Of a stretch of DNA of 64,000 nucleotides, positions 1 through 64,000 are shown piece by piece. Numbering within the stretch: position 1 is the stretch's first letter; every line of letters starts with the position of its first letter. Below the pieces are notes generated by a model. That model worked only from the letters and a program-made list of their open reading frames with translations, made no database searches and was not told where the DNA came from. Source of the stretch: a virus (taxonomy: Duplodnaviria; Caudoviricetes); IMG/VR virus record IMGVR_UViG_3300020492_000001, positions 1 through 64,000 of that record; one strand, given 5' to 3'. Made by a program: the position numbers and the translations under genes.

Positions 1-1409
1 CTAATAGCTCCTTGGGTAAAACTATTAACATAACTACCAAATGATTTAGCATCAAAGGCATCTGTTCCAAATTGTCCTCTCTCATCAGGAGTTAATTTAT
101 CCCATAATTGTTCACCTGCTTTTTGAGCAAAATCAGTAGCAACTTCATTACTACCTTCTTCAAACATATCTTTTACTACTTGTCCACTTTTTAATCCAAC
201 CTTTGCTAAAGTAGAATACTCAGTACTAAAATCTTTCATCACTTGCTTAAATCCATTTTTAGTAAGTAAACCTGTTGTAGCATCAGTTTCAGCTTTTTTA
301 ATTATGTTTTTAAGAACCTCTCTCTCTCCTGATTTAAAAGCGTTAGACATAATCTTACCTTCTAAACCAAAAGCAGCGTCAATAGCAGATTTTACAGTAG
401 CAATTCCTAATGAAACAGCACCCTTATCTCTACCTTCTAACCCAGCCTCCTCAGCAGCATCTCTAGTTTCTCCGATATTAGTGAAGAAACTTCCTGTAAA
501 TATAGCTCCTAATTTCCCTGCTTTACCTAAATCTAAAGCCTTATCTATTCCTTTGTAACCATACTTTAAAGCCTTAGCTCCTTTTAACCATGTAGCTCCT
601 GTTAATGAACCTAATCCAAATTCTGTGAATGATTCGGCTGTTGAATTAAATGTACCCCATAAAGCTTGTGGACTAAAATCAAATCTATCTTTATCTAATA
701 AGTCAGCCCATTTAGTTATACCTTCCATGTTATAAACAGGTCTATCTAAATCAGCATCTTTTTCAAATTTTAATCCTTCTATTGCATTTTTTCCGCTTCT
801 TAAAGTTTCAGATTCATCTCCTGTTACTAACTCATATCCTGATTGAGCAACGTCAACAACTCCACCCATTAATCCAAATACTCCATTAGCTAAACTCTTT
901 CCTATATCTTGCCAAGCATTATCATCTTTAGCAGATTCTTTAGTTCCCCAAATACTAGCAGCGTGGTATCCAACAGGTATTTTCTCTCCTTGCTCTAAAG
1001 CAATAGGTTTATAATTACCACTATTTTCATCACGTTTCATGTAGTAATCAGGTGTTGTCCAACTATTATCTATTTGTTTTGCTTTTTTACCTTGTAGAGT
1101 CACTATAGCATCTGATAATTCCTCCTTAGAAGTCAAAGGATTTTTCATCATATTTTTCAATATATCCTTTTCATCATCACGCATAGTCCGAAGAGAATTT
1201 TCTTGGATAAAATTTAATGTACTATCTATCTCTAAATCTTGAGGAGTTGTATATTTAGGTAACTCTACATTACTATCCCTGTCAAAAGTTCTAGTATCTA
1301 CAACTTCCTTCTTTACAATATTATTAGGATTGTATTCAGGAATATCAGAATTAGAATTAACTTTTTCTTTACGAACTATGTTGTTTGGATTGTATATTGG
1401 ATCTGGCAT
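1..1409 (-). CDS. 5' part of a large virion (cargo/ejection-type) protein, truncated by the window edge
   Basis: Not in the ORF track. Read manually from ATG at 1409 (MPDPIYNPNNIVRKEK...DNAWQDIGKSLANGVFGLMGGVVDVAQSG...), open to position 1. Function inferred from position after the tail genes. Confidence 0.7.
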   Translation of the reverse strand, partial: MPDPIYNPNNIVRKEKVNSNSDIPEYNPNNIVKKEVVDTRTFDRDSNVELPKYTTPQDLEIDSTLNFIQENSLRTMRDDEKDILKNMMKNPLTSKEELSDAIVTLQGKKAKQIDNSWTTPDYYMKRDENSGNYKPIALEQGEKIPVGYHAASIWGTKESAKDDNAWQDIGKSLANGVFGLMGGVVDVAQSGYELVTGDESETLRSGKNAIEGLKFEKDADLDRPVYNMEGITKWADLLDKDRFDFSPQALWGTFNSTAESFTEFGLGSLTGATWLKGAKALKYGYKGIDKALDLGKAGKLGAIFTGSFFTNIGETRDAAEEAGLEGRDKGAVSLGIATVKSAIDAAFGLEGKIMSNAFKSGEREVLKNIIKKAETDATTGLLTKNGFKQVMKDFSTEYSTLAKVGLKSGQVVKDMFEEGSNEVATDFAQKAGEQLWDKLTPDERGQFGTDAFDAKSFGSYVNSFTQGAI

Positions 1410-1410
1410 A

Positions 1411-2847
1411 TTATCTTGATTTACCTAAATATTGTTTTGTTTGAGCGTCAAACATATTACCTTGATTATCGTACTCTATTTCTCTTGTTGGGATATTTTC
1501 AACATCACCCATCTCTCCTATTTGTTTAGAAGTTTCACCTACCGCATTATTTAATTTAAAAGCATAAGCTTGATTTTTCTCAGGGTCAAATACGTGTTGT
1601 GTTTTTAACTTATAAACAGGCTCTTTATCTTTACCGCTTTCATAAGAAACTTCAATATTCTTTTTCATAGAAGGCTCATCTAGCCATCCTAATTCATCCA
1701 TTTCTTTTTTAGAATAAACAGAGTAACCGTGTATAACTCCAATTCCTTTATTTGAACCTTTAGCATATTCACTAATTCTACCATCTTTTGTTTTATATGG
1801 CTTTACTCTAACTACACCATTAGCTCTTACATAACTTCCTATAGGAATAAACTCACGTCCACTCTCGTCTTTTATATAATTTCCATCAGCGTCATAAATT
1901 TTAACAGTAGGTTTAACTCCAATCATTTTAGTTAAATTTTCAGCTCCAGGATAAGAAGATCCTGAATCTCTAATCATTTTATTATATGTATCAATAGGTC
2001 TTCCTGAACCTCCTTTAGCATCTTCCATGTCCATTTTACGTTTCCATTGAGCAGCTATCAAAGCATGATTAGGTTCTCCAAATTTACGCTCTAGTTTAAT
2101 ACCTGCTCTTATCATCTCAGCAGCAGCTTGTATTCCTTCTTCGTCAGTCTTAACTCCATTTTGAACTTGGAATTGTCTCTTTCTTTGATTATATAAATTA
2201 ACTGCTAGTGGACGCAAAGTAGCATCATCCACTAATTGATGGTATCCACCATTTCCATCTTGTTGATATTTATCAGAACGATATTTATTACCTACTTCTA
2301 TTGCAGTAGTCGGTAAATCAATAAAATCTTCAGGTTTATCATAAACGAATGCTTGTGGACCAAAAGTAGCAGCAGCCTCTTGTCCGTCTTGATGTCCATA
2401 CTTTAGATAGTTTTGTTTCTTAGCTAATAACTCTTGGTAAGCTCCTGCATCGTATTGATTAGGATTCTTTGCTACTTTAGCTAAATCATCATTTAATCTT
2501 TTAAAAGACTCATCTGATGCCATTCCTCTAATAACGTTTTGATTAGATTTAAGGTATTTCTTCTTCTCATTAATTTGTCTTCTTACATTAGGATTATATC
2601 TAAAGTCAGGATTATCTCTAATAATAGTTCCTATCTCACGAATGGTTTTATCCGCCTCTCCTTTAATTAAATTATAGTCATAAGAGTTGGCAGCATTCAT
2701 GTAATCTAAGTCATCCTCAAATGCCTTTAACTCAGCCGTATTCTCGGCTTGAGCGCGTTTCATTTGTTGGTCTTGATACCTAGCATCAGCAATACGTTGG
2801 TCGTATCCTAAATCTACTGCGAGTCCTTTGGCTGTTCCCCATTCCAT
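1411..2847 (-). CDS. putative virion cargo/ejection protein (478 aa)
   Basis: Helical, charged protein between two large virion-type genes; function from synteny only. Confidence 0.45.
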   Translation of the reverse strand: MEWGTAKGLAVDLGYDQRIADARYQDQQMKRAQAENTAELKAFEDDLDYMNAANSYDYNLIKGEADKTIREIGTIIRDNPDFRYNPNVRRQINEKKKYLKSNQNVIRGMASDESFKRLNDDLAKVAKNPNQYDAGAYQELLAKKQNYLKYGHQDGQEAAATFGPQAFVYDKPEDFIDLPTTAIEVGNKYRSDKYQQDGNGGYHQLVDDATLRPLAVNLYNQRKRQFQVQNGVKTDEEGIQAAAEMIRAGIKLERKFGEPNHALIAAQWKRKMDMEDAKGGSGRPIDTYNKMIRDSGSSYPGAENLTKMIGVKPTVKIYDADGNYIKDESGREFIPIGSYVRANGVVRVKPYKTKDGRISEYAKGSNKGIGVIHGYSVYSKKEMDELGWLDEPSMKKNIEVSYESGKDKEPVYKLKTQHVFDPEKNQAYAFKLNNAVGETSKQIGEMGDVENIPTREIEYDNQGNMFDAQTKQYLGKSR

Positions 2848-2971
2848 GTGTAAAATATTTGTTGTTAAAGATATAAAATTTTATAACTCATTATAAACAA
2901 AAAATAGGAATATTTCTACTCCTACTTTTAATTCATTCGTTGATTATTTTAATCATCATTATTAATACTTG

Positions 2972-2999
2972 TTTAACGTAAGTTATTTTAAAAGGTTAC
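2972..2999 (-). promoter_or_regulatory. ECF-like promoter motif
   Basis: GTAACC-N15-CGTTAAA. Confidence 0.6.
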
Positions 3000-5900
3000 G
3001 TTGTAGGGGTATAATTATTTAAACTATATCCTCTAGCCTCGTCTGCTTTTAATCTAGCTTGTTGGTCTTGTCTAAATCTATATGCTCCAATAGTATTAGC
3101 TAATCCTGCGCCTATTAATTCACTTCCTGCTTGTTGTTTTTGCTGAAAGGTATTCATAGCATCGTTATAAGCTTGTCTTCTATTAGCTGCTAATATAGTT
3201 GCTCTATCAGCCGCCATTACATCAGCATATTTTTGCTTATTCATTCTCATCTCAGAGTCAGCTTGTTTTAAGCCTAATTTATTCTTCCAAGCATCGTTAA
3301 TAGCAGCTCTGTTACGATTAAATGAATCAGATGCGCTAGCATTTAACCCTGCAAATTTAGCATCGTTTAATCCGCCTTGTATATCTTGCTCTGCCATGAA
3401 TCTTTGCTCAGGAGTTAATCCGAATAAAGCATCTTGTTGAGCGCGGTTAACAGCAGCATTATAAGTTGGGTCTATTACAGCTTTATCAATAGGACGTTTC
3501 TCTTTGCCTAGCATATTTAATCCTAATGCAGATTGTCCTATTCCTACGAATGCAGTTGGGTCAATATTACTTAATTTATCCGCCCAAGCGTTTTTAGATT
3601 TAGGTTTTGACGCTAAATAATTTTCATTATTTACTACATTAGCATCGTTTATAACAGCTTGTCTTGTTGGTGCATTAGCAATAGAAGCCTCTTGCATAGC
3701 AGCTTGATTAGCAGTCTTTAATTCAGCATCTTGTTTTAATCCTTGTAAAGACAAATCCTTAGTAGGTAAATTATCTACTGTTACTTTAGAAGCCTTTACT
3801 TTAGGTGCTTTTAAAGATGGTTTAGCTGTAGGTATATTTTCAGTAACTACACTTGGCTTAGTTTCCGCTTTAGGAGCTACTTTATTTGTCGCAGCCTTAA
3901 CTTCTGCGACATCTTGTTTAACTTCAGTCGTAGGCGATTCCGTTGATTTACTATCTTCAACCGCTTTTGTTTTTTTGTTTTCATTAAGTAATTTATTAAC
4001 ATTAGCTATCTCTTTACCTATGTCAATAGTTTTTTTCTGAAGATTAATCTTAGCTATTATATTCCCAGAATCAGCGTCTTTTTTAATATCGGCATATTCT
4101 TTAAGAAGGTCTTTTTTTCTTTGAACAAGAGCTTTTTCTTCATTTTCAACTTGCTTAGTCGTTTTATTAACAACATTATCTTTGTAAGGCTTATTTTCTT
4201 TTGGATTAAAAACTTCTAACTTAGGTCTAGTCTTAGCACTTTCATAAAGCGATACTTTATCTTTTAAAACGCCTTTAGCCTTATTTAAGTATCCTAATTT
4301 ATCATTTTCTATTTTATCATTTAGCTTCTTAGTAGATTCATGATTGTCTGTAACCTTTCTGTCTTTTTTAAAATCATTTAGCTCTTTTTCTAATTTAGAC
4401 ACTTCTTTTTTAGCATCCATAACTTTTTTAGCGTTAGCCACAATCTCATCATTATTATCAACGTCTCCGCCTAAAGCATATCCTTTCATCTTAGGAGCCA
4501 TAATCTCACCTCCTTCTGCCCATGTTGTTCTTGCATAAGCTCTGAAATGAGGATTGTTATCTAAGTTCTCTTTATGTCTTGCGTAGAAAGCTTTTTTTCT
4601 TTCAATGTCTTTAGGATGTTGTCCTAAGTTAGGGTCTCCAAAGTATTTTACAGTTCCATCTGGTCCTGTTACTTTATGAGTTTTACCTTCTCTATCACCT
4701 GACCTTTGAACTACATATCCGCCCATTTTCATTTCTTCACTATTATTTTCTGAGTTAGGAGCTAAATCTTCTAATTCAATACCAATAGATTCTAAGTATT
4801 CATTCTCTTCAGGAGTAAACAAATGTTCTCCATTAGATAGTTTTACCGCTTCTCCTTCTTCTTGTTTAAGATTAGCTTTCTTATTAGGAGCTTTTAAATA
4901 TAGTTTACGAATACCTTTTGCTAGTTCTGCATTCTCGGCAGGCACTACAAATGAGCCTTCTTTTACTTCAGCCATTATACTGTCTGATTTAGCAGTTCCT
5001 TTACCTTTAATATCTCCGCCGTCAGCATACATATTTTTTATTTTACCAACTACACCACCTCTATTCATCATAGGACGATTCTTATCGAATTGTTGTCCAT
5101 CAGCCAATATCATGTTTTGATTCTCATCAAATGTAACTCCGCTTAAATTATAAGGATTAGTTATTGTAGGATTTTCTTCTTGGTTATTTCTAGCTAATAT
5201 TGCTTGTTGTTGTTTAGATGCAGTGTTAGCATCTTTTACTTCTTGAAGTTGTTTCTGAGCTTTATCTTCTAATGACTTAGTATATCCTTTTCCTGATACA
5301 TCAGTCCATCCTCCAGCATAAGAACTTCTTGTAGCTAAGGCTTTACTTGGACTTAAAAAACTTGCTCCGATAGCTGTTGTTCTAGCATCAGATTCGTTAT
5401 TAAGTTTTCCTTCTGCATTCATTGATTCTTTTCTAGCCTTAATAGGTTTTCCTATCTTATCTCCTATTGCAGCTATTCCACCAATCATTCCTCCTATTGG
5501 TCCCATTTGAGATGCGGCTGCTAATCCTGCGTTTCTTGCAGATTCTCCTTCATTTTGTGCAGGTTGTGAATTGTAATAAGCTGAGCCTATACCTCCCATT
5601 CCTTCTCCTATTCCATTGGCTACATTTCTAACTTTTTGTTGATTAGCTTTCTTTTTATTTTCATCTATAGCCTTTTTAGCTTGCATATTGTTTTGAGCAG
5701 TATATTGATCATTCATTCCAACTACGCCACTTCCAAATGTATCTATTGGTTTATAAGAACTGTTTGAATCCCCATAGGTTCCATCAATATTCATATTAGG
5801 ATTATAGACAGGACCTCCATCATAATATCCTTTAATCTTACTTACAATACCACCTTTAGCAAACTTACCTTTAATCTCAATAGGATTATCTATATTGTAC

Positions 5901-6763
5901 ATTCTACCTACTTCCATTTCTCCTTTTCTTAAAGGAGTTATATTCTTTGTATTCATTTGAACTCCTACATTTGGAGTAACAATAGGATTTCCTTGAGTAT
6001 CGTATTTTTGTTCAATATATCCAACAGGAGCAGTAGATAAAGCATTCGGAACATCTGCGATATTTCTTTGGTTAAATTCTCCACCGCCTCCGCCAGCTAT
6101 TCTTGTAGCTTTAGTTCCAGGCATCATTAAACTTCCTTTGTAATTAGGGTTAGCTTTATCTACTCCACTCATTGCAGGAGTTTCTATTTGTTGAGTAGTA
6201 TATTCTTTTCGTATATCATCAATAGTTCTTCCTGTATAAGTTGGTACAAATTTACCATCTTTAAAGTTTTTTAATGGATTAGCTTCATCGTAAGTAACTT
6301 CTCTACCTTCTTTGTCAATATTATATTTCCTTGATGTGTTGGTATATCTTCCTTCTGCATCAGGAGTTTCAACAGTTGTTATTCCATAATTAGCTCCCCA
6401 TTGTTTTGCTGGATCTATATTTTCGTAAGTACTAACACTTCCATACAAACCTGTTTGCTTAGGAGGTATTACTTCTGGAGGCGGTAATTTATATCGTTGT
6501 ACAGTTGACCCAAATGTAGAAGACTTTTCAGGGTCTTTTTTTCTTGGAGTACCTGTGCTTTTTTTTCCGCTATAAGGCGGATACATCTTTTTTTTAGTCT
6601 CTTCATGCTTAGTCTCAACTTCCCAATACTCTCCGCCGTCAGAATCAATTTTAAGTACAGCGTTTTTTGGTATTTCAGATTTGCTTTTAACTAATTGAGG
6701 AGCAAAATCATCATTAGATTTACTTTTAGGTGCTTTAACACTTTTTCCTTTATCTTCAGGCAT
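2996..6763 (-). CDS. putative virion cargo protein (1255 aa) with repeated [FYWM]xxGG motifs
   Basis: Low-complexity and coiled-coil segments; GGxIxGxGTxxSDSI...LSNGE motif seen in phage virion proteins; follows the tail stabilisation gene. Confidence 0.55.
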   Translation of the reverse strand: MPEDKGKSVKAPKSKSNDDFAPQLVKSKSEIPKNAVLKIDSDGGEYWEVETKHEETKKKMYPPYSGKKSTGTPRKKDPEKSSTFGSTVQRYKLPPPEVIPPKQTGLYGSVSTYENIDPAKQWGANYGITTVETPDAEGRYTNTSRKYNIDKEGREVTYDEANPLKNFKDGKFVPTYTGRTIDDIRKEYTTQQIETPAMSGVDKANPNYKGSLMMPGTKATRIAGGGGGEFNQRNIADVPNALSTAPVGYIEQKYDTQGNPIVTPNVGVQMNTKNITPLRKGEMEVGRMYNIDNPIEIKGKFAKGGIVSKIKGYYDGGPVYNPNMNIDGTYGDSNSSYKPIDTFGSGVVGMNDQYTAQNNMQAKKAIDENKKKANQQKVRNVANGIGEGMGGIGSAYYNSQPAQNEGESARNAGLAAASQMGPIGGMIGGIAAIGDKIGKPIKARKESMNAEGKLNNESDARTTAIGASFLSPSKALATRSSYAGGWTDVSGKGYTKSLEDKAQKQLQEVKDANTASKQQQAILARNNQEENPTITNPYNLSGVTFDENQNMILADGQQFDKNRPMMNRGGVVGKIKNMYADGGDIKGKGTAKSDSIMAEVKEGSFVVPAENAELAKGIRKLYLKAPNKKANLKQEEGEAVKLSNGEHLFTPEENEYLESIGIELEDLAPNSENNSEEMKMGGYVVQRSGDREGKTHKVTGPDGTVKYFGDPNLGQHPKDIERKKAFYARHKENLDNNPHFRAYARTTWAEGGEIMAPKMKGYALGGDVDNNDEIVANAKKVMDAKKEVSKLEKELNDFKKDRKVTDNHESTKKLNDKIENDKLGYLNKAKGVLKDKVSLYESAKTRPKLEVFNPKENKPYKDNVVNKTTKQVENEEKALVQRKKDLLKEYADIKKDADSGNIIAKINLQKKTIDIGKEIANVNKLLNENKKTKAVEDSKSTESPTTEVKQDVAEVKAATNKVAPKAETKPSVVTENIPTAKPSLKAPKVKASKVTVDNLPTKDLSLQGLKQDAELKTANQAAMQEASIANAPTRQAVINDANVVNNENYLASKPKSKNAWADKLSNIDPTAFVGIGQSALGLNMLGKEKRPIDKAVIDPTYNAAVNRAQQDALFGLTPEQRFMAEQDIQGGLNDAKFAGLNASASDSFNRNRAAINDAWKNKLGLKQADSEMRMNKQKYADVMAADRATILAANRRQAYNDAMNTFQQKQQAGSELIGAGLANTIGAYRFRQDQQARLKADEARGYSLNNYTPTT

Positions 6764-6810
6764 GGTATTTATGTTTTATACAAACAAAAATACATATTTT
6801 AATAATACTT

Positions 6811-7320
6811 CTAACGAGCTGCTCGACTTAAAAAAGCAAAGAAATATAAAGAATCTTCTATTTTATTAATCTTATCTCTGTAATTAAATTGAACTGAAAC
6901 AACTTTAAATCTAAATAATTTATTAAACACGTTTTGAGGAATAGCATATTCAACATAACTCAACTTATGATCTATTTCAAATGCAGCAATATAATCTTCA
7001 CTACCATCTTCAAATCCTATTTTTATAATAGAGTTGTTTAAATCTGTAGTCTTAGAGAAATAAGCATACAATCTAACTCCATAATGGCCAGCGCGGATAC
7101 TGTCAGAGAAAACAGAAAAATAAGTAGTATCTTTTCCGTCAACAAACTCTAAATTATAAGAAGGATATTTTGTAATGATACTTTTCTTGTAGTAAGAATT
7201 ATAACTAGAATATCTTTCTATCTCCATAGATTGCCCAAAAGCACAACTGCTTAATAATAAGAATCCAAATGATAATAATAAAACTAAAATGTTTGTTCTA
7301 CGAGATTTAATAGCTTCCAT
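6811..7320 (-). CDS. putative lipoprotein/membrane protein
   Basis: Basic N-terminus, hydrophobic stretch, lipobox-like LLSSC. Confidence 0.5.
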   Translation of the reverse strand: MEAIKSRRTNILVLLLSFGFLLLSSCAFGQSMEIERYSSYNSYYKKSIITKYPSYNLEFVDGKDTTYFSVFSDSIRAGHYGVRLYAYFSKTTDLNNSIIKIGFEDGSEDYIAAFEIDHKLSYVEYAIPQNVFNKLFRFKVVSVQFNYRDKINKIEDSLYFFAFLSRAAR

Positions 7321-7351
7321 AATTTCTAATATTAATTGGTTTATAAAGTAC

Positions 7352-7380
7352 TTGTACGGTAGTTATCCATAAAAGGTTAC
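7352..7380 (-). promoter_or_regulatory. ECF-like promoter motif
   Basis: GTAACC-N16-CGTACAA. Confidence 0.65.
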
Positions 7381-7384
7381 AAAA

Positions 7385-7402
7385 TAATTCAACTTTGAGT
7401 TA
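7385..7402. promoter_or_regulatory. 18-bp palindrome copy
   Basis: TAATTCAA-CT-TTGAGTTA. Confidence 0.7.
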
Positions 7403-10400
7403 TCTTTTACTTACAAACATTGTTTTTAACCATTGAGTTACCTTCTGTACATTTTTAGCAGTAGTAGGATTAGTAACATAGTTTTTATGTACAAATTTTA
7501 CCCTAACATAGTAGTCAGTTAATCTTCCTCTTAATCTATCTAATGCGACTGAAAAGAACCATGCGCCATCTATGAATCTATAATTTCTATTAGTAGAAGA
7601 TATATTTAAATCACTTGAAGCCTGATTTTCTGTATCAAAATAAACACTTGTAGAGTTCGGTCCAATAGTCTTTACCTGCATATTTTGTGGGGTTACCGCC
7701 ATGTCAGTCTTGAAATTAACAACAACCTCTTGCTCAAAATCCCATACCTTACCATAGAACTTACATAAGTCAGCTCCAAAGTTTTGTAAATAAATCTCAT
7801 TAGTTTTATTAATAGCTAACCAAAAATCATTTGCTCCGCCAGTTGAACCTAACGCTAAAGGACTAGTACCTCCATTTGTAGTTGTGCCTGGATATGAAGC
7901 TATAGTTACATCCTTAACACAAATATACTCTACATTTTTAACTAATACTGTATCTCCAATTACAAATGAAGTAGATGGCATATCTGCATTATAAGCTTTA
8001 GTATTCTTAGGATTATTTGCCGACACTACTAAATCATTATGATTATGCCATATTGCAGGACAATTATCAGTAAATGCTACAAAAGCATTTAAAACATGAT
8101 TGTATCCTAAAGTAAAATCTCTGTTTACAAATGTAATTTTTTTTACTGGTTCCGTATCTGTTTTAGTGTATTTAAAAGTTAAGTAAGTCATTTTAAATGT
8201 AGGGTCGTAAACTCCCACTATACCATATCCCATTAAAGGAATTTCAGGTATATCTAAATTATTTGTATTATAAATAGTAGATGTAACAGCAGGAAACAAT
8301 ACATTACCTTCATTAAATTCATTATTAAAGAATACTTGCAATCCTTTAACCATAGACATTTCTTCAGGCTTACTTCCAATACCCATTACCATAAATGCTC
8401 TTCTACGCATATCAAACCACGCAAAACCATATTCTGTTTCTGTTAGTCCGTGTTGGTGTTGATTTCCAAAGTTAGTATCTATATCATCATATCTATCAAT
8501 AACTCCTGTCACACCTAATGCAGTAGCATCTCCTAAAGCACTTCCTCCGACTAATTGACGTTCTAATATCGGCGTGTAACCTACTGAGTGGTCTTGCCAA
8601 TAGAATAGTTTAGAATCTCTTGCTTTAAGATTATTAATTTGTCCACGCTGTCCATCTAAATCTCTGTAATCAGGTATTCTAAATACACGGAATGAATCTA
8701 TTAATTCACCAGGCGTTTTGTATTTACTCCATCTAATTCTGTAATCAAATTCTCCTGTAAACTTATAATTAAGTGGTAGTGACGGATATTTAATAAAATT
8801 ACCATCGGTAGTATATGCTTTGTTATAATTATAAGATTCTAATTGTGTCGTAGGAGACAAAGATGAATCAAACCATCCTATGCCTGTAGCTCCCGAAGAA
8901 GGATACATATTCTTATTTGATACCTTTTGCCCTCTTCTTAAATTATAGTTTACATTACCCTCACATGGAAACCATAAAGCATAAGACATAGCATTGTCGC
9001 TAGTTTCAAATGCTTCATCCCATAATCCATATCCTAAATCAATAAGATTTGTAAAGCAATCTCCGCCGAACACCTCTATATCATTAAAAGTATATTTATT
9101 TTCTCCTGCGTAAATTCCTGAAGCAAACGTTCCGTTTAAAGTATCCGCTTTAACTTGTGTGTTAATAGGTTGAAAGTGACCACAAGACATATACAATGTA
9201 TTAGCTATAGCTGATTCGCTTGCTCCTCCGTATTGATTAGCTGGGTCTGTATCTGTTATAAAATTAGCTAACATCTTGTTATAGTTAGACGTATTAGCAG
9301 TAGCGTTATAATCCGTTAAAGCATCAAAGTGATTAAATTGAGATTTAATTATTTGCTTTTTACACCCAACAGATAAAATATCAAAGCCTGGGTCAAAAGG
9401 TGTTACGCCACAAATAGAATCATAATTAAGTGTTACTTGAAATTCATTTACGTTAGAATATCTATTTCTATAATCAACACTTGTTCCTAAAAAACCTCCA
9501 GCGCCAGTATTTTCATCAAAATTATAAACAGCATTTCCATTCATTGATTTAAGAGGTAAAGTTCTTGGAGAACTAGCATCTTTTCCTGTACCAAAGCTTC
9601 CAACAGGCATTTGAAATAATTTAGTAAACATTACTCTTTTTTGAGTATCTGTTTTTAATTGACTTCCATTTAACCAACAAGCTTCTTTTAAATTATCTCC
9701 AATTTTAACCGCAGAAGGAAAAGAATATCCAGTTTGTATATCAGGCGATAATACAGAGTAAATATAGTATCCATCTCCAACTTCATACATAGGTAAAATA
9801 CTATAATCTGTTCTGCATATACCTAATGGCATAACAGAATTAAAACCAAGCAAATTACTATATACACTTTGCATTAATAATCCTTGCGTAATTACAATCG
9901 GGTCGCGTTCTGCTCTTACTATACTAAACCCACTAACTTGATTCATTATTGATTCAGGTATATCTAATCCACTTACATTAATTCCAGATGTATTTAATGC
10001 GTAAGAGTATTGAGTAGGAGTTGTTCCAAATATGGCGCTTTTTGTCATTAATCCTCCTTTATCAGGAATAGTATCAAAAGTGTAGTCAAAAGTTGTTGGA
10101 TCTCCTTTTATATATTTTACATAGAATGGATTACCCTTTAAGTCAAAAAACAAAATTCCAAATCTATATTTTTCTCCACTCCAATATCCTTTATTATGAG
10201 ATGCTACAGCAGGGTCTTTGTAATCCCAAAATCCTGTTGTTAATTGTATAGCATCTTCTCTTCTTTTTCCTACATCAGAAGAAGATGGATTAGTAACTGT
10301 ATATTTATTTTTAGTTGTACATGGTCTTACTGATGCTGTTCCTGTAAATAACATTATAGCCCAAATAGAACCTCCAACAATAACCTCTCCAGTAACATAA

Positions 10401-11860
10401 TATACACCTTCATATATAACTGTATCTGTAGTTAAATTGCCAAACGTAACTAACCATCTTGAGTATGGCAACACTTGTCCAGCTAATGTAGGATTTCCTG
10501 TTAATGGAGGACTTACATCAGCAGGAACATTACAATTAGAACATAAATTCAAATCTCCATGAGATACTAATGGATATTGAAACTGATTAATAGTTACTCC
10601 ACTTAAATCTAATTCAAACTCTTCTCTTTCTGTTATGTTAGCGATGGTGCTGTAGTTCTTATTAGTGTTTATTGTTTTACACTTTAAGATACTTGCAGGA
10701 AACAAAGTCAAGTCACTAATGGTTACTGTTCCTAAATTAGAAGCTCCCGTGTCAGTAATAGACATAGTTGCTCCTGTTACCGCTTCTTTATTAGTTATAA
10801 TAATTCTATAAGGCACATCCGCCACTTGTGTAAACTCAGCACAAGCTACCTCAATCGTATCAAAATCAGTATCAATATCTGTTATATTTAACTTTACAGA
10901 CTTACCACTATTCTCAAGAGTTGTAGCGGTTCCATTACCTACAAAATCTCTATAAGCATTTCCTGTAATAAAGGTAGATGAATTATTCATTCCTACGTGA
11001 ATAGGATTGCTTGCATAGCTCCATGAAGTTACCACGCCGTCATAAGAACTCGATAATCTGTAAAAGTAAATATGGCTTCCACAATACTTATCTCCTGTAC
11101 CATATTCTTTAAACTCAATATTACCTAATAATCTACTTGGAGACCAATCTAATAAAGATAATGGATAGTATTCAATTACTAAAGGAGTACCGTCAGAAAC
11201 TCCATAAGTAGCTCCTCCTGCCGTTGTTGCAGTAAATATATTACTTAATATAGTTCCACTTTCGTCAGTTGGGCCATACTCATCAGAATCGTAAATAATA
11301 CAACCTTGTAATACCATGTATTGAGTACCTACTACTAAAGAACCACTAGCTATATAGTTTGTAAAAATAGGATTAGCAATATCAAATACTCTAGGCTCAT
11401 TAAAATTATCAGTCCAATATACTCTTTGATTATTTGTATTCTCTCTAAAAGAAAATCCTTCAATCTTATGTATTTTAGTAAAGTTTAAATTAATATGGTG
11501 GTAATACGGCACATAAGTACCTATAAAATCCATTCCACTTCTTACAAATGAAATAACTCCTATCTCGCCATATCCTGTTGTGGTTTCACTATTTGTTGAG
11601 AATACTACTAACTTATCAATAAAAGAAACAAAACCTATTGGCATAGGCTCTAAATCTAAATCAAGAACTGTATTTAAATATCTTGGAGTTAAAGTAAGTA
11701 ACACCTTATTTCCTTTAGTCATCTCTACAGTGTAGTGATTACCGTCATAAGAAATAAGCATACCGTTTTTCATGTTTCGATACGTGCCGTCAGGCTGTAA
11801 TATAAAAGAACTATCTTGATGAAGCCCTTTGTCAAATGTATTAATAACTGAACCTGCCAT
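7400..11860 (-). CDS. tail stabilisation/muzzle-type protein (crAss-like, 1486 aa)
   Basis: N-terminal FDKGLHQD...PDGTYRNMKN motif, beta-rich, size and position after ring-protein genes. Confidence 0.7.
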   Translation of the reverse strand: MAGSVINTFDKGLHQDSSFILQPDGTYRNMKNGMLISYDGNHYTVEMTKGNKVLLTLTPRYLNTVLDLDLEPMPIGFVSFIDKLVVFSTNSETTTGYGEIGVISFVRSGMDFIGTYVPYYHHINLNFTKIHKIEGFSFRENTNNQRVYWTDNFNEPRVFDIANPIFTNYIASGSLVVGTQYMVLQGCIIYDSDEYGPTDESGTILSNIFTATTAGGATYGVSDGTPLVIEYYPLSLLDWSPSRLLGNIEFKEYGTGDKYCGSHIYFYRLSSSYDGVVTSWSYASNPIHVGMNNSSTFITGNAYRDFVGNGTATTLENSGKSVKLNITDIDTDFDTIEVACAEFTQVADVPYRIIITNKEAVTGATMSITDTGASNLGTVTISDLTLFPASILKCKTINTNKNYSTIANITEREEFELDLSGVTINQFQYPLVSHGDLNLCSNCNVPADVSPPLTGNPTLAGQVLPYSRWLVTFGNLTTDTVIYEGVYYVTGEVIVGGSIWAIMLFTGTASVRPCTTKNKYTVTNPSSSDVGKRREDAIQLTTGFWDYKDPAVASHNKGYWSGEKYRFGILFFDLKGNPFYVKYIKGDPTTFDYTFDTIPDKGGLMTKSAIFGTTPTQYSYALNTSGINVSGLDIPESIMNQVSGFSIVRAERDPIVITQGLLMQSVYSNLLGFNSVMPLGICRTDYSILPMYEVGDGYYIYSVLSPDIQTGYSFPSAVKIGDNLKEACWLNGSQLKTDTQKRVMFTKLFQMPVGSFGTGKDASSPRTLPLKSMNGNAVYNFDENTGAGGFLGTSVDYRNRYSNVNEFQVTLNYDSICGVTPFDPGFDILSVGCKKQIIKSQFNHFDALTDYNATANTSNYNKMLANFITDTDPANQYGGASESAIANTLYMSCGHFQPINTQVKADTLNGTFASGIYAGENKYTFNDIEVFGGDCFTNLIDLGYGLWDEAFETSDNAMSYALWFPCEGNVNYNLRRGQKVSNKNMYPSSGATGIGWFDSSLSPTTQLESYNYNKAYTTDGNFIKYPSLPLNYKFTGEFDYRIRWSKYKTPGELIDSFRVFRIPDYRDLDGQRGQINNLKARDSKLFYWQDHSVGYTPILERQLVGGSALGDATALGVTGVIDRYDDIDTNFGNQHQHGLTETEYGFAWFDMRRRAFMVMGIGSKPEEMSMVKGLQVFFNNEFNEGNVLFPAVTSTIYNTNNLDIPEIPLMGYGIVGVYDPTFKMTYLTFKYTKTDTEPVKKITFVNRDFTLGYNHVLNAFVAFTDNCPAIWHNHNDLVVSANNPKNTKAYNADMPSTSFVIGDTVLVKNVEYICVKDVTIASYPGTTTNGGTSPLALGSTGGANDFWLAINKTNEIYLQNFGADLCKFYGKVWDFEQEVVVNFKTDMAVTPQNMQVKTIGPNSTSVYFDTENQASSDLNISSTNRNYRFIDGAWFFSVALDRLRGRLTDYYVRVKFVHKNYVTNPTTAKNVQKVTQWLKTMFVSKR

Positions 11861-12572
11861 AAGTATTGTTTATATTCATTCCTACCCATAATCCACGACC
11901 TGAATAAGGGTCATGGTATAATCTTGCAATCTCTTCTCTATCTGTTTCTGATAATTCTGCATCTAAAGCTCTTGAATGAGCGCATAGTCTATCCCATTGT
12001 GTATAGTGCCATTGCATCATTTTAGTATCTTTTCTTCTCATACACCAATTATACAATATGAATTGAGTAATAGCTTCTACGTGATTTTCTCCTATCTCCA
12101 TAAATCCATCACAATCTACCTTATATCCTATGTATTGAACAGTTACTTTATCATTATCCAATTCTACATCAAATATCATTTTATTATTCTGAAAATGATA
12201 TGGCACTATTCCGCATCCACTTGTAGTTTCAGATACTCCTGTATCAACTATTAAGAAAGTGTTATCCGCAGATAATGAAGCGTTAACTATTGGATTACTA
12301 AATGTTCTAGCAAATATACTTCCACAATTAACATCGTGACTTCCTAAGATAGCACCTTCTACCTTAATAGCATTATCAGGTAATTGTGCCGTGCATCCGC
12401 AAACATCAATAACTTTCCATTGTCTTTCGTATTGATAGTAACTTCCTATTTCCTTTTCCGCTTGGTAAGCCCAAGTCATAAATAACGGTCTGTGATTAGC
12501 GTGGTCAACCGCCGCCAAATCCATCGCATTAATTATAGGATTGTTTATTGATATTAGTTTGTTTATTGACAT
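11841..12572 (-). CDS. tail ring/tubular protein
   Basis: 243 aa, directly upstream of the stabilisation gene, as in crAss-like tail modules. Confidence 0.55.
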   Translation of the reverse strand: MSINKLISINNPIINAMDLAAVDHANHRPLFMTWAYQAEKEIGSYYQYERQWKVIDVCGCTAQLPDNAIKVEGAILGSHDVNCGSIFARTFSNPIVNASLSADNTFLIVDTGVSETTSGCGIVPYHFQNNKMIFDVELDNDKVTVQYIGYKVDCDGFMEIGENHVEAITQFILYNWCMRRKDTKMMQWHYTQWDRLCAHSRALDAELSETDREEIARLYHDPYSGRGLWVGMNINNTYGRFSY

Positions 12573-13024
12573 TTTAGCCTTGTTATTAATGTTCCTTTTT
12601 TAATTCCTTCTGTAACAGCATCTCTTAAATCTTGATGTGGTTTAAAAAATATCTGTTTGTTCTTTTTGTATCTCTTAGTTTCTAATACTATTTTGTAAAT
12701 ATACTTAGAACTACTTAAATTCAACTTCGCTTTTGTTACTCGCCCTCCAACATACGTTAATCCTTTTTCTAGTAACGACATCATTCTTTTACTATCCGTT
12801 GTCTTTGTTGCTTTAACCCAAATTTTAGTTTGACTATCTAAATTTATAATCGCTCCTAGTTTTAAGTTATTCAATATCTCTTCTTCTATGTAACTACTCC
12901 AAATATCGTTAATATCCTTTGTAGTTATCTTTTGTTTAAATCTTCTTTTAAAGTCCCTTTTAATCAATCCATGTACTCTTGGAGTTGACCACTCTCCTAA
13001 CTTCTTATCTACTAATTTCTTCAT
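12563..13024 (-). CDS. HU/IHF-like basic DNA-binding protein
   Basis: Very basic; C-terminal FFKPHQDLRDAV resembles the HU/IHF FKPxxxLKxAV motif; IHF-like genes occur in crAss-like tail modules. Confidence 0.55.
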   Translation of the reverse strand: MKKLVDKKLGEWSTPRVHGLIKRDFKRRFKQKITTKDINDIWSSYIEEEILNNLKLGAIINLDSQTKIWVKATKTTDSKRMMSLLEKGLTYVGGRVTKAKLNLSSSKYIYKIVLETKRYKKNKQIFFKPHQDLRDAVTEGIKKGTLITRLKCQ

Positions 13025-13866
13025 TTAGTTACTACATCATCCGCCGAATCATTTAAAACATCCACCACTTGCTGTTTCTCTATTTGAAACTCAGTTGTTA
13101 AGATAGATATTACAATTTGTCTAGCTAAGTGTGACGATACAGGATATGGGTCATTCTCAGTCATCTCTACTTCATAGTTAGTATAGAATACTTGTGAGTT
13201 TCCGCTAGCTGTAAAAGTAGCTGTAGCCGTTCCTGTGAACGTATCATTAGGTAAATAATTAACTCCATTGTAAATTACTAATCCTGTTGTTCCTTTTACC
13301 GTATATGAGTAACCTGATTTAATTCCACCACTAATAACAGGTAATGTTTTCTTAATCATTAATCCTTCTGTGGTAGTAGGTATTCCAAAAAATCTTAGGT
13401 TTTGTACAATTTTATTAATATAAATAGTAGTACCAAATCTTTGATAGTAATGAAACATACTTCTAACGTGTTCTTTAGGTATCATTCTCCACGTTTCAAT
13501 AGGATAGAAAGTGTAAGTAGTCTTTCCGCAAGCAGATATAACCCTTAACCCTAAATCTAAGTTTCCGTCTCCTAAGTAAGTTAAATTGATTACTTCGGGT
13601 ATTTCAGCCTTCATAATATCACAAGCGCAAAAGTCTACGTTTGGATCATCAGAGAAATTTACCTTAGTTAACGAGTGAATACCAAAGTCCACTAACCAAT
13701 TTTGGTCAATAACCTTAGTAATGTTGTATTCTTTAAGAATTTCAGAAACTCTTGCTTGCTCTACTTTATATCCAACCCAATCTTCATCAATCCTAGATTC
13801 ATCAGTGCGAGAAAATCTTTCAGCTAAAATTAAAATATCGTCTATGATTTGTTTTTTAGTTGGCAT
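13021..13866 (-). CDS. tail ring/adaptor-type structural protein
   Basis: 281 aa; C-terminal PYPVSSHLARQIV resembles the MPEKCQDELAKLA end of 22170..22979. Confidence 0.5.
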   Translation of the reverse strand: MPTKKQIIDDILILAERFSRTDESRIDEDWVGYKVEQARVSEILKEYNITKVIDQNWLVDFGIHSLTKVNFSDDPNVDFCACDIMKAEIPEVINLTYLGDGNLDLGLRVISACGKTTYTFYPIETWRMIPKEHVRSMFHYYQRFGTTIYINKIVQNLRFFGIPTTTEGLMIKKTLPVISGGIKSGYSYTVKGTTGLVIYNGVNYLPNDTFTGTATATFTASGNSQVFYTNYEVEMTENDPYPVSSHLARQIVISILTTEFQIEKQQVVDVLNDSADDVVTK

Positions 13867-13914
13867 ATTCTACTTATTTATACCTCAAATGTAACGAAAA
13901 TAATTAATTGTTTT

Positions 13915-13932
13915 TAACTCAAAGTTGAATTA
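13915..13932. promoter_or_regulatory. 18-bp palindrome copy
   Basis: TAACTCAA-AG-TTGAATTA. Confidence 0.7.
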
Positions 13933-13958
13933 AAAAAGCCTCACATTTCTGTAAGGCT
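13933..13958 (-). terminator. rho-independent terminator
   Basis: Minus strand AGCCTTAC-AGAAAT-GTGAGGCT followed by T6, after the lysis genes. Confidence 0.6.
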
Positions 13959-13992
13959 AGTTGTAATTAAATTCAAGATTGCGACCCTAGAT

Positions 13993-14655
13993 TTATTTCA
14001 AAGCAAATATAGTTAAAACTTCTGTAATTGATGCAACTATAATAGCGCCTATTGTTTTAATCTTTTGTTTTCTTAAAGCTTTTTTAGACTCCTTTTCAAG
14101 AGTTTTATAGTCCTCTGCTTGATTTTTAATTATTGTTTGCGCCGTCACAACCATTCCTTTACTTATAACTAACTCTTCTTTTACTGTACTTAATTCTTCA
14201 TTAACACTTTTATTAGTAGAATCTTTCTGAGCAAGTAAATTGTTTTTTGATTTAATAGTACTATCGCAATCATTCATGGCAATCTTTATCAATATAGTAT
14301 CGCAAATACCTCTAGCAAGTAATTCTCTCACTCTTTTAGATGAACTTCTATATAACTTCTCATTCTTATCAGCAATTACCTTAATCGAGTCTTCTGAGCG
14401 TTTTGAAGCTATTGTATTTAAGCTGTCTTGATACCTCTCTTGCATTAAACTAACAATTATCATACTATCTGACTTCATTTTAGCAAAGTATTGACTATTA
14501 TCAGTTTTAGCTACTTCAATTTTATTCTCGCATCCGCCACAATATCTAAATACAAATAAACAAGCAAGTAATATTACTATGCCTCTGCCTATTACCCCTA
14601 ACCAATATTTAACTACCGAAACTTCCATTAGTTTTTTTCTTCTAAATATAAACAA
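13993..14655 (-). CDS. membrane-anchored coiled-coil protein, spanin-like
   Basis: N-terminal transmembrane segment, long coiled coil, hydrophobic C-terminus; next to the candidate endolysin. Confidence 0.45.
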   Translation of the reverse strand: MFIFRRKKLMEVSVVKYWLGVIGRGIVILLACLFVFRYCGGCENKIEVAKTDNSQYFAKMKSDSMIIVSLMQERYQDSLNTIASKRSEDSIKVIADKNEKLYRSSSKRVRELLARGICDTILIKIAMNDCDSTIKSKNNLLAQKDSTNKSVNEELSTVKEELVISKGMVVTAQTIIKNQAEDYKTLEKESKKALRKQKIKTIGAIIVASITEVLTIFALK

Positions 14656-14843
14656 GCTAATAACGTATCTAATATAACACCTCCTATACCTACATAAATA
14701 GCATAAGTAGCATTAGATTCATACCATGTCATTCCTGCAATGGCACTTACTATACCTTTTGCGTATTGCTGTAATTTTACAATCTCTGATTGGGTATTCC
14801 CGAATAAATTAAATACCGAGAAATATACTTTATACTTTTTCAT
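14628..14843 (-). CDS. small membrane protein (holin-like)
   Basis: 71 aa with two hydrophobic segments, in the lysis cluster. Confidence 0.4.
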   Translation of the reverse strand: MKKYKVYFSVFNLFGNTQSEIVKLQQYAKGIVSAIAGMTWYESNATYAIYVGIGGVILDTLLACLYLEEKN

Positions 14844-14854
14844 ATCTTAATTTT

Positions 14855-15469
14855 TTAAATTATATGTTTAGATTCGATGATTGTTCCAGTAACCTTATTC
14901 CCATAAATACCACACGATATTCTTGTAATAGGTAATATCTTTTCAAATTCAGGCTCTGGACTTCCCATACATCCCAAACTCCAATTATTAACTAATCCAC
15001 TTCCATAAGTATTATTTTGACTCATTCTGTGCCAATGTGTGCCAAATATCTTTGCTATTTGCCTTTGAACTTTATCAATAAAAGTGTCTTTATTTCCATC
15101 TCTCCAATAATTAACCTTACCAACTTGTCTGAAATAAGGATATGAACTAAATTCTTTTGTAGTATCCCTAAATTCCCATCCACCTAATACTTGCTGAGGA
15201 CTTTCTATAACCGCTGTTCCTTTAATGCCTTCAACCGTTGTAGGTTCTAATAACGAACCTTTTAATCCTGGTTTTGTTGTTGCTGGAATTGTTAATATCA
15301 CTTTATCTCCATGATTTCCTTGATAACAAATATGTAAATAATCAGTAAATTTATTTGTGGCTTCAAATGAAGTTCTTTCCCAAACATAATTTAAAGAATG
15401 TGGTGCTGTAAACCATTTATATCCAAGTGATCTAACAGCTTGTTCTATTTGATTATAAGTTCTATTCAT
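14855..15469 (-). CDS. candidate endolysin with L,D-transpeptidase (YkuD)-like catalytic motif
   Basis: GTHWHRM...NNWSLGCMG matches the HxxxxxxxxSxGC pattern; flanked by membrane-protein genes. Confidence 0.6.
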   Translation of the reverse strand: MNRTYNQIEQAVRSLGYKWFTAPHSLNYVWERTSFEATNKFTDYLHICYQGNHGDKVILTIPATTKPGLKGSLLEPTTVEGIKGTAVIESPQQVLGGWEFRDTTKEFSSYPYFRQVGKVNYWRDGNKDTFIDKVQRQIAKIFGTHWHRMSQNNTYGSGLVNNWSLGCMGSPEPEFEKILPITRISCGIYGNKVTGTIIESKHII

Positions 15470-15588
15470 GCTACTAATTTTTTAATATTAAACTTCTTTC
15501 TTTGACATTAATGTTTTACAAGCATCACCGCGTACTTGCGGATGCTTTTCTTTCTAATCCTTTCAGTTATTAGTTTTTGTATTCTGAA

Positions 15589-15987
15589 CTAGATATTTTT
15601 GGCTTTTAAATAACCTGTTAGTTCAGCTAAATTATTACTAATGTTTTGCTGCATCTTTTCTACAGTGTCTAACTTGTTCCATAACTTATTGTGAGCTACT
15701 TCTTGCTCACTTTTTATTTCAGTTATTTTACTGTAAATTAAATTCTCTTTTTTTTCTACTGTATCCATGATATATTCTACTGTTGCTTTTTTTGTATTTT
15801 TAGAATGTAAAAACTTCTCATTTACAACTTTTTTAAATTCATCTAATTCATCATTAACTTCAGATATTTTAATGTTAGCTTTTTCTGAACTTGATTTTAT
15901 AACATAAACAAAACTAACTATAGAGCCTAATCCTATGATAATTGCTACTACGTCTTTTATTCCAAATATTAATTCTGAGGCATTCAT
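15589..15987 (-). CDS. holin-like single-TM coiled-coil protein
   Basis: N-terminal TM (VVAIIIGLGSIVSFVYVI) followed by coiled coil. Confidence 0.45.
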   Translation of the reverse strand: MNASELIFGIKDVVAIIIGLGSIVSFVYVIKSSSEKANIKISEVNDELDEFKKVVNEKFLHSKNTKKATVEYIMDTVEKKENLIYSKITEIKSEQEVAHNKLWNKLDTVEKMQQNISNNLAELTGYLKAKNI

Positions 15988-16067
15988 AGTCTTTTAAGTT
16001 CTTTTATTTTAAAGCAATTATTAATTCGTATATTGTTTTATGGTTATATTCTGAAATTTTAATATCA

Positions 16068-16286
16068 TTAGTTAATAATATAATTAATTAATTCACTATC
16101 TGTAACTAAAATAATATCATCTTTTTTTAAATCTAATTCTAATACCCTTGTATTGTTTTCTGATTTGGCTAAAATAACATCATCAAAAATATTATCATTA
16201 ATTTTCACAATACTATTAACATCTAAATTATTTGAAATAGTTAATACTATTTTACAGTCTTTTAATGCTTTATAAATTTCTTTCAT
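16068..16286 (-). CDS. hypothetical protein
   Basis: ORF co-oriented and abutting the fibre gene. Confidence 0.45.
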   Translation of the reverse strand: MKEIYKALKDCKIVLTISNNLDVNSIVKINDNIFDDVILAKSENNTRVLELDLKKDDIILVTDSELINYIIN

Positions 16287-16288
16287 AA

Positions 16289-17752
16289 TTATTTTTCTAT
16301 TATTACTGTAAAATAAACAGCCTTTGTTCCTAGACTTGCAAACACAGCACCAGCAGCAGTTGCTCTAAAATCAACGATATTGCTACCTTCCCAAACAAAA
16401 CACCTAGCAAAAATATTTGTACCGTTATTTATTGCAAACCTACAATCATCTAATTGCACTCCATTATTTGTAAAAGGAAGTACAACTTGCGTATTTGAAC
16501 TATTAGATATTCCTGTTACTTGTCCGTTTACAATATAATATGAACCCATATCTACAGATTTTATTTTATTAATTGAATAAGAAAGCCAACCAATTATTGT
16601 ACAACTTGCCGTTATATCTACCCAGCTATTACTTTGCTTGTTTTTCCACAAACTTGTAGCACTATCGTATGTTAATACATCGTTGTTTGCTACTCCATTT
16701 ATTAAAACATTATGAAGTTCATTTAATTCATAACCATTGTCAACTTTAACAAATATAGTTCCTTGAGTTATATGAGCATGTACTACATAACCAATAATAA
16801 CTATATGATTTGGTGCAATAGGTTTTATATTTGTAATATTACCAGCAGTTGTTGGACTTAAATATAAAATATCTCCATCCGCCCAAGTTTCGCTTTGTAA
16901 AGAACCAGTTGTATTAATACCTCTTACTAATCCGCTTGTAGTAATAAATCCTTCTTGATTATTCGCTATTGTTTCCGTTACTAAACCAATTGTTTCAGCA
17001 CTTAATAAATCACTTGTCGCTAAAGCTAAATCTACTTTTAATCTTTGACCTTGCGCCCCTGTAACTCGTACAGCTTGATAGTTAGATTCTAATAAAGTAA
17101 TGTTTGTTGCTGTTTTATTAACTACTCTTGATACTTGCTCTTGTCCGATTTGTAAAGTAACATTGCCACCTTTTAATTTTAAATCTAAAGTTCCATCTGT
17201 ATCATTCCAAACTACACTACCAGCAGTTGTTGGTATATTAGTTGGTGTATTATCAAACTCTAAATTACCTAATTGTATTCCAAACTCGCCTAAATTAACA
17301 TCACTTATTGCACCTACATAAGGTACATAACCATTAGCATCCATTTGCATGATGTTAGTCATGTTTAGATTAGGCAAATCAATAGCTTTAATTTTAAATA
17401 TGTAGACTAATGCTACAGGATAAGCGGAAGGAGTACCACTAAGGACATAATTCCCACTAGTATCAAAACTAGTAACCGATACCACTGTACCACCAATGGT
17501 AAGCGGAGATTGTCCAGTTGGTTGCCCATTACTAAGTGTTTCAACAAGAGCATCGCCACCACTATAAAATTGGTCCAAAAGTATTGTCGCACCTGTGGGT
17601 TTCGTGATTGTGCCTGTTGCTGAACTGATGGTCTGGAAGTAAAGGATTTTATATTCATTATTTTCTAAATTTGTTACACGATTATTTAATGCAGGGTCTG
17701 CCCCAGCTTGACTGAATATTTTTCTAGGATTCTTTACTGCTGACTGTCCCAT
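16289..17752 (-). CDS. tail fibre/spike-like protein
   Basis: Thr/Gly-rich beta sequence; WADGDILYLSPTTAG and NGVANNDVLTYDSATSLWKN segments typical of phage fibres. Confidence 0.6.
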   Translation of the reverse strand: MGQSAVKNPRKIFSQAGADPALNNRVTNLENNEYKILYFQTISSATGTITKPTGATILLDQFYSGGDALVETLSNGQPTGQSPLTIGGTVVSVTSFDTSGNYVLSGTPSAYPVALVYIFKIKAIDLPNLNMTNIMQMDANGYVPYVGAISDVNLGEFGIQLGNLEFDNTPTNIPTTAGSVVWNDTDGTLDLKLKGGNVTLQIGQEQVSRVVNKTATNITLLESNYQAVRVTGAQGQRLKVDLALATSDLLSAETIGLVTETIANNQEGFITTSGLVRGINTTGSLQSETWADGDILYLSPTTAGNITNIKPIAPNHIVIIGYVVHAHITQGTIFVKVDNGYELNELHNVLINGVANNDVLTYDSATSLWKNKQSNSWVDITASCTIIGWLSYSINKIKSVDMGSYYIVNGQVTGISNSSNTQVVLPFTNNGVQLDDCRFAINNGTNIFARCFVWEGSNIVDFRATAAGAVFASLGTKAVYFTVIIEK

Positions 17753-17757
17753 ATTTA

Positions 17758-18018
17758 CTAATTTTCACTAATTGGTGGAAAAGGATTTTCTTTAGGTACA
17801 TATAGTATTAAAGGTAAATCTTTAACCCACATATAATTTGGATTTATGTTATTAGCCATCTCCTCAACACTAATAACCCAATTATCTGCATTATCCATTA
17901 TAGGATTAAAAAAACAGTCTGGAGCATACATCTGCCCTACTAATTCATCTTTTTGTTCTACTGTTAGAAGTCCTACATAAGTAGTGTATTCTGCTCTTGT
18001 TATATCTGTTAGTTTCAT
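17758..18018 (-). CDS. small fibre-associated protein
   Basis: 86 aa between two fibre-like genes. Confidence 0.4.
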   Translation of the reverse strand: MKLTDITRAEYTTYVGLLTVEQKDELVGQMYAPDCFFNPIMDNADNWVISVEEMANNINPNYMWVKDLPLILYVPKENPFPPISEN

Positions 18019-18041
18019 AGTTTATATTGTTGTTTAAGTTT

Positions 18042-19652
18042 TTAAACTTGGCGATTTAAAGTTGTGTTAAAAGTTTGAACTGCATTGTAAAAAGCTAAGG
18101 CTTCAGCATCGGTTAATCCATCACCTATTGATGCAAAGGCACATTGTCTATTTGAAAAACTTACCGCAATTCCTTGACTATTTGAAGCACCTAAAAAAAG
18201 ATTTAAATTTTGCAAAGAACCGCTTGCACCTGTATTAGTAGCACCTATTTGAGCAGAATTTTTAAATAATTTATGAATAGCACTTGTTGTTCTTGATGTA
18301 ATATAAAAACCTTGTGAGTTTGCGTTAGCAATTATAATTCTTCCAGTTGTTGAATTATATTGGTCACTAATACAACCTACCGCTGTGTATCTAAGTGCTA
18401 ATAATAATTGACCTCCAGAACCATTTGAATTACTTAAGTCAATTCCAAGATTTTCATTATTTGTTCTTGAATAATAAGAGGCGTGAGTATTGTTTAAAGT
18501 GCTTTGAGTTGATGTATTAAAAAAAGTATCTGCAAAAGCATTGGTTCCATTAGGTAAGTAGCCATTTGCACTAAACGTACCTCCACCACTAAACACTAAT
18601 CTATAAGCAGCATTAGTATCTTGTGCATTAACTAAGTTAAACTTACAAGTAGTAGCTGTTCCACCAACCATAGGGTAGATAGCTTTCATTTTAGTAAAGA
18701 TATTAGCAGTCTTTAAATCACTAACTAAAGTGTTTGTAGCAGTTTGAATAGTGTTATCTGTTATTTGTGTACTAAATAAGAAAGCATTAGTTTCATTGTT
18801 GTATGCAGGATTGTAGTAGAATGATTGAGTAGCATTTATATTTCTACCTAAAGCTACTTGATACTTTTCAGTTATTTGATAGAATAGTTGAGATTCTAAA
18901 TCAGTAAGCCCATCTCCTATTGTTGAAAAAGCACATTCTCTTGGACTAAAATATGCTGAACCTACAGGTGGACCAGAATTATTCCATGCACTTATAAATA
19001 TACTACGATTACTTAACCCTTGTGAATTAACAGAAAAACTACTAATTGTTGTATTTTTTACAAGTTTTTGAACAGTAGCTGATGTTCTTGAAAGCAAATA
19101 TAAACCTGTTGTATTAGTATTAGAAACTAAAGATTGAACATTTGAATTTACAACACCATAATATGAATTACTGAAAAAAGGACAAATATAAATTGAATTT
19201 GTTACTAATGATGAGTTTACATTAGTTCCCATGTCAAAATAAGTACCAGAAATATCATTAGTTCTTGAATAAAAACTAACATGAGTATTATTTAATGATA
19301 AAGTAGTACTTGGCAATAAAAAAGTATCTGCATAAGAATTGATACCATTAGGCTTATAGCCATTAGAACTATGAGTTCCGCCACCTATAAAACTTAGTCT
19401 AAAGGCTGCATTAGTATCTAAAGGATTTTTAAGGTTAAATTTATGAGAAGTTGCAGTACCACCTACCATTGGATAAACTGCTTTAAACTTAGTCCATATA
19501 CCTACTGCTTTGCTATCTACTACCCATTGATTAACTGCATCTTTTTCAGTAGTAGTAAGAGTTACTCCTGCTGCTGTTTGAGCATTAAAAAATAGTTGAG
19601 CATCTGGGTCATAGGTAGATGCAACTCCATATATGTACGGATTTATTATCAT
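18042..19652 (-). CDS. virion fibre/decoration protein with tandemly duplicated ~250 aa domain
   Basis: Two copies of K(F/M)KAxYPMVGGTAT..KFNL.N..DTNAA(F/Y)RL.F.GGGT.S.NGY.PNG.N..ADTF. Confidence 0.65.
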   Translation of the reverse strand: MIINPYIYGVASTYDPDAQLFFNAQTAAGVTLTTTEKDAVNQWVVDSKAVGIWTKFKAVYPMVGGTATSHKFNLKNPLDTNAAFRLSFIGGGTHSSNGYKPNGINSYADTFLLPSTTLSLNNTHVSFYSRTNDISGTYFDMGTNVNSSLVTNSIYICPFFSNSYYGVVNSNVQSLVSNTNTTGLYLLSRTSATVQKLVKNTTISSFSVNSQGLSNRSIFISAWNNSGPPVGSAYFSPRECAFSTIGDGLTDLESQLFYQITEKYQVALGRNINATQSFYYNPAYNNETNAFLFSTQITDNTIQTATNTLVSDLKTANIFTKMKAIYPMVGGTATTCKFNLVNAQDTNAAYRLVFSGGGTFSANGYLPNGTNAFADTFFNTSTQSTLNNTHASYYSRTNNENLGIDLSNSNGSGGQLLLALRYTAVGCISDQYNSTTGRIIIANANSQGFYITSRTTSAIHKLFKNSAQIGATNTGASGSLQNLNLFLGASNSQGIAVSFSNRQCAFASIGDGLTDAEALAFYNAVQTFNTTLNRQV

Positions 19653-20089
19653 GCCCTAGTTCCTTTTAATAATATCTTTAAACCTTTAGCAGTACCATCT
19701 CCTATTTGGTCAATATCAATAGTTATTAAAGCATCATCTGCCAAAGCACTATCTGATATTACAGGAGGTGTTGCAGCAGTTACACTAGTTAATTCAGTAT
19801 TATCTATTGTTAATAAAGTTGATAAAACACTAACTCCTGCTTCATTAATATCTACTGTAAATATAGTTCCACTTGCTTGAGCAGTAACTAAAGAAGCTCT
19901 AACTTCTGTTAAGGTCATAGCGTAAGGCATTCTAAAGCTAACCTTAGATGTACCTGTTGTTAAAGCAGTAGATTCATCACTTGCAGCTAATTGGATTTCA
20001 CATGGAGAACCTACTAAGTTAACAGCAGCTCCACCACTTCCTCCATTTTGAGAAAATACTCTTTTTATATTTTTAATAGCTGAAATCAT
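19649..20089 (-). CDS. small structural (decoration-type) protein
   Basis: Beta-rich, 146 aa, in the structural cluster. Confidence 0.45.
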   Translation of the reverse strand: MISAIKNIKRVFSQNGGSGGAAVNLVGSPCEIQLAASDESTALTTGTSKVSFRMPYAMTLTEVRASLVTAQASGTIFTVDINEAGVSVLSTLLTIDNTELTSVTAATPPVISDSALADDALITIDIDQIGDGTAKGLKILLKGTRA

Positions 20090-20095
20090 GTTTTA

Positions 20096-20434
20096 TTATT
20101 TATAGTATTGTATATGTAATGTGTGGGAGCCGCTAACTGCAATAACTCTAAAGTTTCTCACATTATCTCCATTTGTAATATCAAAGAAATCTAAATAAGA
20201 TAATGCCATACCATCTGTAGTTGTCGGAGGAGTTGTAGCTCCTAGCATTAAATATCTCATAATTACACCACTAGTAGTAGCTGATTCAACTCTAACCTCT
20301 GCATAAACAGCAGATGTTGGAACGGTTAAAGATTGAGCAGCTCCACCTGTTACAGTTAACTTCTCGTAACCTACAGCTATTAACTCTTTTTTCTGTTTAA
20401 TTGCCCTTACTATAGCGCCTGAGTTTTCATTCAT
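20096..20434 (-). CDS. small structural protein
   Basis: Beta-rich, 112 aa, in the structural cluster. Confidence 0.4.
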   Translation of the reverse strand: MNENSGAIVRAIKQKKELIAVGYEKLTVTGGAAQSLTVPTSAVYAEVRVESATTSGVIMRYLMLGATTPPTTTDGMALSYLDFFDITNGDNVRNFRVIAVSGSHTLHIQYYK

Positions 20435-20465
20435 TTTATTAAATTTTTATGTATCAAAAATAAAT

Positions 20466-20500
20466 AAAAAAAGGCTTAGTTTTTTACACCAAGCCTTTTT
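20466..20500. terminator. bidirectional rho-independent terminator
   Basis: A-run + AGGCTTAG ... CCAAGCCT + T-run. Confidence 0.6.
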
Positions 20501-20519
20501 AATTGTAATTAATTTATTA

Positions 20520-22106
20520 TTATGCTTTCCAAGTTGAAGTAGGAAGAGCAGCAAACTCATTTAACACTAAATCAGGGTCTCCACCAGAGATGTTTACAGA
20601 CCTTACATAAGGTATCATAATAGTTCCAGCAGCAAAAACTAATGGAGTTGTACCTACTGAGTAAACAGGATAAGTTACATCATTTACTTTACAGGTTACA
20701 GCACCAGCCTTGTTAACTAATACTTCTACAGTTAAGTAAGCAGCATCCACAGGAGCAATAGCATTTGTAGATACAAGTGTTGCAGAAGCTAAAATTCCAT
20801 TAGTAACAATTTGATCGCCAGCTCCAGCTAATGTACCAACAGATGCTAAATTTGAGTAAGCAAAAGTTGAACTATGCGCAGCTTTAGTGTGAAATCCTAT
20901 TTGCCAAGCAGCATCAGTCCAATCAGCAGCTACTAAACGAGCAAATACAGAGAAATCAGTTTTACCAACAACAAACTCTTCTGGAGCTAATGTTAATAAA
21001 CTTGGAGTAAATTCTGCTCCAATAGCATTAGTAAGAGTCATGTCTAAAACAAGTCCCGTATTACCTGGAGTTGGAACTGGAGTTGCGTTTGTACCAATTT
21101 GGTTATAAACCCACTTAGCGTCAGATACCATTTTATTTTCACCTGTAGTTGTTGGAACAGCTCCAGCAGCACCTTGGAATAAAATAACGTTATCTAAGAA
21201 GTCAATTTGAGAAGATGGGTCAGCAGCGTACTGTCCTAACAATCCTCTGTGAGCAGCTCTTTCAAAAGCAATATATCCAGCTAAGTTAGCAGTAGAAGCA
21301 CCAGCTCCATTATCTACATAAGCAGTTTGGTTTTTAACTAAATACACTCTTGATGTTCCGTTAAATGCAGTTGGCAAAGCAACTAAATCTAAGTAAGAAA
21401 TGTTGAACATATTGTATTTTTGACCACTTACAGCACTTAATCCAGCAGCAGTTAATGGAGTTTCAATTTCACCTGAAATTAAGTTTCCTGTCATAAAGTC
21501 GTAAACAGGAGCATTGTTTAACAAGTTTAATCCTGTACCGAACTCATAAACAGCCGCAGTTGTTAATACGAAGTTAGAAGCAGCAAATCCTGTTCCGTCT
21601 GTATTAGTTGTTGGACGAACTACAGAAGCACCTTGACGACCATTATTGCCTTGACGGTTATAAGGGAAGTATCCTGCTTTGTCTGTTACTGTAAATCCGT
21701 TACCTAATGTTAAGGTAGCAGCAGTTACGAATGGAGAACCTGCGTTAATATCAGCTACTAATTTTAATGTAATAGCCTCACGCTGTAAAGCAGCAGAAGC
21801 TCCTAATGTAGTAATATCATCTGGAGTAGTATAAGTAAACTTCTTTAAAGAAGAAGTGTACCCATGGTCTCTTACGTTTACATCTCCAATTTCAACCGAA
21901 TAAGCTGTTGAAGCTGTAGGAGTGTAAGCTGTTGCTCCGATTGTGATTACTTGTGCTACTTCAGCACGATAATTGATTTGAGAGAAATTAATCACTCTTG
22001 ATAATTTGACAGCGTCTAATCCAGCAATTAGGATTTCACCGCCACTGTATTGTACATCGCTTCCTGCTGATGTATTAAACAATACTGATTTGTTTTTCTG
22101 TGACAT
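20520..22106 (-). CDS. auxiliary capsid/structural protein (528 aa)
   Basis: Ala/Thr/Gly-rich, codon usage like the highly expressed capsid gene, three genes downstream of it. Confidence 0.5.
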   Translation of the reverse strand: MSQKNKSVLFNTSAGSDVQYSGGEILIAGLDAVKLSRVINFSQINYRAEVAQVITIGATAYTPTASTAYSVEIGDVNVRDHGYTSSLKKFTYTTPDDITTLGASAALQREAITLKLVADINAGSPFVTAATLTLGNGFTVTDKAGYFPYNRQGNNGRQGASVVRPTTNTDGTGFAASNFVLTTAAVYEFGTGLNLLNNAPVYDFMTGNLISGEIETPLTAAGLSAVSGQKYNMFNISYLDLVALPTAFNGTSRVYLVKNQTAYVDNGAGASTANLAGYIAFERAAHRGLLGQYAADPSSQIDFLDNVILFQGAAGAVPTTTGENKMVSDAKWVYNQIGTNATPVPTPGNTGLVLDMTLTNAIGAEFTPSLLTLAPEEFVVGKTDFSVFARLVAADWTDAAWQIGFHTKAAHSSTFAYSNLASVGTLAGAGDQIVTNGILASATLVSTNAIAPVDAAYLTVEVLVNKAGAVTCKVNDVTYPVYSVGTTPLVFAAGTIMIPYVRSVNISGGDPDLVLNEFAALPTSTWKA

Positions 22107-22169
22107 GGTTTTTTTTGGTTTTTTATTGGTTTATAATGATGTAAATGTAAATATTATTTTAATATGATT

Positions 22170-22979
22170 TTACTTAGTTTCTTTTTCTGCAAAAGCCGAA
22201 TTTTCAAAAGCACTTGTTACTCCTAATAAGATACTTGCTGCCAACTTAGCTAATTCATCTTGACACTTCTCAGGCATATCAGTAGTAGTTGTATTAGATG
22301 CTAATATTACTTGTCCGCTTGCTAGTGTTGTTGTAACCGCCGCCGTAAACTGAGTTCCTATTTGATAAGTAACACCGTTTTGAACACTTAACTCTGTAGC
22401 TATGTAAGAAGCACCAATAGTCACTACACCTACTCCTGCATTAATATATTGACTCTCATCTCCCATATTAAATACTGCTGGCTGCTTAATATAGTCTAGT
22501 TTACACGATGTGATAGCACTAGAATCTCCTTTATAAATAAGTAATCCTGTTGAATCTTCTAAGAAGTAAGGTTTTTTATTTGTAGGTTTTCTGAAAGAAC
22601 ATTCTAGTAATGGCCCACGCTTGTTATAAGTAGTTTCTCTTCCATAAGTAGTATTTCCACCTACGGTTAATGTTAAAGCGGCAAATGTTTGGTAATCTAT
22701 TGGATAGTCTACATGGTTAATGTAAACATCTGTATTATAAGTACCTATGTTTGTCGGCGCAGTTGAGCTTGTTTTAAGTAAGGTATATAACTCATCTCTA
22801 TACTTTTGGATTCTATCTATGCCTGTTAATTGATTAGAATTGATTGTATCTGTTATACTATCTATCTTTTTCATAATAGCATCATTCATAGCTTTATTCT
22901 TTTCTATGTTGTAAAATCTTGATGCGTGGGTAAGATTTGTATAAAAGTCTATTGCGTAACCTATTTGTATAGCATTCAT
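22170..22979 (-). CDS. head-tail adaptor/ring protein
   Basis: 269 aa two genes after the major capsid gene; DYIKQPA...DMPEKCQDELAKLAA pattern of ring proteins. Confidence 0.55.
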   Translation of the reverse strand: MNAIQIGYAIDFYTNLTHASRFYNIEKNKAMNDAIMKKIDSITDTINSNQLTGIDRIQKYRDELYTLLKTSSTAPTNIGTYNTDVYINHVDYPIDYQTFAALTLTVGGNTTYGRETTYNKRGPLLECSFRKPTNKKPYFLEDSTGLLIYKGDSSAITSCKLDYIKQPAVFNMGDESQYINAGVGVVTIGASYIATELSVQNGVTYQIGTQFTAAVTTTLASGQVILASNTTTTDMPEKCQDELAKLAASILLGVTSAFENSAFAEKETK

Positions 22980-23006
22980 TATGTTAAATTTTTAATAAAA
23001 GTAAAT

Positions 23007-23040
23007 AAAAAAAGGGCAAGTTTTATCTCGCCCTCTTTCG
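23007..23040 (-). terminator. rho-independent terminator
   Basis: Minus strand AGGGCGAG...CTTGCCCT followed by a T-run. Confidence 0.5.
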
Positions 23041-23058
23041 TTTTGTGTTTAGTTATAG

Positions 23059-24195
23059 TTATGCTAGTTTACTTTCTGCTTCTTCTATGGCAGCTACTAA
23101 TTTAGCTTCTGTCATGTGAGGTAGTCCGAATCCTTTAATACCTAATTCTTTAGCTCTTGCTTTTAAATCAGCCATTACTTCAGCGCTATCTTTTTTAGTC
23201 TCTTCCGAAACCACCGATTCCATACTTGCAAATGGTGACTTAAACTCTTCTGTTGGTTTATTCTTAGCTAATTCAGCTTCTAATTCCATAATCTTTTTCT
23301 GCATTTCTGCTTCTTTAGATTGTGATTGAACTGTATCTTGCTGAACTTCCATAGATTTTCTTGACTCAGCATCTTGCATATCGCATTTAGCATTTAAAGT
23401 AGTAGCCATTCCTGTATTATCTACTAAGAACTTAATAGCCATTTCTTTATTATGTCCTAATGGAATATTACCATAGATATAATTACCTGTAACCACATCG
23501 TTTATAATAAATCCTTTAGCAACAGCCTTATTAAATACTGAAATATATTCTCTCTCAGGATTGTTATGTAATTCTATAAACTTCTTAGGATCTAACTCCA
23601 TTACTCGGTAAATCTCATTAGTCATCATAAATACACTTCTGTTAGCATCTACATTAACACCTAAATTAATTGCAGCTTCTTCTAAAGCACCTCCACTTAA
23701 TGACTCGATAATAGCCTCCGCTTGTCTTCTTAAAGTACGTTTATTAATCTCTTTATGAGCTAACACTTCTTTGTCAATTACTTTCCATAAGCTTCTACCT
23801 TGTTGGTTAGGGCTTCCTTCTATGTATTGACTGTTTAAAATGATAGCGCAAGCCATCGCTTGATCAGGAATTGACAAATCGAATAACATCTTATTGTCTA
23901 TCCAAATTGCTTTAAACTGTAACTCTTTAGTTTCTGTGTTAATTCCTGTTGGAATACCATAGAATAAGTTAGTTTTCTTGTCCCGAATTTTTCTAATCAT
24001 TTTAACATTTTCATGTTTATTAGATTTTCTCATAGCTTCAATTTCAATAAATCCCTTGCGAGGACAATATTTCTCATTAGCTAAATTGACGATTTTTGTT
24101 TCTGCACCATTGCCGTCTTTTACAATGATGTAATCTACGCCCTCTTTAAGCATCTCGCTTACGTTGTTGTTGGCTGTTAAATTAAATACATTCAT
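23059..24195 (-). CDS. capsid-adjacent conserved protein with C-terminal HeH/Rho-N-like helix pair
   Basis: Start taken at MNVFNLT (24195) because a TATATTTG promoter box lies inside the longer 24240 extension; C-terminus LKARAKELGI...EAKLVAAIEE. Confidence 0.5.
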   Translation of the reverse strand: MNVFNLTANNNVSEMLKEGVDYIIVKDGNGAETKIVNLANEKYCPRKGFIEIEAMRKSNKHENVKMIRKIRDKKTNLFYGIPTGINTETKELQFKAIWIDNKMLFDLSIPDQAMACAIILNSQYIEGSPNQQGRSLWKVIDKEVLAHKEINKRTLRRQAEAIIESLSGGALEEAAINLGVNVDANRSVFMMTNEIYRVMELDPKKFIELHNNPEREYISVFNKAVAKGFIINDVVTGNYIYGNIPLGHNKEMAIKFLVDNTGMATTLNAKCDMQDAESRKSMEVQQDTVQSQSKEAEMQKKIMELEAELAKNKPTEEFKSPFASMESVVSEETKKDSAEVMADLKARAKELGIKGFGLPHMTEAKLVAAIEEAESKLA

Positions 24196-24232
24196 TTTTA
24201 TTTGGTTTAAATTTAAGACAAATATATAAAAA

Positions 24233-24250
24233 TAACTCAAAGTTGCGTTA
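24233..24250. promoter_or_regulatory. 18-bp palindrome copy
   Basis: TAACTCAA-AG-TTGCGTTA. Confidence 0.65.
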
Positions 24251-24257
24251 AAAAACT

Positions 24258-24292
24258 AAAAAACCCCTAACAAATTAATGCTAAGGGTTTTT
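24258..24292. terminator. terminator after the major capsid gene
   Basis: AAAAACCCCTAA ... CTAAGGGTTTTT inverted repeat. Confidence 0.55.
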
Positions 24293-24308
24293 ATTATTAT
24301 AAATCTAA

Positions 24309-25784
24309 TTAAGCTGATTTACGGATGATACACCATCTTTTAGTGTTGTAGATAACAAGTAAATCTTGTTTCAACATTGCCATTTTCCAAGCGTCCTCTT
24401 CTGAAATAGCATCTCCAGGTAAACCTGTCATACCATTAATAGTAGTTTTAACGTCAGAACGATTAACACCGTAAGCGCCTTTAGGTATAATTTCGATATT
24501 AGAATCCATAAACGAACCTAAATCTCCACCAATATAAGTACTTGACATGATTAATTGACCGTCATTACCTCTCTCTGGGAAACGTAACTCATCATCAAAT
24601 AAAGGATGTTGTACAAAACATACTGAACTTCCTGCGAAATTCATACGTGTGATATGGTATCCTACTTCGATTTCAGCACCACCTTGTACTTGTTGCATTA
24701 ATTGAGCGTTTTGCGCTAATACGAAACGAGCCATTTTACGTTGTGCATTGTAATATCCATCAATACCTGTCATAAACACGATATTAACAGAAGACGTAGA
24801 TGAATCAGATTGCTTAGTTAATAATTTCATTGCATCAATAAAATCATCTTCTGTAGCTTCTCCGTTTACACCTGAACCATATAATTCGTTACCGCCAGAG
24901 ATTTGCTCTTCGATACCGTCACCCATGATAATACCATTACCTGTTTCGTTATCAACTAAGTTAGCTACAGCAGCACGAGAGCCATCTGTGTTTTTCATAG
25001 TAGAGATACCGAAGATTTTAGCATATTCATTCTCCATAGCCCATTGAGCTTCTGCTTGACGAACTTTCTCGAATTTCCATCCTTTAACTGGACCGTTAGA
25101 AGACATATACTCATACCATAATACATCTGTTGCAGCATCTCCAGAGATAGCAACTGTTTTACGTTGAGTAGTCATATCTACGATAAAAGTATCAGGGAAT
25201 TGGTCACGACCATATCCTTTTAAAGATTTCTCACCATAACCTGTTGTAGATGGGAAGAAAGTATAAGTACCTGTACCTTGAGCTGCAACGTGTGTAGCAA
25301 AAGAGAATACTTCTTTTTGTGGATGTTGGAAGCTATATAACCAACCTGCTGCTACCTTAGTAGGCTCAGCCATAACCATTGCAGAATAACGATTTCCGTA
25401 GAAAACACACATTTGTCCTTTGTACGCGTAGTTATCTTTAGCGATTAATTGGAAAGTACCATCTGAACCTGAACTACCTACTTGAGAGATAATTGTTGCA
25501 GCTTTTTGAATACGACCCATAACGTTGAAACGGTAAGAGTTATCTCCAATAGCTTGGCTTTCTTTTACTTTACCAAATTTAGTTGGCTTACTTAAATTAA
25601 TACCATAAGGGCCTACTGCTCCAGATGTTAATAAAGTAGTTAATTGTCTTTGATCCACACGTTCTAACATTTGACGGATAGCAGGGAATTTTTGCTGATT
25701 TCTAATTAAATCAGACTCTAAAGTACAGTCTGCTGAGAATGTACCTCTTACTAGGTTTGTTTGACCTGGGTTTACTGTTGGCAT
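24309..25784 (-). CDS. major capsid protein (crAss-like)
   Basis: 491 aa after portal and scaffold genes; VFMTGIDG...FVQHPLFDD...RFP motifs; strongly biased codon usage. Confidence 0.8.
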   Translation of the reverse strand: MPTVNPGQTNLVRGTFSADCTLESDLIRNQQKFPAIRQMLERVDQRQLTTLLTSGAVGPYGINLSKPTKFGKVKESQAIGDNSYRFNVMGRIQKAATIISQVGSSGSDGTFQLIAKDNYAYKGQMCVFYGNRYSAMVMAEPTKVAAGWLYSFQHPQKEVFSFATHVAAQGTGTYTFFPSTTGYGEKSLKGYGRDQFPDTFIVDMTTQRKTVAISGDAATDVLWYEYMSSNGPVKGWKFEKVRQAEAQWAMENEYAKIFGISTMKNTDGSRAAVANLVDNETGNGIIMGDGIEEQISGGNELYGSGVNGEATEDDFIDAMKLLTKQSDSSTSSVNIVFMTGIDGYYNAQRKMARFVLAQNAQLMQQVQGGAEIEVGYHITRMNFAGSSVCFVQHPLFDDELRFPERGNDGQLIMSSTYIGGDLGSFMDSNIEIIPKGAYGVNRSDVKTTINGMTGLPGDAISEEDAWKMAMLKQDLLVIYNTKRWCIIRKSA

Positions 25785-25824
25785 AATTGTTTTTTTATTT
25801 TAAGGTTAGTTGTTTTTTAATTTG

Positions 25825-26976
25825 TTAACCATTCAAATGTGGGTCGTTTTCTAATAACTCAAAATTTCCTGTTTTTTGTAATGTCATACTTTTTGATGCT
25901 CCTCCTTTTTCCAAAGGCGGTGTGTTGTGCATCTTGTTTGCGTATTCAAGTTTGCCTTTAGTGTAGCTCTTAGCTTCAATATTTTTTACGGCTTTCTCTC
26001 CTAACTCTACAAATGCTATAAACTTACTTACCATACTTGGGTCTTTCATTAGTTGGTCGTACTTACCACTATTATACCTTTCTGTTAAGCCTTTCTTTAC
26101 TTCTGGTGCAAGTGGCTGATTCATAAAGACTGACAATTCATTCAGTGCTTTTGTTACTGATTCAGATTCCGCTTTGCGCGCTTGTAGTAAACTATTTTCT
26201 CTATTCGCTTTGTATTTTTCAATTATCTCTGAGCGTTGTGAAACAATTTGTTTCTCCGCAGCATCTAATTCTAATCTAATTCTAGTAGCCTCATGTTCTA
26301 CCTCTCCACTTTCAACTTTTCTTTCAATCTCTTGGTCAATCCAAGCTACGTCTGTATCTGTTAGTGGTCTTATTTGTTCAATCTTAATAGTTAAATCTTC
26401 TCTATATAAAGCTACAGAATCCATTGATTTGTACTTGTCTATATTTTTAAGAGGGTTAACTATCTCATCGTGTGAGTATCCTGCATCCGCCAACTCCATA
26501 TACATTCTTTGTTCTGGAGCTAGTTCTGAGAATAAAGATTCTTTAGTTAATGACTTAGCCCTTTCAATCTCTTCTATTAAAGGAGCTGTTTTAGCTTCTA
26601 TATAAGCCTCTACAGAATTTTCTGCAATTTCTAAACCTTCTGATTTAGCATATACAATCCAATCTCCTTCTTCTTCTTGAGTAGAATCATCATCTAATGT
26701 TAGTGGTGCGTTCTCATCAATTACCTCTTCTTTTACCTCTTCTGTTAATTCCTCTTTAACTTCTTCAGATGCTTTTTCTTCATCTAATTTTATTTCAGAT
26801 TCAATAACTTCTTCTGGCTTTTCAGATTTAACTTCTTCTTTTACCTCTTCTTTTGCTGCTACTGGAACTTCACCGTTAATAAATGAGTCAGTTGACAACA
26901 AATCGAAATTAGGCTTTACGGCAGTCTCAACATCTCGTTGAGTATTTTCTGCTACTATTTCAGCTTGGTTTTCCAT
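25825..26976 (-). CDS. capsid scaffolding protein
   Basis: Highly acidic, helical, between portal and major capsid genes. Confidence 0.65.
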   Translation of the reverse strand: MENQAEIVAENTQRDVETAVKPNFDLLSTDSFINGEVPVAAKEEVKEEVKSEKPEEVIESEIKLDEEKASEEVKEELTEEVKEEVIDENAPLTLDDDSTQEEEGDWIVYAKSEGLEIAENSVEAYIEAKTAPLIEEIERAKSLTKESLFSELAPEQRMYMELADAGYSHDEIVNPLKNIDKYKSMDSVALYREDLTIKIEQIRPLTDTDVAWIDQEIERKVESGEVEHEATRIRLELDAAEKQIVSQRSEIIEKYKANRENSLLQARKAESESVTKALNELSVFMNQPLAPEVKKGLTERYNSGKYDQLMKDPSMVSKFIAFVELGEKAVKNIEAKSYTKGKLEYANKMHNTPPLEKGGASKSMTLQKTGNFELLENDPHLNG

Positions 26977-27001
26977 TTTGTTGTATTTTTAGTCAAATAT
27001 A

Positions 27002-29221
27002 TTAAATATTTGTATTGTTTATATTTTCGTTATCGAATTTATTTTGATTTAAAATTAATTGGTCAGACATCTTATTTTGGGAAACACGTATATCAGTGTC
27101 ACCTTGCAAAATAATATTATCTTTTTCATTTAACTGTCTGTCCTCGCGGTCCTCTCTAGCTAACTGTAATTGTTGTTCAAGTTGAGCCGCTTGCATTTGT
27201 TGTTGATTTTGCATTTGAGCTTGTTGACTTTGTCCTTCAAGTTCTTTAATCTTAGCCCACCCTTCTTTTAATATAGCTTTCTGCTCTGATGCAATATCTG
27301 ACCATACAAAAGCTAAAGCATCTTCAGGACGTATCTCTTTAGCATTTAAAGAAGCGTTTAATTGGTCTCTCATAAATTGTTTAACCTCTGCGTATTTACC
27401 CGAGTCTTCTAAATGAACACCGTAATCCTTGTATCCTATCTCTTGAGATACTTTTAAGAACTTAAATTTACTTACTCCTAATATCTGCTCACCCTTTTCT
27501 AATTTATAGAATGCCCAAGTAATCTTAGTACTTTCTACAATTTTAGTTAAAGTCTTATTAATATACATATAAACACCATAAAAGAATGGCTCTGTCATTG
27601 TCCTAGAAGCTTGAATAGCTGAATTAGTATTAGTTGCAGTTGCACTAGCCGATATTTGACCTTCTCTATCATTGTTAATACCTGTCATTCTGTCCATCAT
27701 AACTAGAATGTCGTTTTTAAATTGAACTAATGCTCCGAATGATTGACTTAATCCTAAATCATGTGTTTGTAATATGTTATTTAAACTTACATCTCTACCG
27801 TGAAAGTTACCGCTTGCTGAAGTATCATAAGTTACAAATCCATCGTTTACTATATCGTAATTTATTTTCTTTACTGTATTTTTTGCTCCTAGCGCCGCCG
27901 TATTGAATCCTAAAATTGTTCCTTTGTGCTTGTTAATATCTTTCAATATCTGATACATTACAATATCAAATATGTTGGACCAATTCTCCATTTCATTCAT
28001 TAAAGAGATACGCTTACCGTCAACTGTGCCACACAAGAATCCTGTATAAGATGAACTTAATACTTTTCCTGGCTCGTCAACACTTCTCATAATAAAATAA
28101 GAACGTCTCATATTAATATCTAATTTCTCTAATCCTCCGATACGAGTTGCTTCCCATAAATCTTCTGCATATCTTACTTCTATCTCATATTTACCTTTCT
28201 GAACTTGTGAATCGTGCCACTCTTTATTATCCTCGTAGTTTTTAGCGTCAATTTCTGTGTAAATGAATTTCTCTGATGGGTCGAATATTAATTGAGTTAC
28301 AGTTTTAGGCATTTTCTTAAAATAAGAAGCTGTTACTGATTTCCACTCTATATGAATAACCTCTACTACTAATCCGCCATTAGGGCTATATCTAATTCTG
28401 TTATTAGAAGCGTTAGCGTAACTTTGTGGATTGTTAGATATATCTTTTAACATATCTAATTGCTTAGTGTCAAAGTTATATCTACGCATTACATCGTGAA
28501 TAGACATCCATTGTCTACATCCCATGATAGGACTTTTCTCTAAGAAAGTATCTCCATCAATTTCTTCGTAAATAGCATCGCGTGGGTCAATACTAATATA
28601 TCTTGTTTCACCCTCTTCATCTCTCTCTACCTTTCCGTAAATCATAGATGCTATTGAGCAATTTAATAAGTCATTTGAAAATTTTTGTTTTAAATCTAAA
28701 GAAGGTATTTGCTCATTTAAGATAATCTGCATAATACTCTCTTCTTTGTCTTTAGGAGACATCTTTTGAAATATCGGGTCTTCTTCTCCATCAGGTATCG
28801 GCGCACCTTCCATTATATCTACACCAACCTTGTTTTTTAAATCAAGTATTTCTTGTTTAGCTTCCATAGCACCATACATAAAATCAAGTTGATCCATCTT
28901 TGCAGATTTAGCATCTCTATTTATAGTTGTTACGGTTGCATTTAATGGCCTTGTAAGAAACTCTCCAACCATTAATTTAATCTTAGTTGAATGTGCGCGG
29001 TAAGGTATAAACTTTGCTCTATTCTGTATTCCGTAAGTTTTTGTAAGATACAATATACTCTCAGGAGTCTTTATTCCATTATATGATTTAAAAGATTCAT
29101 CCATAAGCGACCTATTATAGTCGCTACTTCTTAATAAATCTTGAGAATAATCTAGGAATAGCTTACACCACTCAGGTGTTTTTTCTTTCTCTAAAACATT
29201 TGTTTGTGGATATGAACGCAT
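27002..29221 (-). CDS. portal protein
   Basis: 739 aa after terminase; Q-rich C-terminal coiled coil (QQAQMQNQQQMQ). Confidence 0.8.
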   Translation of the reverse strand: MRSYPQTNVLEKEKTPEWCKLFLDYSQDLLRSSDYNRSLMDESFKSYNGIKTPESILYLTKTYGIQNRAKFIPYRAHSTKIKLMVGEFLTRPLNATVTTINRDAKSAKMDQLDFMYGAMEAKQEILDLKNKVGVDIMEGAPIPDGEEDPIFQKMSPKDKEESIMQIILNEQIPSLDLKQKFSNDLLNCSIASMIYGKVERDEEGETRYISIDPRDAIYEEIDGDTFLEKSPIMGCRQWMSIHDVMRRYNFDTKQLDMLKDISNNPQSYANASNNRIRYSPNGGLVVEVIHIEWKSVTASYFKKMPKTVTQLIFDPSEKFIYTEIDAKNYEDNKEWHDSQVQKGKYEIEVRYAEDLWEATRIGGLEKLDINMRRSYFIMRSVDEPGKVLSSSYTGFLCGTVDGKRISLMNEMENWSNIFDIVMYQILKDINKHKGTILGFNTAALGAKNTVKKINYDIVNDGFVTYDTSASGNFHGRDVSLNNILQTHDLGLSQSFGALVQFKNDILVMMDRMTGINNDREGQISASATATNTNSAIQASRTMTEPFFYGVYMYINKTLTKIVESTKITWAFYKLEKGEQILGVSKFKFLKVSQEIGYKDYGVHLEDSGKYAEVKQFMRDQLNASLNAKEIRPEDALAFVWSDIASEQKAILKEGWAKIKELEGQSQQAQMQNQQQMQAAQLEQQLQLAREDREDRQLNEKDNIILQGDTDIRVSQNKMSDQLILNQNKFDNENINNTNI

Positions 29222-29260
29222 TGAATGTATTTTTACTCAAAAATAGTAAAAATTAAGTAA

Positions 29261-31276
29261 CTAACTACCAAAATATTCATGGTCCTCTTCAGGATTAGTT
29301 GGACGCTTAAAATCTCCAGCAGGAATTACGTTACCATTTTTATCAGTTATCCAATTTCCTAAACTAAAAGGGTCTTCTGATTCTTTAGTATTATCATCTC
29401 TTGGAGCCGCCACTACACTGATAGATTGCATTAAAGCAATACCATAAGCATCCGCCAAGTCATTATCACTTCCTATCTCCACTTCATCAAAGTTACCTAA
29501 TTGATTAATTAATTCAGGAAACCATATATTTTGACAGTAATCATGTATAGATGTTTGCATAGCTCCAACCATTAATGGACGGCTATAAGTATTTAATGAA
29601 ACCCAAAATTCATGTGACTGCTCACTATTCATACTCTCAAATTTCTTAGGTCTCGGCGCTAAGTATCTCATACAATTATGGTTTTCATACCATTTTATAA
29701 TACCTGAACTACCAGCCTTATCTCCTAATGTATTACCAACTAAATCATAATAAACAGATAGTTTTAAACACATATCAAAGAATATCTCTTTTCTTTTAGG
29801 ACGAGTACATATAACCGCCACTGGCATATTAAATGGAATACCAAAAGTATTAGGACGAGACATTACACACATAGCTCCTAGAGATTTAGACACACCTTTA
29901 TCTTGATCGTAAGGGTCAATTCCTCCAACATAAAGATTCTTATACTTTTTATCAGGATGGTATTCATCAAGTATTAATATACAATCTCCTTCGTCATCAG
30001 TATCTTTTGCAGGAATAGCTTTTATTCTTAATGGATTTACTCTTTCTAATGTTCCTTCTTTAGTTACCCATTCTAATTTCCACTTTGAATACTTATTCTT
30101 ATTTACTGTTATCTCGTCTTGTTGGGAATTTATCTTCTGTATATCGAAGTTATTACTAAACATCTTTCTAAATATCTCCGCCTCGTTTATTGGATTATTC
30201 TGTAAATGCTCCATGTATTTCTTTAAATCCCCTTTCTTTAACCTCTCTCTCTCTTCCATAATATTCTCCATGGCAGCTTCAGTGTCTTCCATTCCTATTA
30301 TTTGGTATGGTTTATACTTCTTTAAAAGATTAGGTGTTACCGATACGTCTTTACCAAAACGAGTAGCGCCACCATAAAATGGTTTCTTAAATCTATCTCC
30401 TGTAATAAGATATTTAACAGCATTGTAATCATTAGGATTCTCCCATACTTTCTTAAAATCTTTAGAGCCTTTGTTAATATTACCTCCTGTTCCATAAATC
30501 ATAAACATTCCAACTTGTGTATCTCCATCTATTAAACAATCATTAGTAGCACTAATAAACTCACAAAGATTCTCAAATTCTCCTGATTCTTCCGCCACAA
30601 CATCATTTAAGAATAAACCCTTAAACATATTTGGGTTGTTGTGCATGGTTCTTACAAATATCTTACAAGCGTTATTTTTTAGAGTTGTCTTACCGCCGTC
30701 CATTAACTCGTATCCCGAAACTACTTCATCAGGGTTGTTTAATAGAGAGTTTACTCTAAATTCACTCTGTAACAAAGCTTCAGAATCCTCCCACTTTGTC
30801 ATAAAATCCTCTGCATACTTCTTTTGTCCTGCCGCTATACCAGCTTGGTAAGACTCACTAAATCTATATCCGTGGTCAATAACAGCCTTTTGAGTAAACT
30901 CAGATATACCTGCCCTTCGTTTCTTTCCTATTATTAAATTCTTTCCATTTGCTTTACACCACTCTATTATGTAACATAATTCTAAGTGCATATCGCAAAA
31001 GTCAGGAGTAATAATACCGTGAACCGTATTCATATTATTAAAATTCATGTAGTAGTAGAATCTTCCTGGTATAAATATTCCTCCTGTTTGGTATCCGTTT
31101 ATACATCTGTAAAGTTGTTCCGCCCAAAATGTTTCGTATTCAGTAGTCCCTATCACTTTAGTATTCTTTGCTCCATCAGCATAATCAGGAATGCCGTTAA
31201 CAACTAAAGGATTGGGCAAAAAATTTTTCCCCTTAACATAAGGCGCGAGTAATATAGGTAGTTCTTTATAGTCCAT
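29261..31276 (-). CDS. terL: terminase large subunit
   Basis: GKKRRAGISE Walker A-like, VVAEESGEF Walker B, YGTGG coupling motif, GGIDPYD and DNDLADAY nuclease motifs. Confidence 0.9.
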   Translation of the reverse strand: MDYKELPILLAPYVKGKNFLPNPLVVNGIPDYADGAKNTKVIGTTEYETFWAEQLYRCINGYQTGGIFIPGRFYYYMNFNNMNTVHGIITPDFCDMHLELCYIIEWCKANGKNLIIGKKRRAGISEFTQKAVIDHGYRFSESYQAGIAAGQKKYAEDFMTKWEDSEALLQSEFRVNSLLNNPDEVVSGYELMDGGKTTLKNNACKIFVRTMHNNPNMFKGLFLNDVVAEESGEFENLCEFISATNDCLIDGDTQVGMFMIYGTGGNINKGSKDFKKVWENPNDYNAVKYLITGDRFKKPFYGGATRFGKDVSVTPNLLKKYKPYQIIGMEDTEAAMENIMEERERLKKGDLKKYMEHLQNNPINEAEIFRKMFSNNFDIQKINSQQDEITVNKNKYSKWKLEWVTKEGTLERVNPLRIKAIPAKDTDDEGDCILILDEYHPDKKYKNLYVGGIDPYDQDKGVSKSLGAMCVMSRPNTFGIPFNMPVAVICTRPKRKEIFFDMCLKLSVYYDLVGNTLGDKAGSSGIIKWYENHNCMRYLAPRPKKFESMNSEQSHEFWVSLNTYSRPLMVGAMQTSIHDYCQNIWFPELINQLGNFDEVEIGSDNDLADAYGIALMQSISVVAAPRDDNTKESEDPFSLGNWITDKNGNVIPAGDFKRPTNPEEDHEYFGS

Positions 31277-31277
31277 C

Positions 31278-31823
31278 TTATCCTCGTTTAGCGGTTACTG
31301 ATTTAAACATCTTTTGATTAGACTTCATCTTCTCAAGGAAACTAAGTTCTGTTTTACCTTTAAGCTCTCCATCAAGCAACTTTTCTTCCACCACTTCTCT
31401 CTCTATTGCTTGGATTGCTTTTCTGAACTTATCTATTGAGTCCATAGCATTCTTAATACCTGTTGTAGAATTATCGTGGTCTAATATATTAAGAAGTTCG
31501 TCTATTTTCTTATTATACATTTCTACTAATTCAATATTTCTATTGTATTGCAAAGACTTGTATGCTTCAATAGCCGCCGATATGCGTTTTGGACGCTTAT
31601 CTTCGTTTAGTAATTCAGGTTTATTGTCCTGCCAAACGTGAAATATAGCCTTAGATACTCTTTGTCTTTCGGGAAACTGTCTGTAAATTGAATTGTAGTC
31701 GTAAGCCAAAATTATGAATAGAACTTCCTTATCTGTTAATAAGGCTAGTTGTGGCTCCAATTTTACTACATCGGGATGAAGAACTTTATTGTTCTTTTGG
31801 TCAATAAAAAATAAATAACTCAT
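31278..31823 (-). CDS. candidate terminase small subunit
   Basis: 181 aa helical protein ending 1 nt before terL; synteny only. Confidence 0.4.
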   Translation of the reverse strand: MSYLFFIDQKNNKVLHPDVVKLEPQLALLTDKEVLFIILAYDYNSIYRQFPERQRVSKAIFHVWQDNKPELLNEDKRPKRISAAIEAYKSLQYNRNIELVEMYNKKIDELLNILDHDNSTTGIKNAMDSIDKFRKAIQAIEREVVEEKLLDGELKGKTELSFLEKMKSNQKMFKSVTAKRG

Positions 31824-31893
31824 AATAAATTGTTTTTCGCAAAAAAGCGATAGGTAACATCTCGTTCCTATCGCCTAAATTAATAAATTTTCT

Positions 31894-32079
31894 TTAATGT
31901 TTGTGATTGTTCTTATAAACTACACTTGTACTTATGTATCTCTTGTAATATAAAGGAGTGTCTTGGAACTGTTTATTGTAGTCTTTTATAAGAGTCTTTT
32001 TATCTTTATTAGCTACAACTACTACTATTATACATCCTCCGATACTGAAAAACAAAACTAAGGTTGCTAGAAATTTCAT
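31894..32079 (-). CDS. small membrane/secreted protein
   Basis: Hydrophobic N-terminus. Confidence 0.4.
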   Translation of the reverse strand: MKFLATLVLFFSIGGCIIVVVVANKDKKTLIKDYNKQFQDTPLYYKRYISTSVVYKNNHKH

Positions 32080-32081
32080 AC

Positions 32082-32300
32082 TTAATCGGTCGTAAAAACA
32101 TCAACTATTTCACAGTTTTTAAAGTGAATATTCTTATCTCCACCTAAATTTACAACTTGAGGTTTACACCCTCCTTTTGAACTATCCCATTCGATTATAC
32201 CTTTTTCTAAGGCGTCTTTAGATATTTCTTTCATTGTTTTTGAACCTGGTAACGACTTTACGTCATAACCTAAAATCCATCCTTTTTCTTTATTTTCCAT
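32082..32300 (-). CDS. hypothetical protein
   Basis: Co-oriented ORF in tight operon. Confidence 0.45.
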   Translation of the reverse strand: MENKEKGWILGYDVKSLPGSKTMKEISKDALEKGIIEWDSSKGGCKPQVVNLGGDKNIHFKNCEIVDVFTTD

Positions 32301-32315
32301 TTTTTTACGTTTTTT

Positions 32316-32774
32316 TTATTTAAATATACCAATCATTTCTAATACAGACGCTAATTCAGATTTATTTTTAATGTCACCATTAAATAAATACGCTGGACGC
32401 TCGTTAATTCCCATAGTTTCTTTATTATAAATTGATATAATGACCTTGTTAATATCTTTAGTTATTCCTTGTAGATTCTCTATAAAATAAATTAAATGTT
32501 TTTTCTCTAATTGATAAACTTTATGTTGTCCATTAAACATCATTCTCTCATCGTAAAAATGTATTGTCTCATTTATTTTAAATCCAAAACTTTTTATATC
32601 ATCTTCATTTAAACACTTAACTCTAATCAACCCTTTAAATAATTTGTCTTCTAAGATTTCAAAAGTATCATAAAATTCAAACATGCCGTTAAGCCATTCG
32701 ACACAAAACTCTTCGTATTCAAATCCAATATAAAACTCTGTTGCTACAGGCGTGTAATATTTTTCTTTTTCCAT
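32316..32774 (-). CDS. hypothetical protein
   Basis: Co-oriented ORF; palindrome upstream. Confidence 0.55.
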   Translation of the reverse strand: MEKEKYYTPVATEFYIGFEYEEFCVEWLNGMFEFYDTFEILEDKLFKGLIRVKCLNEDDIKSFGFKINETIHFYDERMMFNGQHKVYQLEKKHLIYFIENLQGITKDINKVIISIYNKETMGINERPAYLFNGDIKNKSELASVLEMIGIFK

Positions 32775-32795
32775 TTTTTTATTTTTTACGTTTTT

Positions 32796-32813
32796 TAATT
32801 CAATTTTGAGTTA
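32796..32813. promoter_or_regulatory. 18-bp palindrome copy
   Basis: TAATTCAA-TT-TTGAGTTA. Confidence 0.65.
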
Positions 32814-32817
32814 TTTT

Positions 32818-33630
32818 TTAAAATATTTCTTCATCATCCGCCGATACATCCACAAAATCTGCTTTTACAGTATTATCTAACATATCCTTTATTTCGTCTT
32901 GGAAAGTTTCTAATAGTATCTTAATATCATTCTTTAAATACATTGTCGGTACAACTTCGTTCTTATAGCTTATTAATTTATTATTAGAATCAAATACAGG
33001 AGTGATTAAATCTATAAATACTTTCTCGCACTTTCTCCCAGTCAATTCCTCGAATAAATGGCTATAATAAGATAATTGTAGGCTGATTTTAGTAAACTTT
33101 GTATTAGACAAGTGTTCAAATGGAGCGTTTAAGAAAGGTTGGCCACTAACAGTAAATAGAGAATCGTATCCTTTAACAAAGCATTTAAAGTCAGATAACA
33201 CAAACTTACTATCTTTACGATTAGAAGTTAAACTTAATTTATCCCAACTCCCCGCTACTCTGTATTTCTTAGAGTAGGGGATTCCTTGCTCAAATGTTTT
33301 CGAGTAGTTTCTGTACTTATACAATACATCTACAACGCAAGTTCTTAAATCTTCATCACTTTCATCTAAAGTAGCCGTTTGAGCATATCTTTCTAAAGCA
33401 GCATCTACTCTTGATCCGTTTACAGCAGTTTGTTCCCATCCTTGTCTTATCTCGCTTGCAGACTTGTCTCCGTGTTTACTTACTAGCTTACTGATACCTA
33501 CTGCGTCAAACTTCTTTACAAGTTTACCATATAGTGCCGAAAATGAGATGTATTGATTACCTTCTGAATCAAAATACTTGTGTTCGTTAGGTTCTAAATA
33601 CACCTCATTTGGAAATAGATTATGAATCAT
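32818..33630 (-). CDS. PD-(D/E)XK (Cas4-like/exonuclease) nuclease
   Basis: FEQG...VAGSWDKL...LSDFKC...LQLSYY motif order. Confidence 0.7.
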   Translation of the reverse strand: MIHNLFPNEVYLEPNEHKYFDSEGNQYISFSALYGKLVKKFDAVGISKLVSKHGDKSASEIRQGWEQTAVNGSRVDAALERYAQTATLDESDEDLRTCVVDVLYKYRNYSKTFEQGIPYSKKYRVAGSWDKLSLTSNRKDSKFVLSDFKCFVKGYDSLFTVSGQPFLNAPFEHLSNTKFTKISLQLSYYSHLFEELTGRKCEKVFIDLITPVFDSNNKLISYKNEVVPTMYLKNDIKILLETFQDEIKDMLDNTVKADFVDVSADDEEIF

Positions 33631-33632
33631 AT

Positions 33633-34421
33633 TTATTTTTTAAGTTTAATTGGTTCTGCTATTTTTAATTCTAAAGGCTCAATTTCATCTTCTTGTGGCA
33701 TAGTAGCTTCCCATACTTCTTGAGATTCATCACTCATTGGGTCCATATCTAACATCAATGGTTCTATATTAGTTTCTAAAGATACTTCTTCCACTTCTCC
33801 TTCTTCATATACTTCATCAGGACGAATAACTAAACATCCTAGTTTCTCAAGGATAGATTGACAGTAATCCGCTTTCTCTTCCGCCGACATCTCATTTAAC
33901 TTATCTAAATCCATACTCTTATCCTTACCATGACGGATATAGCTTATCATTAAGTCTTCATCACTAATCTGCTTTAACCCCTTCTCATACTGCTCAACTT
34001 CTTCTAATAATGACTCTACTACATTCATAACTGTATCAAAATACTCATAATCATCGCTAGAATCTGTCTTTGGAGTACTTAATGTAATAGTCTTAGTATC
34101 AAATACTCGGCTTGCTACCTTAATCTTAAAGTAACCAGTAACACCCTTCTCAAACTCAATAGATAATACATCGCATCCGTCAAGCAACATTAGTTTTTCA
34201 TTCTTAGTTGTACTATCTGTTATTAAACCACAAATATTTAAAGCAAAAAAACGAAACTCTTTAAGTTTGTCTTCTAAGTCTCTTGAAATAGGATGCTTTT
34301 TAGTTAACTTGAAGCCGTCTTCAGTAATCTTGTTGTTCTTAGCCACATCTTCGCGACCCTCTAGGATTAATCCCTTTAAACCTCCTGAATTAACAGTGAT
34401 TTTACTAATTGTTCTTTTCAT
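33633..34421 (-). CDS. hypothetical protein with acidic C-terminus
   Basis: 262 aa co-oriented ORF. Confidence 0.6.
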   Translation of the reverse strand: MKRTISKITVNSGGLKGLILEGREDVAKNNKITEDGFKLTKKHPISRDLEDKLKEFRFFALNICGLITDSTTKNEKLMLLDGCDVLSIEFEKGVTGYFKIKVASRVFDTKTITLSTPKTDSSDDYEYFDTVMNVVESLLEEVEQYEKGLKQISDEDLMISYIRHGKDKSMDLDKLNEMSAEEKADYCQSILEKLGCLVIRPDEVYEEGEVEEVSLETNIEPLMLDMDPMSDESQEVWEATMPQEDEIEPLELKIAEPIKLKK

Positions 34422-34543
34422 ATATTTATTTGGTTTTTAATTAAATCTGTAATAAATTAATAAATCTCCTTCTTCATTTATAAATAAGCTTCCTGTACTA
34501 TTCATAAAGTAATTTCTATGAGTACTATAACTATATGTTTGAT

Positions 34544-34885
34544 TTATAAATCTATCCATGTTCTTTCTCCGTTTTCATACCATAAGTAATCATCAATGTT
34601 ATTAAATACAATAATAGTAACCGTAACTCTCTGACTACATCTCACAACCCTCTTATCCATATCCTCAAGTAAGTGTTTACTTCTATCTAAGTACTGAGCG
34701 TTTAATCCTACTTGTATGCTAAAAGGAAGTTTATTACCACTCGGATCAAAAGCTAAATTATCGTCAGCATAAACAGAAGCATCAACCACAGGATCTCTTT
34801 CACTACCACTATACAGTTCCATATACTGTAAATCATATACACTATCGTATATCGCGTAAGGCTTTATCTTATTAATTGACACCAT
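34544..34885 (-). CDS. hypothetical protein
   Basis: Co-oriented ORF; palindrome upstream. Confidence 0.5.
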   Translation of the reverse strand: MVSINKIKPYAIYDSVYDLQYMELYSGSERDPVVDASVYADDNLAFDPSGNKLPFSIQVGLNAQYLDRSKHLLEDMDKRVVRCSQRVTVTIIVFNNIDDYLWYENGERTWIDL

Positions 34886-34921
34886 GCTAAATTAATTACT
34901 TTTTTATTAATTACCTATTTT

Positions 34922-35158
34922 TTAACTCAAAGTTGAGTTACTTTTTAAATACCATTCATAAATATCATCATTTATTCTCTCTATCGGGCCATAAGGAAAT
35001 GGACTCTTATTCCATAATATAAAGTCTATATCTTCTTCATCCGCCTTAGGGAAGTAATACAACACTAATTCATGTGGCATCATATCTTCTATTAATGTTA
35101 ACTTCTGCATATCTGTCTTTCTATCCACCATTTCGGCGGAACTCTTATCTTCTCCCAT
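34922..35158 (-). CDS. hypothetical protein
   Basis: Directly downstream of the promoter motif at 35165-35193. Confidence 0.5.
   Translation of the reverse strand: MGEDKSSAEMVDRKTDMQKLTLIEDMMPHELVLYYFPKADEEDIDFILWNKSPFPYGPIERINDDIYEWYLKSNSTLS
34923..34940. promoter_or_regulatory. 18-bp palindrome copy (perfect arms)
   Basis: TAACTCAA-AG-TTGAGTTA. Confidence 0.75.
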
Positions 35159-35164
35159 ATACCC

Positions 35165-35193
35165 TTATACTTAATTATCTTTTAAAAGGTTAC
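35165..35193 (-). promoter_or_regulatory. ECF-like promoter motif
   Basis: GTAACC-N16-AGTATAA. Confidence 0.65.
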
Positions 35194-35366
35194 AACTAAA
35201 TTAAACTATTTACTAAAATCTTTAATCACTACCGTCCACTTACTAAACCTCTTAACCTTATCCAAATCCCCTACAATCCACCTCTCATCCACCCAATCCC
35301 ACATCAACACCTTTCCTGCCCTCGCCTTCTTTACTTGTCTCAGAAACCCCTTACTTGCCGTTATTC

Positions 35367-35573
35367 TCATCTCCAACTTATTTTACATATAATATACAAA
35401 TCAAACACCTCTTCATCAGATAACTTATCCAAACTCCCCCAACTAGTCCTCCCATATTGGTCACTATAACTATGCCCAGCTTTCTTAACTAATCCATTAC
35501 TAAACTCAGAGTAATTAACCCCAATACCCATAACCAAGGCTTCCAAATCTTTTCTATCTAATTCTACTTGCAT
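35367..35573 (-). CDS. hypothetical protein
   Basis: Directly downstream of the promoter motif at 35590-35618. Confidence 0.55.
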   Translation of the reverse strand: MQVELDRKDLEALVMGIGVNYSEFSNGLVKKAGHSYSDQYGRTSWGSLDKLSDEEVFDLYIICKISWR

Positions 35574-35589
35574 ATCTCTTTTTTACTGC

Positions 35590-35618
35590 TTATACGCAAG
35601 TACTTTCCTAAAGGTTAC
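35590..35618 (-). promoter_or_regulatory. ECF-like promoter motif
   Basis: GTAACC-N16-CGTATAA. Confidence 0.7.
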
Positions 35619-35968
35619 GTTATACCTCAAATATTTTATTGATTATTTAAACAACGAATTTTTTTTATTTTTAAAATTATTTTTATGGTACTATATAGGT
35701 TGAATTTCCGAATAGAAAGTAAAGTCGGGGGTACGGGGGATAAGAGAAAGCCATAAGGATAAACAGATAATTGAAATTAGGATTTTTACAGGTTAGTAAA
35801 TTAGGATTTATATATAGTAAATTGGTTTATACTATGCTAGTAGTAAATGATATAAATTAGTAATGTGATATATATAAAATTATTATTTTAATATAGCCGC
35901 CGCCTTGCATAATCATTTTACACAGCCACCAACATACAACACACTAACCAAGGAACAACACACGTTTA

Positions 35969-35986
35969 TAACTCAAACTTGAGTCA
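35969..35986. promoter_or_regulatory. 18-bp palindrome copy
   Basis: TAACTCAA-AC-TTGAGTCA. Confidence 0.7.
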
Positions 35987-35993
35987 GAATAAC

Positions 35994-36440
35994 CGACAAC
36001 AAACGGATAATAAACGACAACAAACGGATAAATAGCCCTTACCGTTCATCAAGCTATACAACCGTTCATGTAATAGATCCTTTTTTAACATATTTATAGT
36101 AAGTTTGGCACACGATTAAACGACAACAAACGGCTATTTAAGCAATTACCGTTAATCCTGGATTATTACCACTTATGTAATAAATTAAATTTATGTGATT
36201 TTGGCACGATATTATTTAAAACTATCATTTTTGGGCTGAGTATAAAGGTTAAGTAAATAGGGTAAATTAAAACTAAATTTTAACACACTATTTTTACATA
36301 CTGTTTACCGCTCATCAAATAGGTAGTTCATATTGATAGTTTGGCACACTTTTAGATTTTTGTAAAGCCCCTATTTATAGGCTTTTTGAGGCATTCCATT
36401 TGTTGTCGATTAAGTTTAGTTATTTACTTACCGTTCATGT
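35994..36440 (+). repeat. cluster of short direct repeats in the long intergenic region
   Basis: CGACAACAAACGG at 35994, 36015, 36121; ACCGTTCAT at 36041, 36061, 36430; TTTGGCAC at about 36104, 36200, 36340. Confidence 0.75.
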
Positions 36441-36522
36441 AGTATTCACATAGTGAGTTTAAAGTATTTGTACATTTGAATAAGGAAACAAACTAATATA
36501 AACCCTTTAATAAATAGAAATT

Positions 36523-36942
36523 ATGAAAAACCCAACTAAAAAAGAACTAATGTATAATAACATTAAAAGACACGGCGAAAACCTAAATACTATTTTTAAC
36601 ACTGGTATTGAACCAATAGAACTATGTAAAAAACTGTTTAGAGTAGAAAGAAAAGCCCACCACGCAACAACATGTTTATTAAATACTAATACTTTACATT
36701 TATTAGAACTAAACAAATTAACAGGATACGACGTAAAACAAACAACCGAAGAAGAACAAGAGAAGTTTTTTAACGGTATTGAAAAGCAAATTGTTAAGAT
36801 ATTAGGCGACAAAGCGAAAGATTTAGTATATATCAATTTTGACGCTAGAGGATACGCTTTAAAGATTAAAAGCGAAAAAGCAATAGATTTAAACATTTAT
36901 AAAGATTTTGGCGGATACGGTATAATTGCACCCGAATTTTAA
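36523..36942 (+). CDS. early-region hypothetical protein
   Basis: First plus-strand ORF, preceded by TACATTTG at 36471. Confidence 0.65.
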   Translation: MKNPTKKELMYNNIKRHGENLNTIFNTGIEPIELCKKLFRVERKAHHATTCLLNTNTLHLLELNKLTGYDVKQTTEEEQEKFFNGIEKQIVKILGDKAKDLVYINFDARGYALKIKSEKAIDLNIYKDFGGYGIIAPEF

Positions 36943-37025
36943 ACACAAAATGCGTTTTGTCCACCGAGTGAATACCAATGTTTACAGGCTTTTAACATTT
37001 TTAACCCCCTTAAAAAACTAATCCC

Positions 37026-37274
37026 ATGAAAAACCCACAAATAACCTTAAAACTTCGCGACCTAATGAATAGAGAAAGACAAGCGAAAAACGACCTAATT
37101 GGTTGTATATTAGACAATTACAGAGAAACAGCGCCACATTTAGTTAATGGTGACACATTTAACCAGTTGTATGATATGGAAATGTACCAACTAAATGACA
37201 TTTTAAGCGACTTAATTAGTGAATTATACGCAAATATTGAACAACAACTAGAGAGATTTAAACAACGTAACTAA
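37026..37274 (+). CDS. early-region hypothetical protein
   Basis: Co-oriented ORF. Confidence 0.55.
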   Translation: MKNPQITLKLRDLMNRERQAKNDLIGCILDNYRETAPHLVNGDTFNQLYDMEMYQLNDILSDLISELYANIEQQLERFKQRN

Positions 37275-37412
37275 TTGATTTTTAAGTTGTTGGAAGTATA
37301 AGAATTATATAATACACATTACAATATGCTTATATACTATCCGACAACAAACGACTACCAACGTATTAAGGTTAAGTATTAAAGGTAAATTAACAATTTA
37401 AAATATAAAGAC

Positions 37413-37712
37413 ATGAAAAACGAAGTTAAGACAATAGATATTCAAGCTAAAGAGTGGTTTGATAAGTTAAACGGCAATAGTTACTTTTCGGGCTTAGTAA
37501 CGGTTAACTATGGAATGGCAGATGCTAAAGAATTTATAATGCCGTTTCAATATGGTTACGGTAGTAGTTACGAGAGTACAGGATTAAGTATAATAAGAAA
37601 GGCTTATAAATTAGATAGTGTGTATACTAGTGATTTAAGAGATAATGGTATTATAGTACGTTCTAATATAGAAAGAAAGTGTAAACAAAGAGAGTTAAAA
37701 GAGTATAAATAG
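37413..37712 (+). CDS. early-region hypothetical protein
   Basis: Co-oriented ORF. Confidence 0.6.
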   Translation: MKNEVKTIDIQAKEWFDKLNGNSYFSGLVTVNYGMADAKEFIMPFQYGYGSSYESTGLSIIRKAYKLDSVYTSDLRDNGIIVRSNIERKCKQRELKEYK

Positions 37713-37768
37713 ATACAGCCGCCGAAGTGTAAAAACGATTTTTAAATCCTAATTAATAAACGGAATTA

Positions 37769-37786
37769 TAACGCAAACTTGAGTTA
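37769..37786. promoter_or_regulatory. 18-bp palindrome copy
   Basis: TAACGCAA-AC-TTGAGTTA. Confidence 0.65.
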
Positions 37787-37809
37787 AAAACAATCTAAAA
37801 TTTAAGAAA

Positions 37810-38013
37810 ATGATAAGCTATTTAAACCATACAGAAACAGAAAGTACAAAAGCCCATACAGATATAATGTTAAATGGTGAATATATAGGATACTATATTA
37901 AAGATAATGAAGTTTTAACCGCATTCATTGAGATAGATAGAGAAATGTACGCAGGCGACTTCAAAAACACTAAACAATTAGAAATAACAATCAAAAACAT
38001 AATAAACCCCTAA
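37810..38013 (+). CDS. early-region hypothetical protein
   Basis: Co-oriented ORF. Confidence 0.5.
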   Translation: MISYLNHTETESTKAHTDIMLNGEYIGYYIKDNEVLTAFIEIDREMYAGDFKNTKQLEITIKNIINP

Positions 38014-38026
38014 AAACCCAAAAACC

Positions 38027-38236
38027 ATGAAAACAGTAATTTTAACACTAGCAAGCACAATTTTATTAAATAGCTGCACACTACACAAATTTAACGTTGA
38101 CGCCTGCCCGAAATGGACAAACAACATTAAAAACCCTGACAATTTAGAATTTATCGAAGAAGTAGCCTTTAATCTTAATAAAGCACCTCAACAAGTAACA
38201 CAGACAGAATTTAACGCTAGATATGCAAACAACTAA
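38027..38236 (+). CDS. small putative lipoprotein
   Basis: MKTVILTLASTILLNSC, signal peptide with lipobox-like LNSC. Confidence 0.5.
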   Translation: MKTVILTLASTILLNSCTLHKFNVDACPKWTNNIKNPDNLEFIEEVAFNLNKAPQQVTQTEFNARYANN

Positions 38237-38281
38237 TAAAAACCCCTAAACAATAAATAAACCCCTTAATAATTAGAAACC

Positions 38282-38527
38282 ATGGTAAGTAAAGCAACAA
38301 TAAAAGGATTAGATTTTAATACTATTGAAGAATATTTTGAATATATTTTAGATAGTAGGACCAACGGCCAACGCAAGCAAGCCCAGGAATTATATAAAAA
38401 ACTAAGTACAAGACAGAAAAACGATTTCGAAAATTGGTTTGACGTTTATACATACTATGATAGAGCAGATGAGGACCAAACAACAAGCGAAAGTATAAAT
38501 GATATGCTTGCATATTTAAAAGATTAA
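38282..38527 (+). CDS. early-region hypothetical protein
   Basis: Co-oriented ORF. Confidence 0.55.
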   Translation: MVSKATIKGLDFNTIEEYFEYILDSRTNGQRKQAQELYKKLSTRQKNDFENWFDVYTYYDRADEDQTTSESINDMLAYLKD

Positions 38528-38565
38528 AGGAACTATAATTTAAAACCCCTAAAAACATAAAAGCC

Positions 38566-38763
38566 ATGAAAACATTAAATAATAATACTATCCAAGAAAA
38601 TAAAAGAGCTTTTTTAGCAACTTGTAACGGCGCCACAGTGAAAGAAACAGACAAAACACTATATAAATTTTGTTATATGTTTGGCCCAAAGACATTAATT
38701 TTTTGGAAAGATACAGGCAGGATAAGTGTAAGAATTCGATTTAATGATAAAGGACTCAATTAA
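38566..38763 (+). CDS. early-region hypothetical protein
   Basis: Co-oriented ORF after a GGAACTATAAT motif. Confidence 0.5.
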   Translation: MKTLNNNTIQENKRAFLATCNGATVKETDKTLYKFCYMFGPKTLIFWKDTGRISVRIRFNDKGLN

Positions 38764-38779
38764 TTAAGGGAACTATAAT

Positions 38780-38808
38780 GTAACCTTTGTATAAATAAAT
38801 TAGTATAA
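38780..38808 (+). promoter_or_regulatory. ECF-like promoter motif
   Basis: GTAACC-N16-AGTATAA. Confidence 0.65.
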
Positions 38809-39170
38809 ATATTCTAAAACCTTAAAATTATGTTATTCGATACGCCAATAAGTAAAACAAAAGTAAGAAACGGGATTTTTGCATACAAATATGCAAACGG
38901 CTGCATTAATATTAATGGAGAAAAGTTTTTTGACTACTCAGTTAAAGACGCTATTAAAATTTGGAGAAGTAAACATTAAAACCTTAAAGCCATGAAATAC
39001 GAAATAAAACTATTGACACCGCGCGGACCAATAACAGAAATTTACACAGATACGCAAGACTTAACAGAGTTTAATAAGCAAATGATAGACAAACACGGAC
39101 AGTTTATAATGCTATCATCTAACCCAATTTAATAAAGGAACTATAATATAAACCATTAATACTAAAAACC

Positions 39171-39398
39171 ATGGCAAATTTAACCAAAGCAGAAAGACAT
39201 AACAGAATGTTAAATAATACATTCGATACATACCGCAAGCAACAAGCAGAGAAAAGAGATTTTTTACCAACCGTTAACGAGTATTCACACTTCCTGGATG
39301 AAGCAGTTAAGCGACTTAAAATAACAAGAGATGAAGCGAGGAACCAATACGGCAAGTTTACACACGGCCAATGGAAAGAACTGTTACAACTATTTTAA
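39171..39398 (+). CDS. early-region hypothetical protein
   Basis: Co-oriented ORF after a GGAACTATAAT motif. Confidence 0.55.
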   Translation: MANLTKAERHNRMLNNTFDTYRKQQAEKRDFLPTVNEYSHFLDEAVKRLKITRDEARNQYGKFTHGQWKELLQLF

Positions 39399-39439
39399 AA
39401 AGGAATTATAATCAATTTTAACCCTTAATACATACAACT

Positions 39440-39730
39440 ATGAAAAACTTAACTAAATCCGACCTGGTAAACATTGAAGCATTAAAAGCAGTATTAATAA
39501 TGCTGAGTAATGATATTAAAGACGTAAAGGCAAAAGTAGATATACCCTCAAACAAGGCTGAAAAGATATTCAGTTTATACAGACATAAAGCCCAATTAAT
39601 TAACAGCGCCGCCGACAAGTACCCTCATATTAATTGGCTAAATGTAGCATTAGGAGAGGAAACAAACTCAGAAAGAAGTTTAAAAGATACAGTAAGGATC
39701 AAAATAGAGACACGTTTAAACCTTAATTAA
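39440..39730 (+). CDS. early-region hypothetical protein
   Basis: Co-oriented ORF after a GGAATTATAAT motif. Confidence 0.5.
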   Translation: MKNLTKSDLVNIEALKAVLIMLSNDIKDVKAKVDIPSNKAEKIFSLYRHKAQLINSAADKYPHINWLNVALGEETNSERSLKDTVRIKIETRLNLN

Positions 39731-39770
39731 TAAACGGAAGTATAATATTAATCACTTAAAATTAGAAATT

Positions 39771-39995
39771 ATGGATATGTTCGCTCAATCAAAATTAAAT
39801 AAATGGTACAGAAAAGCCATTAAAGAGTTAAAAAGTGATATAAAACACTACTTAAACCTAAAAAATACGGATAACTTAAACAGAACTGTTTTGGCTGATG
39901 TTTTAAGACGTAAAAGAACTGAACTACTTAATGTGATGACAGACGCTCAAAACGACTTTAATACAGTTAATTGGATTGAATTATATAACAAGTAA
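39771..39995 (+). CDS. early-region hypothetical protein
   Basis: Co-oriented ORF after a GGAAGTATAAT motif. Confidence 0.5.
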   Translation: MDMFAQSKLNKWYRKAIKELKSDIKHYLNLKNTDNLNRTVLADVLRRKRTELLNVMTDAQNDFNTVNWIELYNK

Positions 39996-39998
39996 GCT

Positions 39999-40232
39999 AT
40001 GATACACACGATATTACCACAGAACGGAGTTATAATTTACATGAAGTACAGTAATGAAGTGATAACAATAGGCTTTAAAAAGGCTAAAGGAGTAATACAG
40101 GAGCGTAGTTATTTTTGTGACAAAGAAACCGCATACAGATTTTTTTACAGCAAAACCGCCGAACAGACTTTATCATTTTTTAGTAATAATATTAAAGGAA
40201 AATTGAAACTAATTGACGTAAATTTGCGTTAA
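39999..40232 (+). CDS. early-region hypothetical protein
   Basis: Co-oriented ORF. Confidence 0.45.
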   Translation: MIHTILPQNGVIIYMKYSNEVITIGFKKAKGVIQERSYFCDKETAYRFFYSKTAEQTLSFFSNNIKGKLKLIDVNLR

Positions 40233-40258
40233 ACAGTTAAATTAAAAAAGGAATTATA

Positions 40259-40837
40259 ATGGAAAATGAAGTTTGGATTGATATAAAAGGATATGAAGGG
40301 CAGTATCAAATATCTAATTTAGGTAGAGTTAAAAGCCTTGAAAGAGAAGTATTAAGGCCTTTAAATTCCTATACTATACCTACCAAGATATTAAAACATG
40401 GTAAAAACAAAAAAGGGTATGAATATGTTAATTTGTGTAAATACTCAAAAGTAAAACTAAACGTAATTCACAGATTAGTGGCAATACATTTTATTCCTAA
40501 TACAGAAAATAAAGCAACTGTTAATCACAAAAACGGCATAAAAATAGATAATAGAGTTGAAAATTTAGAGTGGAATACTGTATCTGAAAACACAAAACAC
40601 GCTCATAAAAATGGGCTATCCAATATAAGTGAACTAAATAGACAAATGTCAAGAGATAGACTTTATAAAAAAGTAATACATACCGAAACAAATAAAATAT
40701 TTAATTCAGTACAATCCGCCGCCGAGTTTTTTAAAATAAACAAACAGAATCTATCATCTAAATTAAACGGAAAAAAGAAAAACAATACTGGATTAATATT
40801 TTATGAAGAAAATAACTCAAACTTGAATTATAAATGA
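40259..40837 (+). CDS. NUMOD4-HNH homing endonuclease
   Basis: WIDIKGYEGQYQISNLGRVKS (NUMOD4), HRLVAIHF...VNHKNGIKIDNRVENLEW (HNH), C-terminal NUMOD1-like SVQSAAEF. Confidence 0.9.
   Translation: MENEVWIDIKGYEGQYQISNLGRVKSLEREVLRPLNSYTIPTKILKHGKNKKGYEYVNLCKYSKVKLNVIHRLVAIHFIPNTENKATVNHKNGIKIDNRVENLEWNTVSENTKHAHKNGLSNISELNRQMSRDRLYKKVIHTETNKIFNSVQSAAEFFKINKQNLSSKLNGKKKNNTGLIFYEENNSNLNYK
40813..40830. promoter_or_regulatory. 18-bp palindrome copy
   Basis: TAACTCAA-AC-TTGAATTA, at the 3' end of the HNH gene. Confidence 0.65.
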
Positions 40838-41027
40838 TAATTTATAAGTGGAAGTATAATGCAAACTAATAAGTTGATATTAAAATCAAATTCTACTTAT
40901 CAAATTTCAATCCTGCTGATACTTTATAACAAATCTAATACAATATACCATAAATACATTTAACCTCATTAAAATCAAATTAAATCAATATTAAGCCGCC
41001 GAGTGATATTTTACCATTAAGGGGTTA

Positions 41028-41339
41028 ATGGTTCATGGGTTCATTAAAATACATAAGGCGGCTTTACTTAACTTTACTACTATGATAAAAGAACTTGACA
41101 TAACAATAGACAGCGCCGAGCTTAATTGCTCAGTAAACTTTGAATATTTTAAAGACTCAGATGAAGTAGATATTAGAATCTATGATATTAAAAATGGATC
41201 AATAGAAATATCGGAACTACTCAGCGCCGAGCAAATAGAAGATATTAAATGGAAGTGCCAGGTGCATTATGAAAATACTGCATTTGAATATTGGGAGCAA
41301 CGATACGAGGAACGTAACTCAGGGCTTGCTAGAGATTAA
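41028..41339 (+). CDS. hypothetical protein (probable start 41082)
   Basis: Last ORF of the plus-strand early block. Confidence 0.45.
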   Translation: MVHGFIKIHKAALLNFTTMIKELDITIDSAELNCSVNFEYFKDSDEVDIRIYDIKNGSIEISELLSAEQIEDIKWKCQVHYENTAFEYWEQRYEERNSGLARD

Positions 41340-41352
41340 TTTATAAAGGGAA

Positions 41353-41691
41353 CTATAATGGTTTTTTGAATACTATTGAATCTATATTTTCGAGTCCCCT
41401 AAAAGCTACATTAACATATACATTCTTTCCATTCCTTGCTATTATACCTGACTTTATTAGTCGGGTTATAGCTGTTCCTAATGTTGTGTAAGGTACATTC
41501 ATCTCTTTCTGTATCCTCCTTCTGATATGCTTATCGAGATTAAACGGATTAAAGAGGTCGAATTTAATAAGGACTTTGATTAAGTTTATTTCCATATCCG
41601 CCGTGGTCCCGAATTGAGATGCTAAGAGTCTTATGAAAGCATCCTCTCCTTTTAATCTTATTACTTTGGACTTACGCTTACCAGTTTCCAT
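41353..41691 (-). CDS. winged-helix DNA-binding protein
   Basis: IQKEMNVPYTTLGTAITRLIKSGIIARNGKNVYVN, HTH plus wing. Confidence 0.6.
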   Translation of the reverse strand: METGKRKSKVIRLKGEDAFIRLLASQFGTTADMEINLIKVLIKFDLFNPFNLDKHIRRRIQKEMNVPYTTLGTAITRLIKSGIIARNGKNVYVNVAFRGLENIDSIVFKKPL

Positions 41692-42223
41692 ATTTCTTTG
41701 TATATTCTTTAAATACTTTCTCTATATCATTACAATATTCTGTTAATTCTCCTGCTAGTTTATCCGCCGAACTGTATTCTATAATATCTAAATACTCCTT
41801 ATGTCTGGATGCTCTTGCAAACTTTCTAGGATTACTTGAATATACCATATAAGGATTGATCATAAATCTATTCTTACCTTTTATTCTTATTAATAGTCCT
41901 TTCTCTACTAAAGATATAAATGTCATCCGCGCATTGTCCCTCGAAGTTTTATACTTTACTTTATCTACTCCGTATATCTCCATAGCTCTATCAGAAGCTT
42001 TGTCAAACTGTTGTAATAGAGTAGTAGAGTAAGTTAATACGTTTACTTGGTCGCTATATCCTACAAGCCATGTGAATAAGGCACACTCTGTTGGGTCTAA
42101 ATATAGGAATATGTTACACCAATGACGAGTGAAGGCTTTATTACAAGATTGGTCCGCTAACTCCTGTTTAGGTAGAAGTTCTTTTAAGGTTATAGACTCT
42201 ATTAGTTTAGTGTTGCCTGCCAT
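41678..42223 (-). CDS. winged-helix protein, RepL-like C-terminal motif
   Basis: RMTFISLVEKGLLIRIKGKNRFMINPYMVY. Confidence 0.5.
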   Translation of the reverse strand: MAGNTKLIESITLKELLPKQELADQSCNKAFTRHWCNIFLYLDPTECALFTWLVGYSDQVNVLTYSTTLLQQFDKASDRAMEIYGVDKVKYKTSRDNARMTFISLVEKGLLIRIKGKNRFMINPYMVYSSNPRKFARASRHKEYLDIIEYSSADKLAGELTEYCNDIEKVFKEYTKKYGNW

Positions 42224-42337
42224 TTATAATTCAAATTTGCATTATTTTATTCATATAATTACTATAAACTTATATATTTTGTTTTATGGGTGGTTTTTAC
42301 CTATTATTCTTTATTATGCTCAGTGGTGTTTTAGAGT

Positions 42338-42967
42338 TTAGATTATAACTAGCTTAGTATGGTTTTGATTGACTCCTTTTATCCAAACACAGTGCATATA
42401 TTCTATGCTATCTGTTGCTCCTTTTAAGAAACTTATACGCTTTCTATGAACAAAGGTTACTGATGGCATATTATCTTTCCAAAATTCAGCGCGTTCTTTT
42501 GAACCAAAGAAGTTTAATCTAAGTAACATAATTACATAGCCTCCATCTTTTACTTCTAACTGAGCTTTTTTGATAATAGGCACGGCTACATTAAATGGAG
42601 GATTAGTAATAATTATATCTGCGCGGTTCAAAATAGGTTCACTAGCTATATAGTCTGATTTAACCTTAGCTAAACTATCTTCTCTAATATCAATAGATTG
42701 AATATTGTTATCATCCACTCCGTGCTTATTTAAGCAATAAGGATAGCTTGGTGGATTATATCCTTTATCATTACTTGATGGATTTCCTCCCGCACAAGGA
42801 TCTAAAAACTTTAAATCGTCTCTAAATGTTCCGTCTTGTAAAAACAAGTGTGTTAATTCGTTTGAATTATACATTTCTTTAAATAAATCAAAAATTGCCG
42901 CTGGTGGTGTTACATAATAATCACTTACATGGTTATCTCTCGCGTTACTTCTGTTTGTACTACTCAT
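42338..42967 (-). CDS. amino (N6-adenine/N4-cytosine) DNA methyltransferase
   Basis: YYVTP, LDPCAGG SAM-binding motif, IITNPPF catalytic motif. Confidence 0.85.
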   Translation of the reverse strand: MSSTNRSNARDNHVSDYYVTPPAAIFDLFKEMYNSNELTHLFLQDGTFRDDLKFLDPCAGGNPSSNDKGYNPPSYPYCLNKHGVDDNNIQSIDIREDSLAKVKSDYIASEPILNRADIIITNPPFNVAVPIIKKAQLEVKDGGYVIMLLRLNFFGSKERAEFWKDNMPSVTFVHRKRISFLKGATDSIEYMHCVWIKGVNQNHTKLVII

Positions 42968-43316
42968 CTATCTTAGTTAAGGTTATTTCAAATTTATCTA
43001 TGAACTTACTACTGTCCTTCTTGTATTCTTTTATTAGTTGTCCGATTACTATTAAATCATCCGCCGATACCGAAGTAAGATTTTCTACTAAATCCTTATA
43101 CTCTCTCATTAGATTAACAGTGAACATCTCATCTACTTGGAATATCTTAGGAAGTTCTGTTTTAAGCATCTTTTCTAACTCAGTGGATAGATTACCTGAC
43201 AAATGCTTTATCTGCTGTCTATACACAGGAGTTTCCTTTAATTCCTCAAGATAGTTAGATAGTAACTCGGCACATATTACAGTATTAGTGTAAGTGAATA
43301 GTTGTTTCTCAGTCAT
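42960..43316 (-). CDS. hypothetical protein
   Basis: Overlaps the methyltransferase start, co-oriented. Confidence 0.55.
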   Translation of the reverse strand: MTEKQLFTYTNTVICAELLSNYLEELKETPVYRQQIKHLSGNLSTELEKMLKTELPKIFQVDEMFTVNLMREYKDLVENLTSVSADDLIVIGQLIKEYKKDSSKFIDKFEITLTKIDE

Positions 43317-43318
43317 AA

Positions 43319-43513
43319 TTAAATATTAGATTCATCATTAACATCCTCACTGCTATAATGGTCATCAATAGATTCATATTCACTCTCTTCATTAAACCAT
43401 ATCCAAAATAAAGGAATAGATATAAATCCCATTATTAAAGCTATTGGCCATATCTGACACAACACCTCCCATATATAAATTAGCGTTTCCATCTTATTAA
43501 TTATTAAGTGCAA
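43319..43513 (-). CDS. small membrane protein
   Basis: Hydrophobic segment IWPIALIMGFISIPLFWIW. Confidence 0.45.
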   Translation of the reverse strand: MHLIINKMETLIYIWEVLCQIWPIALIMGFISIPLFWIWFNEESEYESIDDHYSSEDVNDESNI

Positions 43514-43601
43514 TACATATCAATACTAATATTCCTAATCCTATTACTATATTGGACTCTCTACCAGATATAATCTCTATAAACTTATCTCTAATCATTT
43601 A

Positions 43602-43619
43602 TAATTCAAGTTTGAGTTA
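43602..43619. promoter_or_regulatory. 18-bp palindrome copy
   Basis: TAATTCAA-GT-TTGAGTTA. Confidence 0.7.
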
Positions 43620-43802
43620 AATTGTAGGTTCTTTTGAAGTTGGAATTAAGTCTAAAATAATATAAGTGTGACAGATATTACGAAGATAATTAGACACATC
43701 AGATAATTGATGTGTTGCAGGAAATATCAACTCATGTGTTTGGTCGTATGCCTTGAATATTACTTTTATTGATTTATTTACTCCCATATTATTTTGTTCC
43801 AT
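43617..43802 (-). CDS. hypothetical protein
   Basis: Co-oriented ORF. Confidence 0.45.
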   Translation of the reverse strand: MEQNNMGVNKSIKVIFKAYDQTHELIFPATHQLSDVSNYLRNICHTYIILDLIPTSKEPTI

Positions 43803-43898
43803 AAGTTAATGCTATTTTCTTTTGTAAGTAGCTAATATACAAGTTAAGATTGAAATTATCCCAATACGCTGATTTAATTAATGTTTCTTCCATAGTTT

Positions 43899-43927
43899 TT
43901 ATACGTTCTATTTATTTAAAAGGTTAC
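43899..43927 (-). promoter_or_regulatory. ECF-like promoter motif
   Basis: GTAACC-N16-CGTATAA. Confidence 0.7.
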
Positions 43928-44288
43928 GTTCTGCTAATAATAATCCAAAATAACTTTTATCAAAAGCTTCTTTATTTTTCTTTTGCACATCGCGCGGATG
44001 TAATTTAGGAAATCTCTTTTTCCTATCTCTCACTTCACTCTTAGAATATTTAATTGATAATTCTTTCATAATTCGAGAATGTTTTAAATTGTTTTAAAAT
44101 TAATTACTCTTTTTATTTTATTTGCATTATCAACAGTTGTTTGTAACATACTTCCCGAATAAGAACCAAACTTTATTTCTTTCCATAAAGATGAATATAA
44201 GTCAATCCATTGTACTTTTGTCATTGCTGGCATTCCGTCTAATATTTTTACTTTATTTTCCATGATTGTTATTGTTTGATTTATACAC

Positions 44289-44317
44289 TTATACTATTAA
44301 TCTATTAATAAGGTTAC
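44289..44317 (-). promoter_or_regulatory. ECF-like promoter motif
   Basis: GTAACC-N16-AGTATAA. Confidence 0.65.
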
Positions 44318-44660
44318 AATTAATTATTTAATTATTTACTTGTTAGTTAAGTTTGTTTGTTGAGCCTTTACTGCTAGCGTAAGATTCGAGCTTGTGAGCT
44401 AGGTAAAGGTAGGTGTTTGACGACCTACTTTTACTCATCTGCTGTGGTTGAGTTCTCGCCCATCGCTTTTGGCTGACTAGCGGAAAGTGTTTTACATCCA
44501 CTCTAATCATTTAAAAAGTTTTATTATTTATACTCGGGGCAACCTACTATTAGCCACCTACCTTTCGACATAAACTAATCGCACCCCGATTGTATCTCTA
44601 TTTCACTATACGAAGCTATATTAAGGTTTAATAGCACACAACCACTTATGTAGTTGCCGT

Positions 44661-44975
44661 TTAGCCATCCGTTCTATTTAAGTGTTCTTTAATAATATTT
44701 ACCATTATAGGAATAAACTCGATAGGATATGAATTAACAGAACATCCATTAGGAGTTGATGCAAACATTCCTGCTTGTCTAACTTTTTTCGGTTTTGATC
44801 CTCCGAGTTGATAATAAAAAGTAGAAATTTTATTACATAGTAAAATCCATTTATTATAATCGTCTTCAAGTTCTAATGAGACTGAACGGTAAACCCTTAA
44901 TACAGTTGGATTGTATTCTAAACTTTCTCTAAGTGGCTTTAATTGAATCATAATAAAATAAAAAAAATCTACCAA
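44661..44975 (-). CDS. hypothetical protein, possibly DNA-binding
   Basis: First gene of the inverted block; no firm motif. Confidence 0.45.
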   Translation of the reverse strand: MVDFFYFIMIQLKPLRESLEYNPTVLRVYRSVSLELEDDYNKWILLCNKISTFYYQLGGSKPKKVRQAGMFASTPNGCSVNSYPIEFIPIMVNIIKEHLNRTDG

Positions 44976-45116
44976 TTTACGCCCTGCAAGCTATTGATAG
45001 ATTTTCTTTTTAACGAGGAGGTTTTATATTCCTCAAGATTTTATATTGCTTTGCAGGGCAAATATCGTGTTCAAATTTACAAATAATTTCTTTACTACCA
45101 AATAATTATTAAAAAA

Positions 45117-45134
45117 TAATTCAACTTTGAGTTA
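45117..45134. promoter_or_regulatory. 18-bp palindrome copy
   Basis: TAATTCAA-CT-TTGAGTTA, in a divergent intergenic region. Confidence 0.7.
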
Positions 45135-45209
45135 AAAATATTAAATTTACACTAGCTTTCAAATAGTTTGTGTTGCTTTTTGACTGATTATTTCTTGTTT
45201 TTGTCCAGC

Positions 45210-45244
45210 AGAACTCTCGATAATTCGGGAGTTTTGTTTTTTTT
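45210..45244 (+). terminator. rho-independent terminator
   Basis: AACTCTCGA-TAAT-TCGGGAGTT followed by a T-run. Confidence 0.55.
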
Positions 45245-45272
45245 GTAACCTTTTTATTTTATTTACGTTAAA
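45245..45272 (+). promoter_or_regulatory. ECF-like promoter motif
   Basis: GTAACC-N15-CGTTAAA. Confidence 0.65.
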
Positions 45273-45548
45273 GTGTATAAATTAAACAATATGAAAACTA
45301 AAGAAGAAATAGAACAGTTATTTAAAAAATGGTGTAATAATGTATCATCATCTGAAAGACTTGCGTATATAGATGGCTACACTCAATGCCAAGAAGATAT
45401 GGCTGATATTTCAAAAGTAACAAGGGTTGAAGTTATTGATGAATATGGTAGAAGATATACAAAACATAATTGTAAAGTAGAACTATCTTACCAAGATGAT
45501 GGCAGAACTTTAAAAGTATTTATCAACTCACTAAACAAACAAGACTAA
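45273..45548 (+). CDS. small hypothetical protein (YIDGYTQCQED family)
   Basis: Shares a 29-bp identical segment with 47425..47655. Confidence 0.55.
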   Translation: MYKLNNMKTKEEIEQLFKKWCNNVSSSERLAYIDGYTQCQEDMADISKVTRVEVIDEYGRRYTKHNCKVELSYQDDGRTLKVFINSLNKQD

Positions 45549-45755
45549 TATGGACATACTAATATGCATACTAATACAACTTTTGACTTTTATACCTTTT
45601 TATTTAATTTGGAGAAAAGATTGCAAGGAAATAGGAAAAGATAATTTAGCCGTAAGTTTATCAGAAAGATTTTTTTATTGGTTAATTCTTTGTCCTATTT
45701 GGATATTAGGTTTTATAAAATAATAACAACTAAAAACAACTAAAAACAAATAAAA

Positions 45756-45998
45756 ATGACACCAAAAGAAAAAGCAATGGAATTAGTGGATAAATTTTAT
45801 CAATCAACTCCTAATGAAAGTTGGATTAATCAACCAATAGGATTAAAAAAAGAATATAAAGCATGGGAACAAGCCAAACAATGCGGTTTAATAGCAGTTG
45901 ATGAGATAATAAAACAAGAATCAACTTATGATCCATCAATAAGCGACATCTTATTTTGGAAATTAGTTAAAGAAGAAATAAATCAAATTAATAATTAA
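45756..45998 (+). CDS. small hypothetical protein (MTPKEKA family)
   Basis: Paralogue of 46923..47189 and of the cassette ORF 53080..53418. Confidence 0.6.
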   Translation: MTPKEKAMELVDKFYQSTPNESWINQPIGLKKEYKAWEQAKQCGLIAVDEIIKQESTYDPSISDILFWKLVKEEINQINN

Positions 45999-46186
45999 AA
46001 ACAAATAAAAAAATGGAAACACCAGAAATTAAACAGTTAAAAAAACAAATAGAGTATTTAGAAAATGACTTAGAATTAGCAGATAAAAAAGTAATAACAT
46101 CATCTTATTGGTATTTTGCAAAAGGCTTATTACTTGGTGCTATTATTATGTACTTATTAATTAATTAACCAATAAAAATAAATAAA

Positions 46187-46447
46187 ATGACAAAAAGAAC
46201 AATTAAAATTAAAGAACTAATAAGTGGACAAGTTGATATGGGAACATTTGGACTTGTAGAACTTGAGTTACTTGCTATTGAAAAAGAAATTGAAGAATTA
46301 AAAACCAATAATTCAAAAATCATTTGGGAAAATGCTTGTAAAGCACAAATGGAATTAGTTTATGAACATTGTACACATTCACCACAAGGAACTAATGGAC
46401 ATGCTATTAAACATTGGGTAAAAAAAGCAGAATTTAAACAAGACTAA
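46187..46447 (+). CDS. small hypothetical protein
   Basis: Co-oriented ORF in the small-gene array. Confidence 0.5.
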   Translation: MTKRTIKIKELISGQVDMGTFGLVELELLAIEKEIEELKTNNSKIIWENACKAQMELVYEHCTHSPQGTNGHAIKHWVKKAEFKQD

Positions 46448-46922
46448 TATTAACAACTAAAAACAAATAAAATGGAAACAAACAATTTAACACCAGTACA
46501 ATGGTTTGCGTCAAAATCGGAGGATTTAAGAGGTAAACTTACATTAGGGGCTATTTCTCCTATTGAATATTATGAAGAATTAAATAATGTTCTTAAAGTA
46601 GCATTGGAAATGGAACAACAAAACATTAACAACTAAAAACTATGAAAACTATAATATCTTATATAATTTATTTTTTTGTGTGCAGAAAAAATGGACATAC
46701 AATACGAAAAATACATCCTAAATACCCATCAAGATTTTGTTCTAAATGTCTTCAAGAAATTAACAAATAAAAACATGAAAATTAACAAAAAGATTAAAAT
46801 CAAAGGCTGTGCTTGTTATGGTGTTAATTCTATACACCCTTGCTTTTGCAGTTTTTATGTGAATAAAACAATTGAAAAAAAAAATAAACTTAAAGAAAAA
46901 CTAACAACTAAAAACAAATAAA

Positions 46923-47189
46923 ATGACACCAAAAGAAAAAGCAATAGAATTAGCAGATAAATATTTTCCTGTAGTAGGCGATATTGATAGAATGAAATGT
47001 AACTCTCCAAGAATATATATGGGTTTTGTTGTACAATGTGCTTTAATAGCAGTTGATGAAATATATAATGGTGGCTTGAATTTACGTTATGGAGCTTATT
47101 TAGATGAATTTGAAGATAAACAAAACTATTATTCTTATTGGGAAGATGTTAAAAAAGAAATAAATCAATTAATAACTAAAAACAAATAA
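46923..47189 (+). CDS. small hypothetical protein (MTPKEKA family)
   Basis: First 23 nt identical to 45756..45998. Confidence 0.6.
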   Translation: MTPKEKAIELADKYFPVVGDIDRMKCNSPRIYMGFVVQCALIAVDEIYNGGLNLRYGAYLDEFEDKQNYYSYWEDVKKEINQLITKNK

Positions 47190-47192
47190 AAA

Positions 47193-47417
47193 ATGGAAAC
47201 AAATGCAAAAATTAAAGCAGAACAAATTTTAAAAGATTTGTGTAAAATAATAACTGCTCCAAGTGGTCAAGATGCAAGGGTGTCAAATATTGATAAACTT
47301 GTTGCTAAAAATTGTGCAATTTATATGATTGATAAATTGTGTGAAGAGTTAGATTTTACTGATGGCAGAAATGAATTAATGGCAAATATTGCCTATGAGA
47401 TTAATAATAACAACTAA
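47193..47417 (+). CDS. small hypothetical protein
   Basis: AKIKAEQI...AKNCAIYMIDKL, distantly similar to the MTPKEKA family. Confidence 0.5.
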   Translation: METNAKIKAEQILKDLCKIITAPSGQDARVSNIDKLVAKNCAIYMIDKLCEELDFTDGRNELMANIAYEINNNN

Positions 47418-47424
47418 CAATTAA

Positions 47425-47655
47425 ATGAAAACAAGGGAAGAGATAGAAAATATAATACCGAATACTGGGTATGGGTTATCATATAATTATGATGATGGTT
47501 TTATTGATGGCTACACTCAATGCCAAGAAGATATAAAGGGATATATTTTTGAAGTAGCATTTCAATTTCATAGATTAGGCAAATATAGTGGCAATACAAG
47601 CGATACTCATTTTACTGATATTTATGAAGAAACAATTAACTCACTAAACAAATAA
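47425..47655 (+). CDS. small hypothetical protein (FIDGYTQCQED family)
   Basis: Paralogue of 45273..45548. Confidence 0.55.
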   Translation: MKTREEIENIIPNTGYGLSYNYDDGFIDGYTQCQEDIKGYIFEVAFQFHRLGKYSGNTSDTHFTDIYEETINSLNK

Positions 47656-47657
47656 AA

Positions 47658-47864
47658 ATGGAAAAGAAACAAACAGCAGTAGAATGGTTTTATCAAAGAA
47701 TATTAGCAAAAGATATTGAATCAGTATTTGAACAAGCCAAAGAAATGGAAAAGCAACAGATAATAGATGCTAATATGGCAGGACAAAAGTTTATAGGAGC
47801 AGTCCCAGGTCATTATAAAAATGATGCAGAACAATACTACAATGAAACATTTAAAAAAGACTGA
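47658..47864 (+). CDS. small hypothetical protein
   Basis: MEKKQTAVEWF...QAKEMEKQQIIDA. Confidence 0.55.
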   Translation: MEKKQTAVEWFYQRILAKDIESVFEQAKEMEKQQIIDANMAGQKFIGAVPGHYKNDAEQYYNETFKKD

Positions 47865-48007
47865 CATGAAAAGATTTTGGAATATAATACATAATTGTAT
47901 AGCACATCCATTACTTATTACAAACAAAAAATGGGCTGATAGATTTCATGATTGGACAGCTGAAAAAATGTAAATAAATAAAAACTAATAACTTAAAATC
48001 AATTAAT

Positions 48008-48397
48008 ATGAGTGAAATAGATTTAAAAATAATAAATGAAATACAGGTCATCCTTGAAAAACTTAATGCTAATACTGAATTATTAAGCATCATTAATAGC
48101 TGGAAAGATACTTTAAATGATGAACAGATTTTGAATGAATTAGTAAGAATAAATAATTCAATAGAAGTCAAAATAACTGAACATGAAGATTTATTTAAAT
48201 CAATTATGATTCTTTATAATGATTGTGTAAGAATAAGAGGAAATGCAATTACACAAAAAGAAGCAAATATTATAATTGAAAATAAATATGACGCTGGTTT
48301 TTTTGCTGGAGTAGAAAAAACATATCAAAATACTGAAAGATTATTGTATGATATTATAAATGATTATAATTTTAGATTATTTATAAAAAGAATATGA
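48008..48397 (+). CDS. hypothetical protein
   Basis: Co-oriented ORF. Confidence 0.5.
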   Translation: MSEIDLKIINEIQVILEKLNANTELLSIINSWKDTLNDEQILNELVRINNSIEVKITEHEDLFKSIMILYNDCVRIRGNAITQKEANIIIENKYDAGFFAGVEKTYQNTERLLYDIINDYNFRLFIKRI

Positions 48398-48526
48398 AAA
48401 AAACAAAATGGAATCCTTATAATGTTGATATAACAGTAAGTGATATGCACCAAATAGCTAAATTCTTTAAAATAGTTAAGAATTACATTAAAATAAAAAC
48501 ATTAACAACTAAAAACAAATAAAAAA

Positions 48527-48751
48527 ATGGAAAAAGTAAATTTAAATGATGCAATCAATAGAGTTTGTGTAGAAATTATAAACGACAAAAGTTACAGAAT
48601 TGGTTGGGAAGCTAATATTGCAATGGCTTTTAAAGATGCATTTTATTTTTCAGGACATAAGCATAACAATGAAATTGTGCATGAAGTTGCTAATAAAGCT
48701 GCTGCTAATTTTCTTGACCAATTAATTAGCAAAGATGTGGAAAAAGACTAA
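48527..48751 (+). CDS. small hypothetical protein
   Basis: Preceded by the conserved linker repeat. Confidence 0.55.
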   Translation: MEKVNLNDAINRVCVEIINDKSYRIGWEANIAMAFKDAFYFSGHKHNNEIVHEVANKAAANFLDQLISKDVEKD

Positions 48752-48772
48752 TAACTAAAAACAAACAAGACA

Positions 48773-48985
48773 ATGAAAACTAAACTAGACGTAATAAGCA
48801 CTCAAATAAAGTCATTAGAGTACGATACAGAAACTAATATTCTTATAGTAACCTTTATGCAAGATAAAAAGTATGAATACTCTGATGTGTCCGCAGAAGA
48901 GTTTAGAAAGTTGATTGAGGCTGAGAGTATTGGACGACACTTCAATTTATATTTTAAAGGAGTATATCCTTACAAACAGATATAA
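48773..48985 (+). CDS. KTSC-domain protein
   Basis: STQIKSLEYDTETNILIVTF...YEYSDV...AESIGRHFN. Confidence 0.85.
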   Translation: MKTKLDVISTQIKSLEYDTETNILIVTFMQDKKYEYSDVSAEEFRKLIEAESIGRHFNLYFKGVYPYKQI

Positions 48986-49110
48986 TTTATTACTTTTACA
49001 ATCAGGGAAACCTATCGTTCTTTATATTGTTTGTTTAACAACTATCAGCAGACCTCGTAAAACTACTTAACGGTGGATTTATTAAAACAACGAGTAATCT
49101 GCTGATAACC

Positions 49111-49184
49111 GTGGAAGTAAGTCTCAGTGGCTAGAGCTTGGGGAAAAACCCGCCAGTGCATAGGTTCGAATCCTATCTTCTACA
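49111..49184 (+). tRNA. degenerate tRNA-like element (anticodon not assignable)
   Basis: 7-bp acceptor stem GTGGAAG/CTTCTAC and T-arm ATAGG-TTCGAAT-CCTAT intact; D and anticodon arms irregular. Confidence 0.45.
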
Positions 49185-49189
49185 CAAAT

Positions 49190-49262
49190 TGTCTGATGGT
49201 GTAACTGGCAACACGACTGATTTTGGTTCAGTAGAGTCTAAGTTCGAGCCTTAGTCAGACAA
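49190..49262 (+). tRNA. tRNA-Gln(UUG)
   Basis: Acceptor TGTCTGA/TCAGACA, anticodon arm ACTGA-TTTTGGT-TCAGT, T-arm CTAAG-TTCGAGC-CTTAG; no encoded CCA. Confidence 0.85.
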
Positions 49263-49532
49263 CGAGCTAGTTCGAGTCTAGTCGCTAACCGAGCGTCATA
49301 ATGACGGCAGGGACATAAAAAATCCTACAAGGCAGGTTTGACTGATGGAAAGACATCAAATATTAAAGCCCGTTTGACGACTCGGCGGATGAAGAAGAAA
49401 GACTGCAATACCTAGGTAAGTTGTAGTAATAGAGTCGTAGTATTAAAACCATGGCGGTGGTAAAAATAATAGGTGCCAAGACACTCAGTTTAAACATTGG
49501 TAAATGAAGGACGTTCAGCCTATTGTTTTTTT

Positions 49533-49550
49533 TAACTCAACTTTGAATTA
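49533..49550. promoter_or_regulatory. 18-bp palindrome copy
   Basis: TAACTCAA-CT-TTGAATTA. Confidence 0.7.
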
Positions 49551-49565
49551 TTTTCTATAATAATT

Positions 49566-49594
49566 GTAACCTTTCTTATTCTATTATCGTATAA
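49566..49594 (+). promoter_or_regulatory. ECF-like promoter motif
   Basis: GTAACC-N16-CGTATAA. Confidence 0.7.
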
Positions 49595-49612
49595 CCTTTT
49601 AAATTAATAATC

Positions 49613-50113
49613 ATGGAAAAGTATAAACACAAGAAAACAGGAATCATTGTAGAAATTGGAGTAAGTAACAAGAACTATTACTATGCTTATAAAGAATGTG
49701 AAGCTATTGCTAAATGGGTAGTAGAAGATTCTTTAGATTGGGAAGAAGTAAAAGAAGAATCTAATCCATGGCATATAGAAAAGAAACCTAAAATATACAC
49801 TACTACTGACGGTGTGGATATATTTGAAAAGAATTTTACTGTATTATATTTACTAAGTAAAGAATTAACTATTCCATCACAAAATATTGTTGTTGTTCAC
49901 AGTTTCTCTAAACAAGATAAGGAAGTGGCGGATAGATACTTAACGTTCACTTCAGAAGAAAACAGAGCTAAATATGTAGACGAAAACAATCCTAAATATA
50001 GTTTGGCGGACATTGAAAACTGCTACCCTCATGCTAATGTTACAGGAAACAGAATTAAAGATATTCCTGTAGTAGCAGCCTTATTCAGTAATCTTAAAAA
50101 ATTAGGTAAGTAG
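49613..50113 (+). CDS. hypothetical protein
   Basis: Downstream of the promoter motif at 49566. Confidence 0.6.
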   Translation: MEKYKHKKTGIIVEIGVSNKNYYYAYKECEAIAKWVVEDSLDWEEVKEESNPWHIEKKPKIYTTTDGVDIFEKNFTVLYLLSKELTIPSQNIVVVHSFSKQDKEVADRYLTFTSEENRAKYVDENNPKYSLADIENCYPHANVTGNRIKDIPVVAALFSNLKKLGK

Positions 50114-50116
50114 TAT

Positions 50117-51682
50117 ATGATAAAGAACTTGCGTGGATACCAACAAGAAGTAATATGTAAAGTAGAAGATGCTTTAAAATCAGGAGTTAGCCGCCAGCTT
50201 GTTTGTATGGCAACTGGTTTAGGTAAAACTTTTACGGCAGTCAAGATAGTTGAGAAGCTACAATTCAAGCGTATTTTATGGATTACACATAACGAGGAGT
50301 TAATCCAACAATCTGGACTTGCATTCCTTAAAGATAAGTTTGACGATACATTTGCTAAACACGTTCAAGATATAGGCTTCTTAGATTGGGTTGATAAACA
50401 TAACTGTAATTTCGGAAACCATACAGGAACGTTTAAAATGGGTGCAATTAAAGCCTCTGTATTTAAGATTAATGCAGAAGTTACTATGGCATCAGCACAA
50501 ACTCTCTACAGAAGACTAGATAAGATTCCATTTGATTATTTCGATTGCATCGTAGTTGATGAATGTCACCTCTTCATGGCCAAGACGTTCCTACAGCCAT
50601 TAGAATACTTTAAGCCTAAATTACTACTTGGACTTACCGCCACGCCGCATCGTATGGACGGCTTATCTCTAGGCAACATATTTGAGCAAATAACCTATGA
50701 GTATAATATAGGACAAGGTATTAAAGATGGTTACTTATGTGAGTTAGACGGAATAAGAGTACAAACTAATGTGTCATTAGATAACGTAAGAACAACCGCA
50801 GGAGAACTTAATCAGAAGGATTTAGCAGATGAAGTAAATATTCCTAGACGTAACCAATTAATTATAGATAAATACAAGGAATACGCTGATGGAAGACAAG
50901 GAATATTCTTTTGTGTAGACATTCAACACGCTTGCGATTTAGCGGATATGTTTATTGAAAATGGTATTAGCTGTAAACCTATTGTTGGAGATGAAGAATT
51001 TACTCCTGATAGAGTTGGTACTATACAAGATTTTAAAGATAGAAAGATACAAGTCCTTACTAATTGCCAGATACTTACTACTGGTTTTGATGAGCCAAAC
51101 GTAGGGGTAATCGGTAATGCTTCTCCAACAAAGTCTTTAACTAAGTATATGCAGTCTGTTGGGCGCGGATCAAGATTAAAAGATAAAGAGTTCGTAGATA
51201 GATTTGGACAAAACTGTGTAATCCTAGACTTTGTAGATTCAAGTTCAAGACATAAGTTAATCAATACATGGACACTAGATCAAGGAAAGAACTTAGAGGA
51301 TAGAGTATTCTTAACTCAGGATAAGAGAGACTATATATTAGAAGAAAGAGCTAGAAAGTCTGCTAAAGTTGAAAATTTAACTGATAAGGATGAGAGAATA
51401 AAGCTAATTGAATTACCTCCTGCTAAACAATTTGGATGGAAGAAAATGCAAGAAGCGGCAACATCCGCACAATTAAAATACATATCTGATTTAGGACACG
51501 ATATTCAAAACAATACTTACACTAAACAGCAATGCGCGGATATTATATCTTTAGAGCCTTGTAATAAAAAAGAGATAGAATATTTGAAATCTAAAGGATA
51601 TGACACTACATTTGCCACAAAGGGCCAATACGGCACAATTTACTACGAATTAGAAATGAAAAACAAATGGAAAAAGAAGTAG
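50117..51682 (+). CDS. superfamily 2 (DExH, ResIII-like) helicase
   Basis: LRGYQ Q-motif, MATGLGKT, VVDECH, GLTATP, LTTGFDEP, QSVGRGSR. Confidence 0.92.
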   Translation: MIKNLRGYQQEVICKVEDALKSGVSRQLVCMATGLGKTFTAVKIVEKLQFKRILWITHNEELIQQSGLAFLKDKFDDTFAKHVQDIGFLDWVDKHNCNFGNHTGTFKMGAIKASVFKINAEVTMASAQTLYRRLDKIPFDYFDCIVVDECHLFMAKTFLQPLEYFKPKLLLGLTATPHRMDGLSLGNIFEQITYEYNIGQGIKDGYLCELDGIRVQTNVSLDNVRTTAGELNQKDLADEVNIPRRNQLIIDKYKEYADGRQGIFFCVDIQHACDLADMFIENGISCKPIVGDEEFTPDRVGTIQDFKDRKIQVLTNCQILTTGFDEPNVGVIGNASPTKSLTKYMQSVGRGSRLKDKEFVDRFGQNCVILDFVDSSSRHKLINTWTLDQGKNLEDRVFLTQDKRDYILEERARKSAKVENLTDKDERIKLIELPPAKQFGWKKMQEAATSAQLKYISDLGHDIQNNTYTKQQCADIISLEPCNKKEIEYLKSKGYDTTFATKGQYGTIYYELEMKNKWKKK

Positions 51683-51821
51683 ATAAAACAAAAGTATGTT
51701 ATATCTGTAAGAAACCTACAGAGTATAGCCTACACCCAGTATTTACTTCTGACATGGTAATTATCAAAGGAATAAAACAATGCTTTAAATGCCTATCAAA
51801 TAACTATAAAAACAAATAAAT

Positions 51822-52178
51822 ATGAAAAACAATCCAACAACAGGAAAACGCAAAGAGGCGGATGCTCCAACAAACTTAGTAATAGAAGGTTCTATTGACT
51901 ATAAACTAACTATATCTAAAAAAGGATATGAATTAGAAACTAAGAATAGTATTGATAATGATTTAGCTGCCATGTTACACGCAAGAGGAATAATAGAAAT
52001 GTATAAAAAAGACTCTGAGATGACTAAAGCTCATCCTATTTATAAAATGATGAAGCCTGACAAAAGAAAAGAATTTAATAGTAAGTACGATAAACTAATT
52101 CACGCATCTTATATTATAGAGAAATTATCTGGAAAATTATTAGAAAATGCTATGATAGCTATTAACAAAAAAGATTAA
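51822..52178 (+). CDS. hypothetical protein
   Basis: Co-oriented ORF. Confidence 0.55.
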   Translation: MKNNPTTGKRKEADAPTNLVIEGSIDYKLTISKKGYELETKNSIDNDLAAMLHARGIIEMYKKDSEMTKAHPIYKMMKPDKRKEFNSKYDKLIHASYIIEKLSGKLLENAMIAINKKD

Positions 52179-52182
52179 TGCC

Positions 52183-52428
52183 ATGAAACATAAACGCGAA
52201 CTTAAAATTTATAACGGAAGAGTAAAAGTATATGTAGATGGATACGTGATGTTTTCTTTTAATCAAATTGACTTCTTAGGTTATTATGCTTATAAGGACG
52301 ATACTTCACTCTACGGATTAGATATTTATTTATTAAGAGAAAAAGCGGGTGCGTCCACGATGGAAATTTACTTTAAAACTAAAGAGAATTGGCTCGAAAT
52401 GCTTAAATTACTTGATACTCATTTGTAA
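52183..52428 (+). CDS. hypothetical protein
   Basis: Co-oriented ORF. Confidence 0.55.
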   Translation: MKHKRELKIYNGRVKVYVDGYVMFSFNQIDFLGYYAYKDDTSLYGLDIYLLREKAGASTMEIYFKTKENWLEMLKLLDTHL

Positions 52429-52450
52429 TTTAATTATTTTGAAAATAAAC

Positions 52451-52478
52451 GTAACCTTTTAAATTTATATACGTTTAA
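52451..52478 (+). promoter_or_regulatory. ECF-like promoter motif at the head of the cassette array
   Basis: GTAACC-N15-CGTTTAA, 6 bp before hairpin 1. Confidence 0.7.
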
Positions 52479-52484
52479 ATAGAT

Positions 52485-52614
52485 AGATAACGTTGAGTAT
52501 ATATGTTCGGTTGCGATTAATAGCACGAACTTATCAATTTAAACAAAACTTAATAGAATGAACAAAATTTCAAATAAACACGAAACCGCAACTGACATAT
52601 ATACTGTGTTATGT
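52485..52614. repeat. attC-like hairpin 1
   Basis: AGATAAC-GTTG-AGTATATATGTTCGGTTGCG ... CGCAACTGACATATATACT-GT-GTTATGT. Confidence 0.85.
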
Positions 52615-53010
52615 GCTGCCTTTTGTGGTGCTGGTAAAACATTTATTTGTGATAAAACAGATATAAAGGCAGTTGAAGTTGAATATTGGAAGTATAAAGA
52701 AAAAGGACTGTTCAAAGAATATATTGAAGATGTTAAGAAGTATATCGGTAAGGTAGATTACATCTTTATTGCAACAGAGCCAGAAGGAATGAAATTGCTA
52801 CATGATGAAGGATTTGAAATAACTCTTGTTTACCCAAAAAATGAACTCCGAAACGAATATTTGGATAGATACATTGAGCGTGATAGTCCTTATGATTTTA
52901 TTGGAACATTTATGAAGCATTGGCATATATGGATTGATGAACTTAAAGAGCAAAAATATTGTAAGCATATTATTTTGGATTCAGGACAATACTTGCAGAA
53001 TGTTCTTTAA
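52558..53010 (+). CDS. cassette 1 ORF: P-loop kinase-like protein
   Basis: VLCAAFCGAGKT Walker A; starts inside hairpin 1. Confidence 0.65.
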   Translation: MNKISNKHETATDIYTVLCAAFCGAGKTFICDKTDIKAVEVEYWKYKEKGLFKEYIEDVKKYIGKVDYIFIATEPEGMKLLHDEGFEITLVYPKNELRNEYLDRYIERDSPYDFIGTFMKHWHIWIDELKEQKYCKHIILDSGQYLQNVL

Positions 53011-53016
53011 GGTTGC

Positions 53017-53109
53017 ACATAACGTTTTGCGGCTTGGCGAAGGCTGCCTAACGGATGCTCAATTTTCGCACAAATTTCAATGGCAGCTTTTGCCAAACCG
53101 CTGTTACCT
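53017..53109. repeat. attC-like hairpin 2
   Basis: ACATAAC-GTTTT-GCGGCTTGGCGAAGGCTGCC ... GGCAGCTTTTGCCAAACCGC-T-GTTACCT. Confidence 0.85.
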
Positions 53110-53418
53110 GCTGGGCGGTTTATCAGTAGGAACTTAAAAATAATATTCAAAATGTTGCCAAAAGAAAAAGCACAGGAACTTGTAAGCAAGTTTAAAGATT
53201 ACGTTCACGGATATGTTGGTAGCTCAATGCTTACCAACCATGAATACCCTGAACAAATTTTATCACAAGCAAAGAAAGTAGCAATTATTGTTGCAGATGA
53301 AATGCTCCATCAATACACTACTTTAAATGCTGATTTAATAAACGCATTGTATCGAACAGAAAAGGTTGTCTTTTGGCAACAGGTCAAAATAGAAATTGAT
53401 TATGTGTCGGAATTGTAG
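53080..53418 (+). CDS. cassette 2 ORF: MTPKEKA-family protein (alternative start at MLPKEKA)
   Basis: MLPKEKAQELVSKF...AIIVADEM...FWQQVKIEI. Confidence 0.6.
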   Translation: MAAFAKPLLPAGRFISRNLKIIFKMLPKEKAQELVSKFKDYVHGYVGSSMLTNHEYPEQILSQAKKVAIIVADEMLHQYTTLNADLINALYRTEKVVFWQQVKIEIDYVSEL

Positions 53419-53424
53419 CCTTGC

Positions 53425-53557
53425 AGGTAACGTTTCGCAGCTATATTTAGTTGCGATTTTGAAAAACAAAAGTTTAATTAATAAATAAAAGTAAATATGA
53501 AAAACAAAGTTGAAAATAAGAGCAATAATAAGCAATTGAATATACTAGCTGTTAGGC
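53425..53557. repeat. attC-like hairpin 3
   Basis: AGGTAAC-GTTTC-GCAGCTATATTTAGTTGC ... GCAATTGAATATACTAGC-T-GTTAGGC. Confidence 0.8.
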
Positions 53558-53940
53558 GTAGTTTTTTTAACTTCAAGTATAAATGGCCATTAAGAAAATA
53601 CTGGCTTAATTGGTTTAAAAGAGATGTTAAGAGATGGTATTATTCTAAAATACACGGTTTTAAAATGGGTGTATTTGATGGAACTATGATTCCAACTACT
53701 GGTAAAGGTAAATATGTATCTGTTTATTCTAAAGGTGAAATAATCCAAATTAAACATGAAAGCGGTTATGAACATTTAGAGTATGATGAAATTAGAATAA
53801 TACCATGTCAAGAAAATCACGGTGTAATGGTTGAAAGATTTAAAACAGGAAAAATGTGCGATAGAAACCACATGGATTTAAAGCAATTTAATAAAGGTAT
53901 AATTTTCGCTTCCAATGTTGAACAGTTGGCTGGTCGTTAA
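53497..53940 (+). CDS. cassette 3 ORF, hypothetical
   Basis: Starts inside hairpin 3, stops 6 nt before hairpin 4. Confidence 0.6.
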   Translation: MKNKVENKSNNKQLNILAVRRSFFNFKYKWPLRKYWLNWFKRDVKRWYYSKIHGFKMGVFDGTMIPTTGKGKYVSVYSKGEIIQIKHESGYEHLEYDEIRIIPCQENHGVMVERFKTGKMCDRNHMDLKQFNKGIIFASNVEQLAGR

Positions 53941-53946
53941 AATTAC

Positions 53947-54082
53947 GCCTAACGTTTTGCAACTTGCATTAGTGCCTTGCAAAAATACGAGTAGCTTCGG
54001 ATTAAAAAAGAACACAACAAATAAAAAACAAACATTAAATTAACAACCAAGCCAAAGGCATTGATGCAAATTGCTGTTATGC
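53947..54082. repeat. attC-like hairpin 4
   Basis: GCCTAAC-GTTTT-GCAACTTGCATTAGTGCCTT ... AAGGCATTGATGCAAATTGC-T-GTTATGC. Confidence 0.85.
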
Positions 54083-54107
54083 GCTGGCAAAAAAAAAATT
54101 AAAAATT

Positions 54108-54422
54108 ATGAGTACAATTATCGAAGACATTCAGTTTATGAAATCAATTTTGCCTGAACACTATGAGGTAAAAGAAAGTAAAAAATCAGGTTCAATTCAT
54201 TGTAAATCAAGTATTGGATTAAGAAAAACGCCATACAATAGTTTTGATAGTTTTAAACGACCAATTATTGTTGATGATGCGGAAGATGAAGAACAATGGT
54301 TTTATATCGTTGAAGCTATTAAAGCAAAGTTTGGCGAAAGGTTACAGGAAATTGACCATAACACTTGTTTTTGCCACGTCGATTTCACGATTTATCTGCG
54401 GTTTTCCGTTGCTTGCGCATAA
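54108..54422 (+). CDS. cassette 4 ORF, hypothetical
   Basis: Stop codon is the TAA of the next site's GCATAAC. Confidence 0.6.
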   Translation: MSTIIEDIQFMKSILPEHYEVKESKKSGSIHCKSSIGLRKTPYNSFDSFKRPIIVDDAEDEEQWFYIVEAIKAKFGERLQEIDHNTCFCHVDFTIYLRFSVACA

Positions 54423-54548
54423 CGGTTTGCAGCTAAACGAGGTGGCTGATTAATACCTCGAAACTTAATTAAAAGAACAAAATTATGAACACAGACAAAA
54501 GTTTATTAGAAGAACAAAGCAAGCCATCTTTTTTAGGTGCTGTTATGT
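54417..54548. repeat. attC-like hairpin 5
   Basis: GCATAAC-GGTTT-GCAGCTAAACGAGGTGGCT ... AGCCATCTTTTTTAGGTGC-T-GTTATGT. Confidence 0.85.
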
Positions 54549-54691
54549 GCCGTTTTTTATTCCAATACAGAAGTATGGATAAAGATTTAATGGTACATAT
54601 TGAAGCAAGTAGTTTAAATTATGCAATGGTGAAATTTGCAACTCACTACCATTTAATTGATGAAGTGTATGAGATTGCAAGGGTGTCCTAA
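54485..54691 (+). CDS. cassette 5 ORF, hypothetical
   Basis: Starts inside hairpin 5 (…SFLGAVMCRF is encoded by the right arm). Confidence 0.6.
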   Translation: MNTDKSLLEEQSKPSFLGAVMCRFLFQYRSMDKDLMVHIEASSLNYAMVKFATHYHLIDEVYEIARVS

Positions 54692-54697
54692 AATGGC

Positions 54698-54847
54698 ACA
54701 TAACGGAAAATAATAAACGTATGTGTTGGTGTGTGGTTAAAGTGTTCCTCTGGCTAATGGACAAGTACCATAACCGTAAGTGCCTAAAACTTACCATACC
54801 ACGCTACGGGCGGAACACGCCAACATTACGTTTATTTATTGTTAGCA
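54698..54847. repeat. attC-like hairpin 6
   Basis: ACATAAC-GGAA-AATAATAAACGTATGTGTTGG ... CCAACATTACGTTTATTTATT-GTTAGCA. Confidence 0.75.
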
Positions 54848-54862
54848 AATCGTTTTAATGTT

Positions 54863-54941
54863 TGCTAACGGCATCAAGCTAAAAGCTGACCGCCTAATAA
54901 GCGGTTAGTATATGGCGGTTTGATTTTAGGTTGTGTTATGT
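54863..54941. repeat. attC-like hairpin 7
   Basis: TGCTAAC-GGCAT-CAAGCTAAAAGCTGACCGCC ... GGCGGTTTGATTTTAGGTTG-T-GTTATGT. Confidence 0.8.
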
Positions 54942-55003
54942 TGGTGCGATGGCAAGTGTGTGAGGCAGTTTTATTTTATTAATTTTTAAAAAAGCGGAGG
55001 AAA

Positions 55004-55216
55004 ATGGAAAACTTATACTTTAGAAAAAAACTTATATGGGCTGAAATTGAGCGATTAAAACACGAACTTGAAAAGAATCAAGAGTTTATTAACTTATTTC
55101 AAAAACAAAACAATGATTTGCTAAAACAGATTGAAAAGCAATTTAAAGAAATAGAAATTGTTGGAGAGCAATTACTAAAAATAGAAACAGAACAATTAAT
55201 AAAACATGATTTATGA
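55004..55216 (+). CDS. cassette 7 ORF a, coiled-coil hypothetical
   Basis: Heptad pattern. Confidence 0.55.
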   Translation: MENLYFRKKLIWAEIERLKHELEKNQEFINLFQKQNNDLLKQIEKQFKEIEIVGEQLLKIETEQLIKHDL

Positions 55217-55482
55217 CAACAGAAAAACCACTTAGAAAAACAGGCAGTTATATAGTAATTGCCAAACGTTGGAGCAGCGAACAATCACATAATTACATTG
55301 TAGATTTATGCTCAGGAATTGATTCAGCTAAAGAAATTGCAGAAAATGAAATGCGAGAGCGTGGCGGTAAATATGGGATACAGATAATTGCTTTTAGAGA
55401 AGATAACAACGAGCAAGAAATTGTTTTTGAAATTGAAAGCCCATATAAGAATAAGGTAAATATACCTACTGATAACGCTTAG
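55213..55482 (+). CDS. cassette 7 ORF b, hypothetical
   Basis: ATGA overlap with ORF a. Confidence 0.55.
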   Translation: MTTEKPLRKTGSYIVIAKRWSSEQSHNYIVDLCSGIDSAKEIAENEMRERGGKYGIQIIAFREDNNEQEIVFEIESPYKNKVNIPTDNA

Positions 55483-55519
55483 GTGCGTAGGCTTTTAAAA
55501 ATTAATAAAATAAAATTGA

Positions 55520-55606
55520 ACATAACGGTTTGCAGCTAATAGAAGGCTGTAATTACACAAAAATATATGAGCTGTTAACTCAGCTTTTTATTAGGTGCTG
55601 TTAGTA
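55520..55606. repeat. attC-like hairpin 8
   Basis: ACATAAC-GGTTT-GCAGCTAATAGAAGGCTG ... CAGCTTTTTATTAGGTGC-T-GTTAGTA. Confidence 0.85.
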
Positions 55607-55655
55607 CCAGTAGCCAAATTAAAATTTAAAAACAATAACAATTAAAAACTAAAAT

Positions 55656-55934
55656 ATGAAAAACAACAAAGAACAATCGTACCAATACGCTGCAATTATA
55701 CAAGGCGCAATAGCAGAAATGTTAAATGAAGATAGTGATAGCGATTATAGAATATCGTTAAGCGATTTTGATGATGAGGATAAAGCAACTGCATTTTTGC
55801 ACGCATTAGCTAATATAGTGCCTTGTAATATCTATAAAAAATTAACTCAAGATGATACTGACATTTTAGGTTTTAATCATATCGCTAATAGATTAGTATA
55901 TCAATTTACAAAGCAGGACGAAGCCGAAGATTAA
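55656..55934 (+). CDS. cassette 8 ORF, hypothetical
   Basis: Fills the interval between hairpins 8 and 9. Confidence 0.6.
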   Translation: MKNNKEQSYQYAAIIQGAIAEMLNEDSDSDYRISLSDFDDEDKATAFLHALANIVPCNIYKKLTQDDTDILGFNHIANRLVYQFTKQDEAED

Positions 55935-55951
55935 ACATCAAAGGCTATTAG

Positions 55952-56082
55952 TACTAACGGTTGGTGCTTTATTTAGTGCCGACTTAACAGATAAAATTTA
56001 ATTGAAACACAAATGAAAAATAAAAAGACAAAAGTAAAATCGAAGCCGAAAACTAAGGCATTGAATAAAGCACTTGTTAGCA
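55952..56082. repeat. attC-like hairpin 9
   Basis: TACTAAC-GGTTG-GTGCTTTATTTAGTGCC ... GGCATTGAATAAAGCAC-TT-GTTAGCA. Confidence 0.85.
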
Positions 56083-56270
56083 GTAGTGCCTATGTGCGTT
56101 ACCGCTACTCAGGTAAATCTTCTTCAATATTTTGGGATATAGTAAATTCATTACCAAAAGATGCAGACAGACAAGAGATGTATGCTTTAGGATGCGTTTT
56201 GCAAAATGTTGAAGAAGATGTGTTGAGAACACTAAGGAATATTAACAGCAAGTATGTGCGTGGCAAATAG
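56013..56270 (+). CDS. cassette 9 ORF, hypothetical
   Basis: Starts inside hairpin 9. Confidence 0.6.
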   Translation: MKNKKTKVKSKPKTKALNKALVSSSAYVRYRYSGKSSSIFWDIVNSLPKDADRQEMYALGCVLQNVEEDVLRTLRNINSKYVRGK

Positions 56271-56277
56271 GCATTAC

Positions 56278-56411
56278 TGCTAACGTTCTGGCGGTTGGCG
56301 TTCGTTGCCGACTTTGGAACACTAAACTTTCACTTTTAAAATAAATTTGATATGGAACACAAAACTTCAATAAACCACGAAAACGGCAATGACGCCAACC
56401 GCTTGTTACCA
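56278..56411. repeat. attC-like hairpin 10
   Basis: TGCTAAC-GTTCTG-GCGGTTGGCGTTCGTTGCCG ... CGGCAATGACGCCAACCGC-TT-GTTACCA. Confidence 0.85.
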
Positions 56412-56579
56412 GCAGTTAGTTGGTATAAATCATTATCGCTCAACCAAAAGATGGCGCTCAAAGAAGTATCAGCATTAATTTGTGGAATGAAATGGGAAGA
56501 TTTCAATATTCTATTCAGTCCACGAGAAAGACTTGAGATATTGCACAACAAATTAATATTGGAAGGTTTCCTTGTCTAA
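56352..56579 (+). CDS. cassette 10 ORF, hypothetical
   Basis: Starts inside hairpin 10. Confidence 0.6.
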   Translation: MEHKTSINHENGNDANRLLPAVSWYKSLSLNQKMALKEVSALICGMKWEDFNILFSPRERLEILHNKLILEGFLV

Positions 56580-56583
56580 TTGC

Positions 56584-56681
56584 TGGTAACGTTTTGCAGC
56601 TAATAGAAGTGGCTGCTTGTAAGAACTTCTGAATTATAAACAAATGCTTGTAGCAGCCATTTTTGTTAGGTGCTGTTATAA
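56584..56681. repeat. attC-like hairpin 11
   Basis: TGGTAAC-GTTTT-GCAGCTAATAGAAGTGGCTGCT ... AGCAGCCATTTTTGTTAGGTGC-T-GTTATAA. Confidence 0.85.
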
Positions 56682-56700
56682 GCTGTAAAAATTACGACTT

Positions 56701-56907
56701 ATGAAAACGTATTTATCATTTTACGGAGATTGTTATTACCCAAGCGGTGGTATGGGTGATTTTATTGGAGATTACGACACCAAAGAAGAAGCGATACAAG
56801 CTATTGAAGAAGCTCACAAAAAGAACCGCCCTGATGATTTAGAATGGGAGTGGGCTTGGGCTAATGTTTGGAGTGCACATGACCGAATCGAAGTGTACAC
56901 TAAGTAA
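56701..56907 (+). CDS. cassette 11 ORF, hypothetical
   Basis: MKTYLSFYGDCYYPSGGMGDF; fills the interval. Confidence 0.6.
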   Translation: MKTYLSFYGDCYYPSGGMGDFIGDYDTKEEAIQAIEEAHKKNRPDDLEWEWAWANVWSAHDRIEVYTK

Positions 56908-56917
56908 TTTTTATTGC

Positions 56918-56981
56918 TTATAACGGATGAAGCCTTACCCAGCGAAGGTGTCGACCGAGTTGGGTAAGGGTTGGGTTATAA
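56918..56981. repeat. attC-like hairpin 12 (shortest, 64 bp)
   Basis: TTATAAC-GGATG-AAGCCTTACCCAGC ... GTTGGGTAAGGGTT-GG-GTTATAA. Confidence 0.85.
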
Positions 56982-57032
56982 GCTGACGGTTACTAATGTT
57001 ACTATGAAAAACAATTTAAAAAAAATAACGAT

Positions 57033-57218
57033 ATGATTGAAATAGAAGAATTATTTGGTGGAAATGATGCCGAAGAACACAATGTTTTATACACTATTAT
57101 TAAAAATAGAGGATATAAATATTTTGAAGAAACACCCAAAACAAGTATGACTTGCGGATTAATTAAAGATTTACACGAACTAAATTACGAGATTGTAAAA
57201 AAAAACGTTTCAAAGTAG
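57033..57218 (+). CDS. cassette 12 ORF, hypothetical
   Basis: Fills the interval between hairpins 12 and 13. Confidence 0.55.
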   Translation: MIEIEELFGGNDAEEHNVLYTIIKNRGYKYFEETPKTSMTCGLIKDLHELNYEIVKKNVSK

Positions 57219-57229
57219 CTACCGTTTGC

Positions 57230-57353
57230 TTATAACGGTTCGCAGATAAACGCAGTTTTATGAAACAGAAATTAGATATAGAAAAAATTAGAGAGTTGGA
57301 AACCATAGCTAAAGAATTAGATGCTGAAAAATTGCGTTTATCTGCTGTTAGCA
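57230..57353. repeat. attC-like hairpin 13
   Basis: TTATAAC-GGTTC-GCAGATAAACGCAGTTTT ... AAAATTGCGTTTATCTGC-T-GTTAGCA. Confidence 0.85.
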
Positions 57354-57457
57354 AATCGGTTTGCGACCACTCTTGGATGAACACAGGATTATCAGTACAA
57401 GGCAAAAGTTTGATGGTATGCACCAAATGTAGGGAAACCAAGCAAACTGTTTGCTAA
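57260..57457 (+). CDS. cassette 13 ORF: coiled coil plus CDH..C..C zinc-ribbon-like tail
   Basis: VCDHSW...MVCTKC; starts inside hairpin 13; stop is the TAA of the terminal TGCTAAC. Confidence 0.55.
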   Translation: MKQKLDIEKIRELETIAKELDAEKLRLSAVSKSVCDHSWMNTGLSVQGKSLMVCTKCRETKQTVC

Positions 57458-57480
57458 CTATTATATGTAAACTACCCTTT
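57452..57480. other. candidate attI-like primary recombination site
   Basis: Lone TGCTAAC box not followed by G or a hairpin arm; TGCTAAC-TATTATAT-GTAAACT; 67 bp upstream of the recombinase start. Confidence 0.55.
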
Positions 57481-57525
57481 AAACTAACAGCAAAATCAAT
57501 ACTCTTTAATTAAAAAATCGAAAAT

Positions 57526-58359
57526 ATGAATTTAGAAAAGTGGATAAATAGATATAAAACTGATTGTGCTTTAAAGTATAATAGTGATGCAACCAAAGAA
57601 AATTACACTTCTGGAGTTAAATCTTTTCTTATAAAATTCGATAAATATTCTGAGCCTAAAGAAATACCGACTCAGGAAATTAAAGAGTATTTATTGACTT
57701 TTAAAACGATAAATACACGAAAGCATAACCTTTGCTCTATTAAATCTTTCTATAAATTAACTGTAGGTATGCCAAGCAAGATTGATAAGATTCCTTATCC
57801 TAAGTCTGATAAGAAACTACCTATCGTTCTTTCTGTAAACGAAATTCAAAGAATGTTTAATGTCTGCCAAAATAAGAAGCATAAAGCAATTTTAGCTTTA
57901 CTGTACTCTTGTGGATTACGTGTATCGGAACTTATAAATTTGAAATGGAAAGATATTGATAGAAGTAGAATGGTAATTAATATAATCCAAGCTAAGGGAA
58001 ATAAGGATAGGCAAGTCCCATTATCTCAAGATTTGATTAATGTATTAGAAAGTTACTGGAATGAGTACAAGTCCGCCGAGTATGTTTTTAATGGACAAAA
58101 ATCACTGCAATACACAGATAGAAGTGTAGGAGAAGTAATTAAACAGTTGGCAGATAAAGCAGGAATATGTAATAAAAGGGTTTACACACACCTTATGCGT
58201 CATTGCAGCTTTACGCACATGGTTGAGAACGGAACTGATATTTCGCTTATCCAAAGACTCGCTGGACATTCTAGTGTAAAAACGACTAATATCTACCTCC
58301 ATATCAGCCATAATCACATAAGTAAAATCCAAAGTCCACTAAGTAATATTAAATTATAA
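57526..58359 (+). CDS. tyrosine recombinase, IntI-related/XerD-like (277 aa)
   Basis: LPIVLS..E, LYSCGLRVSE (R), AKGNKDR (K), HLMRH (HxxR), LAGH, TNIY (Y), C-terminal IQSPL. Confidence 0.92.
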   Translation: MNLEKWINRYKTDCALKYNSDATKENYTSGVKSFLIKFDKYSEPKEIPTQEIKEYLLTFKTINTRKHNLCSIKSFYKLTVGMPSKIDKIPYPKSDKKLPIVLSVNEIQRMFNVCQNKKHKAILALLYSCGLRVSELINLKWKDIDRSRMVINIIQAKGNKDRQVPLSQDLINVLESYWNEYKSAEYVFNGQKSLQYTDRSVGEVIKQLADKAGICNKRVYTHLMRHCSFTHMVENGTDISLIQRLAGHSSVKTTNIYLHISHNHISKIQSPLSNIKL

Positions 58360-58374
58360 CTCAAACTTGAATTA
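58357..58374. promoter_or_regulatory. 18-bp palindrome copy
   Basis: TAACTCAA-AC-TTGAATTA, overlapping the recombinase stop codon. Confidence 0.7.
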
Positions 58375-58379
58375 AAAAC

Positions 58380-58754
58380 ATGGTAAAACTAGAAGTAATA
58401 GAAGAAGGAGATTTATTCCTATATAATTTCACTTTGGCAGACGGATCAAAGAAGCAGCAGAAATACACTAAAGCTACACATGAAGCTATTAAAAGTTATT
58501 TTAGTAAGCCTAAGAAGGAGAAAAAGAAGCCTGCAACCGCGCCGACATTAGAAGAAGTAAAGGAGTATTTTAAGAAAGAAGGCTACCAAGAGGATGCTGC
58601 TATCAGATTCCATAAGTATTACGAGGCACTAGATTGGTATGATAATCAAGGTCGCCCTGTATTAAGATGGAAAGGAAAGGCTATCGCAACTTGGTTTAAG
58701 CCTGAAATGAAATTAAAAGTAGAAGTTAAAAATACATCATCATTTTTTCAATAA
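58380..58754 (+). CDS. replication initiator/helicase-loader-like protein
   Basis: PTLEEVKEYF...AIRFHKYYEALDW...W motif of phage replisome-organiser C-termini; directly upstream of dnaB. Confidence 0.55.
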   Translation: MVKLEVIEEGDLFLYNFTLADGSKKQQKYTKATHEAIKSYFSKPKKEKKKPATAPTLEEVKEYFKKEGYQEDAAIRFHKYYEALDWYDNQGRPVLRWKGKAIATWFKPEMKLKVEVKNTSSFFQ

Positions 58755-58757
58755 CAC

Positions 58758-60125
58758 ATGGACTTAAAACAAAAAGAAAGAGAAGTACTTAATCTATTTG
58801 CGGATAATGCTGATTTATTTGTTAATTGTGAACACTTGGTATTTGAAAACTTATGGTCCACAAACTTTAATAAGGTTAAATTCAAAATTATAACTTATAA
58901 TCATAGTAAAGGTAAGAAATCTGACATTTACCTGCTCTCTAATATGCTTATTAAGGCAGGTTGTAACAAAAAAGAAATCGGACTTGAAGTGTCTGAGCCT
59001 AATTATAAAATCGCTAAGAATGTAGATGAGTATGTTAAGGATATTTTTGATGAGTATTCTAAGCGACAATTAACTCCATTACTTCAAAGAGTTCACTCAG
59101 AGCTTAGTTCTGAATTAGGAGATGTAAATAGCTGTTTAGAAGATTTAAAGACGGCAGTGAACGATATAGAGAGTATTAAGAATAATCTTTCTGTAGATAA
59201 AAAAGCAACTGATATTTTTGATCAAGCATTTAACGAGTTAATGGAAGCTCAGAATAATATAAAAGAGATAGTTGGTTATTCTACAGGGCTTAAAGATTTA
59301 GATAAGATGTGTGGTGGACTAAAACAAGAGGTTATTGTTATTGGAGCGCCTCCTGGTTCTGGTAAAAGTTCATTAATGGTAAACATCGTTGATAATGTAG
59401 CTATCAAACAAGGTAAGCCTGTTGCTGTGTTTTCTTTAGAGATGCCTGCTACTCAATTAATGAAGAATATGTGGGCCAACAACCTTACAATTAATTCTTA
59501 TGCGATACGTGGCGGAGGATTGTTAGATGAAGATTTAGTAAAAGTAAAGAAGTACAAGCAAAGATTAAAAGATAATTTAGTCATAGATGACACCCCAGGA
59601 ATTACTTGGCAGTATATGGAGACTAGAATAAGAAAGATGCGTAAAACAGTTCCTATGAATGAATTGATAGTTGTTATGGTAGACTATATTCAAATTATGA
59701 GAAATACTATTGAGGAGACAAGAGGGATTAGTAGTGAAGAGCAATTAGGATTAAGAAGTAACGGCTTAATGGAACTTTCTAAGAAATATAATCTTTGCAT
59801 GATGGAATTATCTCAATTATCTAGGGAAGTTGGTAAGAGAGAGAATAAAAAGCCTGTAATGGGAGATTTAAAAGGCTCAGGAGCTATTGAAGCAAACGCT
59901 GTACAGATATGGTTACTCTATAGGCCAGACTACTTTGAAACCGATCCTATGGAGAATGGAATGTCTTTAAAAGGACTCTGCGAGATTAATATGGCTAAGA
60001 ATAGATATGGAGAGACAGGTAGAAGATATGTAAGATTTGAAGGTAAATACTCAGCATTTAAAGATTTTGATATTAATGAAGTTAATGGATTAGTAACAGG
60101 AAGTAGCAATGGAGATGAGTTCTAA
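58758..60125 (+). CDS. dnaB: replicative DNA helicase
   Basis: GAPPGSGKSS, FSLEM, VDYIQ, LSQLSR, DLKGSGAIE, AKNRYGETG. Confidence 0.92.
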   Translation: MDLKQKEREVLNLFADNADLFVNCEHLVFENLWSTNFNKVKFKIITYNHSKGKKSDIYLLSNMLIKAGCNKKEIGLEVSEPNYKIAKNVDEYVKDIFDEYSKRQLTPLLQRVHSELSSELGDVNSCLEDLKTAVNDIESIKNNLSVDKKATDIFDQAFNELMEAQNNIKEIVGYSTGLKDLDKMCGGLKQEVIVIGAPPGSGKSSLMVNIVDNVAIKQGKPVAVFSLEMPATQLMKNMWANNLTINSYAIRGGGLLDEDLVKVKKYKQRLKDNLVIDDTPGITWQYMETRIRKMRKTVPMNELIVVMVDYIQIMRNTIEETRGISSEEQLGLRSNGLMELSKKYNLCMMELSQLSREVGKRENKKPVMGDLKGSGAIEANAVQIWLLYRPDYFETDPMENGMSLKGLCEINMAKNRYGETGRRYVRFEGKYSAFKDFDINEVNGLVTGSSNGDEF

Positions 60126-60528
60126 AGTAGATTTTAAATCCCAAATAGGATTAGCTTTATCCGCTATATGCCTAAAAGAGTTCTATAACCTTTACGATAA
60201 TGAAGGTTGTGGGATAATAACAAATACACACTCAGGAGCCATGCTTTACGATTTACTTAAATGGGCAGGTAATGATATGTCTATTGATGAAAATATCAAG
60301 AAAGAAGTATTAGAGAATTGTAAAGCAGACTACTTAGTCATCCAAGATAGAAGTATTAAAGATAAAGATAAGCATAAGAAGATATACCAAGACTACTGTA
60401 AATGTAAGATGGCGGAGATATGGCTTAATATTAAAGCAGACTTAGATAAAAGAGTGTTCCCTGATGAGATACCTATTCCTAAATTAGATGCTCAATACCA
60501 TAAGTTTAGGCTTAATAGAGAAGAATAA
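60109..60528 (+). CDS. hypothetical protein
   Basis: Overlaps the dnaB end, co-oriented. Confidence 0.55.
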   Translation: MEMSSKVDFKSQIGLALSAICLKEFYNLYDNEGCGIITNTHSGAMLYDLLKWAGNDMSIDENIKKEVLENCKADYLVIQDRSIKDKDKHKKIYQDYCKCKMAEIWLNIKADLDKRVFPDEIPIPKLDAQYHKFRLNREE

Positions 60529-60558
60529 AAAATAATTTGAATAAATAATCAATTTTTT

Positions 60559-60586
60559 GTAACCTTATTTATTTTTATACGTTTAA
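60559..60586 (+). promoter_or_regulatory. ECF-like promoter motif
   Basis: GTAACC-N15-CGTTTAA. Confidence 0.65.
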
Positions 60587-60604
60587 CTATTAAAATTACA
60601 CATT

Positions 60605-60943
60605 ATGAATACATATTATAATCCTTGGTATTATTACAACGCTGGAGTTTTAGTTAAGAATAAGAAGCCTTGCATTCCAGGAAGTCAAGTTCACATATCT
60701 GATATGGAAGGTTGCTTTACTGTATTGGATGTAAAAATAGATCACTTTGTGGTTATGAAGAAGAAAAAAGAAGTTAAGATACCTTGGGACAGATTTATCT
60801 GTTTAAAAGGAGACGGAACTAGCCTTGAGGCTCAAACTAAAAGAGGATTAAAAAGTGCTTTATATCAAATAGAATCCGCGCAATATAATTCAGCTATGTT
60901 AGCTAAAGAATTAACTAATTTTCTAAAATCACTAAAAAAATAA
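60605..60943 (+). CDS. hypothetical protein
   Basis: Downstream of the promoter motif at 60559. Confidence 0.55.
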   Translation: MNTYYNPWYYYNAGVLVKNKKPCIPGSQVHISDMEGCFTVLDVKIDHFVVMKKKKEVKIPWDRFICLKGDGTSLEAQTKRGLKSALYQIESAQYNSAMLAKELTNFLKSLKK

Positions 60944-60946
60944 ACC

Positions 60947-61804
60947 ATGGCAAAGAAAGAAAAAGTAACACTACAAAAATTGATAGTACAAACTCCTGAG
61001 TTAAAGTCATCTCTTCTTAAATTCGAGAATGTAAAATTACAACTCGACAAAGCGGCTGAAACTTGTCTACAAATCAAAGTAACTGATGAGAACAGTCTAG
61101 CTGTTTGCGAGAATCAAATGGGTAAAGTGAACGAACTTATCAAAGCAGTAGAGTCTGTTAGAGTAGCTGAAAAGAAACCACACTTTGAGAGAGGTAAGGC
61201 TGTTGATGCGGCGGCGGCTTATGTATCAGAATCTTCAGAAGAAGCATTAAAGCATCTTAAAAATGAAAAGATAGCTTGGATTAGATTAGTTGAGACTGAG
61301 AATAAGCGTAAGCAAGATATTCAAGATAGTATTGAAAAAACTAAGCATTGGTGCCAATCAAGATTAGAAATGATTAAGGATTATGATAATTGTGATTATT
61401 GTATTGTAAAGCTTAATGAATTATTAGGTAAACCCGAATCTTACCAAGAGTTTTATACTCAATTAGAAGAGATTGCAAGTAGTTATATCAGATTATTTAA
61501 TCTAAAGAAACAAGAGTTTGCCGCTGAAAGCCCTGATGAATTAGAAGCTATTAAAGAAGTCCAAGCAGAAATAAAACAAAATATCGAATCAGCGGACGTT
61601 CCTAAAGTTGAAGTAGAAGTTATATCTAAAATTCGCAGACCATGGTGCTTTGAAATAGTAGATATTAACCTAGTTCCTAAAGAGTTCTTAATGGTAGACG
61701 AGAGTAAAGTAAAAGAGTATTTAAAAGCTAATTCTGAGTCATTAGAAGATGGTAAAATAGTAAATGGTATTAAGTATTACAAAGATTTAAAAGTAACCGT
61801 GTAA
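60947..61804 (+). CDS. coiled-coil recombination-module protein (Gam/Gp157-like C-terminus)
   Basis: RRPWCFEIVDINLVPKEFLMVDESKVKEYLK...VNGIKYY. Confidence 0.5.
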   Translation: MAKKEKVTLQKLIVQTPELKSSLLKFENVKLQLDKAAETCLQIKVTDENSLAVCENQMGKVNELIKAVESVRVAEKKPHFERGKAVDAAAAYVSESSEEALKHLKNEKIAWIRLVETENKRKQDIQDSIEKTKHWCQSRLEMIKDYDNCDYCIVKLNELLGKPESYQEFYTQLEEIASSYIRLFNLKKQEFAAESPDELEAIKEVQAEIKQNIESADVPKVEVEVISKIRRPWCFEIVDINLVPKEFLMVDESKVKEYLKANSESLEDGKIVNGIKYYKDLKVTV

Positions 61805-62070
61805 TGCTAAACGCTCAACTAATACATAAACTAAAAGATAAGCATCCTAAGTACACTGAGGAACAGATAAGACTTGTTATTATGCGACACGTTGGCGCTA
61901 TGAATATCATGTTTTCTAAATCTGAGACGTTCAAAATAACTATTAATAAATTAGGAACTATCCACACGCACGGTAATGCAGTAAGCAGAGCTAAAATAGT
62001 AGATAGAAAGTACCACAGGAAGAATATGAATAAGTTAAGTAATTTCACAGATAGAGCATTATTATTTTAA
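61804..62070 (+). CDS. small basic protein, possibly HU-like
   Basis: Helix-helix followed by KITINKLGTI, resembling HU V.L.GFG.F. Confidence 0.35.
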   Translation: MLNAQLIHKLKDKHPKYTEEQIRLVIMRHVGAMNIMFSKSETFKITINKLGTIHTHGNAVSRAKIVDRKYHRKNMNKLSNFTDRALLF

Positions 62071-62097
62071 ATTCCTTGCATATTTTAATCAAAGTGT

Positions 62098-62126
62098 GTA
62101 ACTTTACATCAAGAAATTAAGTATAA
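62098..62126 (+). promoter_or_regulatory. ECF-like promoter motif (variant)
   Basis: GTAACT-N16-AGTATAA. Confidence 0.55.
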
Positions 62127-62154
62127 ATAGTATAAACCATAAAAACAAAAACAA

Positions 62155-62913
62155 ATGTCAAGAAGTAATCCAACAAACAACGCCGTAAACCCATCTTCAA
62201 AATTTATCGAATGGAGTGGCTCGGAAGGAAAATTTAAGTACTACGATAAAGAAAAGAAGGAAAATGTATTCATTGAATTACCTTTCTACTTTCTGCCGTT
62301 AGATCAATTATCTACAACTAAAGGTTATGATGAGAAAGCAGGATTAGGATTCTATTCAAATGAAATTCGTAACACTAAAACTGATATGCTAACAGTTCGT
62401 ACAAAGAACGGAGTAGTTATGACAGGCTTATACGAAAACGTAAAAGAGAAGTTGTCATCTCGTGGACTTGACTACGTTCAATCTGTATATGTAGCTATTA
62501 AAGAAGGCAAGAATTATGTATTAGCTAACTTACAATTAAAAGGTTCTGCATTAGGACCATACATTGAGTTCTGCAAAGGTAAAAAGATGAGTGAGATTGG
62601 AGTATCTGTTAAAAAAGCTAATCCAATGAAGAAAGGAGCTACTAAGTATTTTGAGCCAGTGTATGAGATTTTAAAAGTATCTGAAGAAGCTAATGATGCG
62701 GCTGTAGAATTAGATAGAGAGCTACAAGAATACTTAACTCCTTATTTAGCTAAGAATGCTTCTACGGTAGCGGCAGGTGAAGTTGTGGATGCTAATCAAG
62801 ACAATGGATTAAACTCTAAATCTAAGTCTGCTCCTAAGTCAGAAGTTAAGATTGAAGCTGAAAAAGATATTGTTTTCAATCCAGCAGATGAAGACGATGA
62901 TGAAGCGTTCTAA
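62155..62913 (+). CDS. single-stranded DNA-binding/annealing protein
   Basis: Beta-rich core, flexible linker, acidic tail ending DEDDDEAF. Confidence 0.6.
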   Translation: MSRSNPTNNAVNPSSKFIEWSGSEGKFKYYDKEKKENVFIELPFYFLPLDQLSTTKGYDEKAGLGFYSNEIRNTKTDMLTVRTKNGVVMTGLYENVKEKLSSRGLDYVQSVYVAIKEGKNYVLANLQLKGSALGPYIEFCKGKKMSEIGVSVKKANPMKKGATKYFEPVYEILKVSEEANDAAVELDRELQEYLTPYLAKNASTVAAGEVVDANQDNGLNSKSKSAPKSEVKIEAEKDIVFNPADEDDDEAF

Positions 62914-63051
62914 TTTAATCTATCCGTTCTAAAGGCGGAAACACTTTGCGAGGGCTAACTCGTTTACTAGTGTAGATTTGATAGCAAGTAGCCCGAAACA
63001 TATTTTAACCGAAACGAGTTGGCTGCTTGTAAAAACCATAGATAAATTAGA

Positions 63052-63519
63052 ATGGCAAATATTACCATAAAACATTTCGGACGCGTCCTTCCAAACGGAA
63101 ACATTAGTTTTTACAATGTAGATTTATGGCAAGAGCAAAGAGAATCCTTAGCAGGAAAAGAGTTTGAGTTAACTATTAAAGAGCGCCATAAGCGTCCTAG
63201 TGTATCTCAATTCGGATATTATTGGGGAGCTATACTAAAGACTTGTTTACAGAATGAATCTTTTAGTCACTATACAACAGTTGAGGAACTACATAAAGAA
63301 GTAATGGCTCCAATGTTTTTGTGCTATCAAATAAGAGTAGTAGTAGGTAAAAAGAAATACGATAAGCACATGGTTAAGAGTTTAACAGAGTTGAATAAGA
63401 AAGAAACATCTGAATTTATCGACAATGTTCTCAACTTTGTGGCTCAAGAAGGAGTGATAGTATTATCTCCTGAGTCTTATACAGACCGCTATTACAGAGA
63501 AATTACAATAAAAGAATAG
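63052..63519 (+). CDS. NinB/Orf-like recombination protein
   Basis: RPSVSQFGYYWG...SLTELNKKETSEFIDNV...EGV pattern. Confidence 0.55.
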   Translation: MANITIKHFGRVLPNGNISFYNVDLWQEQRESLAGKEFELTIKERHKRPSVSQFGYYWGAILKTCLQNESFSHYTTVEELHKEVMAPMFLCYQIRVVVGKKKYDKHMVKSLTELNKKETSEFIDNVLNFVAQEGVIVLSPESYTDRYYREITIKE

Positions 63520-63521
63520 AT

Positions 63522-63704
63522 ATGAAAGAAACTTGCACAATAGAAAAAGTATTATGGGGCAACACTAATAATACATGGAAGCCAACATCTTATTACAGCT
63601 TTGATTCATTTGAAAAAGCAAAAGAGTTTTTAAATAATGATAAAGATTATTTATTTTCAAAACTACATACTTATAACGTATCAGTAAAAATAATTAACTA
63701 TTAA
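63522..63704 (+). CDS. hypothetical protein
   Basis: Co-oriented ORF. Confidence 0.45.
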   Translation: MKETCTIEKVLWGNTNNTWKPTSYYSFDSFEKAKEFLNNDKDYLFSKLHTYNVSVKIINY

Positions 63705-63716
63705 ACCAAAACATAT

Positions 63717-63980
63717 ATGAAACCAACAGCATCAATCGCTAAAGAAGCAAAAACAAAAGACGGAAGAAACATCATTGTTACTATTGATACTTTCAAAGAA
63801 CCAATAGGGAGAAACGCCGATGGAGAATTTTTTAACCTCCAAACATTTGTTGATCGTAAAACTAAATTAGAAATCGGAAGACTTACTTTTCCTAAAACTA
63901 CAAATGATTTACTAGAGAAACAATTAGATATAGCTATTAACAACATAGATGAATACTTAGATGTCATTAGTAAAGGATAG
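63717..63980 (+). CDS. hypothetical protein
   Basis: Co-oriented ORF. Confidence 0.5.
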   Translation: MKPTASIAKEAKTKDGRNIIVTIDTFKEPIGRNADGEFFNLQTFVDRKTKLEIGRLTFPKTTNDLLEKQLDIAINNIDEYLDVISKG

Positions 63981-64000
63981 TAAAGTCTTAAAGAAGCATA

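Follow-up and report, generated by a model that had tools for sequence, protein, structure and literature searches.

The hairpins between positions 52485 and 57353 of the analysed window (a 64,000 nt stretch of a viral record) are, with a probability of roughly 70%, folded plus-strand recombination sites of a phage-borne, integron-like cassette system that is served by the adjacent Xer-like recombinase. As judged from sequence, the apparent mismatches within these hairpins are fixed features of the freshwater-phage sites, namely one G·T wobble per binding arm, a bulge of four bases on one side and a disarmed second AAC.

Layout and detection of the hairpin sites

All 13 window hairpins were found at the coordinates given by an earlier note on this DNA, and they share the form TAAC-G, a bulge of 3-5 nt, a stem of 18-27 bp, a loop, the 3′ arm, 0-2 nt and GTTA. 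The triplets AAC and GTT flank an imperfect hairpin in 13/13 window sites and in 66 unique relatives. The spacer following AAC begins with G and is 4-6 nt long in 13/13 window sites, versus 0-2 nt for the spacer preceding GTT, exactly as the earlier note had described. In the following list, and throughout the text, hairpin positions are numbered in nt from GTT.

Hairpin 1, 52488..52611, plus strand: TAAC..GTTA; G·T at 15; a T bulges from the 5′ arm; the loop contains the ATG of the next ORF
Hairpin 2, 53020..53106, plus strand: C·A at 6; G·T at 12 and 15; uncultured phage LR756502 has a copy with 87% identity
Hairpin 3, 53428..53554, plus strand: T·G at 13; G·T at 15
Hairpin 4, 53950..54079, plus strand: C·A at 6; T·G at 13; G·T at 15; Flavobacterium phage snusmum6-1 has a copy with 88.7% identity
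Hairpin 5, 54420..54545, plus strand: G·G at 5; G·T at 12 and 15; travels with its downstream ORF in L004/L006
Hairpin 6, 54701..54844, plus strand: G·T at 15; bulged T; followed by a nearly empty cassette
Hairpin 7, 54866..54938, plus strand: G·G at 5; G·T at 15
Hairpin 8, 55523..55603, plus strand: G·G at 5; G·T at 12 and 15
Hairpin 9, 55955..56079, plus strand: T·G at 13; G·T at 15; its cassette adjoins the recombinase directly in L004/L006/L007
Hairpin 10, 56281..56408, plus strand: G·T at 15; bulged T
Hairpin 11, 56587..56678, plus strand: G·G at 5; T·G at 10; G·T at 12 and 15
Hairpin 12, 56921..56978, plus strand: short loop; G·G at 5; G·T at 15
Hairpin 13, 57233..57350, plus strand: G·T at 15 as the sole non-Watson-Crick pair

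A site detector that weighs G·T and A·C equally called 137 sites in the window genome and 33 loci, versus 22 in shuffled sequence. The extra bases were located on the 5′ side in about 115 of the detected sites and on the 3′ side in 5, and it is this count that provides orientation evidence free of a length filter; a net 5′-side excess of 2-4 nt was present in 51/51 family representatives, for which the same range had been the selection criterion. MAFFT alignment of whole hairpins served the class of approximately 125 nt only, and the short and long classes were handled with custom anchored alignments. An Rfam search with the hairpins returned no family match, only a chance miRNA match (E 0.42), and no chromosomal arrays were found in the five short MAG contigs searched.

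Location of wobbles and mismatches

The differences between the hairpin arms had been claimed to be biased towards G-T pairs on the plus strand, and a strand-symmetric gapped alignment of the window hairpins indeed yielded 23 G·T or T·G versus 5 A·C or C·A transition mismatches on that strand. This bias arises from fixed positions and not from scattered drift. A G·T pair exactly 15 nt ahead of GTT is shared by 13/13 window sites, by 43/47 cluster representatives and by 57/62 unique sites, and in the count of the covariation tool this pair is G·U in 27/32 rows and G-C in none. A second hot position is 12, with G·T in 12/51 representatives. Away from the hot positions, wobbles and A·C+C·A mismatches numbered 17 versus 5 within positions 2-18, and 0 versus 8 beyond position 19, where the A·C-type mismatches are probably unpaired stem ends.

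Two other origins of the bias were considered and rejected. A diffuse wobble bias over the stem was dismissed, as the ratio of G·T+T·G to A·C+C·A in the family set was 14 versus 15 once positions 5, 6, 12 and 15 were removed. A mutational or compositional bias was dismissed because composition accounts for a G·T:A·C ratio no higher than about 1.08 and because the effect is tied to specific positions.

The recurrent G-G mismatch of the earlier note was recovered in hairpins 5, 7, 8, 11 and 12, at the pair 5 nt from GTT, and its C-A mismatch in hairpins 2 and 4, at 6 nt from GTT. Both fall within a degenerate second "AAC" box in the L arm: where this arm reads WAAC its A is mispaired in 14/14 cases, and where position 6 is not A a Watson-Crick pair is formed in 33/33. 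A lone bulged T was present in only 4/51 representatives.

Folding strength and covariation

Folding energies were compared for both strands with an identical tetraloop on either strand, following a check proposed by the earlier note. The strands proved unequal: the plus-strand stem was more stable than the minus-strand stem in 10/10 window sites scored and in 43/51 family representatives, with a mean advantage of 1.5 kcal/mol using DNA parameters and 4.5 kcal/mol using RNA parameters (Wilcoxon p ~5e-7). The idea that selection acts on the folding of one strand is thereby upheld as far as the more stable plus stems are concerned; the wobble excess does not follow from it, consisting of the fixed positions 15 and 12 and a T·G pair between cassette ends rather than of drift filtered by folding.

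The suggested covariation analysis gave a score of 0.541 versus 0.152 in shuffles, with 0/500 shuffles reaching 0.541 and slid controls scoring at most 0.185. Variation on both sides was observed in 18/20 stem pairs, and an arm matched its own partner with 87% Watson-Crick pairs, versus 30% for the partners of other elements. In these alignments the hairpin structure is maintained by covariation.

Between 44 and 68 kb the plus strand has a positive GC skew; this fits plus-strand exposure and is confounded with gene orientation, and the skew was therefore left out as evidence.

The favoured strand is also the sense strand, the stability gap is bigger with RNA parameters (4.5 versus 1.5 kcal/mol), and in 6/13 window hairpins the start codon of the next ORF lies inside the loop. 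These observations would fit hairpins that are mainly RNA structures of the early polycistronic transcript, involved in processing, stabilisation or translational control of the ORFs starting in the loops, with the G·U pairs reflecting selection on RNA folding; RNase III processing sites are known from the transcripts of phage T7. Such an explanation is regarded as unlikely, since the wobble occupies one set position and is not dispersed as in RNA helices, since no Rfam family matches, and since two findings presented below point elsewhere: the cassettes are reordered with breakpoints in TAAC, and the same T·G pair and 12 nt of complementarity connect cassette ends that are hundreds of bases apart and adjacent only in a circle. 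An RNA role could coexist with recombination, yet it leaves the cassette-end wobble, the reordering and the fixed wobble position unexplained.

Cassette shuffling and breakpoints

Four cassettes of the window recur in the near-identical phages L004 and L006, three of them 100% identical and one 97.7% identical, and stand there in different order. All junctions inspected (10/10) break within T-A-A-C(-G) at the left end of the hairpin and none at GTTA, the exact bond lying below this resolution. When hairpins of at least 95% identity were compared in differing contexts, the left flank was changed and the right flank kept in 11 pairs (4 independent hairpins), and the reverse was observed in 0. 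Moreover, a contig of one lake metagenome is devoid of exactly the unit that extends from the TAAC of hairpin 6 to the TAAC of hairpin 7. The ends of all-against-all HSPs were located at AAC in 25 cases and at GTT in 0, in a noisy tally with many ends in backbone DNA and with three window hairpins absent from its site list. Metagenome contigs also diverge just past the GTTA of hairpins 2, 5 and 11; as depth in those bins is raised 3-5-fold, this divergence was read as other cassettes with multi-copy hairpin types, and it may also reflect a second crossover point.

In the folded bottom strand, the 5′-AAC at the 5′ end is cut between A and C by the integron integrase IntI (PMC5027507). Based on this geometry and on the breakpoints in TAAC(G) at the left hairpin end, the plus strand was assigned as the recombined strand, and the equation of the plus strand with the bottom strand of integrons in the earlier note is thus borne out by reordered identical cassettes. 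The wobble data alone name no strand, since a fixed G·T on the plus strand equals a fixed A·C on the minus strand, so that the assignment rests on breakpoint mapping together with the polarity rule of tyrosine recombinases.

The recombined strand could conversely be the minus strand, with the conserved A·C and an AAAC-type bulge as unpaired recognition features analogous to extrahelical bases; the fixed non-Watson-Crick position is readable from either strand, and the minus strand has a T·G wobble where the plus strand has C·A at position 6. This is judged quite improbable, because cleavage at the minus-strand 5′-AAC would put the breakpoints at the GTTA (right) end, for which recent rearrangements gave 0 versus 11 pairs, because the minus stems are less stable in 43/51 representatives, and because each exchange would split the ORFs that start in the loops.

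Arm anatomy and cassette ends

In the R arm, the end of the preceding cassette, 5′-MTTGCnnMTAA|C, pairs with GTTAKnnGCAGT downstream of the hairpin, and the L arm is a second copy of the same motif located in the 3′ arm of the stem; the base profiles of R arm and L arm match at each position. The 3′ segment reads MTTGCnnMWAN-CnnnTG-TTAKnnGCAGT with the arms 6 nt apart, like a Xer core site, and the 5′ segment with the crossover AAC carries 4 extra G/T-rich bases in its central region. In both arms a T at -10 is placed opposite a G, and the T·G wobble arises only in the folded plus strand. The L-arm equivalent of AAC is degenerate or mispaired (C·A or G·G). The ends of consecutive cassettes paired with at least 5/6 Watson-Crick pairs in 45/55 cases, the pairing extending to 12 nt, and in this cassette-end pairing T·G at -10 from the AAC cytosine, the equivalent of position 15, was present in 37/45 cassettes. 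By sequence comparison, each folded site mimics a two-arm core site.

Viewed as a duplex, the 3′ arm and the right flank form a regular 11-6-11 site, and multi-copy hairpin types that are at least 95% alike across cassettes could permit homologous exchange. The elements might accordingly be ordinary duplex inverted repeats that are recombined as double-stranded core sites or by homologous recombination, with mismatches due to neutral decay or deamination bias. We consider this very unlikely: the breakpoints lie outside the 11-6-11 site, at the left end, where the duplex arms are 10 bp apart and the central regions non-identical, and they fall within 4-5 shared bases, which are too few for homologous recombination. 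Furthermore, neutral decay cannot keep one wobble in >90% of the sites while its neighbours covary, and composition predicts a ratio of 1.08.

Recombinase and attI-like junction

Two further features are located downstream of the last hairpin.

attI-like junction TAAC|TATTATATGTAAACTACC, 57455..57480, plus strand: the backbone resumes exactly at TAAC in relatives with a different last cassette
Xer-like tyrosine recombinase of 277 aa, 57526..58359, plus strand: without the IntI-specific insertion

The catalytic motifs R/K/HxxR/H/Y of the recombinase are present. The IntI insertion was scored as missing because a stretch of 72 residues in VchIntIA corresponds to 29 in the phage protein. The TIGR02249 model gave a split match under its cut-off, and the XerA model scored 198 bits at a cut-off of 220. 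By motif and model comparison, the recombinase is Xer-like.

Proposed mechanism

Binding, the place of cleavage within T-A-A-C-G and single-strand exchange are inferred by analogy with known recombinases. The folded plus strand would be bound by two recombinase monomers, of which only the one at the R arm would cleave, at 5′-TAA|C; one strand would then be exchanged and the junction resolved through replication, as described for integrons and for CTX phage. The enzyme would rely on the wobbles and the bulge to recognise the plus strand in folded form and to discriminate against the minus strand and duplex DNA, and the L-arm mismatch would block a second cleavage.

More tentatively, the T·G at -10 of both arms may be a fold-specific identity element, read as T on one segment and as G on the other, that replaces the extrahelical-base pocket of IntI for the choice of strand and substrate; the mispaired second AAC would enforce one-strand cleavage, and the whole would amount to a second, independently evolved single-strand cassette recombination, run by phages. 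An extra role of the hairpins at the RNA level is possible, as they also occur in mRNA.

Comparison with known systems

Like the attC sites that are recombined by IntI in class 1 integrons and the Vibrio superintegron, the phage sites are imperfect hairpins capped by AAC and GTT, with the crossover in AAC at the 5′ end of one folded strand, and each cassette carries its site at one fixed end. The two ends of a cassette are complementary in both systems (R″ to the remainder of R′), the structure is kept by covariation and not by sequence, with a degenerate L box, and the array is located by a divergent attI-like site and a tyrosine recombinase, as read on the recombined strand.

In an attC site, by definition, two or three bases (G, T) of the L″ arm are extrahelical; they are spaced 6 bp apart and face the cleaved AAC (PMC5027507). 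The phage sites have none of these on the far arm, and their extra bases adjoin AAC on the same arm. The central spacer of attC is unpaired with 5-6 nt per arm, whereas that of the phage sites has 4-6 nt (5′) versus 0-2 nt (3′). Unlike attC, the phage sites display a bulge of 3-5 nt in the AAC arm, T·G at -10 of both arms and C·A or G·G at the L-arm equivalent of AAC, and their arms carry the sequence motif MTTGCnnMTAAC. The IntI-specific insertion, which holds a flipped-out T of attC, is missing from the Xer-like phage recombinase. The prediction of the earlier note that the recognition code differs from that of attC therefore agrees with the far arm lacking extrahelical bases, the AAC-arm bulge, the fixed wobbles and mismatches, and the recombinase without IntI insertion. 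In addition, and unlike in integrons, the phage cargo genes have the sense orientation on the recombined strand and frequently begin within the loop, and the host of the system is the phage.

CALINs, i.e. attC clusters without integrase, have been reported in phages, e.g. Polaribacter phage P12002L (PMC9892861). In that study, two sites of P12002L, found with attC models, were reported and treated as canonical attC, and no recombinase, wobble or bulge code was described, so that the recognition code presented here is absent from it; IntI1 gave no recombinants with P12002L_attC1 in an attC x attI1 assay (PMC9892861). A literature search for integron-like systems of phages that have a Xer-like enzyme found nothing beyond PMC9892861. 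P12002L_attC1 has the same TAAC-G...GTTA layout and is by sequence an apparent short member of the family, for which the detector made no call. At least 9 sites of the hairpin family are located on the early-gene strand of P12002L, with G·T at position 15 in 7/7 scorable sites.

Recognition of attC is the textbook case of a recombinase that reads DNA shape over sequence, and it is thought to need flipped-out bases held by an IntI-specific domain. In phages, a different recombinase lineage appears to gain the same outcome with other marks: each arm has a wobble, the bulge is confined to one side, and the second cleavage box is disarmed. Being nucleotide-defined and kept in >90% of the sites, these marks make strand choice and single-cleavage control testable with few oligonucleotides. 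The difference from the attC code explains why standard attC models recover only scraps of the arrays in Bacteroidota phages, and the phage code can serve as a rule in searches for the shuffling system by which freshwater and marine phages exchange methyltransferases and other accessory genes.

In the CTX phage, the attP(+) hairpin mimics a two-arm core site with an imperfect centre, one pair of strands is exchanged and replication completes the process; the host XerCD and one site integrate the whole single-stranded genome at dif. Among tyrosine recombinases, it is the Xer enzymes, besides IntI, that are known to act on single strands in folded form (PMC5027507; for the CTX phage, PMC3442271), and attP(+) of CTX-phi is folded single-stranded phage DNA recombined by XerC/XerD (PMC3442271). 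By analogy, the present system would be alike in combining a Xer-family enzyme with a hairpin that imitates a two-arm core site. The Xer/dif core site itself consists of two inverted arms of about 11 nt that are 6-8 nt apart, an arrangement that is met on the 3′ segment of the phage sites, whose arm profiles match. In contrast to CTX, one phage-encoded recombinase is combined here with many-site arrays that bound single gene cassettes in a double-stranded DNA phage.

Layout and folding of the hairpin array

The virus record containing the window is 76 kb in size; in the window, the structural genes are located on the minus strand and the early and replication genes, including a ResIII helicase and DnaB, on the plus strand. 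Thirteen elements of a single design, all on the plus strand, lie between small plus-strand ORFs, each consisting of TAAC, a G, a bulge of 3-5 nt, an imperfect stem of 18-27 bp, a loop of 13-80 nt, the 3′ arm, 0-2 nt and GTTA. The features of the region are:

52488-57350, plus strand: hairpins 1-13
54845-54865: mini-cassette of approximately 20 nt (GTTAGCAAATCGTTTTAATGTTTGCTAAC) between hairpins 6 and 7
57455: TAAC of the attI-like site (TAAC followed by TATTATATG)
57526-58359, plus strand: tyrosine recombinase gene (277 aa), downstream of the hairpin array

The mini-cassette matches the last cassette (57347-57458) at both ends and therefore looks like an internally deleted copy of it. The ORF of the last cassette (57260-57457) uses the TAA of the terminal TAAC (57455-57457) as stop codon, so that crossover site and stop codon overlap. 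For 6/13 window hairpins the downstream ORF begins within the loop. In a class of hairpins of about 125 nt, the loops can be aligned among distant phages (alignment A1, loop columns 40-150; A-rich, containing AAATTAAAAACAAA) and frequently hold the ATG of the following ORF, which suggests that sites of this class contain a common expression signal. The hairpins may have an additional role in mRNA.

For the analysis of mispairs, the arms were aligned with equal scores for G·T and A·C, so that neither strand was favored. Position n denotes the stem pair n nt from GTT. The bias towards plus-strand wobbles described in the earlier note was recovered, the transition-type mispairs of the 13 hairpins comprising 23 G·T/T·G versus 5 A·C/C·A. 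The G-G mismatch it had listed for hairpins 5, 7, 8, 11 and 12 is present at position 5 and the C-A mismatch of hairpins 2 and 4 at position 6. The asymmetric bulge is equally evident: the spacer after AAC has 4-6 nt and begins with G in 13/13 hairpins, versus 0-2 nt on the opposite side. One T is bulged in the 5′ arm of hairpins 1, 6 and 10, as in 4/51 sequence clusters of the family. Folding energies were calculated for both strands with DNA parameters and an identical tetraloop; for the 10 window sites found by the symmetric detector, the plus-strand stem was more stable in 10/10, by 2.9 kcal/mol on average. When whole elements were folded singly, the energy was lower on the plus strand in 12/13.

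Conservation across the family

Relatives of the recombinase (57-100% identity) were found on 31 viral contigs. In most of these contigs, hairpins built like those of the window were detected; without exception they share the strand of the recombinase gene, and the majority lie upstream of it. The symmetric detector yielded 137 sites versus 22 in shuffled sequence; about 115 of the detected sites carry their extra bases on the 5′ side, whereas 5 carry them on the 3′ side. The family set comprised 66 unique sites in 51 sequence clusters, and the plus-strand stem was more stable in 43/51 of these. In a 32-sequence alignment the covariation score was 0.541 versus 0.152 in shuffles (0/500), with a maximum of 0.185 in slid controls, and 18/20 stem pairs vary on both sides; by this alignment, the stem is maintained through covariation across the family.

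The mispairs occupy particular places. Base composition predicts a G·T:A·C ratio of 1.08. At position 15, G·T was counted in 43/47 clusters, in 57/62 unique sites and in all 13 window sites, and G-C or A-T hardly ever occurs there. G·T is also seen at position 12, in 12/51 clusters; position 6 is C·A in 15/51, position 5 G·G in 5/51 and position 7 T-A in 46/51. The remaining positions pooled gave 14 wobbles versus 15 A·C pairs, or 17 versus 5 when restricted to positions 2-18. Selection on the folding of a single strand had been proposed to explain the bias; the excess is real, but since it is concentrated at fixed positions it reflects a conserved design and not drift filtered by folding.

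Two-arm architecture of the folded site

The bases 3′ of each GTT are complementary to those 5′ of the next AAC, which is the footprint of circularisable units. Among 45 unique cassettes this pairing of cassette ends extends 12 nt, and at distance 8, 37/45 have a G·T pair and just 1 has a Watson-Crick pair. The wobble T is at -10 counted from the C of AAC, and stem position 15 has the same distance to the C conserved at position 5. Position for position, the paired cassette ends (R arm) and the inner stem (L arm) have matching base profiles (5′-M T T G C n n M W A A C); the T at -10 faces a G in 38/45 and 38/44 cases for the two arms. Given the matching profiles and the same wobble, each folded site has two like arms, the R arm being formed by the cassette ends and the L arm by the inner stem. 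The arms are 6 nt apart in the 3′ segment, the spacing of Xer-type core sites, while in the 5′ segment the central region is longer by 4 bases, which are G/T-rich.

Both the G·G and the C·A mispair map to the part of the L arm that corresponds to AAC. Where the 3′ strand reads WAAC at the L arm (14 clusters), the opposite strand is always GCTW and the A is mispaired (14/14), while a position 6 other than A forms a Watson-Crick pair in 33/33; the sites thus avoid a second AAC/GTT with complete pairing. At the adjacent pair, G·G is a less usual variant, frequent in the window phage (5/13) and rarer elsewhere (5/51 clusters).

Assignment of the recombining strand

The wobbles alone cannot name the strand, because every conserved G·T reads as a conserved A·C on the complementary strand. 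Rearrangements were therefore compared. Three related viral loci (L004, L006 and L007) share a backbone 99.8% identical to the window and carry cassettes in the order 11, 10, 5, 9, three of them at 100% identity and cassette 10 at 97.7%. At 10/10 inspected junctions similarity stops inside T-A-A-C(-G) at the left end of the hairpin, and a rearranged hairpin always moves with its downstream ORF. The backbone restarts at TAAC 57455, followed by TATTATATGTAAAC, which is conserved in relatives with recombinases 82-100% identical. Hairpins with at least 95% identity but different surroundings retain the right flank and differ in the left one in 11 pairs (4 independent hairpins), versus 0 pairs with the reverse pattern. 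In contigs from other lake metagenomes, the unit from the TAAC of hairpin 6 to that of hairpin 7 is precisely lost, and numerous points of divergence coincide with TAAC.

Tyrosine recombinases generally cleave at the 5′ edge of the central region. IntI cuts between A and C of 5′-AAC at the 5′ end of the folded bottom strand (PMC5027507). With this polarity, the left-end crossover identifies the plus strand as the folded, cleaved strand, so the earlier equation of the plus strand with the integron bottom strand holds. The assignment agrees with the folding energies and with the loop-starting ORFs, which stay intact only with plus-strand polarity. Some metagenome contigs diverge right after the GTTA of hairpins 2, 5 and 11, types whose contig depth in lake metagenomes is 3-5x that of their neighbours; this divergence is provisionally read as other cassettes sharing the hairpin type, not as a second crossover point.

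The recombinase and a proposed mechanism

The XerA model gave the best match to the recombinase, although its 198 bits fall short of the cut-off of 220; XerD and XerC ranked next, and the integron-integrase model matched in two pieces only. Comparison with VchIntIA (PDB 2a3v) places 29 residues of the recombinase opposite 72 of IntI, so the IntI-specific insertion is missing. In the IntI-attC complex this insertion holds a flipped-out base. IntI makes specific contacts with the extrahelical bases of attC (PMC5027507), and the missing insertion would suit sites without such bases. We propose that a dimer of the recombinase binds the folded plus strand and cleaves solely between TAA and C of TAAC; the T·G pairs and the bulge would serve it to recognise the folded strand, and the product would be resolved by replication.

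Occurrence in other phages and metagenomes

An array of the same family is present in Flavobacterium phage snusmum6-1:

L001 (MN812234), 1142-4562: at least 6 hairpin-bounded cassettes

Two of these cassettes are DNA methyltransferases. No Phage_integrase domain was found anywhere in snusmum6-1; its array is an orphan, perhaps served in trans. Unrelated phages, among them an uncultured one of 642 kb, contain copies of hairpin types 2 (53020-53106), 5 (54420-54545) and 11 (56587-56678) at 87-89% identity. Hairpin types exist in multiple copies and are common to different cassettes. Freshwater and lake metagenomes from many studies (2016-2024) share 0.6-1.0 of the words of window region 52300-57700; array variants coexist within one sample, X8 having forms with and without unit 6.

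Comparison with integrons and related systems

Clusters of attC sites without integrase have been reported in phages, including Polaribacter phage P12002L, whose published 'CALIN' has two sites only (PMC9892861). More family sites were found there:

L039 (NC_028924), 31118-40948, minus strand: at least 9 sites, co-oriented with early genes; no recombinase annotated

Position 15 is G·T in 7/7 scorable sites. The published P12002L_attC1, not called by the detector, has the TAAC-G...GTTA layout of the window sites and looks like a short member of the same family. It was the sole site that IntI1 failed to recombine (PMC9892861), a failure in line with a different recognition code. No literature description was found of the wobble, bulge and mismatch features, nor of the link to the recombinase.

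The array works like an integron, and hairpin types 2, 5 and 11 are multi-copy like the Vibrio VCRs. However, three defining features of attC/IntI are absent, namely the extrahelical bases, the symmetric unpaired spacer and the IntI insertion, which bears out the different recognition code suggested earlier. In a further difference from attC/IntI, the phage cargo genes are sense on the recombined strand. The nearest mechanistic precedent is CTX phage integration, in which a Xer-family enzyme acts on a folded strand (PMC3442271).

Follow-up and report, generated by a model that had tools for sequence, protein, structure and literature searches.

Among tyrosine recombinases, the integron integrase IntI has an additional domain of its own, the I2 helix, which is about 35 aa long and located near patch III. 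I2 is reported to be necessary for the activity of IntI on attC sites (Messier and Roy 2001, as cited in PMC4889954; likewise in PMC7790495), and its acquisition is described as having given IntI its single-strand activity (Escudero et al. 2020, PMC7790495). Tyrosine recombinases near attC sites that are devoid of an I2-type domain are not regarded as integron integrases (PMC4889954), and the recombinases that fall between IntI and Xer in the tree of Cury et al. always have fewer than three attC sites nearby. XerCD, which are without I2, integrate the folded single-stranded DNA of CTXphi (Escudero et al. 2020, PMC7790495).

Related systems have also been described in phages. According to Qi et al. 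2023 (PMC9892861), classical integrons occur in temperate phages, and CALINs, which are attC clusters without integrase, occur in virulent ones; among the latter is Polaribacter phage P12002L, whose CALIN carries methyltransferase cassettes. Bacterial IntI1 recombines several of the phage attC-like sites, including one from P12002L (PMC9892861). The shuffling of PeSL cassettes in T4-type phages has been ascribed to homologous recombination, with crossovers that vary in position over about 100 bp and without any identified recombinase (PMC2839356). Clusters of attC-like sites in phages are already known, in the form of CALINs. What is new here is an apparently dedicated recombinase without I2; the literature searched describes no phage-encoded enzyme of this type that neighbours such arrays and has a proximal site of its own.

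The window, i.e. the whole stretch of 64,000 nucleotides that was analysed, is the first 64 kb of an IMG/VR virus record of 76,304 bp rated 100% complete. The direct terminal repeats of the IMG/VR label were not reproduced by exact comparison of the first with the last 100-1500 nt. The G+C content is about 32%. The phage is a tailed one, whose minus strand encodes a terminase, a portal protein, a major head protein and large virion proteins. Small genes are numerous on the plus strand, which also includes a replication module with an SF2 helicase, DnaB and a NinB/Orf-like protein. The features of the locus are listed in Table 1. GC skew is positive on the plus strand in the half of the genome bearing the array, which would fit the plus strand being the lagging-strand template; a transcription bias would give an equal signal. 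In a collection of 185,579 species with one genome each, matches to the recombinase, P0001, were restricted to short MAG contigs. The host is probably a member of the Bacteroidota, since these contigs were binned as Chitinophagales or Bacteroidota, plus one Calothrix. No prophage copies of P0001 were found among these genomes, one per species, and the contigs bearing a gene of its family are phage-like.

Table 1. Positions of the recombinase gene, the cassette array and neighbouring features in the window.
Feature	Position	Strand	Remarks
Repeated phage motif GTAACCTTT...TACGTT	52451..52488	+	further copies at 45245 and 60559
Cassette array, 13 cassettes	52488..57458	+	conserved backbone ...AGATAGA-TAAC on the left, attI-like site on the right
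Hairpin site 1, 124 nt, TAAC...GTTA	52488..52611	+	left end of the array
Hairpin site 2, 87 nt	53020..53106	+	
Hairpin site 3, 127 nt	53428..53554	+	weaker arms
Hairpin site 4, 130 nt	53950..54079	+	
Hairpin site 5, 126 nt	54420..54545	+	its cassette is 100% identical in L003/L005, at another position
Hairpin site 6, 144 nt	54701..54844	+	cassette without ORF, because site 7 begins 21 nt on
Hairpin site 7, 73 nt	54866..54938	+	
Hairpin site 8, 81 nt	55523..55603	+	
Hairpin site 9, 125 nt	55955..56079	+	begins cassette 'D'; in L005 'D' adjoins the attI-like site
Hairpin site 10, 128 nt	56281..56408	+	begins shared cassette 'B'
Hairpin site 11, 92 nt	56587..56678	+	begins shared cassette 'A'
Hairpin site 12, 58 nt	56921..56978	+	
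Hairpin site 13, 118 nt	57233..57350	+	3' arm within ORF 57260-57457
attI-like proximal site TAAC-TATTATATGTAAACTACC	57455..57476	+	box 68 nt 5' of the recombinase start codon
Compact tyrosine recombinase P0001, 277 aa	57526..58359	+	Pfam, NCBIfam, AlphaFold2, alignments
124-aa ORF 3' of the recombinase gene	58380..58754	+	no assigned function
DnaB-type replicative helicase	58758..60125	+	replication module context

P0001 is the sole PF00589 gene and the only tyrosine recombinase of the 76.3-kb genome. In Pfam it matches Phage_integrase (1e-38) and the N-terminal SAM-like domain Phage_int_SAM_4. The initial annotation had described it as a compact IntI-related recombinase with a complete catalytic set, and the residues R132, K157, H222, R225, H248 and Y257 (R-K-HxxR-H-Y) are indeed present and invariant in 60 relatives. 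The length of 277 aa and the short segment YWNEY-KSAE-YVF, with four residues between the two motifs, can likewise be seen in the translation. The PxxLSxxE patch that had been taken as an IntI-type trait is present (LPIVLSVNE) but generic, since XerD carries it too. At its C-terminus, P0001 ends in IQSPL, and an SP(L/V)D tail is common to IntI and other I2-less relatives, whereas XerC and XerD terminate in HPR or HPK and are without it.

The lack of I2 in P0001, which had also been claimed, was confirmed by profile, alignment and structural model. The match of P0001 to the IntI model TIGR02249 was split, covering model positions 6-180 and 243-314 and leaving out the 62 positions between them (181-242). 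P0001 was also aligned with genuine IntI sequences of the probable host phylum. In this alignment, 65 residues separate the catalytic Lys from the His of HxxR in P0001 and 64-65 in its relatives, versus 105-106 in IntI, which has an extra insert of 29 aa in the I2 region and another of 12 aa. The AlphaFold2 model of P0001 (pLDDT 93.5, pTM 0.85) has helices at 168-181 and from residue 198 onwards, linked by a short loop that contains a single strand residue, and no extra helix. In a Foldseek search, this model matched VchIntIA (2a3v, TM 0.79) and archaeal XerA (5hxy) equally well, both with an E value of 1.2e-15.

In the profile comparison proposed by the initial annotation, P0001 stayed under the NCBIfam cut-offs for each of IntI, XerC, XerD and XerA. 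The best match was XerA, the archaeal chromosomal dif resolvase (NF040815, 198 bits for a cut-off of 220); the other scores were 175.3 bits for XerD (TIGR02225, cut-off 330), 164.5 bits in two stretches for IntI (TIGR02249, cut-off 265) and 162.4 bits for XerC (TIGR02224, cut-off 335). A tree of 68 sequences was built by a careful IQ-TREE search, with XerA left out; it is unrooted and its backbone is without resolution. In this tree XerC and XerD were separated from all other sequences at 100/100. The IntI clade (100/100) included one phage-borne IntI, left P0001 outside, and was nested (99/96) inside a 98/92 clade of I2-less recombinases. The core family of P0001 (17 rows) formed its own clade at 95/84.

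Because this clade lies outside both IntI and XerC/D, P0001 is neither an IntI deprived of its I2 nor a XerC/D protein, but a separate lineage. This supports the distinct lineage that had been offered as one option, which would serve hairpin cassette sites. The term IntI-related holds in part: P0001 is on the IntI side of the split from XerC/D and has the SPLD tail in common with IntI, but the nearest relatives of IntI are other, chromosomal recombinases without I2. No arrays were found at four loci bearing the closest chromosomal I2-less relatives. Polaribacter phage Leef_1, whose integrase is 32% identical, was considered as a cultured example and rejected, as it shows no clear hairpins of the P0001-array architecture; a TAAC-GCCCCTATATACG box lies about 45 nt upstream of its integrase gene.

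The 124-aa ORF that follows the recombinase gene had been labelled an initiator. This label could not be retained: the ORF has no Pfam family, matches only a PHROG without known function and is kept in close relatives only, and on these grounds it was also ruled out as a conserved accessory partner. The coupling of recombinase expression to replication that the initial annotation had proposed from the gene order may be possible.

Scanning of the whole 76.3-kb genome revealed 13 hairpins of one architecture, all on the plus strand and confined to positions 52488-57350, and the core motif occurred 7 times versus 0.8 expected. Each hairpin consists of a TAAC box, a spacer of 4-6 nt (G-K-T-T-K), an arm of 17-26 nt, a variable loop, the complementary arm, 0-2 nt and GTTA. 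The box mostly overlaps the stop codon of the preceding ORF, and several cargo ORFs start inside their own site, in the loop or in the 3' arm. An RNAalifold consensus of 37 elements from many loci showed a TAACG/TGTTA stem with G.T as a conserved fifth pair (35 of 37 elements), a one-sided bulge of 4 nt on the 5' side and an arm with compensatory changes in 8 of 9 pairs. The TAACG/TGTTA stem is prolonged by 4-6 cassette-specific base pairs.

In the alignment of the elements, 93% of cells were paired versus 71% after shuffling, a percentage that is partly circular because the elements were picked by arm complementarity, which does not apply to the variety of pair types or the hit counts. The covariation score was 0.534, versus 0.133 in shuffled alignments (0 of 500 shuffles) and 0.06-0.13 in slid controls. 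Overall, the hairpin scan gave 96 matches on the plus strand, 13 on the minus strand and 2 in shuffled DNA. Mismatches were G.T in 106 cases and A.C in 27, and because of this excess the plus strand appears to be the one under selection to fold; an RNA structure would also fit the G.T bias. Rfam (E up to 1) returned only tRNAs between 44 and 64 kb, so that the elements are covered by no known RNA family. A scan for sigma-70 promoters and terminators gave no excess over shuffled sequences and is uninformative for this type of host.

The array occupies a fixed place relative to the recombinase gene. The initial annotation had considered that homologues might never neighbour hairpin arrays; close and distant homologues were instead found consistently flanked by them, in one geometry. 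In 20 non-redundant loci on viral contigs, with recombinases 57-100% identical to P0001, 70 array elements lay within 72 kb upstream of the recombinase gene and 2 within 114 kb downstream. At least two elements were present in 11 of the 14 loci having at least 2 kb of upstream sequence, or in 12 of 14 when L019 is added, in which the sites read CAAC. This change is concerted in L019, where it affects both the hairpin boxes and the proximal site. Exceptions among the relatives are L017, which has no array, and L024, which has a single element.

In relatives whose recombinases are 57-100% identical, the proximal site is conserved on the 5' side of the start codon, at a distance of 55-75 nt. To the left of its box the sequence is variable and cassette-derived, and to the right lies a conserved backbone found in all relatives (consensus TAAC-TAYTATATGTA). 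In the window, the conserved left backbone stops at the first TAAC (52488-52491) and the right backbone begins at the proximal TAAC (57455). Where identity is down to 39%, two contigs still cease to match precisely at a TAAC box, which lies about 65 nt 5' of the recombinase gene. Since the boundary between variable and conserved sequence falls exactly at its box, the proximal site behaves as an insertion point. A search of viral and metagenome contigs for the predicted empty platform, in which GATAGATAAC would directly precede TAYTATATGTA, gave no match.

Comparison of close relatives showed that cassettes have moved. L003 and L005 share 98.8% DNA identity with the window in the recombinase region and 83-85% in the flanking replication genes. 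Four cassettes are common to L003/L005 and the window, where they are 97.7-100% identical and reordered, and one of them abuts the proximal site in L003/L005. Identity between these sequences switches on and off within TAAC(G). Among phages with identical recombinase proteins, at least four different cassettes occupy the proximal position. These block boundaries show that the mobile unit is a hairpin followed by its ORF, with the crossover in the 5' box. Moreover, the bases that follow GTTA(n) can pair with those that precede TAAC(n+1), over 5.15 nt on average versus 0.69 nt for its own flank (0 of 100,000 permutations); when loci were pooled, 51 of 69 elements obeyed this rule, versus 4 of 69 in the control. 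As the two ends of each cassette are complementary across these flanks, its site is complete only in a circle, and the complementary ends can be read as the footprint of such circles.

The cassette ORFs of the window belong to no Pfam family and match only PHROGs without known function. Among the larger cassette ORFs of relatives, 10 of 20 encode DNA-modification enzymes (N6/N4, C5 and Dam-type methylases and a TET-associated glycosyltransferase); a relative at 51% identity, for example, has methylase cassettes of the MT-A70 and N6_N4 kinds. In the 325-kb jumbo phage G403, which has no tyrosine recombinase, a mini-array of three cassettes includes a homologue of cassette 1; in other genomes the homologue is an ordinary gene without hairpins. 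Phage P12002L was also examined and showed the same TAAC/CAAC hairpin architecture and no recombinase. The occurrence of arrays of this site type in phages devoid of a tyrosine recombinase (G403 and P12002L) speaks against an enzyme dedicated to them. An exact search for one cassette of the window in metagenome contigs gave 0 matches.

The sites were also compared with those of bacterial integrons. A canonical IntI (full model length, above cut-off) was present in 113 of 401 sampled genomes from the phylum of the Chitinophagales MAG. In the attC arrays beside these genes, the bottom strand reads TAAC, a spacer of 5 nt, the arms, 2 nt and GTTA; it is the IntI-coding strand and lies upstream of intI, and the cassette ORFs are on the opposite strand. 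When the scan tuned on the phage sites was applied to one such locus (L099), it found 10 sites on the IntI-coding strand and 0 on the other. Because the asymmetry, the crossover box and the position relative to the recombinase gene agree, the plus strand of the phage corresponds to the attC bottom strand; the assignment of the phage sites to the attC type rests on this comparison with arrays beside canonical IntI.

Taken together, these features suggest that P0001 probably serves a phage-borne cassette system of integron-like type as its dedicated site-specific recombinase; enzyme and sites are linked here by their association in the comparative data. P0001 would recognize attC-type imperfect hairpins folded from the plus strand (a TAACG/TGTTA stem, a 4-nt bulge on the 5' side and a covarying arm) as well as a double-stranded attI-like site, TAAC-TAYTATATGTA, just 5' of the gene that encodes it. 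The predicted cleavage point is the 5' TAAC box, at its boundary with the spacer, where tyrosine recombinases usually cut. Cassettes would then be excised as circles and inserted adjoining the recombinase gene, probably by exchange of a single strand with the product resolved by replication, by analogy with IntI and with XerCD on CTXphi. We infer that P0001 is the catalyst and folded single-stranded DNA its substrate, and that it would act without an I2 helix. The cargo would consist of small accessory genes, in relatives often orphan DNA methyltransferases, with the rapid shuffling of counter-defence genes as a likely role.

The main alternative is that the arrays are genuine attC clusters of the CALIN type, moved in trans by a host IntI with I2, and that P0001 is an ordinary phage recombinase, i.e. 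a lysogeny integrase or a resolvase of genome multimers, with TAAC-TAYTATATGTA as its attP-like or dif-like site. A host IntI could move such cassettes, since IntI is frequent among bacteria of the probable host phylum (113 of 401 genomes) and IntI1 uses phage attC-like sites including that of P12002L (PMC9892861). The architecture of the phage sites, which equals that of host attC bottom strands, and the recombinase-free arrays of G403 and P12002L would also suit this explanation. Against it speak a place and polarity of the array that stay fixed relative to the P0001 gene across 39-100% identity, a variable/conserved boundary exactly at the box of the proximal site, and the concerted change from TAAC to CAAC in L019. 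A lysogeny integrase is further disfavoured by the lack of prophage copies in isolate genomes, and the four closest chromosomal I2-less relatives have no arrays. The intermediates of Cury et al. lie near fewer than three sites, whereas up to 13 are present here. The hypothesis of a host IntI acting in trans is thus weakened, mainly by the fixed geometry, the boundary at the proximal box and the concerted box change, and we consider it unlikely.

An alternative with a somewhat smaller chance of being correct keeps P0001 as the cassette recombinase and places its action on double-stranded or cruciform DNA, with exchange of two strands as by Xer at dif or pdif. P0001 is without I2, the element credited with the shift of IntI from double- to single-stranded substrates (PMC7790495); its fold matches XerA and IntI equally well, and its attI-like partner has no hairpin. 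Against this, the arm sequences covary while pairing persists, so that the arms could not act as a binding site conserved in double-stranded form. A bulge of 4 nt on one side only and a conserved G.T pair make sense only in a folded strand, and the ratio of G.T over A.C mismatches (106:27) points to the folding of a single strand, with cruciform extrusion still compatible.

Very improbable, finally, is a mainly RNA-level or regulatory role of the hairpins (terminators, processing sites or promoter-stem-loops) in cassettes shuffled by homologous recombination, the recombinase being unrelated: the folding strand is the coding strand, several ORFs begin inside elements, PeSL cassettes give a precedent (PMC2839356) and arrays without a recombinase exist, but crossovers are invariably confined to the box of 4-5 nt, including cases in which adjacent elements are similar over a longer stretch, whereas those of PeSL vary in position, and in addition the flank complementarity arises only in the excised circle and not in an mRNA, polarity and asymmetry are identical to those of attC beside IntI, and terminator-like sites are not in excess.

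If P0001 is the dedicated recombinase of these arrays, its consequences concern the role of I2. We lean, with some reserve, towards the reading that I2 is not needed for attC-type recombination and that a second, phage-borne lineage runs an integron-like platform on sites of the host type. In that case phages could accumulate and reorder genes for counter-defence, orphan methyltransferases among them, and might exchange cassettes with the integrons of bacteria; attC recombination would either be older than the acquisition of I2 or have arisen twice. A widespread phage family with an I2-less recombinase in the position of IntI, beside up to 13 attC-type cassettes, challenges the view that IntI gained its activity on folded single-stranded attC sites with I2 (PMC7790495) as well as the view that I2-less recombinases near attC are not integron integrases (PMC4889954). 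The P0001 system also offers a natural case for asking what hairpin recognition minimally needs, and virulent-type phages would gain an "evolve on demand" device of their own. Bacterial integrons have recently been found to store anti-phage defence cassettes, and the phage cargo, rich in DNA-modification enzymes, mirrors the defence cassettes banked there. A compact structure-specific recombinase would also be of interest as a tool.

Among the known systems, archaeal XerA (NF040815; PDB 5hxy and 4a8e) resembles P0001 as its best profile match and joint best structural match, and as a compact two-domain protein without I2. It differs in that P0001 scores below the XerA cut-off and is a phage gene adjoining a cassette array. 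PeSL cassettes are similar in that small phage ORFs flanked by stem-loops are shuffled among related phages via circular intermediates; here, in contrast, the crossover is at a fixed TAAC(G) box and a putatively dedicated recombinase is adjacent. CALINs are alike in having attC-like sites that flank accessory genes, notably DNA methyltransferases, in flavobacterial phages. They are without a recombinase and are read as integron parts for a bacterial IntI, whereas here a phage-encoded I2-less recombinase and a proximal site stand in fixed geometry with the array.

The action of XerC/XerD on CTXphi is the best mechanistic precedent for P0001. In both cases an I2-less recombinase of the Xer/IntI group is or would be involved, with a folded single-stranded DNA hairpin as substrate, exchange of one strand and resolution by replication. 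As to differences, P0001 is separated from XerC/XerD by a split with 100/100 support, is far below their cut-offs and has SPL instead of HPR at its C-terminus. It is also encoded by the phage and faces many cassettes rather than one phage attP, and nothing in it points to dif or FtsK.

The likeness is most extensive with integrons. The two systems have in common a recombinase gene, an adjacent insertion site and cassettes bounded by imperfect-palindrome sites, the 5-nt/2-nt asymmetry of these sites and a crossover in the 5' AAC box of the folding strand. In both, the folding strand is the recombinase-coding strand and lies upstream of the gene, the cassette ends are complementary and the cassettes are reshuffled. 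The phage recombinase differs by its lack of I2, its score below the cut-off and its place outside the IntI clade, and the phage system by its location in a tailed phage with a replication module. In the phage the folding strand also carries the cargo ORFs, which have the opposite orientation to those of classical cassettes; they share the strand and direction of the recombinase gene and so point towards it. No Pc-type promoter was seen at the phage insertion site, and the sole repeat resembling a promoter, and possibly acting as one, lies at the far end of the array (52451). These likenesses and differences suggest that the P0001 system is a variant of the integron kind and P0001 not a member of the IntI family, a core interpretation supported by the comparative evidence.

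Within the cassette array upstream of the recombinase gene, site 6 is the longest (144 nt) and has a G+C-richer loop. Site 7 starts only 21 nt after it (window 54701-54866), so that the site-6 cassette lacks an ORF and is little more than the site itself. The cassette-2 ORF has an N-terminus (53136-53197) with paralogues in two ORFs of this phage that are not cassette-borne (45743-45801 and 46910-46968), and resident genes and cassettes therefore have common ancestry.

Three motifs recur in the window (see table). The palindrome around AACTCAAASTTGAGTT, a possible operator or bidirectional terminator, is found at gene-cluster boundaries, and one copy (58356-58378) lies directly 3' of the recombinase stop codon. 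Copies of the GTAACCTTT motif stand at the beginning of plus-strand gene blocks, one of them directly preceding the first cassette site; this motif may be a phage-specific promoter. The TAACAACTAAAAACAAATAAAA copies, each directly 5' of a small ORF, are a conserved leader or translation-start region. No Shine-Dalgarno sequence was found in these leader regions, and its absence is typical of Bacteroidota.

Coordinates of motifs, genes and hairpins in the window and in compared loci
Feature	Location	Remarks
Palindromic motif around AACTCAAASTTGAGTT	window 34919, 35968, 37768, 40812, 42221, 43583, 45109, 49529, 58356	
GTAACCTTT(N12-14)TACGTT	window 45245, 52451, 60559	weaker copy at 49561
TAACAACTAAAAACAAATAAAA(A)ATG	window 45716-48779	eight copies
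Second, weak tRNA-like match	window 49111-49184	Rfam, 30.9 bits (gathering score 29)
HNH endonuclease gene	window 40259-40837	
Partial HNH gene copies	L005:2551-2664, L007:3368-3505	
P12002L hairpins	about 30.0-32.9 kb and 38.9-40.9 kb	minus strand; architecture as in window

The weak tRNA-like match lies just upstream of a tRNA-Gln (49190-49263) and received no tRNA call from ARAGORN. Partial copies of the HNH endonuclease gene (76-78% DNA identity) occupy different locations in relatives. The L007 copy separates the 124-aa ORF from dnaB, a position suggestive of homing-endonuclease mobility.

Metagenome contigs encoding relatives 39-47% identical to the recombinase (L043-L046) often end within about 50-130 nt upstream of the gene, as expected if assembly breaks at a population-variable array. 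The cultured Polaribacter phage Leef_1 (L080) encodes an integrase 32% identical, which is preceded by a row of small ORFs, encoded on the same strand and containing GTTGSYAAC-like motifs, and, about 45 nt upstream, by TAAC followed by GCCCCTATATACGCA (L080 2940-3000). No clear hairpins of the window-array architecture were seen. In the tree, the closest kin of the IntI clade in this sample were I2-less recombinases with N-terminal extensions, P0167 (99/96) and P0180; the gene neighbourhoods of such recombinases may bear on IntI origin.

Similar arrays also occur in phages devoid of a tyrosine recombinase. The jumbo-phage record IMGVR_UViG_3300037424_001372 (324,744 bp, rated complete) has TAAC...GTTA sites built like those of the window: a mini-array with three cassettes, which include a homologue (87%) of the window cassette-1 protein, and further sites that stand alone. 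Because no PF00589 gene is present in the whole record, this phage is in a CALIN-like state, with an array and no integrase. Likewise, no tyrosine recombinase was detected by tblastn in the cultured, virulent Polaribacter phage P12002L (NC_028924). Its hairpins have two box types, TAAC...GTTA and CAAC...GTTG, and are adjoined by methyltransferase and Mom-like genes. These hairpins probably correspond to the 'CALIN' that Qi et al. 2023 (PMC9892861) reported.
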